The notes beneath the pieces are model-generated. The model made no database searches, was not told the DNA's origin, and saw nothing but the letters and a program-made list of their open reading frames with translations. From Ranitomeya imitator (taxonomy: Eukaryota), in contig NC_091282.1 of the NCBI RefSeq assembly GCF_032444005.1, positions 861,738,001 through 861,802,000 of the forward strand: a stretch of 64,000 nucleotides of DNA. Reading direction: 5' to 3'. A program made the position numbers and the translations under genes. How positions within the stretch are numbered: position 1 is the stretch's first letter; every line of letters starts with the position of its first letter. Positions 1 to 64,000 of this stretch are shown piece after piece.

Positions 1-788
1 ACGGATGTGATCAGGTTATATAAATGCAGGCTTAGGCCTTATACAGACATCTGTTTTTCTAAGTACGTGCTCTATCCATTTTGTAAATGTACAAAACATA
101 TCCATGTCTGCATGGCATCTACAGCATTCTGGAATGCTGCAGATAAGCCCCCGATGTATCCTGAAAGATGAGAAAAAGAGGTTAGATTATACTCACCCAG
201 GGGAGGTCCCGTCCGATGGGCATCGCGGTCCGATCCGGGGCCTCCCATCTTCATAGGATGACGTCCTCTTCTTGTCTTCATGCTGCGGCATCGGCATACT
301 TTATCTGCCCTCAACAGGGCAGACAAAGTACGCCTGCGCCGAAGCTGCAGCGTGAAGACAAGAAGAGGACGTCATCGTAAGAGATGCAAACTCGGCTTTG
401 GGAAAATGGCCGCCGCGATCTCTAATGCGCACGCGCGGCATCCCGCGGCCATTTTCCTGAAGCCCCGTGCAGCAGAGCACTCGATCTGCGCACGCGCGGC
501 CCCAGGAAGATGGCCGCCCCCACCGACGAAAGGGATGACAGCGCAGATCGCGCGCTGCTTGTTCACCACTACGCCACCAACGTAAAGCTGAGGAAGAACC
601 AGCGATGTCACCACGCCCTCCCGACCTGACCAGCCTGATTGACAGGCGAAAACGGCGACTTTGGTAAGTTATTTCTCAGCATACATGGGGAATCGGGGTA
701 CACTACATACACTATAGGAACACACAGCGCAGGCCCTATTTAACAGTATTTATAGCTCAATCTCAAAAAACGGGGTGACAGGTTCCCT
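1..788. mobile_element. Right part of a non-autonomous Kolobok/T2-type foldback MITE
   Basis: Ends GGTGACAGGTTCCCT followed by TTAA (789-792). Its internal GCTG.AGATAAGCCCC...ATACTCACCCAGGG block resembles the complete TTAA-flanked foldback element at 27940-29319. The left end was not found in the window. Confidence 0.55.
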
Positions 789-1275
789 TTAATCTTTATT
801 TACACGTGGTTTTCCATCCCATTACCTCTTTGATTTTCAATTACATCCCATATATTCTATATGAAGATGACATCTAAATCTATCACTCTGTAAGGTCATT
901 TTATGTAGATATGCCTGCTGAAGCTAAACATGGACAACACACTTGTTATTTTTCACATCACAGTAGGTCTCTGCCCCCTTATTATTCATATTGGTTAACG
1001 TCTCCTCGCTCGGAAAGGCCACAGAGTTTTAGAATAAAACATACACAGCTCCAATAATGCAGCTGGTGTCCGATTCATGCTGCCTATGTTTTGGTCAGGA
1101 CGAATCTCATGACAGCTTCACTGGTTGATTTAAAGGGAGTGGAGTCTACCTCCCATTCCTCCTCCTGGGTCAGTCCTTGGCTGTCCATTACCTCAAAAAT
1201 GTACTTTGAAATCCTCATTTCAACCAATAAAGTCTTATCCGATTCTGCTCCTTCTTGCTATGTCTACCACTCTTA

Positions 1276-1360
1276 AGGCCCCCATACACATTAGACTAGA
1301 GTGAACGGTACCTGCCGAAATCGGTGGGAACAGCCAACAGTTTAATGTGTGTGTGGACCT
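1276..1360. mobile_element. Degenerate small Harbinger-type MITE (may extend to about 1505)
   Basis: TTA|AGGCCCCCATACACATTA ... TAATGTGTGTGTGGACCT form an imperfect inverted pair. Confidence 0.4.
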
Positions 1361-1602
1361 TCTCACTTTTGCCCGACAGATGATGGAGAGGCAGAAGGAT
1401 CTGGCCAGTTGAATTTCAATGGCCAACCCTTTTATCCAAAGCCAAGAGTTCCTGAGTACAGGGAAATTGGAACAGATTGCCATCAGCCTACAGCTATCTA
1501 ATGTGTGAAATTCTAACGGTCTGATGATGATGTTGATGGGGAGTGGAGTGGGTCGGACTCTGATCACAACTGTGTTTTCAGTTCGATTTCTCTCTTTAAT
1601 TA

Positions 1603-2096
1603 AGGCCCCTTTCACACAGCAGTTTTTTGCCATCAGTCGCAATCTGTTGAAATTTGAAAAAAAAAAAAACGGATCTGGTGACTGAAGCCCCCGAAACCGT
1701 TTTTTTTCTCATAGACTTGTATTAGAGACAGATTGCGACAGATAGCCTCAAGTTTCATCCGTCGTTCACCGGATCTGTCAAAAATTGTACAGTGGTCGGA
1801 GGCAACGGACATAGTAACATTTTGTGTCCGTCAAAAAAACGGACAGCGACCGTCGTTTGCTAGAATGGAAGCCTATGGCACCGGATCCGTCAAATGATGG
1901 AATCCGGTGACGGATTCCGTTTTTTGTTTTTTTTTTAACAGATCATGCTCCGATTTTTTTAGGCTACAATTAGCTGGATCCGGTGAAAAAAACATATCCA
2001 TCGCATCAGTTTTTCACAATCTGCAACGGATCCGTTTTTTTTCTAAATTCGATGGATTGTGCCTGACGGTAAAAAACTGATGTGTGAAAGGGGCCT
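1603..2096. mobile_element. Harbinger-type MITE
   Basis: TIR AGGCCCCTTTCACAC / GTGTGAAAGGGGCCT, TWA-type flanks, internal ACGGATCCG palindromic repeats, non-coding. Confidence 0.75.
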
Positions 2097-2352
2097 TAAA
2101 GAGCAGAGAAGCAAAATTCATTATTAAAATGGATCTGTAAAAAGGATGCAAACATGAAGCAGAAGTGCTTCACTGACTATACACAAGAACTTCTGTGAGC
2201 TCTTTACTTTTCAATATGGGAGAAATGGAGAAAGTTTAGTTGAAAATCACTTTATAAAAGGAAAAAAGCTTTGATATACATAATCATGAAAGTATCTAAA
2301 GGTTAATACCTAGCTGGCATTACAATTACTTGGCCACAAATGTTTTCCTTAC

Positions 2353-2475
2353 CTGCTTGAGAGCTGCCAGACAGACGAACCGTATTAAAATAAGGAGTCA
2401 CCACAGAGACAAGGAAAGTAATAAGAGCAAGGATCAAAATAAATCTCCCCATCCAGAACGCAATTTCCTTCAAGC
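2353..2475 (-). CDS. Candidate exon of unidentified host gene
   Basis: Acceptor TTTTTGTCTTTTATGTTAG and donor CAG|GTAAGG; 123 nt. The phase-1 reading is hydrophobic (GLKEIAFWMGRFILILALITFLVSVVTPYF). The phase-2 reading, which matches the upstream exon, gives LEGNCVLDGEIYFDPCSYYFPCLCGDSLF*. The true frame is unresolved. Confidence 0.5.
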
Positions 2476-2785
2476 CTAACATAAAAGACAAAAAGTGACA
2501 AACAATCAAAGTAATTTGTACAGAAGTGTTTTACTAGCACAGAGGCTCAAGCTTCATTGATTAGCTTTATAAGCAGAACAGAACCATCAATAGCATTCAA
2601 ATCTGCATGAAAGGAAACTTGGAATTACTGCACGTCGGATTCGCTTTAGACAACCATTCTTGATCCCCAGACTTTACTTTGATTGCATATGTTCATTTTT
2701 AGTGGATAACTAGAGTTTTTAATTTTAAAGGGAGTTTCAAACTAGTGTTTTGGCCCCATATAATGCCCGTACTGAATGTACTCAC

Positions 2786-3131
2786 TGCTGCTCTCCCTCT
2801 TTTTGTTTCATTCCTTGTGGATCTTGAGAGTTGATAAAGGGAAACTCTGCTGAAAAGGGTCTTGAAAAAGTGCAGGCAGATGTCCACCATATCTGACAAT
2901 ATGTATTAGTGACAGCAGTAGGGCTGTCAACTGTACTACAGTCACCGGATGTTAGCCACTGGGGCCGATTTATTAAGCTACATGTGCCACAATCCTGACG
3001 TCTAGAGGACCTTTTAACAAATGTTTCATGTTGAGTTGGACACAACATATAATAGTGGCTACAGAACAGAATAAAATATGTTATTTTATTTCACCTCTCC
3101 TTTGCAGAGATATTAGCAAAGTATGTGCCAC
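2786..3131 (-). CDS. Candidate exon(s) of unidentified host gene (3095-3131 and 2786-3058)
   Basis: Strong acceptor (T)14CATTCGTTAG at 3132 and donor GCA|GTGAGT at 2785. 2786-3058 is a 91-codon Cys-containing open frame. 3059-3094 is either a 36-nt GT-AG mini-intron or in-frame sequence containing a TGA. Confidence 0.5.
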
Positions 3132-3751
3132 CTAACGAATGAAAAAAAAAAAAAAGTCCAAGTGGGTGTTATCAGACAGTGAGACACGCTCTGCAGTGAG
3201 ATCAGGCTGTCATATGTCATAAGGAACAGTCTGTTCTCTAATAGATATAAAGACAGACCGCTCTAATGTCACTAATGTAAGTACAACAGATATTAAGTGT
3301 GGTTATTCACAACTCTGAACATGGAGTGTGGGAAATGGGCAGTACAGCAGAGCTACAGTGCTAGGAGAGCTGATAGGAGGGCTTGTAAGTTGACAAAAAC
3401 TCAGCTGTGCTGCTCTGCCCCCTTCAGCAACCTTATCTGGTAGGTGTTAAGGTACCTTCACACTGAGCGAAGCTGCAGCGATATAGACAACGATACGACC
3501 AAAAGGCGATCGCTGGAGCGTCGCTGTTCAGATCGCTGTAGAGACGTCAAACACACCAACGTTCGAACGATGCCGGAGCGATACAGTGACGTAACAGCGA
3601 CTCACGGATCGTTGTCGCTGGTTGCTTGCTTCACGTCAAACAGCAGTGGTGTAAACGATCCGATGAATTGGCAGTGTAGTCAGATAGGTGTCACCCAGGT
3701 GGGTGACACCCAGATAGGTGTCACCCAGGATGTGACGTCCCGGCGTCTCAG

Positions 3752-3767
3752 AATATAAACCGCGACT
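3752..3767 (+). promoter_or_regulatory. Inward-facing TATA core promoter motif at Harbinger left end (also 11952-11967)
   Basis: AATATAAACCGCGACT, followed by an exon-like segment ending in donor CG|GTATGT at 3945. Confidence 0.55.
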
Positions 3768-4727
3768 CTACAGCGATTGATTCACATTGTTCGAGAGCTG
3801 CGTATGCATGTTTTTCCTGCATTTCTAGCGTCCTGTCCGGAACGATCCTTCTCCAGCTACGATCCTCTTCTACCGTGAACGTTCTGTTCGGAACGCCGTA
3901 CTCCACTGCCGGCGTCTTCATCGGTTCTTTTATTGCTCATCAACGGTATGTTCAATTTTTTTTTTTTTTTGTATAGTAATGGCTATGTAGTAATGCTAGA
4001 CGCAATGCTTATCTAAGTATATGGTATAGTAATGTATAAAACATATCTGGCAGCTATCTTGTGCATCTGGTAAGCGGACACACAAGATGGAGGCACTTTC
4101 GGATGCAGTTTGCAAACTATTTGGCGCTGTGTAGCATTTTTTGCGCAAACTATATGGTAAGGCCAACCAACTCTTTTGTGTCTACCTTGGCTTAGCTGTT
4201 CCTGGCCTGCTCCGCAAGTAAATAAAAACAGCTCACAACTGGTAAACTAATTTTTTTTTTTTCACAAACTGACCTTATTTTTTTTTGATCAAGAGACAAT
4301 CACTGTCACGCTATCTATATTCATCAAGTACGGTGTCAGAAAAAATGAATTCATGATAAACATATACAGGCTCCTGAATTCACTATTTCTGACACCTGGC
4401 AGGTGAGCATAGATATGTACCGTGTGACAACCATTGTCCCCTCAATTTGTGTGATTATGGAGATGCATGTAATATTTTTGGCCCACCTCATATCTGTATA
4501 CTACAGACACACCAAGCTGCAGTCTTTTCATTTTTAACTACTGGAGATATTATGTGGGCCAAAAAGTGTGTGTGGCGACGTTTCTTGGCGCACGGTGTGT
4601 TGCCGGCGGCTATAGACACAATAAACCAAACATAATTGTGTCAAATCAAACTTTTTTTATGTTGTTAACTGAAAAATAACAAGTAACAGAACAATATCCC
4701 AAACAATGAAAGAAAAAAAAAAAAAAA

Positions 4728-6332
4728 TCAGAACCTCCCACGCCTCAAGAGGTGTCGCAGCGTGCGGCCATGTTGCTGTACTTGTTGCAGCATGAGCGCT
4801 GCTGTCCGCTCCAGGCGGTCTTGCTTGGCCAGCAGCTCTCTCACGGTGTCCGGTTCTGTGATAGAAGAGGTTGGAGAATGGACAGTGATTAAGCTGCAAC
4901 GGTGGCATGTGTTTACATAACCAGCAATTTTACGGTACCGTCAAAAATAACGATTTTTGTAACGATATCTTTGATTTCTGTGAAGTTGCAACGATATTGT
5001 TAACGCAATCGTTCTGTGTGACAGCGACCCAGCGACCACACAGTGACTTACCAACGATCACGACCAGGTCGTATAGCTGGTAATGATCGTTAGTAAATCG
5101 TTTATTGTAAAATGGTACTTTTAACTACACACTCAATTTTGTACTGCCCCAGAGGGCATTTTTTAGGTTCAATGTTTTAGAGTCCGTTTAGTCGTTGTCA
5201 AATGTGACATCCCACCGATAACCCCCTCCCACTTTCTCAATACTTACGGAAAAGGGACGCCTGTTGCTCATCCGCGGAGCTGCTGACCACCCATCCCCTG
5301 GCTCGGGCCACAGCTCCTGCTGCTGAAAGGAAGCAAATACATATCTGGTTAACAATTGAACTCACTGTGGTGAAGCGCTCGCTGGTTTTGTCACTTACGA
5401 ATGCTTGTCGCTGGAGAGAATGACGCCGACCCGGGGGAGGAAGATGGGTGTTGAAAGGGCGGGGTTGTGGCCTGCGGTGGGGTTACTGCACCTGTAATGT
5501 ACACAATATTTAACCTCCCTACTAATGGCCCGTATGGCGTCATTAAATTCTAAAAAAGGGTGGTTAACTTACGTGACGACACTGGCTGTGGGCTTCCGCT
5601 GCTAGCCGCTGTACTGCTGGCTGCAGTGGGTGCTGTCCTCTGCCGGCGGCGTCTCTCTACACCCCAAAAAAAGACACGCAAGGTTTAGACACCAGAAGTA
5701 CAGAGCTGTAGACTTAAATAAAAAATTAAGTAGGCGCCATCGCAATTGCCAGACATGAGGGGTAACTTACGTGACGGCCCTGGCTGTGGGCGTACGCTGC
5801 TGGCCGCTGTAGTCCTCTGCTGGCGTTGTCTCTCTATACACAAAAAATAAAGAAACACAATGTTTACACACCAAAGTACAGAGCTTCCGACACCCCCACA
5901 AATAACAAACCTAGGCCAGTGGCATAAAGGAATAAAATTTAAATTTAACTCCCCAAATCGAGGTACATATATAGAAGGTGGGAAGCGCCACACGGCAGTG
6001 CGAGTGTCCCTATTCCCCCCTCCCGATACTGTGTGTCTCCCAATTACACTATACTGTTACTTGCCTTGCCTGGTCTCTGCCCGCAACGTTGCCAGATAAA
6101 GTGGCTGTTTGTACCGGAGGTCGGCCCACTTTTTGCGCAGCTGCAGCGCACTGCGCCGGATGCCGAACCTCCGCTCCATCTTCTGGGCAATGTGGCGCAA
6201 CACCTCATTCTTGTGTAGATTTGGGTGTGCTGGGCGACTCTCCCGGCCCTCATAGTCCATGGCATCCATTTTTTTTACAAAAAAGCGGACCTCTGTCTGC
6301 CCCAAAGGAGGACATCGCTGTCTCGCCGCCAT
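4728..6332 (-). CDS. Third Harbinger gene: six-exon Myb/SANT-like (trihelix-type) protein with C-terminal coiled-coil-like segment, 236 aa, copy A
   Basis: Exons 6065-6332, 5771-5833, 5573-5656, 5399-5491, 5248-5322 and 4728-4855. All introns are phase 1. The first donor is AAG|GCAAGT, the other four are GTAAGT, and all acceptors are YAG. The 711 nt splice into one open frame. N-terminus contains IAQKMERRFGIRRSALQLRKKWADLR. Start context AAAATGG. Confidence 0.85.
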
Positions 6333-6638
6333 TTTAGCAAGAGAGACGCTGTATGGCACCACCCAGCCACGCCCAGAGGAGGTCCTTCATTCTACCGTTC
6401 TGGCGCGCAATTCGCAACGCTATAGCGTCTCCATTTATGCACACCGTCGCGGGTGTGACGTCGGCTCCAGAAGTCACTATTTGGCGTTCCCGTTATAAAT
6501 CAGCAGCGCTCATCGTCCTGTTTGTTTCAGTGGATGGTACATTTAATGGAGGGTATCTATGGGGTATGGCTGTTGTGTTAACGTTGCTTACAATTAGCCA
6601 TGTATATCTCTGTGTATGTATATATATGTGTGTGTATG

Positions 6639-6688
<50 letters not shown>

Positions 6689-6833
6689 CTTACATCCTAT
6701 GTTAACATTTTTGTCAAATGGTGCAGCATCGGTGACGCAACGGAGAATGCATTACAGTATTGGATGTCTTGTGTAAGTTTTGAAAATGATATGTAGTAAT
6801 TTTTTTTTTTCTTTTTTCCTTTCTCAGGTTGCC

Positions 6834-8093
6834 ATGTCTCATTCGGATGTACCTGTGATTGTTGCGGCCGCGTTATTGGTAGAAGCTCACAACCAGCTGG
6901 AGGTTCAAGCGCGAAACAATCGTGTAAAGCGTCAGCGCCGCATGTGGACCAAACAGTGGCTGCAGAAGAGGAATCAATTGTCCCATATGGGCCTTATAAG
7001 GGAACTGCAGGATAACAACCCGCATGATTTTCGTAACTACCTGAGAATGTCGGAGGACTCATTTAATGTCCTACTTGCAGCTGTAGAACCTTATATCAGG
7101 CGGCAAAATACACAGATGAGAGCAGCTGTCCCTGTGGATGAGAGGCTGGCTGTCACGCTGCGTTTCCTGGCGACTGGCAGGTCTATGCAAGACTTGCATT
7201 ACAGCGCAGCTATATCCCGATCCCTACTCAGCGTCATCATCCCAGAGACATGCAAAGCTATTGTCTCAGTTTTACACCGCAGTTACATGCCTTTCCCACA
7301 GACCCCGGATGACTGGAAAGAGATTTCAAGGGGATTTGAGGAGCAATGGCAGTTCCCTAATTGCGGTGGGGCCTTGGATGGCAAACATGTACGCATCACC
7401 CAACCACCACACTCTGGCTCCTTTTATTATAACTATAAGGGATATTTCAGCATAATTCTCATGGCCCTCGTAAATGCTAACTATGATTTCATAAGTGTGT
7501 CTGTTGGGATTAACGGGAGAGTATCCGATGGAGGAGTTTTGGAGCACACAGATTTTGGGGAACGCTTGAAAAATAATAAACTTGCCTTGCCGCCCAACAG
7601 TGACACAACAGAAAACATGAACTTTGTCTTTGTCGGAGATGAGGCTTTCCCACTGCATCCCAACCTTTTGAAGCCCTTCTCCCAGAAGACTCTGACACCG
7701 GAACGACGAATCTTTAATTACAGACTTTCAAGAGCTAGACGCGTTGTGGAAAATGCATTCGGAATTATGGCAAACCGATTTCGGGTTTTCCACACAGCAC
7801 TAAACATGAAACTAACGTCTATTGACTCTGTGGTGCTTGCTTGTTGTGTCCTCCACAACTTTCTACGTCGCCGTGATGCCACTGCATACAGCCCTCCACA
7901 GTATGTAGACTCTGTGGACCAGGGTAACGGAGATGTAACCCAGGGCGAATGGCGTCTAGACGCGCACAGGGTTTGTGGTTTGGAAAGTCTGGGTTCTGGA
8001 AGGTACTGTGATGATGCAACGAATAGCAGGGACAAATACTCTGACTTTTTCAATGGGCCAGGGGCTGTCCCATGGCAGTATCAACAGCTGTAA
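6834..8093 (+). CDS. Harbinger DDE transposase (HARBI1-like), 419 aa, copy A
   Basis: Motifs GALDGKH, VGDEAFP and RRVVENAFG (D-D-E) and an N-terminal HTH region (LAVTLRFLATG). The ATG follows acceptor TTCCTTTCTCAG at 6827; the first 18 codons of the ORF-track call are intronic. Confidence 0.95.
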   Translation: MSHSDVPVIVAAALLVEAHNQLEVQARNNRVKRQRRMWTKQWLQKRNQLSHMGLIRELQDNNPHDFRNYLRMSEDSFNVLLAAVEPYIRRQNTQMRAAVPVDERLAVTLRFLATGRSMQDLHYSAAISRSLLSVIIPETCKAIVSVLHRSYMPFPQTPDDWKEISRGFEEQWQFPNCGGALDGKHVRITQPPHSGSFYYNYKGYFSIILMALVNANYDFISVSVGINGRVSDGGVLEHTDFGERLKNNKLALPPNSDTTENMNFVFVGDEAFPLHPNLLKPFSQKTLTPERRIFNYRLSRARRVVENAFGIMANRFRVFHTALNMKLTSIDSVVLACCVLHNFLRRRDATAYSPPQYVDSVDQGNGDVTQGEWRLDAHRVCGLESLGSGRYCDDATNSRDKYSDFFNGPGAVPWQYQQL

Positions 8094-8401
8094 CGTAACT
8101 GTTGGCATAACTTTTACCATGTATTATGGATGATATTGTTGGGGGGTTCAAGTGCTCTTGTGTAAAAGTGCTCATTTTTAACAATTTTTGGATGACCCAT
8201 GATACTCCTTTTTCTGTAATAAATGTGAACATAACGATATATCTATTTGTTATTTCTTATTATTTTACATACATACCAATACATACCAATATACATATAT
8301 ATCTATGAACATACTCTACTTCTGTATCAATCATATGAAACCTGTGAGTCTGCAGCATCCTATGCACTAGTGATTTCCTGATGTGTGTGTGTATATATAT
8401 T

Positions 8402-9260
8402 AGTAGATGTTCACCATATTCTAAAGGTACCTTCACACTCATCGACTCTGCAGCGATACCGACAATGACGTCGATCGCTGTTTGGTCGCTGGAGAGCTGT
8501 CACACAGACAGCTCTCCAGCGAGCACCGATCCAGAAGTCCACGGGTAACCAGGGTAAACATCGGGTTACTAAGTGCAGGGCCGCGATTATTAACCCGATG
8601 TTTACCCTGGTTACCGTTGTAAATGTTAAAAAAAAATTACAATACATACTTACATTCACGCTGTATGGTCATGTCCCTCGCCTTCAGCTTCCAGCACTGA
8701 CTCAGCGCCGGGCGTAAAGTACAACGGTGATGTCAACGCTGTGCTTTACTACCGGACGGCGCTCACCAGTCAGTGCGGGAAGCCGAAGGCGAGGGACTTG
8801 ACCATACAGCGGGAATGTATGTACTGTTTGTTTTTTTAACATTGACAACGGTAACCATGGTAAACATCACGTTACTAAGAGTGGCCCTGCACTTATTAAC
8901 CCAATGTTTCCCTTGTTTCTTGTGACGACATCGCTGAATCGGCGTTACACATGCTGTGTGTAACGCCGATTCAGCGATGTCAGCGGGAGATTCAGCAACC
9001 AAAAAAAGTGCTGTACTTTCCCCAGCGACCAATGATCTCCCAGCATGGGCCTGATCGCTGGACGCTGTCACACAACAATTTAGTTAACGATATCGTTGCT
9101 ACGTCACAAAAAGCAACGATATCGTTAACAATATAGTTATGTGTGACGGTAATGTATTGGGTATTCTAGCATTTGCATGTCCCCGTCGCATATTGCCCAG
9201 CAACGTAGTATATTGACCAGCGGCGTCATTTATTGCCAAGCCAAAGAGACACGTAGTACA
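8402..9260 (-). mobile_element. Decayed Helitron-like 3' end fragment inside the Harbinger, split by the MITE
   Basis: 8402-8424 joined to 9153-9220 resembles the reverse complement of the Helitron-like end at 47761-47842 (ACTAGATGGTGGCCCGATTCTAA.GCATCGGGTATTCTAGAATATGCATGTCCACG). Confidence 0.55.
8425..9149. mobile_element. Harbinger MITE nested inside the autonomous element (copy B: 16614-17338)
   Basis: TAA|AGGTACCTTCACACT ... GTGTGACGG|TAA. The right TIR lacks its terminal TACCT. The internal GGTAACCAGGGTAAACATCGGGTTACTAAG palindrome is shared with the MITEs at 21769 and 32186. Confidence 0.85.
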
Positions 9261-9457
9261 TACACAAATTTAAGAAACCAAAAATTTAATTATTTGTATT
9301 AAAAATTTTATTATTTTTTATTACAATACTTTTTTAATGTTGATGAGGCATAGGGGATTAATGACCGGGTGCCAGGAGGATGCCTGCAGGGGAGAAGGCA
9401 TAGGGGATTACTTGTGGAGCATCTAAAACACAAGTCTCATTTATTTCAACTACAACA

Positions 9458-10756
9458 CTACAAATTTTGGTAGTAAGTGTCCATCTCACTGTAGTGGTGC
9501 GTGGCCATAGGAGGTCCTTGTGATAAGTCACCAAAAGAAGGGGGTGCAGGTGGTGTCCGGAACTGAGAATTATGTGGCCCAGGTCTGCGGACAGGAGTGC
9601 TGTGCATGGGCTCCTGTTGGTGTCCCCAATAAAAATGGGCACTGGGCTGACGGACGTCAATGCTCAATGTTGATGTGTCGCATAGTTTTCCTGCGGCTGC
9701 CGCGTTCATAACGTCAAACATTATTCTCTCCGCGTGAGATCTTTGGGTATCATCCAGTCTGTTTAAACGTTCCTCAACCAAGGATGCGAATGGGGAGAGT
9801 TTGGTTGTGACGTGCTTGGACAAGATGCTGTTGGCCACTGCCAGGAGATCCACAGGTGTGGCTGCTGTTGATTTTCTTTTTCTAGATGGGCGCAGTGGAC
9901 ATGTCTGCTCCTCGACAGACGGGCTACTGGAGGACTGAGGGGACTGGACATTGTTCGCTTCCGTTGTTTCCCGCTGTTGCAGAGGCACCTGCAATTACAT
10001 GAAAAAGAAAAATTTAAAATAAATAACATACAAACGACTCTGCCACACAGCCCTAGAGAGCCCACACCTCCCCAAACACCTCTATGCCCATTGGAACCTA
10101 TGAGGAACAGTTACCTGGGTTAAAAAACAAAGGGGTTAAAGAGCTGTGCTGAACTACATTGGCCGGCAATACTGTACGAATGTGCGGAAGACACAATGTT
10201 AATTACGGACACAGGAAGTGGCAGCTGTTATCATCAGGGGGATTAAACATGAACAACGTGACTCACTATTACTGGAAGCCATGCAGTCTCATAAACATAC
10301 AAGACACACGGCATGCTACAAGAAGGGAAGCTTGGGGCTACTTACATGGTCGTCAGGAGACTCAGGCAGGATATCTTCGGGCGATGGCTCACAAAGGCTA
10401 GTCACAGTCTGGCACGGGCGAGGGATCTCTTGGTCTCTAGTGAATGCCATCAGGTCGTAATACCACAGCCTGGGCACATAGACTTCCTCAGTTCCGGCCC
10501 CAGACTTCTTAGAATTTTCCACTTTGTTGACCTCTTTTTTGAAAACTGTGCGGAGAGCCTGGATCTTTTTCCTCACAATGTTTTCATCCACGGTCTCTGT
10601 GGGATGATACTCCCTGTAGACGGCCACCAGCTTCTCATACGCTTCTCTCTTCATGTAACGGTTGCTATAATCCTTAGATTTTATCTTCCACAAACAGGGC
10701 AGGGAGCGGTACATCTCTATGAGTGCCCGAACACAGTCCTGCTCATTTGTAGACAT
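9458..10756 (-). CDS. MADF (Myb/SANT-like) DNA-binding partner protein, 2 coding exons, 313 aa, copy A
   Basis: Exons 10346-10756 (donor CAT|GTAAGT) and 9458-9988 (acceptor TAATTGCAG), joined in phase 0. MADF signature LIEMYRSLPCLW...YSN...KKIQALRT...LWYYDLMAF. An upstream non-coding exon has its donor at 11221 (CG|GTGAGT). Confidence 0.9.
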
Positions 10757-11396
10757 CTTTAAAAAATAAAAAAATAAAAGTTAAGAAACAGCAAAAATTA
10801 AAAGTTTGATGAGCCGTATGCCGTTCCTATTGTTATCAGTCATTTTTTGTATGGGATGGTCCGTGGGACTATTTCCACCATTTAGGGGATGGGATGGGGG
10901 CCGTTTGTGTGTTTCCCCATAGCCACCATTTGGGGATGGGATGAGGGCTATTTTTATCCATTTTGAGCGTTGAAAAATTTGTAAATTCTATTGGCTGCTA
11001 TTTTGTCAATGGCCAATTTCATGTTGGTGAAACACACCATACTACAAAATCGTTTGCATTACCACTTAAAATGGAAATACTACGACGCTAAAGCGTCTTT
11101 GGTTATAAACGTGAAAGCTCTAAAAAAAAATCACTGCTGAGATGTAGTATACATCTATTTCTAGACACATAAATTAGTATTGCTGCATGGCAAATGAATA
11201 CAGCACAAGGATATACTCACCGTAGATGTACTAATTGAGAACGCTGCAGAGTTGAAGATCTACAAACAGGTCGCTCAAAAGTTACAGCCAAGACGCCCAC
11301 GAGTTGATGGAGAAGGAACACGATGGATTTCGAACCAAGACGCACACGAGATGCTCGTGGATGGCAGAGTACGCACAAGTGATTGAAAAGTTGTAA

Positions 11397-11412
11397 AGTC
11401 GCGGTTTATATT
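11397..11412 (-). promoter_or_regulatory. Inward-facing TATA core promoter motif for the MADF gene (repeated in copy B near 19586-19601)
   Basis: The reverse complement is AATATAAACCGCGACT, identical to the left-end motif, about 180 nt upstream of the donor at 11221. Confidence 0.6.
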
Positions 11413-12926
11413 TCGGAACGCAGGTACACATGACCCCGATGTGACCGATCAGCGTTCTCAGTGAGACGTAACAACAAAGCCATTTGAAATATATAACGTT
11501 ATGGCGTCACCTTTTGTAATGTAATAATGTGATTTAAAGGGGTCTTCTTTTGTAATAGTGATGCATTGTAAATACGCCCTTACGTAAAGTTCACACCTAC
11601 CTCCTAGGCTGTCGTGACAGTTGGCGTCACCTTTTGTAATGTAATGTAAAGGTACCTTCACACTGAGCGACGCTGCAGCGATATAGACAACGATACGACC
11701 AAAAGGCGATCGCTGGAGCGTCGCTGTTCAGATCGCTGTAGAGACGTCAAACACACCAACGTTCGAACGATGCCGGAGCGATACAGTGACGTAACAGCGA
11801 CTCACGGATCGTTGTCGCTGGTTGCTTGCTTCACGTCAAACAGCAGTGGTGTAAACGATCCGATGAATTGGCAGCGTAGTCAGATAGGTGTCACCCAGGT
11901 GGGTGACACCCAGATAGGTGTCACCCAGGATGTGACGTCCCGGCGTCTCAGAATATAAACCGCGACTCTACAGCGATTGATTCACATTGTTCGAGAGCTG
12001 CGTATGCATGTTTTTCCTGCATTTCTAGCGTCCTGTCCGGAACGATCCTTCTCCAGCTACGATCCTCTTCTACCGTGAACGTTCTGTTCGGAACGCCGTA
12101 CTCCACTGCCGGCGTCTTCATCGGTTCTTTTATTGCTCATCAACGGTATGTTCAATTTTTTTTTTTTTTGTATAGTAATGGCTATGTAGTAATGCTAGAC
12201 GCAATGCTTATCTAAGTATATGGTATAGTAATGTATAAAACATATCTGGCAGCTATCTTGTGCATCTGGTAAGCGGACACACAAGATGGAGGCACTTTCG
12301 GATGCAGTTTGCAAACTATTTGGCGCTGTGTAGCATTTTTTGCGCAAACTATATGGTAAGGCCAACCAACTCTTTTGTGTCTACCTTGGCTTAGCTGTTC
12401 CTGGCCTGCTCCGCAAGTAAATAAAAACAGCTCACAACTGGTAAACTAATTTTTTTTTTTTCACAAACTGACCTTATTTTTTTTTGATCAAGAGACAATC
12501 ACTGTCACGCTATCTATATTCATCAAGTACGGTGTCAGAAAAAATGAATTCATGATAAACATATACAGGCTCCTGAATTCACTATTTCTGACACCTGGCA
12601 GGTGAGCATAGATATGTACCGTGTGACAACCATTGTCCCCTCAATTTGTGTGATTATGGAGATGCATGTAATATTTTTGGCCCACCTCATATCTGTATAC
12701 TACAGACACACCAAGCTGCAGTCTTTTCATTTTTAACTACTGGAGATATTATGTGGGCCAAAAAGTGTGTGTGGCGACGTTTCTTGGCGCACGGTGTGTT
12801 GCCGGCGGCTATAGACACAATAAACCAAACATAATTGTGTCAAATCAAACTTTTTTTTATGTTGTTAACTGAAAAATAACAAGTAACAGAACAATATCCC
12901 AAACAATGAAAGAAAAAAAAAAAAAA

Positions 12927-14531
12927 TCAGAACCTCCCACGCCTCAAGAGGTGTCGCAGCGTGCGGCCATGTTGCTGTACTTGTTGCAGCATGAGCGCTG
13001 CTGTCCGCTCCAGGCGGTCTTGCTTGGCCAGCAGCTCTCTCACGGTGTCCGGTTCTGTGATAGAAGAGGTTGGAGAATGGACAGTGATTAAGCTGCAACG
13101 GTGGCATGTGTTTACATAACCAGCAATTTTACGGTACCGTCAAAAATAACGATTTTTGTAACGATATCTTTGATTTCTGTGAAGTTGCAACGATATTGTT
13201 AACGCAATCGTTCTGTGTGACAGCGACCCAGCGACCACACAGTGACTTACCAACGATCATGACCAGGTCGTATAGCTGGTAATGATCGTTAGTAAATCGT
13301 TTATTGTAAAATGGTACTTTTAACTACACACTCAATTTTGTACTGCCCCAGAGGGCATTTTTTAGGTTCAATGTTTTAGGGTCCGTTTAGTCGTTGTCAA
13401 ATGTGACATCCCACCGATAACCCCCTCCCACTTTCTCAATACTTACGGAAAAGGGACGCCTGTTGCTCATCCGCGGAGCTGCTGACCACCCATCCCCTGG
13501 CTCGGGCCACAGCTCCTGCTGCTGAAAGGAAGCAAATACATATCTGGTTAACAATTGAACTCACTGTGGTGAAGCGCTCGCTGGTTTTGTCACTTACGAA
13601 TGCTTGTCGCTGGAGAGAATGACGCCGACCCGGGGGAGGAAGATGGGTGTTGAAAGGGCGGGGTTGTGGCCTGCGGTGGGGTTACTGCACCTGTAATGTA
13701 CACAATATTTAACCTCCCTACTAATGGCCCGTATGGCGTCATTAAATTCTAAAAAAGGGTGGTTAACTTACGTGACGACACTGGCTGTGGGCTTCCGCTG
13801 CTAGCCGCTGTACTGCTGGCTGCAGTGGGTGCTGTCTTCTGCCGGCGGCGTCTCTCTACACCCCAAAAAAAGACACGCAAGGTTTAGACACCAGAAGTAC
13901 AGAGCTGTAGACTTAAATAAAAAATTAAGTAGGCGCCATCGCAATTGCCAGACATGAGGGGTAATTTACGTGACGGCCCTGGCTGTGGGCGTACGCTGCT
14001 GGCCGCTGTAGTCCTCTGCTGGCGTTGTCTCTCTATACACAAAAAATAAAGAAACACAATGTTTACACACCAAAGTACAGAGCTTCCGACACCCCCACAA
14101 ATAACAAACCTAGGCCAGTGGCATAAAGGAATAAAATTTAAATTTAACTCCCCAAATCGAGGTACATATATAGAAGGTGGGAAGCGCCACACGGCAGTGC
14201 GAGTGTCCCTATTCCCCCCTCCCGATACTGTGTGTCTCCCAATTACACTATACTGTTACTTGCCTTGCCTGGTCTCTGCCCGCAACGTTGCCAGATAAAG
14301 TGGCTGTTTGTACCGGAGGTCGGCCCACTTTTTGCGCAGCTGCAGCGCACTGCGCCGGATGCCGAACCTCCGCTCCATCTTCTGGGCAATGTGGCGCAAC
14401 ACCTCATTCTTGTGTAGATTTGGGTGTGCTGGGCGACTCTCCCGGCCCTCATAGTCCATGGCATCCATTTTTTTTACAAAAAAGCGGACCTCTGTCTGCC
14501 CCAAAGGAGGACATCGCTGTCTCGCCGCCAT
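12927..14531 (-). CDS. Third Harbinger gene, copy B
   Basis: Exons 14264-14531, 13970-14032, 13772-13855, 13598-13690, 13447-13521 and 12927-13054. One R/K change in exon 3; the exon 2 donor is GTAAAT. Confidence 0.83.
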
Positions 14532-14837
14532 TTTAGCAAGAGAGACGCTGTATGGCACCACCCAGCCACGCCCAGAGGAGGTCCTTCATTCTACCGTTCT
14601 GGCGCGCAATTCGCAACGCTATAGCGTCTCCATTTATGCACACCGTCGCGGGTGTGACGTCGGCTCCAGAAGTCACTATTTGGCGTTCCCGTTATAAATC
14701 AGCAGCGCTCATCGTCCTGTTTGTTTCAGTGGATGGTACATTTAATGGAGGGTATCTATGGGGTATGGCTGTTGTGTTAACGTTGCTTACAATTAGCCAT
14801 GTATATCTCTGTGTATGTATATATATGTGTGTGTATG

Positions 14838-14877
<40 letters not shown>

Positions 14878-15022
14878 CTTACATCCTATGTTAACATTTT
14901 TGTCAAATGGTGCAGCATCGGTGACGCAACGGAGAATGCATTACAGTATTGGATGTCTTGTGTAAGTTTTGAAAATGATATGTAGTAATTTTTTTTTTTC
15001 TTTTTTCCTTTCTCAGGTTGCC

Positions 15023-16282
15023 ATGTCTCATTCGGATGTACCTGTGATTGTTGCGGCCGCGTTATTGGTAGAAGCTCACAACCAGCTGGAGGTTCAAGCG
15101 CGAAACAATCGTGTAAAGCGTCAGCGCCGCATGTGGACCAAACAGTGGCTGCAGAAGAGGAATCAATTGTCCCATATGGGCCTTATAAGGGAACTGCAGG
15201 ATAACAACCCGCATGATTTTCGTAACTACCTGAGAATGTCGGAGGACTCATTTAATGTCCTACTTGCAGCTGTAGAACCTTATATCAGGCGGCAAAATAC
15301 ACAGATGAGAGCAGCTGTCCCTGTGGATGAGAGGCTGGCTGTCACGCTGCGTTTCCTGGCGACTGGCAGGTCTATGCAAGACTTGCATTACAGCGCAGCT
15401 ATATCCCGATCCCTACTCAGCGTCATCATCCCAGAGACATGCAAAGCTATTGTCTCAGTTTTACACCGCAGTTACATGCCTTTCCCACAGACCCCGGATG
15501 ACTGGAAAGAGATTTCAAGGGGATTTGAGGAGCAATGGCAGTTCCCTAATTGCGGTGGGGCCTTGGATGGCAAACATGTACGCATCACCCAACCACCACA
15601 CTCTGGCTCCTTTTATTATAACTATAAGGGATATTTCAGCATAATTCTCATGGCCCTCGTAAATGCCAACTATGATTTCATAAGTGTGTCTGTTGGGATT
15701 AACGGGAGAGTATCCGATGGAGGAGTTTTGGAGCACACAGATTTTGGGGAACGCTTGAAAAATAATAAACTTGCCTTGCCGCCCAACAGTGACACAACAG
15801 AAAACATGAACTTTGTCTTTGTCGGAGATGAGGCTTTCCCACTGCATCCCAACCTTTTGAAGCCCTTCTCCCAGAAGACTCTGACACCGGAACGACGAAT
15901 CTTTAATTACAGACTTTCAAGAGCTAGACGCGTTGTGGAAAATGCATTCGGAATTATGGCAAACCGATTTCGGGTTTTCCACACAGCACTAAACATGAAA
16001 CTAACGTCTATTGACTCTGTGGTGCTTGCTTGTTGTGTCCTCCACAACTTTCTACGTCGCCGTGATGCCACTGCATACAGCCCTCCACAGTATGTAGACT
16101 CTGTGGACCAGGGTAACGGAGATGTAACCCAGGGCGAATGGCGTCTAGACGCGCACAGGGTTTGTGGTTTGGAAAGTCTGGGTTCTGGAAGGTACTGTGA
16201 TGATGCAACGAATAGCAGGGACAAATACTCTGACTTTTTCAATGGGCCAGGGGCTGTCCCATGGCAGTATCAACAGCTGTAA
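15023..16282 (+). CDS. Harbinger DDE transposase (HARBI1-like), 419 aa, copy B
   Basis: Same protein as copy A; one synonymous change seen (GCT/GCC). Confidence 0.95.
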   Translation: MSHSDVPVIVAAALLVEAHNQLEVQARNNRVKRQRRMWTKQWLQKRNQLSHMGLIRELQDNNPHDFRNYLRMSEDSFNVLLAAVEPYIRRQNTQMRAAVPVDERLAVTLRFLATGRSMQDLHYSAAISRSLLSVIIPETCKAIVSVLHRSYMPFPQTPDDWKEISRGFEEQWQFPNCGGALDGKHVRITQPPHSGSFYYNYKGYFSIILMALVNANYDFISVSVGINGRVSDGGVLEHTDFGERLKNNKLALPPNSDTTENMNFVFVGDEAFPLHPNLLKPFSQKTLTPERRIFNYRLSRARRVVENAFGIMANRFRVFHTALNMKLTSIDSVVLACCVLHNFLRRRDATAYSPPQYVDSVDQGNGDVTQGEWRLDAHRVCGLESLGSGRYCDDATNSRDKYSDFFNGPGAVPWQYQQL

Positions 16283-17646
16283 CGTAACTGTTGGCATAAC
16301 TTTTACCATGTATTATGGATGATATTGTTGGGGGGTTCAAGTGCTCTTGTGTAAAAGTGCTCATTTTTAACAATTTTTGGATGACCCATGATACTCCTTT
16401 TTCTGTAATAAATGTGAACATAACGATATATCTATTTGTTATTTCTTATTATTTTACATACATACCAATACATACCAATAAACATATATATCTATGAACA
16501 TACTCTACTTCTGTATCAATCATATGAAACCTGTGAGTCTGCAGCATCCTATGCACTAGTGATTTCCTGATGTGTGTGTGTATATATATTAGTAGATGTT
16601 CACCATATTCTAAAGGTACCTTCACACTCATCGACTCTGCAGCGATACCGACAATGACGTCATTCGCTGTTTGGTCGCTGGAGAGCTGTCACACAGACAG
16701 CTCTCCAGCGAGCACCGATCCAGAAGTCCACGGGTAACCAGGGTAAACATCGGGTTACTAAGTGCAGGGCCGCGATTATTAACCCGATGTTTACCCTGGT
16801 TACCGTTGTAAATGTTAAAAAAAAATTACAATACATACTTACATTCACGCTGTATGGTCATATCCCTCGCCTTCAGCTTCCAGCACTGACTCAGCGCCGG
16901 GCGTAAAGTACAACGGTGATGTCAACGCTGTGCTTTACTACCGGACGGCGCTCACCAGTCAGTGCGGGAAGCCGAAGGCGAGGGACTTGACCATACAGCG
17001 GGAATGTATGTACTGTTTGTTTTTTTAACATTGACAACGGTAACCATGGTAAACATCACGTTACTAAGAGTGGCCCTGCACTTATTAACCCAATGTTTCC
17101 CTTGTTTCTTGTGACGACATCGCTGAATCGGCGTTACACATGCTGTGTGTAACGCCGATTCAGCGATGTCAGCGGGAGATTCAGCAACCAAAAAAAGTGC
17201 TGTACTTTCCCCAGCGACCAATGATCTCCCAGCATGGGCCTGATCGCTGGACGCTGTCATACAACAATTTAGTTAACGATATCGTTGCTACGTCACAAAA
17301 AGCAACGATATCGTTAACAATATAGTTATGTGTGACGGTAATGTATTGGGTATTCTAGCATTTGCATGTCCCCGTCGCATATTGCCCAGCAACGTAGTAT
17401 ATTGACCAGCGGCGTCATTTATTGCCAAGCCAAAGAGACACGTAGTACATACACAAATTTAAGAAACCAAAAATTTAATTATTTGTATTAAAAATTTTAT
17501 TATTTTTTATTACAATACTTTTTTAATGTTGATGAGGCATAGGGGATTAATGACCGGGTGCCAGGAGGATGCCTGCAGGGGAGAAGGCATAGGGGATTAC
17601 TTGTGGAGCATCTAAAACACAAGTCTCATTTATTTCAACTACAACA

Positions 17647-18945
17647 CTACAAATTTTGGTAGTAAGTGTCCATCTCACTGTAGTGGTGCGTGGCCATAGG
17701 AGGTCCTTGTGATAAGTCACCAAAAGAAGGGGGTGCAGGTGGTGTCCGGAACTGAGAATTATGTGGCCCAGGTCTGCGGACAGGAGTGCTGTGCATGGGC
17801 TCCTGTTGGTGTCCCCAATAAAAATGGGCACTGGGCTGACGGACGTCAATGCTCAATGTTGATGTGTCGCATAGTTTTCCTGCGGCTGCCGCGTTCATAA
17901 CGTCAAACATTATTCTCTCCGCGTGAGATCTTTGGGTATCATCCAGTCTGTTTAAACGTTCCTCAACCAAGGATGCGAATGGGGAGAGTTTGGTTGTGAC
18001 GTGCTTGGACAAGATGCTGTTGGCCACTGCCAGGAGATCCACAGGTGTGGCTGCTGTTGATTTTCTTTTTCTAGATGGGCGCAGTGGACATGTCTGCTCC
18101 TCGACAGACGGGCTACTGGAGGACTGAGGGGACTGGACATTGTTCGCTTCCGTTGTTTCCCGCTGTTGCAGAGGCACCTGCAATTACATGAAAAAGAAAA
18201 ATTTAAAATAAATAACATACAAACGACTCTGCCACACAGCCCTAGAGAGCCCACACCTCCCCAAACACCTCTATGCCCATTGGAACCTATGAGGAACAGT
18301 TACCTGGGTTAAAAAACAAAGGGGTTAAAGAGCTGTGCTGAACTACATTGGCCGGCAATACTGTACGAATGTGCGGAAGACACAATGTTAATTACGGACA
18401 CAGGAAGTGGCAGCTGTTATCATCAGGGGGATTAAACATGAACAACGTGACTCACTATTACTGGAAGCCATGCAGTCTCATAAACATACAAGACACACGG
18501 CATGCTACAAGAAGGGAAGCTTGGGGCTACTTACATGGTCGTCAGGAGACTCAGGCAGGATATCTTCGGGCGATGGCTCACAAAGGCTAGTCACAGTCTG
18601 GCACGGGCGAGGGATCTCTTGGTCTCTAGTGAATGCCATCAGGTCGTAATACCACAGCCTGGGCACATAGACTTCCTCAGTTCCGGCCCCAGACTTCTTA
18701 GAATTTTCCACTTTGTTGACCTCTTTTTTGAAAACTGTGCGGAGAGCCTGGATCTTTTTCCTCACAATGTTTTCATCCACGGTCTCTGTGGGATGATACT
18801 CCCTGTAGACGGCCACCAGCTTCTCATACGCTTCTCTCTTCATGTAACGGTTGCTATAATCCTTAGATTTTATCTTCCACAAACAGGGCAGGGAGCGGTA
18901 CATCTCTATGAGTGCCCGAACACAGTCCTGCTCATTTGTAGACAT
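17647..18945 (-). CDS. MADF DNA-binding partner protein, copy B
   Basis: Exons 18535-18945 and 17647-18177; identical translation in the ORF track. Confidence 0.9.
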
Positions 18946-21203
18946 CTTTAAAAAATAAAAAAATAAAAGTTAAGAAACAGCAAAAATTAAAAGTTTGCTG
19001 AGCCGTATGCCGTTCCTATTGTTATCAGTCATTTTTTGTATGGGATGGTCCGTGGGACTATTTCCACCATTTAGGGGATGGGATGGGGGCCGTTTGTGTG
19101 TTTCTCCATAGCCACCATTTGGGGATGGGATGAGGGCTATTTTTATCCATTTTGAGCGTTGAAAAATTTGTAAATTCTATTGGCTGCTATTTTGTCAATG
19201 GCCAATTTCATGTTGGTGAAACACACCATACTACAAAATCGTTTGCATTACCACTTAAAATGGAAATACTACGACGCTAAAGCGTCTTTGGTTATAAACG
19301 TGAAAGCTCTAAAAAAAAATCACTGCTGAGATGTAGTATACATCTATTTCTAGACACATAAATTAGTATTGCTGCATGGCAAATGAATACAGCACAAGGA
19401 TATACTCACCGTAGATGTACTAATTGAGAACGCTGCAGAGTTGAAGATCTACAAACAGGTCGCTCAAAAGTTACAGCCAAGACGCCCACGAGTTGATGGA
19501 GAAGGAACACGATGGATTTCGAACCAAGACGCACACGAGATGCTCGTGGATGGCAGAGTACGCACAAGTGATTGAAAAGTTGTAAAGTCGCGGTTTATAT
19601 TTCGGAACGCAGGTACACATGACCCCGATGTGACCTATCAGCGTTCTCAGTGAGACGTAACAACAAAGCCATTTGAAATATATAACGTTATGGCGTCACC
19701 CTTTGTAATGTAATAATGTGATTTAAAGGGGTCTTCTTTTGTAATAGTGATGCATTGTAAATACGCCCTTACGTAAAGTTCACACCTACCTCCTAGGCTG
19801 TCGTGACAGTTGGCGTCACCTTTTGTAATGTAATGTAAAGGGGTGCCTTTTTTAATGTAATAATGTGATGTAGGCATCACCTTTTGTCTTTGGAATGCAT
19901 TTGGGAGTATGGTGATAATTACATTACTATAATAATGTTCACACCACCTCCCAGGCCATTATGACAGATGGCGTCTCCTTTTGTAATTTGTAATATATTG
20001 GGATCTTCGAAATAATTGCGTATCTATCTACGAGCGACATTGCTAAATTTAAAGGCGTCTCCTTTTGTAATGCATAACGCCTACCTGGCCACAACAAGAC
20101 GCTGCGACGGCCCCTTTCATCGTTGCTGGCGTCGTTGCTTTTCATGTCAAACACAACGATTCAGGCTGATCTAACGACCAAATAAAGTTCTGAACTTTCG
20201 GCAACGACTAGCGATGTCACAGCGGGATCCGGATCGCTGCTGCGTGTCAAACACAACGATATCGTTATCCAGGACGCTGCAACGTCATAGATCGTTGTCG
20301 TTCTCGTTGCAATATTGCTCAGTGTGAAGGCACCTTTAGTCATCTGTGCTTTCTAACCATGCAAGAGGTTAAATCGGGAAATCAGGGCAGTCTGTCACAC
20401 AGTTGTGTGAAAATGTGTTTGCCCGCTTCCTGGTTTCCTATTCTTTTGCATGTTTGTCACACCTATATGTTCCAGATCACCAAACAGATTTAAATATTAG
20501 ACAAAGTTATTTTAAGTTATTTAAATATTAGACATTCTAACACAAGTAAACACAAAATGCAGTTTTTAAATGAAGGTCTTTATTATTAAGGGAAACCTAC
20601 AGCGCCCTGTGTGAAAAAGTGATTGCATCACCTCCCTCCCACCTCTTAAGCATAAATTAACTGTGGTTTATCACATCTTTGGGAAGCTCAGTTCAAATTC
20701 CCTAGCCACACCCAGGCCTGATTACTGCCACGCCTGTTCTCAAGAAATCACTTAACTAGGACCTGCCTGACAAAGTGAAGTAGAACAAAAGTTAGACAAC
20801 ATGCCACGAGCCAAAGAAATTCTAGAACAAAGTAATTGAGATGTCAGTCTGGAAAATGGTATAGAGTCATTTCTTTGGGACTCCAGCGAACCACAGAAAG
20901 AGCCATTATCCACAAATGACAAAAACATAGAATAGTGGTGAACTTTACTAGGAGTAGCCGTCCGACCAAAATTACCCCAAGAGTGCAGCGATGACTCATC
21001 CAAGAGGTCACAAAAGACCCCACAACATCTGAAGCAATGCAGGCTTCATTTGCCTCAGTTAATGTCAGTGTTCATGACTCAACCTTAAGACAGAGACTGA
21101 GCAAAAATGGCCGGGATGGCAGAGTTCCAGAACGAAAACCACTACTGAACAATAATAACAATTAAGGCTTATCTCAATTTTGCCAAAAAACATCTTGATG
21201 ACC

Positions 21204-22684
21204 TGTATTGCCAAGTTTTTAACACTAAGGTTCGGATACGGCTTTAAAGAAGGCTACTGCTTGCGATATAACGCAATTTTATTTCAAAATACAAAATTAA
21301 AGGAATAATATGATTGAATAGTATGATTGCATACACATTTGTATATTTTAAGATATAAAGTACATATAAGGATTAAATTCATATAATGATTAAGTACATA
21401 TACTCACATCATCCATCACCAAGGGGCTTTTAAACATCATCCATCTTGAAAATCAGAGAAGCAACACCAAGACAGAGCACCCCTGGGAGATTCATAACAC
21501 TGCACGGGGCATCCCCACTAATGCAGGTATCACAACACTGTACATGTACAGGTACTCCAGTTTATGCTTCTGTCTTAGTCATGTTTCTCTGGCCTTATAT
21601 AGTGATTTGCAATATGTGTAATTTTGGTTTCACCCTGCCCTTCAAGTGGCCAGCTTTCAAGATAGGATGAGACCAAGCTATCAGTCATACATCAGACAAT
21701 GGGCCATAAACCCATAGATACATAAAAAGCCCACAAAGGTTAGATAAAACCACCGTAGACAGAGGTTAAGGTACCGTCACATTTAGCGACACTGCAGCGA
21801 TACCGACAACGATGCCGATCGCTGCAGCGTCGCTGTGTGGTCGCTGGAGAGCTGTTACACAGACAGCTCTCCAGCGACCACCGATCCCGAAGTCCCTGGG
21901 TAACCAGGGTAAACATCGGGTTACTAAGCGCAGGGCTGCGCTTAGTAACCCGATGTTTACCCTGGTTACCAGTGTAAATGTAAAAAAACAAAAACAGTAC
22001 ATACTTATATTCCTGTCGCGTCCCCCGGCTTTCTGCTTCCCTGCACTGTGTAAGTGCTGGCCGTAAAAGCAGAGCGGTGACGTCACCGCTGTAATTGCTT
22101 TACGGCTGGCCGGCGCTGACACAGGATGCAGGAGGAGTGCAGGGAAGCAGAACGCCACAGACACCGGAATGTAAGTATGTAGTGTTTTTTTTTTTTTTTT
22201 ACATTTACACTGGTAACCAGGGTAAACAACGGGTTACTAAGCGCGGCCCTGCGCTTAGTAACCCGATATTTACCCTGGTTACCAGTGAAGACATTGCTGG
22301 ATCGGCGTCACACACGCCGATTCAGCGATGTCTGCGGGAGATCCAGCGACGAAATAAAGTTCTGGACTTTCTGCTCCGACCAACGATGTCACAGCAGGAT
22401 CCTGATCGCTGCTGCGTGTCAAAAACAACGATATCGCTAGCGATATCGTTGTGAAGTTGGTCAGTGTGACAGTACCTTTAAATAAACCTTGTTTTACAAT
22501 AACAAACAGAAACTTAAAACGGTTTGTGAACTGAAAGGTCTTCAGACAATAAATAAACAGTTCTCAAGATTGTGTCACAATGAGCATTGTCTGTCTGTAA
22601 ATGTATGACAAGAAATGCTGCTCTGCATGCATTCTGTATATTTCAATATGGACTCAAAATGGCCAATTTTATATTCACATTACA
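21204..22684. mobile_element. Solo LTR (about 770 bp without the nested MITE)
   Basis: TGTA...TACA termini, 5-bp TSD TGACC (21199-21203 and 22685-22689), AATAAA motifs. Removing it restores the Tc1 frame HLDDP.DFW. Confidence 0.75.
21769..22477. mobile_element. Harbinger MITE (709 bp)
   Basis: TTA|AGGTACCGTCACATTTAGCGA ... GTGTGACAGTACCT|TTA; long internal palindromes. Confidence 0.92.
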
Positions 22685-23070
22685 TGACCCTTAAGACTTT
22701 TGGGAGAATACTCTGTGGATTGAAAAGTCAAAAGTTGAACTTTAGGCAGGTGTATGTCCCATTAAATCTGGCATAGTAGTAGGGCTAGTTTCACATTTGC
22801 GTTTTTTTGGGTGCGTTTTTGCGGTAAAAAACGCAAAAAAACGCATGGTCAAAAAACGCATGTAAACGCGTGCAAACGCTGCGTTTTTTTGACGCATGCG
22901 TTTTTGCATGTGGTGAAAAAAACGCGGCGTTTTGACGCGTTTACATGCGTTTTTCATGCGTTTGCGTTTTTTAAACGCATGCTGAGAAATGTGTGACAGC
23001 TGCCAATCATCAAAATACAGTAAAAAACCCACTATAAACAGAAATAGTTAGGGTTAGGGGTAGGGTTAGG

Positions 23071-26000
23071 CAGGGCCGCCATCAGGGCATTACAGCCCTT
23101 ACTGTTGTATGGGGCCCGGAGATCAGGAGGAAAGAGGAGGGCCCGGAAATGCTGGCTGCTCGAGCCCCGCCCCCCTTTGCTTCAGCTGAGCAGCTCACCG
23201 AGAACCAGAGGAAAGGGGGCCAGTCACCGTCACCCATCACTTATTAACAGTAAGGCTTCTTTACTTTTCACAACTGTGTGCACGGTGCAGCATCTCCCAT
23301 CTGTCTTCTTCCTCCTGCTCCTCCTCCCGGCTCGTCCTGTCTGGCACCTGCTAGATGCCTTCTTGTCCCTGCACTGCACACACTTCCAGCCTGTGCAGGA
23401 CAAACAGGGTCTGCACACTCGTGGCTGGAGGGAAGCTGTGTGCAGGACCTCAATCTCCCCCTGAACAGGAGGTAAAGAACGGCCTGAATGTGTCCGATTG
23501 TTTAGGAGAGTAAAGACAGGAGGCAGGGGCTGCAGTCAGAGACTAGAAGCAGTGATTTACTGACTGTGACCCCGGAGCTTTGTGCTATCTGGTTGGTGTA
23601 GGATTCTCATCCACACACAGCACCGACCAGAGAGCTCAGAGCTCAGGAACACAGTCACTAAATCACTAGCTGTATTCTCTGACAGGCTGCCTCATGTCAT
23701 TGATACTGAGCCCTGAGCCCATCCCCCAGTGAAGACTTTATTCACATAAACTGTACCTGTTGCATTTAACACACAGGTACAATGCATAGACACATAATAC
23801 ATAAATGTATAGTATATCACCAGGGCATTACTGACATGAGGGAGCATCGCCGCAGGAGCACGACCAGGTAAGAGGAAAGATTTTTTTATTTTTATTGAAA
23901 GCGGCAAGCCTGGGGCAGAATGGGAGACACGGGGGAACAATGGAGACACACGGGGAAAGTACGGAGACACAGGGGGAAGTACGGAGACACAGGGGGAAGT
24001 ACGGAGACACAGGGGGAAGTACGGAGACACGGGGGAAGTACGGAGACACGGGAGAAGTACGGAGACACGGGAGAAGTATGGAGACACGGGAGAAGTATGG
24101 AGACACGGGGGAAGTATGGAGACACGGGGGAAGTATGGAGACACGGGAGAAGTATGGAGACACGGGAGAAGTACGGAGACACGGGAGAAGTACGGAGACA
24201 CGGAAGAAGTACGGAGACACGGGGGAAGTACGGAGACACGGGGGAAGTACGGAGACACAGGGGGAAGTACGGAGACACAGGGGGAAGTACGGAGACACAG
24301 GGGGAAGTATGGAGACACGGGGGAAGTATGGAGACACAGGGGGAAGTATGGAGACACGGGGAAATATGGAGACACGGGGAAATATGGAGACACGGGGGGG
24401 GAACAACGGAGACAGGGGGAAGTATGGCGACACGGGGAAGTATGGAGACACAGGGGGAAGTATGGAGACACGGGGGAAGTATGGAGACACCGGGGAAGTA
24501 TGGAGACACAGGGGGAAGTATGGAGACACAGGGGGAAGTATGGAGACACAGGGGGAAGTATGGAGACACCGGGGAAGTATGGAGACACGGGGAAGTATGG
24601 AGACACAGGGGGAAGTATGGAGACACAGGGGGAAGTATGGAGACACGAGGAAGTACGGAGACACAGGGGGAAGAATGGAGACACGGGGAAATATGGAGAC
24701 ACAGGGGGAAGTATGGAGACACGGGGAAATATGGAGACACGGGGGGGAACAACGGAGACAGGGGGAAGTATGGCGACACGGGGAAGTATGGAGACACAGG
24801 GGGAAGTATGGAGACAGGGGGAAGTACGGAGACACAGGGGGAAGTACGGAGACACAGGGGGAAGTATGGAGACACGGGGAAGTATGGAGACACAGGGGGA
24901 AGTATGGAGACACAGGGGGAAGTATGGAGACACGGGGAAGTATGGAGACACGGGGAAGTATGGAGACACGGGGAAGTATGGAGACACGGGGAAGTATGGA
25001 GACAGGGGGAAGTATGGAAACGCAGGGAAGTATGGAGGCACAGGGGGCAGAATGGAGACACAGAAGTATGGAGACACAGGGAAGTATGGAGACATGGGGG
25101 AAGAATGGAGACAGCGAAGTATGCAGACACAGGGAGGTATGGAGACACGGGAAGTATGGAGACACAGGAGGAAGTATGGAGACACAGGGGGCAGGATGGG
25201 AGACACGGGGGCAGGATGGGAGACACAGGGGGCAGGATGGGAGACACAGGGGGCAGGATGGGAGACACAGGGGGCAGGATGGGAGACATGGGGCAGGTTG
25301 GGAGACATGGGGCAGGATGGAGACAGATGGGGCAGGATGGAAACATGGGGCAGGATGGAAACATGGGGCAGGTTGGAGACAGATGTGGCAGGATCATGGG
25401 GCAGGATGGAGACAGATGGGGCAGGATGGAGACAGATGTGGCAGGATCATGGGGCATGATCATGAGGCAGGATGGGGCAGGTCCAAGGGGCAGGATGGAG
25501 ACAGATGGGGCAGGATGGAGACAGATGGGGCAGGATGGAGACACATGGTGCAGGATCATGGGGCAGGATGGAGACACATGGGGCAGGATCATGGGCAGGA
25601 TGGATATGATAAAGACAGATGGGGCAGGATCACGGGACAGATAGGGCAGGATCATGGGACAGATGGGGCAGGATCACAGGACAGATGGGGCAGGATCACG
25701 GGGCAGGATCACGGGACAGATGGGGTAGGATTGGACATCACATGGGGGCAGAATGGATACTCATGAGGGCAGGATTGGAGAACATATGGCTGGAAACAGG
25801 AATGAGATACATGGGGGTCACAATGGGGGATATTATTACCATAAGGGCTAATTAAGGGATATTATTATTGCAATGATGTATTTATTTTATTTTTTAAGGA
25901 TACTGCTTTAAATGCGGGAGGCGGTACTGTTACTGTGCAGAGCGACACTATATCGCCTTTTTTCTTCATCTGGTGTAGTTTAGAAGTTGAGAAAAAATTA

Positions 26001-27219
26001 AGTAATGTGTTCTACAAGTGGTGCTCTAGCTAACTGTGTTATTTCCTGCAGAGACGAGCCCTGGCTGGAAGTGATGGCGGTCTGTGCTGGATGAAGATGA
26101 AAAGAAAAGATGAAGGACTTCACCTAGTGACGTCACTGGTGAGTGAGTGTTTTACCTGTAGACTGGCACTCTACACTGAATACCTGAATACTATATACAG
26201 CAGTCCTGAGTACAATTTCACCAGTGATCACTGTATTACCTTTACACTGATACTATATATAGAGCTCCTGTGTATAATGTCATTGATCACAGTATAACCT
26301 GTACAATATATACAGTTCTCGTGTGTATAATGTCACTGTTGATCACTGTATTACCTGTACACTAATACTGTATACAGACCTCCTGTGTATAATGTAATCT
26401 GGATCACTGTATTACCCGTACACTATACATTGTATACTGCGCTGCTGTGTATAATGTCACCGGTGAACACTGAATTACCTGTACACTGACCCTATATACA
26501 GAGCTCCTGTGTATAATGTCACCGATAATCACTGTATTACCTCTACACAGACACTGCATACTAAGTACAGATCTACTGTGTATAATAACACGTATGGTGA
26601 GATTAGTATTGTGTTTTTTTTTATTAATGATCAGTATTGTAGTGTTCAGTCACTATGTGGTGGTAATATGTTGTCCGGCCATGGTGCGGCGGTATTTGTT
26701 TCTTGCTTGTGCTATTTGGTCACTATGTGGTGGTAATATGTGATCTGGACATGGCGTGTTGGTATTTTTTCCTTGTATGTAGTATTATAGGTCTCTATGT
26801 GGTGGTAATATGGTGTCTGATCATGGTGAGGTAGTATTTGTCCCTTGTATGTGAGATTATTGGTCATTTTAAGAATTGAAAAATAAATAAAAATATACCT
26901 AGATTGTATTGCTTATTTTAACAAATGATTAATAGGTTGCAGTAGAGTAGGGCCCGACCAAAAGAGTCTACCTTGTCGTGGTGGCGGCTTAAAAAATTGT
27001 TTGGCAAAACAAAAGCTGCCGGCTATATGTGTGATCTGGTGATGGGAACTGTTGTGTGATTGGTGAGAATTGGAGTTTTTCCAAAAGAGTGGTGGAGCTG
27101 TGGCCAGTTTGAGGGGTGGAGGCGGGGCTGGGGTGGAGCCTGGGCGGAGTCTCGGGGGGGGGGGGGGGGGCTGAAAATTTTGCCAGCATGGGGCCTCAAA
27201 ATTCCTAGTGGCAGCCCTG
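23071..27219. mobile_element. Non-autonomous hAT element (4149 bp) with internal minisatellites
   Basis: TIR CAGGGCCGCCATCAGG / CAGGGCTGCCACTAGG; perfect 8-bp TSD GGGTTAGG. Confidence 0.9.
23900..25760. repeat. G-rich 16-19-bp minisatellite inside the hAT
   Basis: GGGGAAGTATGGAGACAC(A/G) units grading into GGGGCAGGATGGAGACAGAT; explains the 445-623 aa low-complexity ORFs. Confidence 0.92.
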
Positions 27220-27939
27220 GGGTTAGGGGTAGGGTTAGGGGTAGGATCCCTTAGGGTTAGGGGTAGGGTTAGGGGTAGGATCCCTTAGGGTTAAGATCCC
27301 TTTATCACCTTTATGTTGGTGGGTGGCATATCAGTGTGTTTTCTGTTTTTTTAATAAAAAATGCATGCGTTTTTAACGCAAAAAATGCATGCACAAAAAA
27401 ACGCATGCGTCCCCATTGACTCCAATGTATTTTTTGACCCAAAAAAAACCGCATGAAAACGCATGCGTTTTTTTTGGTCCAAAAAACGCCTCTCAAAAAT
27501 ACTACAAGTTGCATTTCTGAAAATGAACGCATGCAGAAAAAAAACGCATGCGTTTCAAAACGCGACCAAACGCGTACAAACAAAAACGCATGCGTTTTCA
27601 ATGTTAAATATAGGGAAAAAAAACGCATGCGTTTTTTTGAAAAAAATGCTGCAGACAAAAACGCAAGTGTGAAACCACCCTAACAGTATATCAGAAAAGG
27701 AGCATCATACCAACAGTAAAATATGATGGCGGTAGTGTGATGGTCTGGGGCTGTTTTTCTGCTTCATGAGTTGGAACACTTACTGTAGTGAATGGAACCA
27801 TAAATTCTGCTGTCTACCAAAAAATCCTGAAGGAGAATGTCCGACCATCTATTCATGACCTCACGCTGAAGCGCACTTGGGTTATGCAGCAGGACAGTGA
27901 TCCAAAACACAGCAGCAAGTCCACCTCTGAATGGCTTAA

Positions 27940-29319
27940 AGGGAAAGTCACCTCATTTTTCGCATATAAGCTGTGGCCACCTGTTGTGAATTCCGCTCTT
28001 GGGCTCCCTCCGGTGGTTGTAAGTGGCACTTTTGTGAGTTCTGCTCTTGGGATCCCTCTTGTGGTTTCAAGTGGTATGGCTGCTCCTTGGAGTTAGCTGT
28101 CATCAGCTGCCTCCACTTATTTTCTCTTCTGCTCGGCTACTTAGGTCTGGCTGTTCCTTCAGCTAGTGCCACTTGTAAATGGTTCCTGGTTGGATTCACA
28201 TCTCTTTGGATGTCCCTGTTTTCCTGACCAGTTCAGCAAAGCTAAGTTCTTACTTGCTCTGTTCTGTTCACAAATTGTGGACTTATCCGTTCAGTGCTTT
28301 CTATGTTTGTCCAGCTTATCAGTATGAATTAATTCTGTCTTGCTGGAAGCTCTGGGAAGCAGATTTACCCTTCACACCTTTAGTCAGGTGTGGAGATTTT
28401 TAGTAAACTCTGCGTGGATTTTTGTAGTGTTTTATACTGACCGCACAGTATTCCATCCTGTCCTATCTATCAAGCTAGACTGGCCTCCTGTGCTCATCCT
28501 GGTTTCATTCTGTGTATGTCTTTTCCCTCTCCACTCACAGTCATTATTTGTGGGGGGCTAATCTATCCTTTGGGGATTTTCTCTGAGGCAAGATAGTTTT
28601 CCTGCTTCTGTCTTTAGGGGTAGTTAGCTCTTAGGCTATGCCTAGGGAGAGTTAGGAGCATTCCACGGCTGCTTCTAGTGTTGTGTTGAGCTTAAGGACT
28701 GCGGTCAGTACAGTTACCACTTCCTTCAGAGCTCGTTCCATGTTGCTCCTAGACCACAGCATCATAACAGCCACCGCCTTTAGGGGCTTATCTACAGCAT
28801 TCTGTAATGCTGTAGATAAGCCCCAATGTAACCTGAAAGATAAGAAAAACAAGTTAGATTATACTCACCCAGGGGCGGTCCGGGTCCGATGGGCATTGCA
28901 GGTCCGGCGCCTCCCATCTTCATATGATGTCGTCATCCTCCTTGCTTCATGTTGCGGCTCTTGCGCAGGCGTGTACTGATGTGCTCTGTTGGGGGCAGAG
29001 TAAAGTACTGCAGTGCACAAGTGCTGGGCCTCTCTGAGTTTTTTCAGCGCCTGTGCACTGCAGTACTTCGATCTGTCCTCAACAGGGCAGAGAATTACGC
29101 CTGCGCATGAGCCGCAACCCAAGCAAGGAAGAGGACGTCATCGCATGAAGATGGGAGGCTCTGGACCCGGACCGCCCCTGGGTGAGTATAATTTAACTTG
29201 TTTTTCTCATCTTTCAGGATACATAGGGGGCTTATCTACAGCATTACAGAATGCTGTCGATAAGCCCCTAATGGCGGAAGCTGCAGATTATATGCGAAAA
29301 ATGAGGCGACAGATTCCCT
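27940..29319. mobile_element. Kolobok/T2-type foldback MITE (about 586 bp without the nested LTR)
   Basis: TTAA TSD; TIR AGGGAA..GTC.CCTCATTTTTCGCATATAA. The two halves are inverted copies, each containing the GGGGCTTATCTACAGCAT..GTAATGCTGT.GATAAGCCCC hairpin. Inserted in the Tc1 frame at EWLK|KNQIK. Confidence 0.85.
27982..28769 (+). mobile_element. Solo Gypsy LTR related to the LTRs at 41993 and 46935
   Basis: TGTTGTGAATTC...CATAACA termini, 6-bp TSD GCCACC, patchy similarity to the 749-bp LTR. Confidence 0.88.
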
Positions 29320-29374
29320 TTAAGAAAAACCAAATTAAGATTTTGGAGTGGCCTAGTCAAAGTCCTGACTTTAA

Positions 29375-29586
29375 CCTTCGTCCGGCTGAGTAGGTACAAT
29401 TGTAACTATTCCGTTTTAAAATTGCAATAATTTTTTTTTCGAAAAGCCGTAGAGGGCTGAAATTTCGTGACATCTCTGCAGTTTTGGTCCAGAATATATT
29501 GGCCAAATTTCAATAAAATATATATGAAGGTACAATTGTACCTCTGCAGCCTGTAAATGTTGTAAAGTTATGCGGCCTGACGAAGG
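29375..29586. mobile_element. 212-bp TTAA-specific MITE (piggyBac-like)
   Basis: TTAA|CCTTCGTCCGGC ... GGCCTGACGAAGG|TTAA; interrupts the Tc1 SPD(F/L)NP motif. Confidence 0.75.
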
Positions 29587-29905
29587 TTAAATCCAACAGA
29601 TGCTGTGGCATGACCTTAAAAAGATGTTCCATGCTCGGAAACCATCCAATGTGGCTGTATTACAACAATTCTGCAAGGATGAGTGGGCCAAAATTCCTCC
29701 AGAGCATTGTAAAAGACTCATTGCCAGTTATTGCAAAAGCTTGATTGCAGTTGTTGCTGCTTACGGTGGTCCAGCCAGCTATCTAATAGCTGAATGATAG
29801 GGAAATCAGTTTTTCACACAGGGCCCTGTAGTTTGGATTTATTTATCCCTTAATGATAAAGGCCTTCATTTAAAAGCTGCATCTTGTGTTTACTTGTGTT
29901 ATCTT

Positions 29906-31059
29906 CAGGGCTGGTGTTAGGGGCAGGCAGACTAGACAGCTGCCTAGGACTCCCAGTGGACCCCAGCCAGTGGCGTGCTGCAAATAGCGGTATTCCACAC
30001 GGAAGCTATGGAGCCCGTGAGTCAGGGGAGCCAGCGCTAGCGCCGCTTCCCCTGTGCGCTGCATTCGACTGTATCAGTATCATAGATGCCGATACAGTTG
30101 AAAGCAACAATGGAGGATGGACAACACATCTTCATCTGACACAGCGGGTGCCCGATAACATCATTTCTTCGTGCACCATGCTGTGTGCCGGGCAGTCCAG
30201 CTGCTAAGATGCTCTGCAGAGTCTGGAGCAGACGGGGAATGAGACTGCATTATATTCTATGACAGGAGTGTGAGGGCTGCATTATACTATATGGGGGCTA
30301 CATTATATGAGGGTGATTGCATTATAGTCTATGACGGGAGTAGAGAGGGCTGCATTACGCTATATGGGGGCAGAATTATATTCTATAGCGGGAGTTGGGG
30401 GGCTGCATTATACTATATGAGGGGGTTGCATTATACTCCATGGGATGTTACATTATACTCCATCGAGGACTATGGGGTGCATTATACTATATGGCGGCTG
30501 CATTCTACTGTATCGAGGACTATGGTGAGTGCATTATTCAATATTGAGAACCATGGGGCGTGCATTATACTTTACGGAGGACTATGGGGTGTGCGTTGTT
30601 CAATATGGAGGACTATGAGAACTGCATTATACTATATGGAGGACTATGAGGTGTGCATTACACTATATGGAGGACTATGGGGTGTATTATACTGAACAAG
30701 CAAAATGCTGCCTATTTATCAAGTGATTGGATTGGTTATGCCGGAACAAAAATCATTGTTCTTAGCAGCACATCGCTTGGTGAAAACTGAAGATATGCTG
30801 CTGATAATAGGATTCGGTATGGGGACAAATTGATCTACTAGTGATTATTCTGTCCCCACCATTGTTCCTCAGTTGGTGTAAAGAAGCCCTGAAACAAGCA
30901 TCGTACGGCTTCAATATTGTCTATCACACTCGTTTAGCAGCCTGAACTCAGCGCATCTAAATACAGCCGAAATGTTTGTGTGATGGTGCAATATGTGAGC
31001 ATTTGCTGCTCCATTTTAAACTTTTGCCAAGGGACCCACTTTGCCTAAAATTGGCCCTG
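29906..31059. mobile_element. Non-autonomous hAT element (1154 bp)
   Basis: TIR CAGGGCTGGTGTTAGG / CAGGGCCAATTTTAGG, perfect 8-bp TSD GTTATCTT, internal degenerate CATTATACTATATGGAGGACTATG minisatellite (30270-30695). Confidence 0.88.
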
Positions 31060-31469
31060 GTTATCTTTGTTTAACCCCTTACCGACATCGGGTGTACATT
31101 TACGCCGATGTCGGTCTCCCTCGTTTTGATGTGGGCTCCGGAGGTGAGCCCACCTCTTTCTGGGGACATGTCAGCTGTTTTGAACAGCTAACATGTGCCC
31201 GCAATAGCCGCGGGTGGAATCACGATCCACCCACGGCTACTAACCAGTTAAATGTCACTGTCAAACTCTGACAGTGGCATTTAAATTGCACTTCTGGCCA
31301 TTGGGCCAGAAATACACAAACCGGTGACCCCGGTCACAAGATCGCAGATTACCGGTGTGTTGACATGACAACCTGAGGTCTCCTGGAGAACTCTATGGTT
31401 GTCAGTGCCGGCTTGCTGTGAGCGCCATCCAGTGGTCGGCGCTCATAGCAAGTCAGTAAATCTGCTTTA

Positions 31470-31597
31470 GGCCGGGATCACACATGGGAGAAATATGCAA
31501 TACATGCAGCCGCACGCTCCGCTCCTGAGTGACGGCGGCAATGCCGGGTATTAACATGCGAGACTCGGCCGTATTTCTCTTATGTGTGATCCCGGCC
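31470..31597. mobile_element. 128-bp Harbinger MITE
   Basis: TTA|GGCCGGGATCACACAT ... ATGTGTGATCCCGGCC|TTA. Confidence 0.88.
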
Positions 31598-32185
31598 TTA
31601 TTGAGGCAATCTGAAAATTGCCTCTATGTAGCAGAGCCGATCGGGCTATGGCAGCTTCTAGTCTCCTATGGAGACTATTGAAGCATGCCAAAAGTAAAAA
31701 AAAAAAAAAAAGTTTTTAAAAATATAAAAGTTCAAATCACCCCCCTTAGCCCCATTCAAAATAAAACAAAAATAAAATCAAACATACATATATTTGTTAT
31801 TGCATTCAGAATTGCCAGATCAATAAAAAAAGGATTAACCTGATCGCTAAACGGCGTAGCGAGAAAAAAAAATCAAAACGCTAAAATTACATTTTTTTGG
31901 TCGCCGTGACAATACATTAAAATGCAATAACGGCCAATCAAAAGATTGTATCTGCATCAAAATAGTATCATTAAAAACGTCAGCTCGGCATGCAAAAAAT
32001 AAGCCCTCACCCAACCCGAGATCACGAAAAATGGAGACGCTACGGGTATCGGAAAATCGCGCTTTTTTTTTGTCTTTTTAAACAAAGTTTGGATTTTTTT
32101 TTTCACCACTTAGATAAAAAAAAAAAATAGACATGTTTGGTGTCTATGTACTCGAAATGACCTGGAGAATCATAGAGGCAGGTTA

Positions 32186-32913
32186 AGGTACCGTCACACT
32201 TAGCGACGCTGCAGCGATACCGACAACGATCCGGATCGCTGCAGCGTCGCTGTTTGGTCGCTGGAGAGCTGTCACACAGACAGCTCTCCAGCGACCAACG
32301 ATCCCGAGGTCCCCGGTAACCAGGGTAAACATCGGGTAACTAAGCGCAGGGCCGCGCTTAGTAACCCGATGTTTACCCTGGTTACCAGCTTAAAAAAACA
32401 AACAGTACATACTTACATTCAGCTGTCTGTCCCTTGCCGTCTGGTTCCTGCACTGACTGCTGGCCGTAAAGTGAAAGTGAAAGCAGAGCACAGCAGTGAG
32501 TCACACAGCGGTGACTCACCGCTGTGGCTGTGCTCTGCTTTCACTTTACGGCCAGCAGTCAGTGCAGGAACCAGACGGCAAGGGACAGACAGCTGAATGT
32601 AAGTATGTACTGTTTGTTTTTTTACGCTGGTAACCAGGGTAAACATCGGGTTACTAAGCGCGGCCCTGCGCTTAGTTACCCGATGTTTACCCTGGTTACC
32701 AGTGAAGACATCGCTGAATCGGTGTCACACACGCCGATTCAGCGATGTCTACGGGGAGTCCAGCGACGAAATAAAGTTCTGGACTTTCTTCCCCGACCAG
32801 CGATCTCCCAGCAGGGGCCTGATCGCTGCTGCCTGTCACACTGGACGATATCGCTAGCGAGGACGCTGCAACGTCACGGATCGCTAGCGATATCGTCTAG
32901 TGTGACAGTACCT
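32186..32913. mobile_element. Harbinger MITE (728 bp)
   Basis: TTA|AGGTACCGTCACACTTAGCGACGCTGCAGCGAT ... GTGTGACAGTACCT|TTA. Confidence 0.93.
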
Positions 32914-33751
32914 TTAGTCTTAGCATTTAGTGAACCTAGCAAAAAAGCCAAACAAAAAACAAGTGTGGGATTGCACTTTTCTTGCAATTTCACCACACAT
33001 AGACTTTTTTTTCCCGTTTTGTAGTACATGACATGGTAAAACCCAAAAAACAATGGTGTCGTTCAAAAGTACAACTCGTCCCGCAAAAAACAAGCCCTCA
33101 CATGGCGATATTGATGGAAAAAAAAAAAACAACTTATGGCTCTGGGAAGAAGGGAAGCGAAAAACGAACATGCAAAACTGAAAAAGCTCTGGGGATTAAG
33201 CGGTTGATATTTAAATTTGTTTGATCTGAAACATATAAGTATGACAAACATGCAAAAGAATATGAAATCAGGAAAGGGCAAACATTTTCACACAACCGTA
33301 CATCTCACACACTGAGAAACTTGTTCTAAACTATGGTGGGGCGTGTGCTTTTCTGCTTATGATTGGTCAGCATGATACAGGGAAAAGTACACATCCTCAG
33401 TGAAAACTGTCTGAGCACACCCACTCGGACTTCAAAATGAAAGCAGTCTAAAGAGGAGCCAAACTTATTAGGCAGTATGAGCCATTTTGTCAAATCTGGT
33501 GCTTTTTAAAGGGGTAGTCCAGGCTTGGAAAAAAAGTCCGCAGTTACTCTATATGTGAGTGTGCACGCTGTCGTGATCCTCCGGTGTGAGAGGGCAGACA
33601 CGTGACAGCATGCGTGCGATTTGCATACTTTCATCCATGTACTGACTACACTCGTCAAAATTCTGTCATTTCTCCTCTATTGAGAGAAGCCAACTGGATA
33701 GAGAACACGGGACATATATGCATATTGCACATCTGTGGTCACTGGGATTAC

Positions 33752-33835
33752 CAGGGAATTGTGCCGCACGCTGTGACATAGAATCATTGTAGACATTTGT
33801 GCCAAGCCCAGACAAACCCTTTGTATAGGCCAAAT
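33752..33835 (-). CDS. Candidate exon 2 of host gene
   Basis: Acceptor TTTTTACTGTTTAG, donor CTG|GTAATC, 84 nt, phase 1-1: DLAYTKGLSGLGTNVYNDSMSQRAAQFP (contains sequon NDS). Confidence 0.45.
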
Positions 33836-34896
33836 CTAAACAGTAAAAAGCAACTCCGCCGCCCTGCAAAAAAGAGGGTCGGATTGACTTTGACCCATGT
33901 CTAGATGGGAGAAAATGTTTGGATAGTAAATAGACATGAATCAGCAAGGCTTAAAAAACAGCAGCACTGTGGGCACAGATCCTTCATCACAGTGCCCGCT
34001 GTACGGGGGACAAAACTGCAGCACACACAGCATCTGACGGGTCTTGCCACAATATTTATTTTTTGTTGGATTAGTATCTACTACAGATCTTAGGATCACA
34101 CTGTTGTCCCATCTGAAGAAAGTGGAAAGTCAACATTGTCCAGCATTCAGTGTGAGCTAGCCAGACACTGGACTCTGCCATCTCAGGCTGCCCCTTAATG
34201 GACTCAGTGGGGGTTCCAGTAGTGGACCCCTAAAAGATCAGCAAGTTGTTGCCTATACTCTGGATATTATTTTGGTACCAACCCTTTAAGAATGATTTAA
34301 CAAACGTCGGATGCATAGATTTCCATGTTTGGAGCGTTTGGCTGGATTGACAACCGTAACTTTGGTTCATTTTTGCACAAGCACTGAGGCTGGAGACCCC
34401 AACCCTGTAGATTTAAAGTTCAGGGGTCACGCCAGGATTGGCATCTCATTTGAAACTATATCTCCCACTTGCCATCTCTTCCTGAATGTCCTGGAGATGG
34501 CCTGTGATTGGCTGCAGCGGTCAGGTGAATTCTCAGCTGTTTTCTGATGACGCTCAATGACAGGTCACAACAGTCCGACAGCTAAGAGAACAATGACATC
34601 ACTGCTTTCTCGGATGCAGGCGATAAGGTAGAGTGTATTATTTCACATATACCTTCCTCAGGGGTAAGGTTTGTTTGCCTGGACAACCCCTTTAATCGCC
34701 GCTCATCTCCTGATTGCCGGCAGTGAGAAAGGACTTATCGTGCCCAGATCCACAGGCTTGTGACGTCACTTCATCAAAGAGGCTAGTGCGCACAAAGGGT
34801 TAAACTTCCTGCCAGCCATACAGCACATAACGCATGGAGAAGACGCAGGGCACAGATGGCAACATGCGAGAACAGTGACTGAGGGGCACCGAGTAC

Positions 34897-34981
34897 CTAG
34901 CGGGTGACTCCTCAGACACAGCAGGATGAAGAACGACACCAGCAGCAGGCACAACACTGGAGCGCGGCTCCCGGCCGCCAT
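34897..34981 (-). CDS. Candidate first coding exon of host gene (signal peptide or anchor)
   Basis: Start context GACATGGCG; MAAGSRAPVLCLLLVSFFILLCLRSHPL; donor CTAG|GTACTC (phase 1); GC-rich surroundings. Confidence 0.6.
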
Positions 34982-34989
34982 GTCTCGGA

Positions 34990-35050
34990 AGCAGGAACCA
35001 CCTGTGTGTCCGAGGTCACACGTGACCGGAAACCGCTCTAGTTCTGCGGT
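34990..35050 (-). promoter_or_regulatory. GC-rich promoter-like region of host gene
   Basis: E-box CACGTG (35019-35024) next to an ETS-like CCGGAAA (35026-35032), just upstream of the ATG at 34981. Confidence 0.45.
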
Positions 35051-35086
35051 AGTTGGTGCTGTGAGCGCTGCTTGTGTACTGGACCC

Positions 35087-35510
35087 ACAATGCACCTGTC
35101 ATGCAATAGCCGCAATGCACCTTGTCGTCTTGTAGTGCACGCGCTGTAAGCCCACAATGCACCTCACCGGCCGGCAGTATTGCGATCTCTCTGTGTATAG
35201 GTGTACGGCCCCACAATGCACCTCACCGGCCGGCAGTATGGTGATGTGTCTGTGTATAGGTGTACGGTACCCACAATGCACCTTGTCCTGCAGCAGGGCA
35301 CCCACGCACAGGTGTGCGGCACCCACAGCGCACCTTGCCTTGCAGCAGCGCACCCACGCACAGGTGTGCGGCACCCACAGCGCACCTTGCCTTGCAGCAG
35401 CGCACCCACGCACAGGTGTGCGGCACCCACAGCGCACCTTGCCTTGCAGCAGCGCACCCACGCACAGGTGTGCGGCACCCACAGTGCACCTTGCCTTGCA
35501 GCAGTGCACC
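35087..35510. repeat. 52-bp GC-rich minisatellite with degenerate ~59-bp units on its left
   Basis: CACCCACGCACAGGTGTGCGGCACCCACAG.GCACCTTGCCTTGCAGCAG.G units start at 35299, 35351, 35403 and 35455. Confidence 0.88.
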
Positions 35511-35801
35511 CATTGTGATGCAGCGGTAGCACAGTGAAACAGCAGTGACCCAAGCAAGTTCAAACAAAACTTTCCTTTAACGTGTTACTTCACACAGTCT
35601 ATTAGAAATACACAGTACACGGCTTTTTCATCCAGCCCAGAGGCGTAGCTAGAGCTTTTGCCACCCGGGGCTGTTCCCGAGTTTGGCGCCATCCCCCCCC
35701 CCAAAAAAAAAAAAAAAAACTACATGCAACCAAGCTGTAATCTGAGTCAGATTACAGCTTGGTTGCATGTAGTTTTTTTTCGTTTTTGTTTCTGTGCATA
35801 A

Positions 35802-37131
35802 GGCTGGTTTCACATTTGCGTTTTAAATGCATCCGCAAGTGGTGAAAAAAACGCATGTAAACGCGTACAAACGCTGCGTTTTTTAGACATGTGTTTTCGC
35901 ATGCGGTTAAAAAAACGCCGCGTTTGTACGCGTTTACATGCGTTTTTTACTGCGTTTGCGCTTTTGGTACACATGAGAAATTTCACAAGCTGGTTTTTGT
36001 TCATTCTGCTTCACAAAAATCTGAATAAAAAGCAATCAAAAATGTCACGTGCCCGAAAATGTTACCAATAAAAATGTCCCGCAAAAACAAGACCTCACGT
36101 GACTCTGTGGACCAAAATATGGAAAAAATGTAGCTCTCAAAATGTGGTAACGCAAAAAATATTTTTTGGAATAAAAAGCGTCTTTCAGTGTGTGACAGCT
36201 GCCAATCATAAAAATCCACTAGAAAACCCACTATAAATAGAAATCAAACCCCCTTCATCAACTCCTTATTTAGGGAAAAATAAAAAAAAAAATGTATTTC
36301 CATTTTCCCATTAGGGTTAGGGTTTGGATCCCTTTGGGGTTAGGGCTAGGGTTAGGGTTTGGATCCCTTTGGGGTTAGGGTTAGGGCTAGGGTTTGGATC
36401 CCTTTGGGGTTAGGGTTTGGATCCCCTTGGGGTTAGGGTTAGGGTTTGGATCCCTTTGGGGTTAGGGCTAGGGTTAGGGTTTGGATCCCTTTGGGTTTAG
36501 GGTTAGGGCTAGGGTTTGGATCCCTTTGGGGTTAGGGTTTGGATCCCCTTGGGGTTAGGGTTAGGGTTTGGATCCCTTTGGGGTTAGGGTTTGGATCCCC
36601 TTGGGGTTAGGGTTAGGGTTTGGATCCCTTTGGGGTTAGGGTTTGGATCCCTTTGGGGTTAGGGTTAGGATCCCTTTTGGCTTAGGGTTAGGGTTTGGAT
36701 CCCTTTAGGGTTAGGGTTTGGATACCTTTATCACCTTGATGGTGGGGGGTGGCTTATCAGTGTCTAGACTTGTTTTTCTCTATGAAAACGCATGCGTTCA
36801 AAAACGCAACCAAACGCATGTGTTAAAAACGCATGCGTTTACATAGACAACAATAGGTTTTTTTGACGCAATCGAACGCATTCGTGTTTTTGCGGCAAAA
36901 AAACGCCTCTAGAAATTACTACATGTTGCATTTCCGCACCAAGCCGCAAGTGACAAAAAGACACATCGTCAAACGCGGCCAAACGCATACAAAAAAAACG
37001 CATGCGTTTTTAATGTTAAATATAGGAAAGCAAGACGCATGCGTTTTTAATGTTAAATATAGGAAAGCAAGACGCATGCGTTTTTAGGCGTTACAAACGC
37101 AGCGGCAAAAAACGCAAATGTGAAACCAGCC
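35802..37131. mobile_element. Harbinger-type MITE with internal telomere-like array
   Basis: TAA|GGCTGGTTTCACATTTGCGTTTT ... AAAACGCAAATGTGAAACCAGCC|TAA. Confidence 0.9.
36311..36726 (+). repeat. Interstitial telomere-like array: TTAGGG units interleaved with TTTGGATCCC(T/C)TT
   Basis: Repeats such as GGGGTTAGGGCTAGGGTTAGGGTTTGGATCCCTTT. Confidence 0.9.
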
Positions 37132-39107
37132 TAAGAAATACAACATTTTACTGTAACAGCAAAATGAATGCGATTTCTAAAATCTCATTCACAGGATGGT
37201 TTTTTTTTTTATTTTCTATTCTTTCAGTGTCTTTTTTCCCATTTAGACCAAAATAGCTTAGTAACAAACAAATAAACCTGCATCTAAGAAGCTATGTGTG
37301 AACACACCCTACGAGCGTCTGTCTTTAGCGATCTGTGTGGGGTCTCGGCATCCAGGACCACCCACCAAACAAGACTTCTGTCATGTCACAACTTTCTGCT
37401 TGTGTGGCCACACCAGGCCGTATGGATGGAGCACAGTGGACGCCTCCGCAGCGCTTTCCTCACTTTTGACACATTTTTGTATTAACTCCGTCCGTATACA
37501 AGCTGCCCGGACGCCCTGCACTCCTGCGATCGCTGATCTGACGGTTCTTTAGCAGGCTACGTCCCATGATGAGCCCTTGGTGGAGGTGAGTTTTGGGGCC
37601 CAACTTACCTGACCGCGCTCCTGGCTCCTGCTCTCTCCACGGCGTCCATGCAGCTGAAGCGTGCACTCGCCGGCGACTGACAATGACGTCAGACGCCGGC
37701 GACATGCACGCTGGGACTGACGTCAGCTGCCAGCCTCAGATTGGCTGGCGGCTGTTAACTATTGACGTGCGGGCCTGCACGTCAATAGCGTTAAACAGCT
37801 GCAGCGCCGGCCGCGGCCCGGGGACCCACCCCCCACATTGTGCCGCCTGGGGCGGCCCGCACCCCCCTTCCTACGCCACTGATCCAGCCCTTTAGAAATA
37901 CACGGCACACGGCTTTAGTTTGCAGTCAATAAACAGGCCGGACTTCCCTCTGTCCAGTTTCCCTGTGCGACTGCACACCGGTACCAAGTCTCTTTACTCA
38001 CGCCGTGCACCACACACTATCCTCCGGATTTCAGCCTGATAAATAAAAACAGCCCGAGAGGCAGGGTGTCAGCCTCTTTGGTTCCTTTTGCCTCTGTGTT
38101 GCTTCACACAGAAAGAGTTCTGCAGACAACTGCTCTGTTTGCTTCCAAACCAACACTGACACCCCTCCCCCTCTACTACAGGGCTCTTAACCCCTTAAGC
38201 CCCAAGGGTGGTTTGCACGTTAATGACCGGGCCAATTTTTACAATTCTGACCACTGTCCCTTTATGAGGTTATAACTCTGGAACACTTCAACGGATCCCA
38301 GTGATTCTGACATTGTTTTCTTGTGACATTTGTACTTCATGATAGTGGTAAAATTTCTTTGATATTACCTGCATTTATTTGTGAAAAAAAATGGAAATTT
38401 GGCAAAAATTTTGAAAATTTAGCAATTTTCCAACTTTGAATTTTTATGCCCTTAAATCACAGAGATATGTCACACAAAATACTTAATAAGTAACATTTCC
38501 CACATGTCTACTTTACATCAGAACAATTTTGGAAACAATTTTTTTTTTGTTATAAGGGTTAAAAGTTGACCAGCAATTTCTCATTTTTACAACAAAATTT
38601 TACAAAACCATTTTTTTTAGGGACCACCTCACATTTGAAGTCAAATTTAGGGGTCTATATAGCAAAAAAATACCCCAAAGTGACACCATTCTAAAAACTG
38701 CACCCCTCAAGCTGATCAAAACCACATTCAAGAAGTTTATTAACCCTTCAGGTGCTTCACGAGAGCTAAAGCAATGTTGAAGGAAAAAATTAAAATTTAA
38801 CTTTTTAGTCACGATCTTTTAGCAACAATGTTTTTATTTTCCCAAAGGTAAAAGGAGAAATTGGACTGCAAAAGTTGTTGTCCAATTTGTCCTGAGTACG
38901 CTGATACCCCATATGTGGGGGGAACCCCTGTTTGGGCGCATGGCAGGGCTCGGAAGGGAAGAAGCGCCGTTTGATTTTTTTCAACCTAAAATTTGCTGGA
39001 ATTGCGATCGGATGCCATGTTGCGTTTGATGAACCTCTGATGTGCCTAAACAGTGGAAACCCCCCACAAGTGACCCCATTTTGGAAACTAGACCCCCTAA
39101 AGAACTT

Positions 39108-40426
39108 AAAGAAATCCTATATAGAAAAGAAATACCAAAATAAAATATGTGACCAATTTAGTAAATATTACTCAGAAATATATAACCTAAAAAAATATTT
39201 ACTGACAACCCAATCATAAATTTGATAAAATAATTTTATTTATATAAAAAAGGACATAAGCACAACAAATAACATTCTTTTAATTTTATTATTGTATGTG
39301 ACAATATCCAAATAACAAAAAATTGGTTAAAATATAAAATATAAAATACAACAAGTATGTGAGGGGGCCAAGGCACGCAGAGATTGATTGGCAACAATTC
39401 ATAAAAATAATATCCAACATCAATTAAATGTACAAAGTAATACAAGAAATCTTGATAATTGATGAGAAAATCAACTCCCACTCCCTGACGAAGCGGTTGC
39501 GAAACGTGCGTTGGAGTGGTGTGTGCGGGGGCTGCGGCACGCTTATTTGGTTGGTAACGGCTGAGTTTACTTTTTGCATTATATGCACATTTTTATTTCT
39601 GTATAAATATATCCACACACTTGTTCATTACATTGTTGTGCTATCAACATCCTCTTATATTTTGGGACTGGTATACAATCGGCTAGTGCTTATATTCCCA
39701 TATATTCCCATCATTGCACAGTGTTTTGTACAGGAATTCTTAGTATATGAATTAACACTCCTCACAATCTTATTCATTTTTTATGCACTATCAGTCAATA
39801 TATATACATATTTCTTTATTTATTTATGGTTTCACATTTAAAGACACATTTATTAATTATTTGCACATATTTTAGTTTTTAGTATTGATTTACACTTAGT
39901 TTCATTAATTTTCTTTTTACACATATATATATTTTTATATATTTTTTATAACACATATACACTATATATATTTGTTTTTTCACTTCACATCTTTCATTTT
40001 TTTATTTATTATTTTTTAATTCCCATTCAATTTCCTTCATTACCGATTGTATTAATTACATATATGTATTGGTGATGATCAGGTGTGTGGATTAATTTAA
40101 ATATTGGTTATATTATTATATGAATTATTCAATATTATTTATTCATTATAACCATATTTTATTTTACAAGGTTCTATTTATTTGTTTTCTGTTCAGCCAT
40201 AGTATTATTATTTTCTCATCAATTATCAAGATTTCTTGTATTACTTTGTACATTTAATTGATGTTGGATATTATTTTTATGAATTGTTGCCAATCAATCT
40301 CTGCGTGCCTTGGCCCCCTCACATACTTGTTGTATTTTATATTTTATATTTTAACCAATTTTTTGTTATTTGGATATTGTCACATACAATAATAAAATTA
40401 AAAGAATGTTATTTGTTGTGCTTATG
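39108..40426 (+). mobile_element. Penelope-like (PLE) pseudo-LTR fragment with inverted 5' segment
   Basis: 14-bp TSD CCCCTAAAGAACTT (39094-39107 and 40427-40440), 217-bp inverted repeat (39255-39471 / 40210-40426), hammerhead motif at the inversion junction. Confidence 0.75.
39478..39519 (+). ncRNA. Minimal type I hammerhead ribozyme
   Basis: Stem I CCACTCC/GGAGTGG (7 bp), core CTGACGA, extra A, stem II GC-GGTT-GC, GAAA, short stem III ACGTGCGT, cleavage triplet GUU. Confidence 0.75.
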
Positions 40427-40868
40427 CCCCTAAAGAACTTGTCTAGATGTGTGGTTAGAACTTTGAACCCCCAAGTGTTTCACTAAAGTTTATGACGTCC
40501 GGGTGTGAAAATAAAAAATCCTATTTTTTGACCGCAAAAATGATCTTTTAATCCCCAATTTTTTAATTTCCCAAGGGTAAGAGGAGAAATTGGACCGCAA
40601 AAGTTGTTGTCCAATTTGTCCTGAGTACGCTGGTACCCCATATGTGGGGGAAAAGTACTGTTTGGCCCCACGTCGGGGCTCGGAAGGGAAGTAGTGACGT
40701 TTTGGATTGCAGACTTTGATGGAATGGTCTGCAGGCATTACGTTGCGTTTGCAGAACCCTGATGTACCTAAACAGTAGAAACCCACAAGTGACAACATTT
40801 TGGAAAGTAGACCCCCGAAGAACTTACGTAGATGTGCCTCCTTTGGAATAAATCTGTTTCCTGTAAAT

Positions 40869-41051
40869 TTAGTAGTGCATGGAGGTGTGGTACAATTTAA
40901 AGCAATCCTTCATACACAGGCCAGGTTTGTCGGGGCAGGTGTCGCATTGATAGATGGTGTCCTTGCGTATTCCTCTTTTGTAGCACACTCGGCACCTTTT
41001 TTGTGGCTTACCTTTTTTTCCAGTTGGCGGGACCTGGTACGATACGTGCAC
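40869..41051 (-). pseudogene. piggyBac transposase C-terminal cysteine-rich domain remnant
   Basis: KRCRVCYKRGIRKDTIYQCDTCPDKPGLCMKDCFKLYH*; the catalytic core is absent. Confidence 0.85.
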
Positions 41052-41992
41052 CTTCAGGGTTAATGCCAGCGGTAATGGACCGCGTTATGCCGCGGGTAAC
41101 TCACTCTGTTCCCGCCACTATTAGCCCTGTGTGACCAACTTTTTACTATTGACGCTGCCTATGCAGCATCAATAGTAAAAGGATCTAATGTTAAAAGTAA
41201 TAAAAAATTATTATATACTCACCTTTCCCGCTCCTTGCGATGCTCCGGTGACCTCTCCATGCAAGCGGCGGGTTCCGGTGCCAACGATGGTATGGGAGAA
41301 GGACCTGCCATGACGTCACGGTCATGTGACCGCGACGTCATCACAGGCCCTGCGCGCCTGCACGAGAAAGACCTAACATGACGTCACTGTCATGTGACTG
41401 CGACGTCATCACAGGCTCTGCACGAGAAGGACCTGCCATGATGTCATGGCAGGTCCTTCTCGCGCAGGCACGAAGAAGCTGCGGTACCATGGGACAGGCA
41501 GGGACAGTGTCAGGAGCGCCAGGAGCAGGTGAGTATTTCATATTCACCTGTCCGCGTTCCATCCGCCGGGCGCCCTTCCGTCTTCCCATCCTCTTGCAGT
41601 GACTGCAGGTCAGAGGGCGCGATGACGTATTAGTGTGCGTGCCGCCCTCTGCCTGAACAGTCAGTGCGGAGAGACTGGACGCTGAGGAGCAGCAACGAGA
41701 GGTGAGTATGTGATTTTTTTTTTATTGCAGCAGCAGCAGCATTACATGTGGCACAATGCTGTATGGAGGGTCTATGGGGCCATAAAGGACTGCATGGAGC
41801 ATTAAATGGGGCATCTATGGGGCCATAACTGCAGGGAGCATTATATGGGGCATCTATGGGGCCATAATGAACTGCATGGAGCTTTATATGAGACATCTAT
41901 GGGGCCATAATGAACTGCATGGAGCATTATATGGGCATCTATGGGGCCATAACTGCATGGAACATTATATGGGGCATCTATGGGGCCATAAC

Positions 41993-44900
41993 TGTTGTGA
42001 ATTCTGTGGCTGAGTTCACTTCTGTGGTCACAAGTGGTATTGCAGTCTCTGGGCTTCCTCCCTCAGGTGTTTTGGTGAGCTCGTTGGCTGCCTTGCTATT
42101 TAGCTCCACCTGAGTCTGTCTTCCTTGCTCCTTGTCAATGTTCCAGTGTTGGATCTGAGCTACTGCATCTTTCCTTGGGCCTGCTGCTCTGCTAGATAAG
42201 TGCTTCTAGTTTGTTTTCTGTTTTTTTCTGTCCAGCTTGCTATTGTCTTTTGCTGGAAGCTCTGAGAAGCAGAGGGGTGCACCGCCGTGCTGTTAGTTCG
42301 GCACGGTGGGTCTTTTGCCCCTTTGCGTGGTTTTCGTTTTAGGGTTTTTTGTAGACTGCATAGTTCTCTTTGCTATCCTCGCTCTGTCTAGAATATCGGG
42401 CCTCACTTTGCTGAATCTATTTCATTCCTACGTTTGTCTTTTCATCTTGCTAACAGTCATTATATGTGGGGGGCTGCCTATTCCTTTGGGGTATTTCTCT
42501 GAGGTAAGTCAGGCTTGTATTTCTATCTTCAGGCTAGTCAGCTCCTCAGGCAGTGCCGAGTTGCATAGGTAGTTGTTAGGCGCAATCCACTGCTGCTTAT
42601 AGTTGTGTGAGGATAGATCAGGTACTGCAGTCTACAGAGATTCCACGTCTCAGAGCTCGTCCTGTTGTTTTTGGTTGTTGCCAGATCTCTGTGTGTGCGC
42701 TGATTACTGCACGCTGTGTTGCCTGATTGCCAGCCATAACAGTACAAGGAGCCTCACCAATGATTCCCAATAGAGGGAAAAAAGAAATCCTGACATCATT
42801 TTTTTTTCTTAGCTCTGTCTTCAGTCTTTTTTTTCCCCTAGACATTAGAGTGCTTCAGGACACAGCTGTGGACATGGATATTCAGGCTCTGTGCTCCTCA
42901 ATGGATAATCTCGTTGTAAATGTACAAAAGATTCAAGATACTATTGATCAGAAATCGATGCTAGAACCAAGAATTCCGATTCCTGATTTGTTTTTTGGTG
43001 ACAGAACTAAGTTCCTGAGCTTCAGAAATAATTGTAAGCTATTTTTGGCCTTGAAACCTCATTCTTCTGGTAATCCTATTCAACAGGTTTTGATTATTAT
43101 TTCTTTTTTGCGCGGCGACCCACAGGACTGGGCGTTTTCTCTTGCACCAGGAGATCCTGCATTGAGTAATGTTGATGCATTTTTCCTGGCGCTCGGATTG
43201 CTTTACGATGAGCCTAATTCAGTGGATCAGGCTGAGAAAAATCTGCTGGCTTTATGCCAGGGTCAGGATGATGTAGAAGTATATTGTCAGAAATTTAGGA
43301 AATGGTCAGTACTCACTCTGTGGAATGAATCTGCACTAGCGGCTTTGTTCAGAAAGGGTCTCTCTGAAGCTCTTAAGGATGTAATGGTGGGATTTCCTAT
43401 GCCTGCTGGTTTGAATGAGTCTATGTCCTTGGCCATTCAGATCGGTCGTCGCTTGCGCGAGCGTAAATCTGTGCACCATCTGGCGGTACTGCCTGAGAGT
43501 AAACCTGAGCCTATGCAGTGCGACAGGACTATGACTAAAGTAGAACGGCAAGAACACAGACGTCTGAACAGACTGTGTTTCTATTGTGGTGATTCTACTC
43601 ATGCTATTTCTAATTGTCCTAAACGCACTAGGCGGTTCGATAGCTCTGCCGTTATTGGTACTGTACAGTCCAAATTCCTTTTGTCCATTACCTTAATGTG
43701 CTCTTTGTCATCGTATTCTGTCATGGCGTTTGTGGATTCAGGCGCTGCCCTGAATCTGATGGATTTGGATTATGCTAAACGTTGTGGATTTTTCTTGGAG
43801 CCTTTGCGGTGTCCTATTCCGTTGAGAGGAATTGATGCTACACCTTTGGCCAAGAATAAGCCTCAGTACTGGGCCCAGCTGACCATGTGCATGGCTCCTG
43901 CACATCAGGAAGTTATTCGCTTTCTGGTACTGCATAATTTGCATGATGTGGTCGTGTTGGGGTTGCCATGGCTACAAACCCATAATCCAGTATTGGATTG
44001 GAACTCTATGTCGGTAACCAGCTGGGGTTGTCAGGGAGTACATGGTGATGTTCCATTTTTGTCTATTTCGTCATCCATTCCTTCTGACATCCCAGAGTTC
44101 TTGTCGGACTTTCAGGATGTATTTGAAGAGTCCAAGTCTGATGCCCTACCTCCGCATAGGAATTGTGATTGTGCTATCGATTTGATTCCTGGTAGTAAAT
44201 TCCCTAAGGGTCGTTTATTTAATTTGTCCGTACCTGAACACACCGCTATGCGCAGTTATGTGAAGGAGTCCCTGGAGAAGGGACATATTCGCCCATCGTC
44301 GTCACCATTGGGAGCAGGGTTCTTTTTTGTAGCCAAGAAGGATGGTTCGCTAAGACCGTGTATTGATTACCGCCTTCTTAATAAGATCACTGTTAAGTTT
44401 CAGTATCCCTTGCCATTGATTTCTGACTTGTTTGCTCGGATTAAGGGGGCTAGTTGGTTTACTAAGATTGATCTTCGTGGTGCGTATAATCTGGTGAGAA
44501 TCAGGCAGGGAGATGAATGGAAAACGGCATTTAATACGCCCGAGGGTCATTTTGAGTATCTGGTGATGCCGTTCGGACTTGCCAATGCTCCATCTGTTTT
44601 TCAGTCTTTTATGCATGACATTTTCCGTGAGTATCTGGATAAATTCTTGATTGTTTACTTGGATGACATTTTGATCTTCTCAGATGATTGGGAGTCTCAT
44701 GTGAAGCAAGTCAGAATGGTTTTCCAGGTACTGCGTGCTAATTCCTTGTTCGTGAAGGGATCAAAGTGTCTCTTCGGTGTGCAGAAAGTTTCATTTTTGG
44801 GGTTCATCTTTTCCCCTTCTACTATCGAGATGGATCCGGTTAAGGTTCAGGCCATCCAGGATTGGACTCAGCCGACATCTCTAAAAAGTCTGCAGAAATT

Positions 44901-47683
44901 CCTGGGCTTTGCTAATTTTTATCGTCGCTTCATCTGTAATTTTTCTAGCATTGCCAGACCATTGACCGATTTGACCAAGAAGGGTGCTGATTTGGTTAAT
45001 TGGTCTTCTGCTGCCGTGGAAGCTTTTCAGGAGTTGAAGCGTCGTTTTTGCTGTGCCCCTGTGTTGTGTCAACCTGATGTTTCTCTTCCGTTCCAGGTCG
45101 AGGTTGATGCTTCTGAGATTGGTGCAGGGGCGGTTTTGTCACAGAGAGGTTCTGGTTGCTCAGTGTTCAAACCATGTGCTTTCTTTTCCAGGAAATTTTC
45201 TGCTGCTGAGCGTAATTATGATGTGGGCAACCGAGAGTTGCTGGCCATGAAGTGGGCATTCGAGGAGTGGCGTCATTGGCTTGAGGGTGCTAAGCATCGC
45301 GTGGTGGTATTGACTGATCATAAGAACTTGACTTATCTCGAGTCTGCCAAGCGCTTGAATCCTAGACAGGCCCGTTGGTCGTTATTTTTTGCTCGTTTTG
45401 ATTTTGTGATTTCATACCTTCCGGGCTCTAAAAATGTGAAGGCGGATGCTCTGTCTAGGAGTTTTGTGCCCGACTCTCCGGGGTTATCTGAGCCGGCGAG
45501 TATCCTCAAGGAAGGAGTCATTGTGTCTGCCATCTCCCCTGATTTGCGGAGAGTGTTGCAGAAATTTCAGGCTAATAAACCTGATCGTTGTCCGGCCGAG
45601 AAACTGTTCGTCCCTGATAGGTGGACTAGTAAAGTTATCTCTGAACTTCATTGTTCGGTGCTGGCCGGTCATCCAGGAATCTTTGGTACCAGGGAGTTGG
45701 TTGCTAGATCCTTCTGGTGGCCATCTCTGTCACGGGATGTGCGTGCTTTTGTGCAGTCCTGTGGAATTTGTGCTAGGGCTAAGCCCTGCTGTTCACGTGC
45801 CAGTGGGTTGCTTTTGCCCTTGCCGGTCCCGAAGAGGCCTTGGACACATATTTCGATGGATTTCATTTCTGACCTTCCCGTTTCTCAAAAAATGTCGGTC
45901 ATTTGGGTGGTCTGTGATCGCTTTTCTAAAATGGTCCATCTGGTGCCCTTGGTTAAATTGCCTTCCTCCTCTGATTTGGTGCCTTTGTTCTTCCAGCATG
46001 TGGTTCGTTTACATGGCATTCCTGAGAATATTGTTTCTGACAGAGGTTCCCAGTTTGTCTCGAGGTTCTGGCGAGCCTTTTGTGGTAGGATGGGCATTGA
46101 CCTATCTTTCTCCTCGGCCTTCCATCCTCAGACTAATGGCCAGACCGAACGAACCAATCAGACCTTGGAAACATATCTGAGATGTTTTGTTTCCGCTGAC
46201 CAGGATGATTGGGTGTCATTTTTGCCGTTGGCTGAGTTCGCCCTTAATAATCGGGCCAGCTCGGCTACCTTGGTCTCTCCATTTTTCTGCAATTCTGGGT
46301 TCCATCCTCGTTTCTCTTCAGGACAGGTTGAGTCTTCGGACTGTCCTGGTGTGGATTCTGTGGTGGACAGGTTGCAGCAGATCTGGACTCAGGTAGTGGA
46401 CAATTTGACCTTGTCCCAGGAGAAGGCTCAGCTTTTCGCTAATCGCAGACGCCGTGTGGGACCCCGACTTCGTGTTGGGGATTTGGTTTGGTTATCTTCT
46501 CGTCATATTCCTATGAAGGTTTCCTCTCCTAAATTTAAACCTCGTTTTATTGGTCCGTATAGGATTTCTGAGATTCTCAATCCGGTGTCTTTTCGTCTGA
46601 CCCTCCCAGACTCCTTTTCCATACATAATGTATTCCATAGGTCGTTGTTGAGGAGATACGTGGCACCTATGGTTCCATCTGTGGAGCCTCCTGCCCCTGT
46701 TTTGGTGGAGGGGGAATTGGAGTATATTGTGGAGAAGATTTTGGATTCTCGTGTCTCTAGACGGAAACTCCAGTATCTGGTCAAATGGAAGGGTTATGCT
46801 CAGGAAGATAATTCCTGGGTTTTTGCCTCTGATGTCCATGCCCCAGATCTTGTTCGTGCCTTTCATGTGGCTCATCCTGGTCGGCCTGGGGGTTCTGGTG
46901 AGGGTTCGGTGACCCCTCCTCAAGGGGGGGGTACTGTTGTGAATTCTGTGCCTGAGTTCACTTCTGTGGTCACAAGTGGTATTGCAGTCTCTGGGCTTCC
47001 TCCCTCAGGTGTTTTGGTGAGCTCGTTGGCTGCCTTGCTATTTAGCTCCACCTGAGTCTGTCTTCCTTGCTCCTTGTCAATGTTCCAGTGTTGGATCTGA
47101 GCTACTGCATCTTTCCTTGGGCCTGCTGCTCTGCTAGATAAGTGCTTCTAGTTTGTTTTCTGTTTTTTTCTGTCCAGCTTGCTATTGTCTTTTTCTGGAA
47201 GCTCTGAGAAGCAGAGGGGTGCACCGCCGTGCTGTTAGTTCGGCACGGTGGGTCTTTTGCCCCTTTGCGTGGTTTTCGTTTTAGGGTTTTTTGTAGACTG
47301 CATAGTTCTCTTTGCTATCCTCGCTCTGTCTAGAATATCGGGCCTCACTTTGCTGAATCTATTTCATTCCTACGTTTGTCTTTTCATCTTGCTAACAGTC
47401 ATTATATGTGGGGGGCTGCCTATTCCTTTGGGGTATTTCTCTGAGGTAAGTCAGGCTTGTATTTCTATCTTCAGGCTAGTCAGCTCCTCAGGCAGTGCCG
47501 AGTTGCATAGGTAGTTGTTAGGCGCAATCCACTGCTGCTTATAGTTGTGTGAGGATAGATCAGGTACTGCAGTCTACAGAGATTCCACGTCTCAGAGCTC
47601 GTCCTGTTGTTTTTGGTTGTTGCCAGATCTCTGTGTGTGCGCTGATTACTGCACGCTGTGTTGCCTGATTGCCAGCCATAACA
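41993..47683 (+). mobile_element. Full-length Ty3/Gypsy chromovirus-type LTR retrotransposon (Tf1/sushi-like)
   Basis: LTRs 41993-42741 and 46935-47683 (749 bp each, TG..CA, 2 differences seen), 6-bp TSD CATAAC, PPT AAGGGGGGGG at 46922-46931. Confidence 0.97.
42760..47055 (+). CDS. Single uninterrupted Gag-Pol polyprotein (Gag, CCHC knuckle, protease, RT, RNase H, integrase, chromodomain)
   Basis: CFYCGDSTHAISNC; FVDSGA; YLDDILIF; HCSVLAGHPG..CGIC; ISMDF, SDRGSQF, QTER; EKILDSR..YLVKWKGY. First ATG after the PBS is at 42760 (alternative 42874). The stop lies inside the 3' LTR. Confidence 0.95.
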   Translation: MIPNRGKKEILTSFFFLSSVFSLFFPLDIRVLQDTAVDMDIQALCSSMDNLVVNVQKIQDTIDQKSMLEPRIPIPDLFFGDRTKFLSFRNNCKLFLALKPHSSGNPIQQVLIIISFLRGDPQDWAFSLAPGDPALSNVDAFFLALGLLYDEPNSVDQAEKNLLALCQGQDDVEVYCQKFRKWSVLTLWNESALAALFRKGLSEALKDVMVGFPMPAGLNESMSLAIQIGRRLRERKSVHHLAVLPESKPEPMQCDRTMTKVERQEHRRLNRLCFYCGDSTHAISNCPKRTRRFDSSAVIGTVQSKFLLSITLMCSLSSYSVMAFVDSGAALNLMDLDYAKRCGFFLEPLRCPIPLRGIDATPLAKNKPQYWAQLTMCMAPAHQEVIRFLVLHNLHDVVVLGLPWLQTHNPVLDWNSMSVTSWGCQGVHGDVPFLSISSSIPSDIPEFLSDFQDVFEESKSDALPPHRNCDCAIDLIPGSKFPKGRLFNLSVPEHTAMRSYVKESLEKGHIRPSSSPLGAGFFFVAKKDGSLRPCIDYRLLNKITVKFQYPLPLISDLFARIKGASWFTKIDLRGAYNLVRIRQGDEWKTAFNTPEGHFEYLVMPFGLANAPSVFQSFMHDIFREYLDKFLIVYLDDILIFSDDWESHVKQVRMVFQVLRANSLFVKGSKCLFGVQKVSFLGFIFSPSTIEMDPVKVQAIQDWTQPTSLKSLQKFLGFANFYRRFICNFSSIARPLTDLTKKGADLVNWSSAAVEAFQELKRRFCCAPVLCQPDVSLPFQVEVDASEIGAGAVLSQRGSGCSVFKPCAFFSRKFSAAERNYDVGNRELLAMKWAFEEWRHWLEGAKHRVVVLTDHKNLTYLESAKRLNPRQARWSLFFARFDFVISYLPGSKNVKADALSRSFVPDSPGLSEPASILKEGVIVSAISPDLRRVLQKFQANKPDRCPAEKLFVPDRWTSKVISELHCSVLAGHPGIFGTRELVARSFWWPSLSRDVRAFVQSCGICARAKPCCSRASGLLLPLPVPKRPWTHISMDFISDLPVSQKMSVIWVVCDRFSKMVHLVPLVKLPSSSDLVPLFFQHVVRLHGIPENIVSDRGSQFVSRFWRAFCGRMGIDLSFSSAFHPQTNGQTERTNQTLETYLRCFVSADQDDWVSFLPLAEFALNNRASSATLVSPFFCNSGFHPRFSSGQVESSDCPGVDSVVDRLQQIWTQVVDNLTLSQEKAQLFANRRRRVGPRLRVGDLVWLSSRHIPMKVSSPKFKPRFIGPYRISEILNPVSFRLTLPDSFSIHNVFHRSLLRRYVAPMVPSVEPPAPVLVEGELEYIVEKILDSRVSRRKLQYLVKWKGYAQEDNSWVFASDVHAPDLVRAFHVAHPGRPGGSGEGSVTPPQGGGTVVNSVPEFTSVVTSGIAVSGLPPSGVLVSSLAALLFSST

Positions 47684-47851
47684 CATAACTGCATGGAGCA
47701 TTATATGGGGCATCTATGGGGCCATAACTGCATGGAGCATTATACTATGTGACTGGGCAAAATACTACGTGACTGGGCAATATACTACGTGGACATGCAT
47801 ATTCTAGAATACCCGATGCATTAGAATCGGGCCACCATCTAGTTTAATATA

Positions 47852-49457
47852 CAGTGGGGCAAAAAAGTATTTAGTCAGTCAGCAATAGTGCAAGTTCCAC
47901 CACTTAAAAAGATGAGAGGCGTCTGTAATTTACATCATAGGTAGACCTCAACTATGGGAGACAAACTGAGAAAAAAAAATCCAGAAAATCACATTGTCTG
48001 TTTTTTTAACAATTTATTTGCATATTATGGTGGAAAATAAGTATTTGGTCAGAAACAAAATTTCATCTCAATACTTTGTAATATATCCTTTGTTGGCAAT
48101 GACAGAGGTCAAACGTTTTCTGTAAGTCTTCACAAGGTTGCCACACACTGTTGTTGGTATTGTGGCCCATTCCTCCATGCAGATCTCCTCTAGAGCAGTG
48201 ATGTTTTTGGCTTTTCGCTTGGCAACACGGACTTTCAACTCCCTCCAAAGGTTTTCTATAGGGTTGAGATCTGGAGACTGGCTAGGCCACTCCAGGACCT
48301 TGAAATGCTTCTTACGAAGCCACTCCTTCGTTGCCCTGGCGGTGTGCTTTGGATCATTGTCATGTTGAAAGACCCAGCCACGTTTCATCTTCAATGCCCT
48401 TGCTGATGGAAGGAGGTTTGCACTCAAAATCTCACGCTACATGGCCCCATTCATTCTTTCATGTACCCGGATCAGTCGTCCTGGCCCCTTTGCAGAGAAA
48501 CAGCCCCAAAGCATGATGTTTCCACCACCATGCTTTACAGTAGGTATGGTGTTTGATGGATGCAACTCAGTATTCTTTTTCCTCCAAACACGACAAGTTG
48601 TGTTTCTACCAAACAGTTCCAGTTTGGTTTCATCAGACCATAGGACATTCTCCCAAAACTCCTCTGGATCATCCAAATGCTCTCTAGCAAACTTCAGACG
48701 GGCCCGGACATGTACTGGCTTAAGCAGTGGGACACGTCTGGCACTGCAGGAGCTGAGTCCATGGTGGTGTAGTGTGTTACTTATGGTAGGCCTTGTTACA
48801 TTGGTCCCAGCTCTCTGCAGTTCATTCACTAGGTCCCCCCGTGTGGTTCTGGGATTTTTGCTCACCGTTCTTGTGATCATTCTGACCCCACGGGGTGGGA
48901 TTTTGCGTGGAGCCCCAGATCGAGGGAGATTATCAGTGGTCTTGTATGTCTTCCATTTTCTAATTATTGCTCCCACTGTTGATTTCTTCACTCCAAGCTG
49001 GTTGGCTATTGCAGATTCAGTCTTCCCAGCCTGGTGCAGGGCTACAATTTTGTTTCTGGTGTCCTTTGACAGCTCTTTGGTCTTCACCATAGTGGAGTTT
49101 GGAGTCAGACTGTTTGAGGGTGTGCACAGGTGTCTTTTTATACTGATAACAAGTTTAAACAGGTGCCATTACTACAGGTAATGAGTGGAGGAAAGAGGAG
49201 ACTCTTAAAGAAGAAGTTACAGGTCTGTGAGAGCCAGAAATCTTGATTGTTTGTTTCTGACCAAATACTTATTTTCCACCATAATATGCAAATAAATTGT
49301 TAAAAAAACAGACAATGTGATTTTCTGGATTTTTTTTTCTCAGTTTGTCTCCCATAGTTGAGGTCTACCTATGATGTAAATTACAGACGCCTCTCATCTT
49401 TTTAAGTGGTGGAACTTGCACTATTGCTGACTGACTAAATACTTTTTTGCCCCACTG
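47852..49457 (-). mobile_element. Young full-length Tc1 transposon (1606 bp)
   Basis: TA TSD; ~207-bp TIRs starting CAGTGGGGCAAAAAAGTATTTAG that appear identical. Confidence 0.97.
48068..49090 (-). pseudogene. Tc1 DD34E transposase, 340 codons with one in-frame TAG
   Basis: The two ORF-track calls are in the same frame, separated only by TAG at 48437-48439. Motifs [13 protein letters not shown] and LNPIE with 34-residue D-E spacing. Confidence 0.93.
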
Positions 49458-49689
49458 TATCATTGATTAGGGGTATTTTTTATCTCTTATTTTATTTAAT
49501 ATTTATATATATTTTTTTTTTTATTTATGTTATGGGGACATATGATTTTGTATTTATTTGATTTGTTACCTTGGTATGTGCATGTGTGTGCGTACACGCA
49601 TGTATGTTTATGCATGCTCGGTTATGTGTATGTATGCACGTGCATATATGGATGGATGGGGATGTGTGTGTGTGTGTGTGTATGTACAC

Positions 49690-52600
49690 AGCTCTGTGTC
49701 TGCAGCTGCTCTCCTGCTATATATTGCCTCTGTCTGCAGCTGCTCTCCTGCTATATATTGCCTCTGTCTGCAGCTGTTCTCCTGCTATATATTGCCTCTG
49801 TCTGCAGCTGTTCTCCTGCTATATATTGCCTCTGTGTCTGCAGCTGTTCTCCTGCTATATATTGCCTCTGTGTCTGCAGCTGTTCTCCTGCTATATATTG
49901 CCTCTGTCTGCAGCTGTTCTCCTGCTATATATTGCCTCTGTGTCTGCAGCTGTTCTCCTGCTATATATTGCCTCTGTGTCTGCAGCTGTTCTTCTGCTAT
50001 ATATTGCCTCTGTCTGCAGCTGTTCTCCTGCTATATATGGCCTCTGTGTCTGCAGCTGTTCTCCGGCTATATATTGCCTCTGTCTGCAGCTGCTCTCCTG
50101 CTATATATTGCCTCTGTGTCTGCAGCTGTTCTCCTGCTATATATTGCCTCTGTGTCTGCAGCTGTTCTCCTGCTATATATTGCCTGTGTCTGCAGCTGTT
50201 CTCCTGCTATATATTGCCTCTGTCTGCAGCTGTTCTCCTGCTATATATTGCCTCTGTCTGCAGCTGTTCTCCTGCTGTATATTGCCTCTGTCTGCAGCTG
50301 TTCTCCTGCTATATATTGCCTCTGTCTGCAGCTGTTCTCCTGCTATATATTGCCTCTGTGTCTGCAGCTGTTCTCCTGCTATATATTGCCTCTGTGTCTG
50401 CAGCTGTTCTCCTGCTATATATTGCCTGTGTCTGCAGCTGTTCTCCTGCTATATATTGCCTCTGTCTGCAGCTGTTCTCCTGCTATATATTGCCTCTGTC
50501 TGCAGCTGTTCTCCTGCTATATATTGCCTCTGTGTCTGCAGCTGTTCTCCTGCTATATATTGCCTCTGTCTGCAGCTGTTCTCCTGCTATATATTGCCTC
50601 TGTGTCTGCAGCTGTTCTCCTGCTATATATTGCCTCTGTCTGCAGCTGTTCTCCTGCTATATATTGCCTCTGTCTGCAGCTGTTCTCCTGCTATATATTG
50701 CCTCTGTGTCTGCAGCTGTTCTCCTGCTATATATTGCCTCTGTCTGCAGCTGCTCTCCTGCTATATATTGCCTCTGTCTGCAGCTGTTCTCCTGCTATAT
50801 ATTACCTCTGTCTGCAGCTGTTCTCCTGCTGTATATTGCCTCTGTCTGCAGCTGTTCTCCTGCTATATATTGCCTCTGTCTGCAGCTGTTCTTCTGCTAT
50901 ATATTGCCTCTGTCTGCAGCTGTTCTCCTGCTATATATTGCCTCTGTCTGCAGCTGTTCTCCTGCTATATATTGCCTCTGTGTCTGCAGCTGCTCTCCTG
51001 CTATATATTGCCTCTGTGTCTGCAGCTGTTCTCCTGCTATATATTACCTCTGTCTGCAGCTGTTCTCCTGCTATATATTGCCTCTGTCTGCAGCTGTTCT
51101 CCTGCTATATATTGCCTCTGTGTCTGCAGCTGGTCTCCTGCTATATATTGCCTCTGTCTGCAGCTGTTCTCCTGCTATATATTGCCTCTGTGTCTGCAGC
51201 TGTTCTCCGGCTATATATTGCCTCTGTCTGCAGCTGTTCTCCTGCTATATATTGCCTCTGTCTGCAGCTGTTCTCCTGCTATATATTGCCTCTGTCTGCA
51301 GCTGTTTTCCGGCTATATATTGCCTGTGTCTGCAGCTGTTCTCCGGCTATATATTGCCTCTGTCTGCAGCTGTTCTTCTGCTATATATTGCCTCTGTCTG
51401 CAGCTGTTCTTCTGCTATATATTGCCTCTGTCTGCAGCTGTTCTCCTGCTATATATTGCCTCTGTCTGCAGCTGTTCTCCTGCTATATATTGCCTCTGTG
51501 TCTGCAGCTGTTCTCCTGCTATATATTGCCTCTGTCTGCAGCTGTTCTCCTGCTATATATTGCCTCTGTCTGCAGCTGTTCTCCTGCTATATATTGCCTC
51601 TGTCTGCAGCTGTTCTCCTGCTATATATTGCCTGTGTCTGCAGCTGTTCTCCTGCTATATATTGCCTCTGTCTGCAGCTGTTCTCCTGCTATATATTGCC
51701 TCTGTCTGCAGCTGTTCTCCTGCTATATATTGCCTCTGTGTCTGCAGCTGTTCTCCTGCTATATATTGCCTCTGTGTCTGCAGCTGTTCTCCTGCTATAT
51801 ATTGCCTGTGTCTGCAGCTGTTCTCCTGCTATATATTGCCTCTGTCTGCAGCTGTTCTCCTGCTATATATTGCCTCTGTGTGCAGCTGTTCTCCTGCTAT
51901 ATATTGCCTCTGTGTCTGCAGCTGTTCTCCTGCTATATATTGCCTCTGTCTGCAGCTGTTCTCCTGCTATATATTGCCTCTGTGTCTGCAGCTGTTCTTC
52001 TGCTATATATTGCCTCTGTCTGCAGCTGTTCTCCTGCTATATATTGCCTCTGTCTGCAGCTGTTCTCCTGCTATATATTGCCTCTGTGTCTGCAGCTGTT
52101 CTCCTGCTATATATTGCCTCTGTCTGCAGCTGCTCTCCTGCTATATATTGCCTCTGTCTGCAGCTGTTCTCCTGCTATATATTACCTCTGTCTGCAGCTG
52201 TTCTCCTGCTGTATATTGCCTCTGTCTGCAGCTGTTCTCCTGCTATATATTGCCTCTGTCTGCAGCTGTTCTCCTGCTATATATTGCCTCTGTGTCTGCA
52301 GCTGCTCTCCTGCTATATATTGCCTCTGTGTCTGCAGCTGTTCTCCTGCTATATATTACCTCTGTCTGCAGCTGTTCTCCTGCTATATATTACCTCTGTG
52401 TCTGCAGCTGGTCTCCTGCTATATATTGCCTCTGTCTGCAGCTGTTCTCCTGCTATATATTGCCTCTGTGTCTGCAGCTGTTCTCCGGCTATATATTGCC
52501 TCTGTGTCTGCAGCTGGTCTCCTGCTATATATTGCCTCTGTCTGCAGCTGTTCTCCTGCTATATATTGCCTCTGTGTCTGCAGCTGGTCTCCTGCTATAT

Positions 52601-55600
52601 ATTGCCTCTGTCTGCAGCTGTTCTCCTGCTATATATTGCCTCTGTGTCTGCAGCTGTTCTCCGGCTATATATTGCCTCTGTCTGCAGCTGTTCTCCTGCT
52701 ATATATTGCCTCTGTCTGCAGCTGTTCTCCTGCTATATATTGCCTCTGTCTGCAGCTGTTTTCCGGCTATATATTGCCTGTGTCTGCAGCTGTTCTCCGG
52801 CTATATATTGCCTCTGTCTGCAGCTGTTCTTCTGCTATATATTGCCTCTGTCTGCAGCTGTTCTTCTGCTATATATTGCCTCTGTCTGCAGCTGTTCTCC
52901 TGCTATATATTGCCTCTGTCTGCAGCTGTTCTCCTGCTATATATTGCCTCTGTGTCTGCAGCTGTTCTCCTGCTATATATTGCCTCTGTCTGCAGCTGTT
53001 CTCCTGCTATATATTGCCTCTGTCTGCAGCTGTTCTCCTGCTATATATTGCCTCTGTCTGCAGCTGTTCTCCTGCTATATATTGCCTCTGTGTCTGCAGC
53101 TGTTCTCCGGCTATATATTGCCTCTGTCTGCAGCTGTTCTCCTGCTATATATTGCCTCTGTGTCTGCAGCTGTTCTCCTGCTATATATTGCCTCTGTCTG
53201 CAGCTGTTCTCCTGCTATATATTGCCTCTGTCTGCAGCTGTTCTCCTGCTATATATTGCCTCTGTGTCTGCAGCTGTTCTCCGGCTATATATTGCCTCTG
53301 TCTGCAGCTGTTCTCCTGCTATATATTGCCTCTGTGTCTGCAGCTGTTCTCCTGCTATATATTGCCTCTGTCTGCAGCTGCTCTCCTGCTATATATTGCC
53401 TCTGTCTGCAGCTGTTCTCCTGCTATATATTGCCTCTGTCTGCAGCTGTTCTCCTGCTATATATTGCCTCTGTCTGCAGCTGTTCTCCTGCTATATATTG
53501 CCTCTGTGTCTGCAGCTGTTCTCCTGCTATATATTGCCTCTGTCTGCAGCTGTTCTCCTGCTATATATTGCCTCTGTGTCTGCAGCTGTTCTCCTGCTAT
53601 ATATTGCCTCTGTGTCTGCAGCTGTTCTTCTGCTATATATTGCCTCTGTCTGCAGCTGTTCTCCTGCTATATATTGCCTCTGTCTGCAGCTGTTCTCCTG
53701 CTATATATTGCCTCTGTGTCTGCAGCTGTTCTCCTGCTATATATTGCCTGTGTCTGCAGCTGTTCTCCTGCTATATATTGCCTCTGTCTGCAGCTGTTCT
53801 CCTGCTATATATTGCCTCTGTGTCTGCAGCTGTTCTTCTGCTATATATTGCCTCTGTCTGCAGCTGTTCTCCTGCTATATATTGCCTCTGTCTGCAGCTG
53901 TTCTCCTGCTATATATTGCCTCTGTGTCTGCAGCTGTTATCCTGCTATATATTGCCTCTGTGTCTGCAGCTGTTCTCCTGCTATATATTGCCTGTGTCTG
54001 CAGCTGTTCTCCTGCTATATATTGCCTCTGTCTGCAGCTGTTCTCTTGCTATATATTGCCTCTGTCTGCAGCTGTTCTCCTGCTGTATATTGCCTCTGTC
54101 TGCAGCTGTTCTCCTGCTATATATTGCCTCTGTCTGCAGCTGTTCTCCTGCTATATATTGCCTCTGTCTGCAGCTGTTCTCCTGCTATATATTGCCTCTG
54201 TGTCTGCAGCTGTTCTCCTGCTATATATTGCCTGTGTCTGCAGCTGTTCTCCTGCTATATATTGCCTCTGTCTGCAGCTGTTCTCCTGCTATATATTGCC
54301 TCTTTCTGCAGCTGTTCTCCTGCTATATATTGCCTCTGTGTCTGCAGCTGTTCTCCTGCTATATATTGCCTCTGTCTGCAGCTGTTCTCCTGCTATATAT
54401 TGCCTCTGTGTCTGCAGCTGTTCTCCTGCTATATATTGCCTCTGTCTGCAGCTGCTCTCCTGCTATATATTGCCTCTGTCTGCAGCTGTTCTCCTGCTAT
54501 ATATTACCTCTGTCTGCAGCTGTTCTCCTGCTGTATATTGCCTCTGTCTGCAGCTGTTCTCCTGCTGTATATTGCCTCTGTCTGCAGCTGTTCTCCTGCT
54601 GTATATTGCCTGTGTCTGCAGCTGTTCTCCTGCTGTATATTGCCTCTGTCTGCAGCTGTTCTCCTGCTATATATTGCCTCTGTCTGCAGCTGTTCTCCTG
54701 CTATATATTGCCTCTGTCTGCAGCTGTTCTCCTGCTATATATTGCCTCTGTCTGCAGCTGTTCTCCTGCTATATATTGCCTCTGTCTGCAGCTGTTCTCC
54801 TGCTATATATTGCCTCTGTCTGCAGCTGTTCTCCTGCTATATATTGCCTCTGTCTGCAGCTGTTCTCCTGCTATATATTGCCTCTGTGTCTGCAGCTGGT
54901 CTCCTGCTATATATTGCCTCTGTCTACAGCTGTTCTCCTGCTATATATTGCCTCTGTGTCTGCAGCTGTTCTCCGGCTATATATTGCCTCTGTCTGCAGC
55001 TGTTCTCCTGCTATATATTGCCTCTGTCTGCAGCTGTTCTCCTGCTATATATTGCCTCTGTCTGCAGCTGTTTTCCGGCTATATATTGCCTGTGTCTGCA
55101 GCTGTTCTCCTGCTATATATTGCCTCTGTCTGCAGCTGTTCTTCTGCTATATATTGCCTCTGTCTGCAGCTGTTCTCCTGCTATATATTGCCTCTGTCTG
55201 CAGCTGTTCTCCTGCTATATATTGCCTCTGTGTCTGCAGCTGTTCTCCGGCTATATATTGCCTCTGTCTGCAGCTGCTCTCCTGCTATATATTGCCTCTG
55301 TCTGCAGCTGTTCTCCTGCTATATATTGCCTCTGTGTCTGCAGCTGTTCTCCTGCTATATATTGCCTCTGTCTGCAGCTGTTCTCCTGCTATATATTGCC
55401 TCTGTGTCTGCAGCTGTTCTCCTGCTATATATTGCCTCTGTCTGCAGCTGTTCTCCTGCTATATATTGCCTCTGTCTGCAGCTGCTCTCCTGCTATATAT
55501 TGCCTCTGTCTGCAGCTGTTCTCCTGCTATATATTGCCTCTGTGTCTGCAGCTGTTCTCCTGCTATATATTGCCTCTGTCTGCAGCTGTTCTCCTGCTAT

Positions 55601-58600
55601 ATATTGCCTCTGTGTCTGCAGCTGTTCTCCTGCTATATATTGCCTCTGTGTCTGCAGCTGTTCTTCTGCTATATATTGCCTCTGTCTGCAGCTGTTCTCC
55701 TGCTATATATTGCCTCTGTGTCTGCAGCTGTTCTCCGGCTATATATTGCCTCTGTGTCTGCAGCTGGTCTCCTGCTATATATTGCCTCTGTCTGCAGCTG
55801 TTCTCCTGCTATGTATTGCCTCTGTGTCTGCAGCTGTTCTCCGGCTATATATTGCCTCTGTCTGCAGCTGTTCTCCTGCTATATATTGCCTCTGTCTGCA
55901 GCTGTTCTCCTGCTATATATTGCCTCTGTCTGCAGCTGTTTTCCGGCTATATATTGCCTGTGTCTGCAGCTGTTCTCCTGCTATATATTGCCTCTGTCTG
56001 CAGCTGTTCTCCTGCTATATATTGCCTCTGTGTCTGCAGCTGCTCTCCTGCTATATATTGCCTCTGTCTGCAGCTGTTCTTCTGCTATATATTGCCTCTG
56101 TCTGCAGCTGTTCTCCTGCTATATATTGCCTCTGTCTGCAGCTGTTCTCCTGCTATATATTGCCTCTGTGTCTGCAGCTGTTCTCCTGCTATATATTGCC
56201 TCTGTGTCTGCAGCTGTTCTCCGGCTATATATTGCCTCTGTCTGCAGCTTTTCTCCTGCTATATATTGCCTGTGTCTGCAGCTGTTCTCCTGCTATATAT
56301 TGCCTCTGTCTGCAGCTGCTCTCCTGCTATATATTGCCTCTGTCTGCAGCTGTTCTCCTGCTATATATTGCCTCTGTCTGCAGCTGCTCTCCTGCTATAT
56401 ATTGCCTCTGTCTGCAGCTGTTCTCCTGCTATATATTGCCTCTGTGTCTGCAGCTGTTCTCCTGCTATATATTGCCTCTGTCTGCAGCTGTTCTCCTGCT
56501 ATATATTGCCTCTGTCTGCAGCTGTTCTCCTGCTATATATTGCCTCTGTGTCTGCAGCTGTTCTTCTGCTATATATTGCCTCTGTCTGCAGCTGTTCTCC
56601 TGCTATATATTGCCTCTGTGTCTGCAGCTGTTCTCCGGCTATATATTGCCTCTGTCTGCAGCTGCTCTCCTGCTATATATTGCCTCTGTGTCTGCAGCTG
56701 TTCTCCTGCTATATATTGCCTCTGTGTCTGCAGCTGTTCTCCTGCTATATATTGCCTCTGTGTCTGCAGCTGTTCTCCTGCTATATATTGCCTCTGTGTC
56801 TGCAGCTGTTCTCCTGCTATATATTGCCTCTGTGTCTGCAGCTGTTCTCCTGCTATATATTGCCTCTGTGTCTGCAGCTGTTCTCCTGCTATATATTGCC
56901 TGTGTCTGCAGCTGTTCTCCTGCTATATATTGCCTCTGTCTGCAGCTGTTCTCCTGCTATATATTGCCTCTGTCTGCAGCTGTTCTCCTGCTGTATATTG
57001 CCTCTGTCTGCAGCTGTTCTCCTGCTATATATTGCCTCTGTCTGCAGCTGTTCTCCTGCTATACATTGCCTCTGTGTCTGCAGCTGTTCTCCTGCTATAT
57101 ATTGCCTCTGTGTCTGCAGCTGTTCTCCTGCTATATATTGCCTGTGTCTGCAGCTGTTCTCCTGCTATATATTGCCTCTGTCTGCAGCTGTTCTCCTGCT
57201 ATATATTGCCTCTGTCTGCAGCTGCTCTCCTGCTATATATTGCCTCTGTGTCTGCAGCTGTTCTCCTGCTATATATTGCCTCTGTGTCTGCAGCTGTTCT
57301 CCTGCTATATATTGCCTCTGTCTGCAGCTGTTCTCCTGCTATATATTGCCTCTGTCTGCAGCTGTTCTCCTGCTGTATATTGCCTCTGTCTGCAGCTGTT
57401 CTCCTGCTATATATTGCCTCTGTCTGCAGCTGTTCTCCTGCTATATATTGCCTCTGTGTCTGCAGCTGTTCTCCTGCTATATATTGCCTCTGTCTGCAGC
57501 TGTTCTCCTGCTATATATTGCCTCTGTCTGCAGCTGTTCTCCTGCTATATATTGCCTCTGTGTCTGCAGCTGTTCTCTGGCTATATATTGCCTCTGTCTG
57601 CAGCTGTTCTCCTGCTATATATTGCCTCTGTCTGCAGCTGTTCTCCTGCTATATATTGCCTCTGTCTGCAGCTGTTTTCCGGCTATATATTGCCTGTGTC
57701 TGCAGCTGTTCTCCTGCTATATATTGCCTCTGTCTGCAGCTGTTCTTCTGCTATATATTGCCTCTGTCTGCAGCTGTTCTCCTGCTATATATTGCCTCTG
57801 TCTGCAGCTGTTCTCCTGCTATATATTGCCTCTGTGTCTGCAGCTGTTCTCCGGCTATATATTGCCTCTGTCTGCAGCTGTTCTCCTGCTATATATTGCC
57901 TCTGTGTCTGCAGCTTTTCTCCTGCTATATATTGCCTCTGTCTGCTGCTGCTCTCCTGCTATATATTGCCTCTGTCTGCAGCTGTTCTCCTGCTATATAT
58001 TGCCTCTGTCTGCAGCTGTTCTCCTGCTATATATTGCCTCTGTCTGCAGCTGTTCTCCTGCTATATATTGCCTCTGTGTCTGCAGCTGTTCTCCTGCTAT
58101 ATATTGCCTCTGTCTGCAGCTGTTCTCCTGCTATATATTGCCTCTGTGTCTGCAGCTGTTCTCCTGCTATATATTGCCTCTGTCTGCAGCTGCTCTCCTG
58201 CTATATATTGCCTCTGTCTGCAGCTGTTCTCCTGCTATATATTGCCTCTGTCTGCAGCTGTTCTCCTGCTATATATTCCCTCTGTCTGCAGCTGCTCTCC
58301 TGCTATATATTGCCTCTGTGTCTGCAGCTGTTCTCCTGCTATATATTGCCTCTGTCTGCAGCTGTTCTCCTGCTATATATTGCCTCTGTCTGCAGCTGTT
58401 CTCCTGCTATATATTGCCTCTGTCTGCAGCTGTTCTCCTGCTATATATTGCATGTGTCTGCAGCTGTTCTCCTGCTATATATTGCCTCTGTGTCTGCAGC
58501 TGTTCTCCTGCTATATATTGCCTCTGTCTGCAGCTGTTCTTCTGCTATATATTGCCTCTGTCTGCAGCTGTTTTCCGGCTATATATTGCCTGTGTCTGCA

Positions 58601-61600
58601 GCTGTTCTCCTGCTATATATTGCCTCTGTCTGCAGCTGCTCTCCTGCTATATATTGCCTCTGTCTGCAGCTGTTCTCCTGCTATATATTGCCTCTGTCTG
58701 CAGCTGTTCTCCTGCTATATATTGCCTCTGTCTGCAGCCGTTTTCCTGCTATATATTGCCTCTGTCTGCAGCTGTTCTCCTGCTATATATTGCATGTGTC
58801 TGCAGCTGTTCTCCTGCTATATATTGCCTCTGTGTCTGCAGCTGTTCTCCTGCTATATATTGCCTCTGTGTACAGCTGTTCTCCTGCTATATATTGCCTC
58901 TGTGTCTGCAGCTGTTCTCCTGCTATATATTGCCTCTGTGTCTGCAGCTGTTCTCCTGCTATATATTGCCTCTTTCTGCAGCTGTTCTCCTGCTATATAT
59001 TGCCTCTGTGTCTGCAGCTGTTCTCCTGCTATATATTGCCTCTGTCTGCAGCTGTTCTCCTGCTATATATTGCCTCTGTGTCTGCAGCTGTTCTCCTGCT
59101 ATATATTGCCTCTGTCTGCAGCTGCTCTCCTGCTATATATTGCCTCTGTCTGCAGCTGTTCTCCTGCTATATATTACCTCTGTCTGCAGCTGTTCTCCTG
59201 CTGTATATTGCCTCTGTCTGCAGCTGTTCTCCTGCTGTATATTGCCTCTGTCTGCAGCTGTTCTCCTGCTATATATTGCCTGTGTCTGCAGCTGTTCTCC
59301 TGCTGTATATTGCCTCTGTCTGCAGCTGTTCTCCTGCTATATATTGCCTCTGTCTGCAGCTGTTCTCCTGCTATATATTGCCTCTGTCTGCAGCTGTTCT
59401 CCTGCTATATATTGCCTCTGTCTGCAGCTGTTCTCCTGCTATATATTGCCTCTGTCTGCAGCTGTTCTCCTGCTATATATTGCCTCTGTCTGCAGCTGTT
59501 CTCCTGCTATATATTGCCTCTGTCTGCAGCTGTTCTCCTGCTATATATTGCCTCTGTGTCTGCAGCTGGTCTCCTGCTATATATTGCCTCTGTCTACAGC
59601 TGTTCTCCTGCTATATATTGCCTCTGTGTCTGCAGCTGTTCTCCGGCTATATATTGCCTCTGTCTGCAGCTGTTCTCCTGCTATATATTGCCTCTGTCTG
59701 CAGCTGTTCTCCTGCTATATATTGCCTCTGTCTGCAGCTGTTTTCCGGCTATATATTGCCTGTGTCTGCAGCTGTTCTCCTGCTATATATTGCCTCTGTC
59801 TGCAGCTGTTCTTCTGCTATATATTGCCTCTGTCTGCAGCTGTTCTCCTGCTATATATTGCCTCTGTCTGCAGCTGTTCTCCTGCTATATATTGCCTCTG
59901 TGTCTGCAGCTGTTCTCCGGCTATATATTGCCTCTGTCTGCAGCTGCTCTCCTGCTATATATTGCCTCTGTGTCTGCAGCTGTTCTCCTGCTATATATTG
60001 CCTCTGTCTGCAGCTGTTCTCCTGCTATATATTGCCTCTGTGTCTGCAGCTGTTCTCCGGCTATATATTGCCTCTGTCTGCAGCTGTTCTCCTGCTATAT
60101 ATTGCCTCTGTGTCTGCAGCTGTTCTCCTGCTATATATTGCCTCTGTCTGCAGCTGTTCTCCTGCTATATATTGCCTCTGTCTGCAGCTGTTCTCCTGCT
60201 ATATATTGCCTCTGTCTGCAGCTGCTCTCCTGCTATATATTGCCTCTGTCTGCAGCTGTTCTCCTGCTATATATTGCCTCTGTGTCTGCAGCTGTTCTCC
60301 TGCTATATATTGCCTCTGTCTGCAGCTGTTCTCCTGCTATATATTGCCTCTGTGTCTGCAGCTGTTCTCCTGCTATATATTGCCTCTGTGTCTGCAGCTG
60401 TTCTTCTGCTATATATTGCCTCTGTCTGCAGCTGTTCTCCTGCTATATATTGCCTCTGTGTCTGCAGCTGTTCTCCGGCTATATATTGCCTCTGTCTGCA
60501 GCTGCTCTCCTGCTATATATTGCCTCTGTGTCTGCAGCTGTTCTCCTGCTATATATTGCCTCTGTCTGCAGCTGTTCTCCTGCTATATATTGCCTCTGTC
60601 TGCAGCTGTTCTCCTGCTATATATTGCCTCTGTGTCTGCAGCTGGTCTCCTGCTATATATTGCCTCTGTCTGCAGCTGTTCTCCTGCTATGTATTGCCTC
60701 TGTGTCTGCAGCTGTTCTCCGGCTATATATTGCCTCTGTCTGCAGCTGTTCTCCTGCTATATATTGCCTCTGTCTGCAGCTGTTCTCCTGCTATATATTG
60801 CCTCTGTCTGCAGCTGTTTTCCGGCTATATATTGCCTGTGTCTGCAGCTGTTCTCCTGCTATATATTGCCTCTGTCTGCAGCTGTTCTCCTGCTATATAT
60901 TGCCTCTGTGTCTGCAGCTGCTCTCCTGCTATATATTGCCTCTGTCTGCAGCTGTTCTTCTGCTATATATTGCCTCTGTCTGCAGCTGTTCTCCTGCTAT
61001 ATATTGCCTCTGTCTGCAGCTGTTCTCCTGCTATATATTGCCTCTGTGTCTGCAGCTGTTCTCCGGCTATATATTGCCTCTGTCTGCAGCTTTTCTCCTG
61101 CTATATATTGCCTGTGTCTGCAGCTGTTCTCCTGCTATATATTGCCTCTGTCTGCAGCTGCTCTCCTGCTATATATTGCCTCTGTCTGCAGCTGTTCTCC
61201 TGCTATATATTGCCTCTGTCTGCAGCTGTTCTCCTGCTATATATTGCCTCTGTCTGCAGCTGCTCTCCTGCTATATATTGCCTCTGTCTGCAGCTGTTCT
61301 CCTGCTATATATTGCCTCTGTGTCTGCAGCTGTTCTCCTGCTATATATTGCCTCTGTCTGCAGCTGTTCTCCTGCTATATATTGCCTCTGTCTGCAGCTG
61401 TTCTCCTGCTATATATTGCCTCTGTGTCTGCAGCTGTTCTTCTGCTATATATTGCCTCTGTCTGCAGCTGTTCTCCTGCTATATATTGCCTCTGTGTCTG
61501 CAGCTGTTCTCCGGCTATATATTGCCTCTGTCTGCAGCTGCTCTCCTGCTATATATTGCCTCTGTGTCTGCAGCTGTTCTCCTGCTATATATTGCCTCTG

Positions 61601-64000
61601 TGTCTGCAGCTGTTCTCCTGCTATATATTGCCTCTGTGTCTGCAGCTGTTCTCCTGCTATATATTGCCTCTGTGTCTGCAGCTGTTCTCCTGCTATATAT
61701 TGCCTGTGTCTGCAGCTGTTCTCCTGCTATATATTGCCTCTGTCTGCAGCTGTTCTCCTGCTATATATTGCCTCTGTCTGCAGCTGTTCTCCTGCTGTAT
61801 ATTGCCTCTGTCTGCAGCTGTTCTCCTGCTATATATTGCCTCTGTCTGCAGCTGTTCTCCTGCTATACATTGCCTCTGTGTCTGCAGCTGTTCTCCTGCT
61901 ATATATTGCCTCTGTGTCTGCAGCTGTTCTCCTGCTATATATTGCCTGTGTCTGCAGCTGTTCTCCTGCTATATATTGCCTCTGTCTGCAGCTGTTCTCC
62001 TGCTATATATTGCCTCTGTCTGCAGCTGCTCTCCTGCTATATATTGCCTCTGTGTCTGCAGCTGTTCTCCTGCTATATATTGCCTCTGTGTCTGCAGCTG
62101 TTCTCCTGCTATATATTGCCTCTGTCTGCAGCTGTTCTCCTGCTATATATTGCCTCTGTCTGCAGCTGTTCTCCTGCTGTATATTGCCTCTGTCTGCAGC
62201 TGTTCTCCTGCTATATATTGCCTCTGTCTGCAGCTGTTCTCCTGCTATATATTGCCTCTGTGTCTGCAGCTGTTCTCCTGCTATATATTACCTCTGTCTG
62301 CAGCTGTTCTCCTGCTATATATTGCCTCTGTCTGCAGCTGTTCTCCTGCTATATATTGCCTCTGTGTCTGCAGCTGTTCTCCGGCTATATATTGCCTCTG
62401 TCTGCAGCTGTTCTCCTGCTATATATTGCCTCTGTCTGCAGCTGTTCTCCTGCTATATATTGCCTCTGTCTGCAGCTGTTTTCCGGCTATATATTGCCTG
62501 TGTCTGCAGCTGTTCTCCTGCTATATATTGCCTCTGTCTGCAGCTGTTCTTCTGCTATATATTGCCTCTGTCTGCAGCTGTTCTCCTGCTATATATTGCC
62601 TCTGTCTGCAGCTGTTCTCCTGCTATATATTGCCTCTGTGTCTGCAGCTGTTCTCCGGCTATATATTGCCTCTGTCTGCAGCTGTTCTCCTGCTATATAT
62701 TGCCTCTGTGTCTGCAGCTTTTCTCCTGCTATATATTGCCTCTGTCTGCTGCTGCTCTCCTGCTATATATTGCCTCTGTCTGCAGCTGTTCTCCTGCTAT
62801 ATATTGCCTCTGTCTGCAGCTGTTCTCCTGCTATATATTGCCTCTGTGTCTGCAGCTGTTCTCCTGCTATATATTGCCTCTGTCTGCAGCTGCTCTCCTG
62901 CTATATATTGCCTCTGTCTGCAGCTGTTCTCCTGCTATATATTACCTCTGTCTGCAGCTGTTCTCCTGCTGTATATTGCCTCTGTCTGCAGCTGTTCTCC
63001 TGCTGTATATTGCCTCTGTCTGCAGCTGTTCTCCTGCTATATATTGCCTGTGTCTGCAGCTGTTCTCCTGCTGTATATTGCCTCTGTCTGCAGCTGTTCT
63101 CCTGCTATATATTGCCTCTGTCTGCAGCTGTTCTCCTGCTATATATTGCCTCTGTCTGCAGCTGTTCTCCTGCTATATATTGCCTCTGTCTGCAGCTGTT
63201 CTCCTGCTATATATTGCCTCTGTCTGCAGCTGTTCTCCTGCTATATATTGCCTCTGTCTGCAGCTGTTCTCCTGCTATATATTGCCTCTGTCTGCAGCTG
63301 TTCTCCTGCTATATATTGCCTCTGTGTCTGCAGCTGGTCTCCTGCTATATATTGCCTCTGTCTACAGCTGTTCTCCTGCTATATATTGCCTCTGTGTCTG
63401 CAGCTGTTCTCCGGCTATATATTGCCTCTGTCTGCAGCTGTTCTCCTGCTATATATTGCCTCTGTCTGCAGCTGTTCTCCTGCTATATATTGCCTCTGTC
63501 TGCAGCTGTTTTCCGGCTATATATTGCCTGTGTCTGCAGCTGTTCTCCTGCTATATATTGCCTCTGTCTGCAGCTGTTCTTCTGCTATATATTGCCTCTG
63601 TCTGCAGCTGTTCTCCTGCTATATATTGCCTCTGTCTGCAGCTGTTCTCCTGCTATATATTGCCTCTGTGTCTGCAGCTGTTCTCCGGCTATATATTGCC
63701 TCTGTCTGCAGCTGCTCTCCTGCTATATATTGCCTCTGTCTGCAGCTGTTCTCCTGCTATATATTGCCTCTGTGTCTGCAGCTGTTCTCCTGCTATATAT
63801 TGCCTCTGTCTGCAGCTGTTCTCCTGCTATATATTGCCTCTGTCTGCAGCTGTTCTCCTGCTATATATTGCCTCTGTCTGCAGCTGCTCTCCTGCTATAT
63901 ATTGCCTCTGTCTGCAGCTGTTCTCCTGCTATATATTGCCTCTGTGTCTGCAGCTGTTCTCCTGCTATATATTGCCTCTGTCTGCAGCTGTTCTCCTGCT
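49690..64000. repeat. 34/36-bp satellite array (about 410 monomers), continuing past the window end
   Basis: Consensus CAGCTGTTCTCCTGCTATATATTGCCTCTG(TG)TCTG; no ORFs called; preceded by a (TG)n tract. Confidence 0.98.

What the first reader, a model, noticed from the sequence alone, without database searches (positions are those of the whole stretch)
4728..6332. Hidden third gene in a Harbinger transposon: a six-exon Myb/SANT-like protein
Harbingers canonically encode two proteins, a DDE transposase and one Myb/SANT- or MADF-type DNA-binding partner. This element has both plus a separate minus-strand gene, head-to-head with the transposase, intact in both copies. Six exons (268+63+84+93+75+128 nt) with consensus splice sites join into a 236-aa ORF. 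It has an N-terminal trihelix-like domain (..QLRKKWADLR..), an R/S/P/A/T-rich linker and a coiled-coil-like end (VRELLAKQDRLERTAALMLQQVQQH). Five consecutive correctly phased introns are very unlikely by chance. The element therefore carries two different DNA-binding proteins. The extra one could be a second targeting factor, a self-regulator or an anti-silencing factor (all inference). It may also be a mobile source for frog Myb/SANT-like 'uncharacterized' genes.
Basis: partly seen in the sequence, partly recalled or inferred. Interest (0 to 1): 0.9.

Follow-up and report, generated by a model that had tools for sequence, protein, structure and literature searches.

The report
Third gene in frog Harbinger transposon
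A Harbinger jumping gene in a poison-frog genome carries, besides its transposase and MADF partner, a real spliced third gene for a small Myb/SANT-type DNA-binding protein; related elements from poison frogs to Xenopus keep it too, but the first splice of this copy is doubtful.

Summary
The gene is real. Spliced contigs from three studies show four of the five junctions (introns 2-5) exactly as predicted. Intron 1 differs: its donor is GC, not GT. It is never seen spliced in four runs, and if retained the frame stops after a 91-aa Myb-only product. Comparison still supports that junction: Ranitomeya variabilis orthologues join there, and Xenopus laevis has a phase-1 intron at the same place.

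Exon 1 folds as a trihelix Myb/SANT domain of the NAIF1/TSNARE1/MSANTD kind. The tail is a basic, low-complexity linker and one long helix.

The "two copies" are not independent. One TTA target duplication and one pair of inverted ends (3450, 20335) enclose both 8.2-kb units.

Transposase, this gene and a MADF gene lie together at three further frog loci. In X. laevis all three lie inside one element with TIRs and a TAA duplication, and all three are homologous to the window's (61/51/31% identity).

It is therefore a conserved three-gene Harbinger lineage, which the papers I could search do not describe. This scan had already found the same on other DNA of this genome. Its function as an accessory transposition factor is inferred.

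The parts
3447..3449 (.). Left target-site duplication, TTA
   Evidence: TTA directly before the left inverted end; the same TTA follows the right end at 20336-20338.
3450..3504 (+). Left terminal inverted repeat (about 55 bp, starts AGGTACCTTCACACTGAGCG)
   Evidence: Aligns with the reverse complement of 20281-20335. The pattern is found 7 times in the window against 0 expected.
20281..20335 (-). Right terminal inverted repeat
20336..20338 (.). Right target-site duplication, TTA
3445..11652 (.). Unit 1 of the internal head-to-tail duplication. It holds the left TIR and all three genes.
   Evidence: blastn self-match at 99.6% over 8.2 kb; 30 differing columns, 10 of them one microsatellite gap.
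11645..19841 (.). Unit 2 of the duplication. At the junction, the left TIR follows a TAA at 11647-11649.
6065..6332 (-). Third gene, exon 1: start codon and the whole Myb/SANT trihelix domain (89 aa). The donor is AAG|GCAAGT.
5834..6064 (-). Intron 1: 231 nt, GC-AG, phase 1. Not seen spliced. If retained, its frame is open apart from TAA 6059-6057.
   Evidence: The intron position and phase are the same in X. laevis.
5771..5833 (-). Third gene, exon 2: basic R/Q cluster, a candidate nuclear localisation signal
   Evidence: joint 5656/5771 seen in runs X1 and X20.
5573..5656 (-). Third gene, exon 3, a duplicate of exon 2 by sequence
   Evidence: joints on both sides.
5399..5491 (-). Third gene, exon 4: P/S/T-rich linker
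   Evidence: joints 5491/5573 and 5322/5399.
5248..5322 (-). Third gene, exon 5: conserved GW..SS motif
4728..4855 (-). Third gene, exon 6: one 34-residue helix, then stop TGA. The transcript runs on at least to 4571.
   Evidence: Joint 4855/5248 in runs X6 and X20; AF2 model with pLDDT 94.6 and helix at residues 4-37.
12927..14531 (-). Third gene in unit 2: exons 14531-14264, 14032-13970, 13855-13772, 13690-13598, 13521-13447, 13054-12927
   Evidence: one amino-acid difference, R117K.
6333..6833 (.). Divergent intergenic region between the third gene and the transposase. It holds a TA/TG microsatellite at 6615-6685, and a GTAAGT at 6774 with an acceptor at 6827 just before the transposase ATG.
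   Evidence: its promoter function is inferred.
6834..8093 (+). Harbinger transposase, 419 aa, one open frame. The unit-2 copy is at 15023-16282.
   Evidence: DDE_Tnp_4, E = 1.5e-33; the unit-2 protein is identical.
9458..10756 (-). MADF gene: coding exons 10756-10346 and 9988-9458 (314 aa). The unit-2 copy is at 17647-18945.
   Evidence: MADF_DNA_bdg, E = 2.9e-15; splice sites read.
8424..9156 (.). MITE insertion or insertions inside the element. They share the element's TIR and follow a TAA.
   Evidence: contig depth in the thousands.

Best explanation
Window 4728-6332 (minus strand) is a real, transcribed and spliced gene carried inside a PIF/Harbinger DNA transposon of a dendrobatid frog, by protein identity most likely Ranitomeya imitator.

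Its product has three parts: an N-terminal Myb/SANT trihelix DNA-binding domain of the same fold class as the Harbinger-derived proteins NAIF1, TSNARE1 and MSANTD; a basic, low-complexity linker; and one long C-terminal helix.

This Harbinger lineage carries three genes as a conserved set from Xenopus to poison frogs: transposase, MADF protein and this protein.

Inferred mechanism: it is an accessory transposition factor. The trihelix domain would bind the element's DNA, probably at subterminal motifs. The basic cluster would take it into the nucleus. [quoted passage not shown] It would thus share with the MADF protein the duties that a single Myb-like protein performs in two-gene Harbingers.

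In this copy the first intron has a GC donor and appears mostly retained. Much of its mRNA may therefore encode only the 91-aa DNA-binding domain.
For: Shown here:
- Exon model and open frame.
- Spliced joints for introns 2-5 in contigs of three studies.
- The two exon-1 variants seen in other runs are both synonymous, L65L and K51K.
- Exon 1 modelled at pLDDT 89. Nearest solved folds are the GT-1 trihelix and Zeste. Nearest predicted folds are MYPOP, TSNARE1, FSBP, NAIF1 and MSANTD3/4.
- 21 of 30 family members hit Myb_DNA-bind_5 and 17 hit Myb_DNA-bind_4.
- The C-terminal piece models as a single helix, pLDDT 94.6.
- The gene lies inside TIRs and a TTA TSD.
- DDE_Tnp_4, this gene and MADF lie together at three loci in Anomaloglossus and R. 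imitator. The gene sits next to a MADF gene at three more R. imitator loci.
- X. laevis L001:6425-12187 has a TAA TSD and 27-bp TIRs around all three genes.
- All three window proteins match their X. laevis counterparts: 61%, 51% and 31% identity.
- Junction 1 is supported by R. variabilis P0058/P0067 and R. imitator P0018, which join at the same residue, and by a phase-1 intron at the same place in X. laevis.

From the literature: the single Harbinger Myb-like protein binds subterminal DNA, binds the transposase and imports it into the nucleus (PMC9710019; PMC9392472).
Against: - Function is not tested. The complex prediction of the C-terminal helix with the transposase gave no answer.
- Junction 1 is unseen in four runs. 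RefSeq models of near-identical R. imitator copies (P0061, P0065, P0066) read through intron 1 and lack the Myb domain.
- No dN/dS could be computed, because no DNA was served for the close relatives.
- The runs are only guessed to be RNA and are unstranded contigs. Unspliced coverage could come from antisense transcripts or from DNA.
- Pfam scores of the window protein alone are just under the curated cut-offs.
Confidence: 0.65

Rival explanations
1. The gene is a regulator, not a cofactor. The protein, or the 91-aa Myb-only form made when intron 1 is retained, would compete for the element's binding sites or titrate a partner and so dampen transposition. Intron 1 would act as the switch between the two forms.
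For: Intron 1 is the only intron with a weak GC donor and is not seen spliced. Retention keeps the frame, with a single TAA after the DNA-binding domain. A canonical MADF partner is already present.
Against: Relatives in R. variabilis, Anomaloglossus and Xenopus are modelled as full-length proteins. The GC donor may simply be a defect of this subfamily. There is no direct evidence of repression.
Confidence: 0.15
2. This copy's gene is a decaying member of a functional family. A GT-to-GC change at the first donor disabled joining of the DNA-binding domain to the tail, so the 236-aa protein is made rarely or not at all here. The family's function is carried by other copies.
For: GC donor; no joint for intron 1 in four runs while introns 2-5 are seen spliced; six RefSeq accessions of near-identical copies lack the junction.
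Against: GC-AG introns with the AAG|GCAAGT context are functional in vertebrates (general knowledge). The other introns were each detected in only one or two of the four runs, so a miss in all four is about a 1-in-10 event on my rough estimate. All downstream exons are still open, and the only coding difference between the units is conservative.
Confidence: 0.3
3. The gene is a host gene, a captured host fragment or a foreign nested element that happens to lie inside this one Harbinger copy.
For: It lies antisense between the left end and the transposase. Some relatives stand alone, away from any called transposase.
Against: The same three genes co-occur in three different gene orders in at least four frog species. 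All three proteins diverge together. In X. laevis one TIR/TSD pair encloses them.
Confidence: 0.03
4. The exon chain is a chance open reading frame.
For: None beyond the low-complexity linker.
Against: Four exact spliced joints; homologues at E = 1e-16 and full-length relatives; a confident fold.
Confidence: 0.01

Closest known systems
Canonical two-gene PIF/Harbinger elements (such as zebrafish Harbinger3_DR, rice Ping/Pong, insect PIF)
   Same: DDE_Tnp_4 transposase, terminal inverted repeats, 3-bp TWA target duplication (TTA here, TAA in X. laevis), and a Myb/SANT-clan DNA-binding partner gene (PMC4482050; PMC9710019).
   Different: Two different Myb/SANT-clan genes instead of one: a MADF gene and this trihelix gene. 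BLASTP finds no similarity between them. A survey of 380 PHIS families reports at most two ORFs.
NAIF1, TSNARE1 (N-terminal domain), MSANTD3/4 and MYPOP: vertebrate genes derived, or thought to derive, from Harbinger Myb-like genes
   Same: The exon-1 model aligns over 83-92 residues with their trihelix domains (TM by query 0.6-0.68, probability 0.9-1.0). PMC9392472 treats them as Harbinger-derived.
   Different: Sequence identity is only 14-25% and Foldseek E-values are weak (0.08-0.7). Those are single-copy host genes. This gene is still inside a mobile element and is multi-copy.
Frog 'uncharacterized protein' genes (such as X. laevis LOC121399463; R. variabilis LOC143787373; R. imitator XP_069588948; Anomaloglossus KAM4015535)
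   Same: Same family and same architecture: Myb-like domain, basic or low-complexity linker, C-terminal helix. R. imitator XP_069615936 is identical to the window protein over exons 2-6.
   Different: They are annotated as ordinary host genes with no note of a transposon origin. The R. imitator models of this subfamily omit the Myb domain.
MADF/BESS-type PIF 'gene 2' of insects
   Same: The element's other accessory gene (10756-9458) is of this type.
   Different: The third gene itself does not reach MADF significance (E = 0.039, 14.7 bits against a cut-off of 22).

Membership tests
PIF/Harbinger DNA transposon (the element as a whole) | DDE_Tnp_4 / PIF-type transposase | tested here: met
   PF13359, E = 1.5e-33, full model length. 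The motifs LDGKH, SDGG and VENAFG can be read.
PIF/Harbinger DNA transposon (the element as a whole) | Terminal inverted repeats flanked by a 3-bp TWA target-site duplication | tested here: met
   TTA|AGGTACC...GGCACCT|TTA at 3447-3450 and 20335-20338. The X. laevis relative has a TAA duplication.
PIF/Harbinger DNA transposon (the element as a whole) | Two genes only (transposase plus one Myb-like gene) | tested here: not met
   Three genes lie inside the ends. This is the point of difference, so the element is filed as a variant.
Myb/SANT-like trihelix domain (Pfam Myb_DNA-bind_4 / Myb_DNA-bind_5) | Profile match above the curated cut-off | tested here: inconclusive
   Window protein: 26.0 bits against 27 and 20.2 against 21.7. 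Of 30 family members, 21 hit PF13873 and 17 hit PF13837 at E <= 0.01.
Myb/SANT-like trihelix domain (Pfam Myb_DNA-bind_4 / Myb_DNA-bind_5) | Helical trihelix fold like GT-1 / NAIF1 | tested here: met
   AF2 model with pLDDT 89.4 and four helices. Top PDB hits are the GT-1 DNA-binding domain and Zeste (probability 0.93-0.98). The top 30 Swiss-Prot models are almost all Myb/SANT-like proteins.
MADF domain (PF10545) | Profile match | tested here: not met
   E = 0.039, 14.7 bits against a cut-off of 22. No BLASTP similarity to the element's own MADF protein.
Harbinger Myb-like transposition cofactor (functional class, Harbinger3_DR model) | Encoded inside the element and retained across the element lineage | tested here: met
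Harbinger Myb-like transposition cofactor (functional class, Harbinger3_DR model) | Binds the transposase | tested here: inconclusive
   Complex prediction scored 0.00, 'no answer'.
Harbinger Myb-like transposition cofactor (functional class, Harbinger3_DR model) | Binds subterminal repeats and is required for transposition | not testable with these tools
   Only candidate motifs were found: GTCAAACA occurs 8 times in 64 kb, all inside the element, 6 of them subterminal.

The most novel reading that the evidence does not exclude
Frog Harbingers of this lineage use a three-protein transposition machinery. Two unrelated Myb/SANT-clan DNA-binding proteins (MADF and trihelix) would divide the tasks that one protein performs elsewhere: end recognition, nuclear import and transposase recruitment. 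Retention of the frame-preserving first intron would produce a DNA-binding-only form that tunes activity. This would be a new architecture for a eukaryotic cut-and-paste transposon, and a ready source of paired DNA-binding genes for domestication.
Probability: 0.3. Interest if true: 0.75.

Novelty: new variant of a known kind. Interest (0 to 1): 0.6.

Why it matters
PIF/Harbinger is the textbook two-gene DNA transposon. It is also the source of several vertebrate genes (HARBI1, NAIF1, MSANTD1-4, TSNARE1).

A lineage that has kept a third gene, a second DNA-binding protein, from Xenopus to poison frogs means the two-protein model of Harbinger transposition is not universal. It offers a natural system for asking how the duties of the Myb-like partner can be split.

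It also explains a set of multi-copy frog 'uncharacterized protein' genes as transposon genes. That matters for annotating large anuran genomes and for searches for domesticated genes.

Finally, the element's ends match an abundant MITE family. This copy or its kin may therefore be the autonomous source that mobilises those MITEs.

Tried and rejected
- **Complex prediction.** Transposase (6834-8090) with the exon-6 helix (4731-4853, minus): score 0.00, 'no answer', controls not run. Not evidence either way.
- **Inverted repeat 3737-3785 / 11379-11427.** I first took it as the element's ends. Rejected once the real TIR and TTA TSD were found at 3450 and 20335. Those inner repeats look like paired inward promoters with 5' exons.
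- **Alternative GT donor at 6060.** It shifts exons 2-6 into a frame with stops. Rejected as the way to a long protein.
- **RNA runs.** No listed run is on record as RNA. The contigs are unstranded, so transcript ends, strand and expression level could not be read. No joint was seen for a transposase 5' exon.
- **Context look-ups.** P0009 was not on record.
- **Literature.** Searches for a three-gene Harbinger found nothing. Repbase and Dfam could not be consulted.
- **C-terminal MADF exon.** No Pfam BESS hit.

Full report
**The observation**

On the minus strand, exons 6332-6065, 5833-5771, 5656-5573, 5491-5399, 5322-5248 and 4855-4728 join into 711 nt. This gives a 236-aa protein ending in TGA. 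Introns 2-5 have GTAAGT donors and pyrimidine-rich acceptors. The exon 1 donor, however, is AAG|GCAAGT, a GC donor. The GT four bases further on would shift the frame into a stop. Exons 2 and 3, with the introns before them, are visibly duplicates of one another.

**Transcript evidence**

Two searches found 13 holders in four studies. All are kept as contigs and only guessed to be RNA. I laid four runs, one per study, on 3600-9599. They gave joints with CT..AC ends (GT..AG on the minus strand) at 5656/5771, 5491/5573, 5322/5399 and 4855/5248. These are introns 2, 3, 4 and 5 to the base, in runs X1, X6 and X20. The spliced joints show that these runs hold RNA.

Intron 1 gave no joint in any run. 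Contigs 5771-6222 (X1), 5771-6566 (X20) and 5595-6588 (X5) run straight through it. Unspliced contigs also exist for the other introns, and each other joint was seen in only one or two of the four runs. Absence in all four is therefore suggestive, not proof.

If intron 1 is retained, the frame stops at TAA 6059-6057 after 91 aa. The intron is 231 nt, so the frame is otherwise kept and stays open into exon 2. The two exon-1 variants seen in other runs (6138 and 6180) are both synonymous.

**The protein**

- Exon 1 (89 aa) hits Myb_DNA-bind_4 (E = 1.2e-5) and Myb_DNA-bind_5 (5.8e-4), just under Pfam's cut-offs. It hits MADF only at 0.039.
- An exhaustive HMMER search found 49 cluster representatives. 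Of 30 aligned relatives, 21 hit Myb_DNA-bind_5 and 17 hit Myb_DNA-bind_4.
- The AF2 model (pLDDT 89) has four helices.
- Its best solved matches are the Arabidopsis GT-1 trihelix domain and Zeste.
- Its best predicted matches are MYPOP, TSNARE1, FSBP, NAIF1 and MSANTD3/4. PMC9392472 treats MYPOP, TSNARE1, NAIF1 and MSANTD3/4 as derived, or possibly derived, from Harbinger Myb-like genes.
- The tail is a basic and P/S/T-rich linker whose length varies by exon duplication, then a conserved GW..S motif and a final helix. The exon-6 piece models as one 34-residue helix, pLDDT 94.6.
- BLASTP finds no similarity between the third protein and the element's own MADF protein.

**The element**

- The transposase (6834-8093, +, 419 aa) matches DDE_Tnp_4 at E = 1.5e-33. 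The MADF gene (10756-10346 and 9988-9458, minus, 314 aa) matches at E = 2.9e-15.
- The true ends are TTA|AGGTACCTTCACAC... at 3450 and ...GTGTGAAGGCACCT|TTA at 20335. One TSD pair therefore encloses both units.
- At the internal junction the left end is joined to a TAA in the right subterminal region.
- 'Intact in both copies' thus adds nothing. The units differ by R117K in this gene and by nothing in the other two proteins.
- The same TIR heads an abundant MITE family. One copy has inserted inside the element at 8424.

**Relatives**

The closest relatives are all anuran. They come from Ranitomeya imitator, R. variabilis, Phyllobates terribilis, Anomaloglossus baeobatrachus, Hyperolius, Eleutherodactylus, Engystomops, Lithobates and Xenopus laevis. 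Nearly all are named 'uncharacterized protein'.

R. imitator XP_069615936 (P0061) is identical to the window protein over exons 2-6, so the window is most likely R. imitator.

Gene neighbourhoods:

| Locus | Gene order |
|---|---|
| Anomaloglossus (two loci) and R. imitator (one locus) | DDE_Tnp_4 (+), this gene (+), then on the minus strand a MADF gene at two of the loci and an unassigned 156-aa gene at the third |
| R. imitator, three further loci | this gene next to a convergent MADF gene |
| Four relatives | this gene alone |
| X. laevis L001 (DNA served) | TAA\|AGGTGGCCATACA...TGTATGGCCACCT\|TAA at 6425-12187 encloses transposase, MADF gene and this gene |

The window's three proteins match their X. 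laevis counterparts at 61%, 51% and 31% identity. The gene order differs in the three cases, yet the set is kept. This rules out a chance capture in one copy. It also shows that the trio is old, or at least widespread, in anuran Harbingers.

**The first junction**

X. laevis has a GT-AG phase-1 intron at the homologous point. The 236-aa architecture is therefore the family norm.

In contrast, RefSeq models of near-identical R. imitator copies (P0061, P0065, P0066; six accessions) read the intron as protein and omit the Myb domain. That agrees with the contigs. I conclude that junction 1 is ancestral but unproven, and probably inefficient, in this subfamily.

**Mechanism (inferred)**

In two-gene Harbingers the single Myb-like protein binds subterminal motifs, binds the transposase and imports it into the nucleus (PMC9710019; PMC9392472). 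The third protein has the matching parts: a trihelix domain, a basic cluster and an interaction-type helix. The element also has subterminal motif arrays: GTCAAACA occurs 8 times in 64 kb, all inside the element.

I therefore read it as an accessory transposition factor that shares these tasks with the MADF protein. A regulatory role, possibly through the intron-retained 91-aa form, is the main rival. The one in-silico binding test gave no answer.

**Novelty**

A survey of 380 PHIS families describes at most two ORFs (PMC4482050). Six literature searches found no three-gene Harbinger. Repbase and Dfam could not be checked.

This scan has already reported the same kind of third gene, with the Xenopus parallel, on other DNA of this genome (s1-274988). 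It also holds first-reader notes of four-gene variants (s1-294663, s1-288129). I reached the result here independently.

Noticed in passing
window 3447-20338: One TTA target duplication and one TIR pair enclose both 8.2-kb units. At the internal junction (11647-11650) the left TIR is joined to a TAA in the right subterminal region. This looks like a one-ended or sister-chromatid transposition, or a microhomology (AAGG) duplication, and not two insertions.
   Followed up: partly
window 8424-9156, 16613, 21768-22451, 32185-32458, 4931-5100: An abundant MITE family shares the Harbinger's TIR (AAGGTACC[T/G]TCACA). One copy inserted after a TAA inside the element, and a piece lies in intron 5 of the third gene. 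Contig depth there is in the thousands.
   Followed up: partly
window 3737-3950 (+) and 11222-11427 (-): An inner inverted repeat, each arm with an inward TATAAA followed by an exon-like stretch that ends in a GT donor (CAACG|GTATGT, CTACG|GTGAGT). The right one fits the 5' exon of the MADF gene. If the left one serves the transposase, the third gene lies antisense in the transposase's first intron. No joint was seen.
   Followed up: partly
window 5834-6064 (minus strand): Intron 1 is 231 nt, and its frame is open apart from the TAA inside the donor motif. RefSeq models of near-identical R. imitator copies (XP_069615936, XP_069601395, XP_069602021) translate it and skip the Myb domain through three different odd junctions. 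They may be deletion derivatives, unusual splicing or annotation artefacts.
   Followed up: partly
L001:6672-9506 (Xenopus laevis): In the Xenopus element the last exon of the MADF gene (7460-7924, minus) lies inside a transposase intron (7193-8061). Transposase exons 8061-8869 in turn lie inside the MADF intron. The two genes are interleaved antisense.
   Followed up: no
window 3546, 3635, 20146, 20246 (and duplicates 11746, 11835): GTCAAACA, often followed by AACGAT, occurs only inside the element and mostly in its subterminal regions, always in + orientation. These are candidate protein-binding sites.
   Followed up: partly
window 42727-47055 (+): An uninterrupted 1442-aa gag-pol frame of a Ty3/gypsy-type LTR retrotransposon with a chromodomain (RVT_1, RNase H, integrase, Chromo).
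   Followed up: partly
window 23911-25604: A 20-bp minisatellite (GGAGACACGGGGGAAGTAT and variants, about 80 copies) that gives long spurious ORFs in all six frames.
   Followed up: partly
P0001 and P0005 (Phyllobates terribilis): Gene models fuse a KRAB-like N-terminal part, and a stretch resembling the transposase N-terminus, to the Myb-like domain of this family. This is either an annotation read-through or a possible chimeric or domesticated gene.
   Followed up: no
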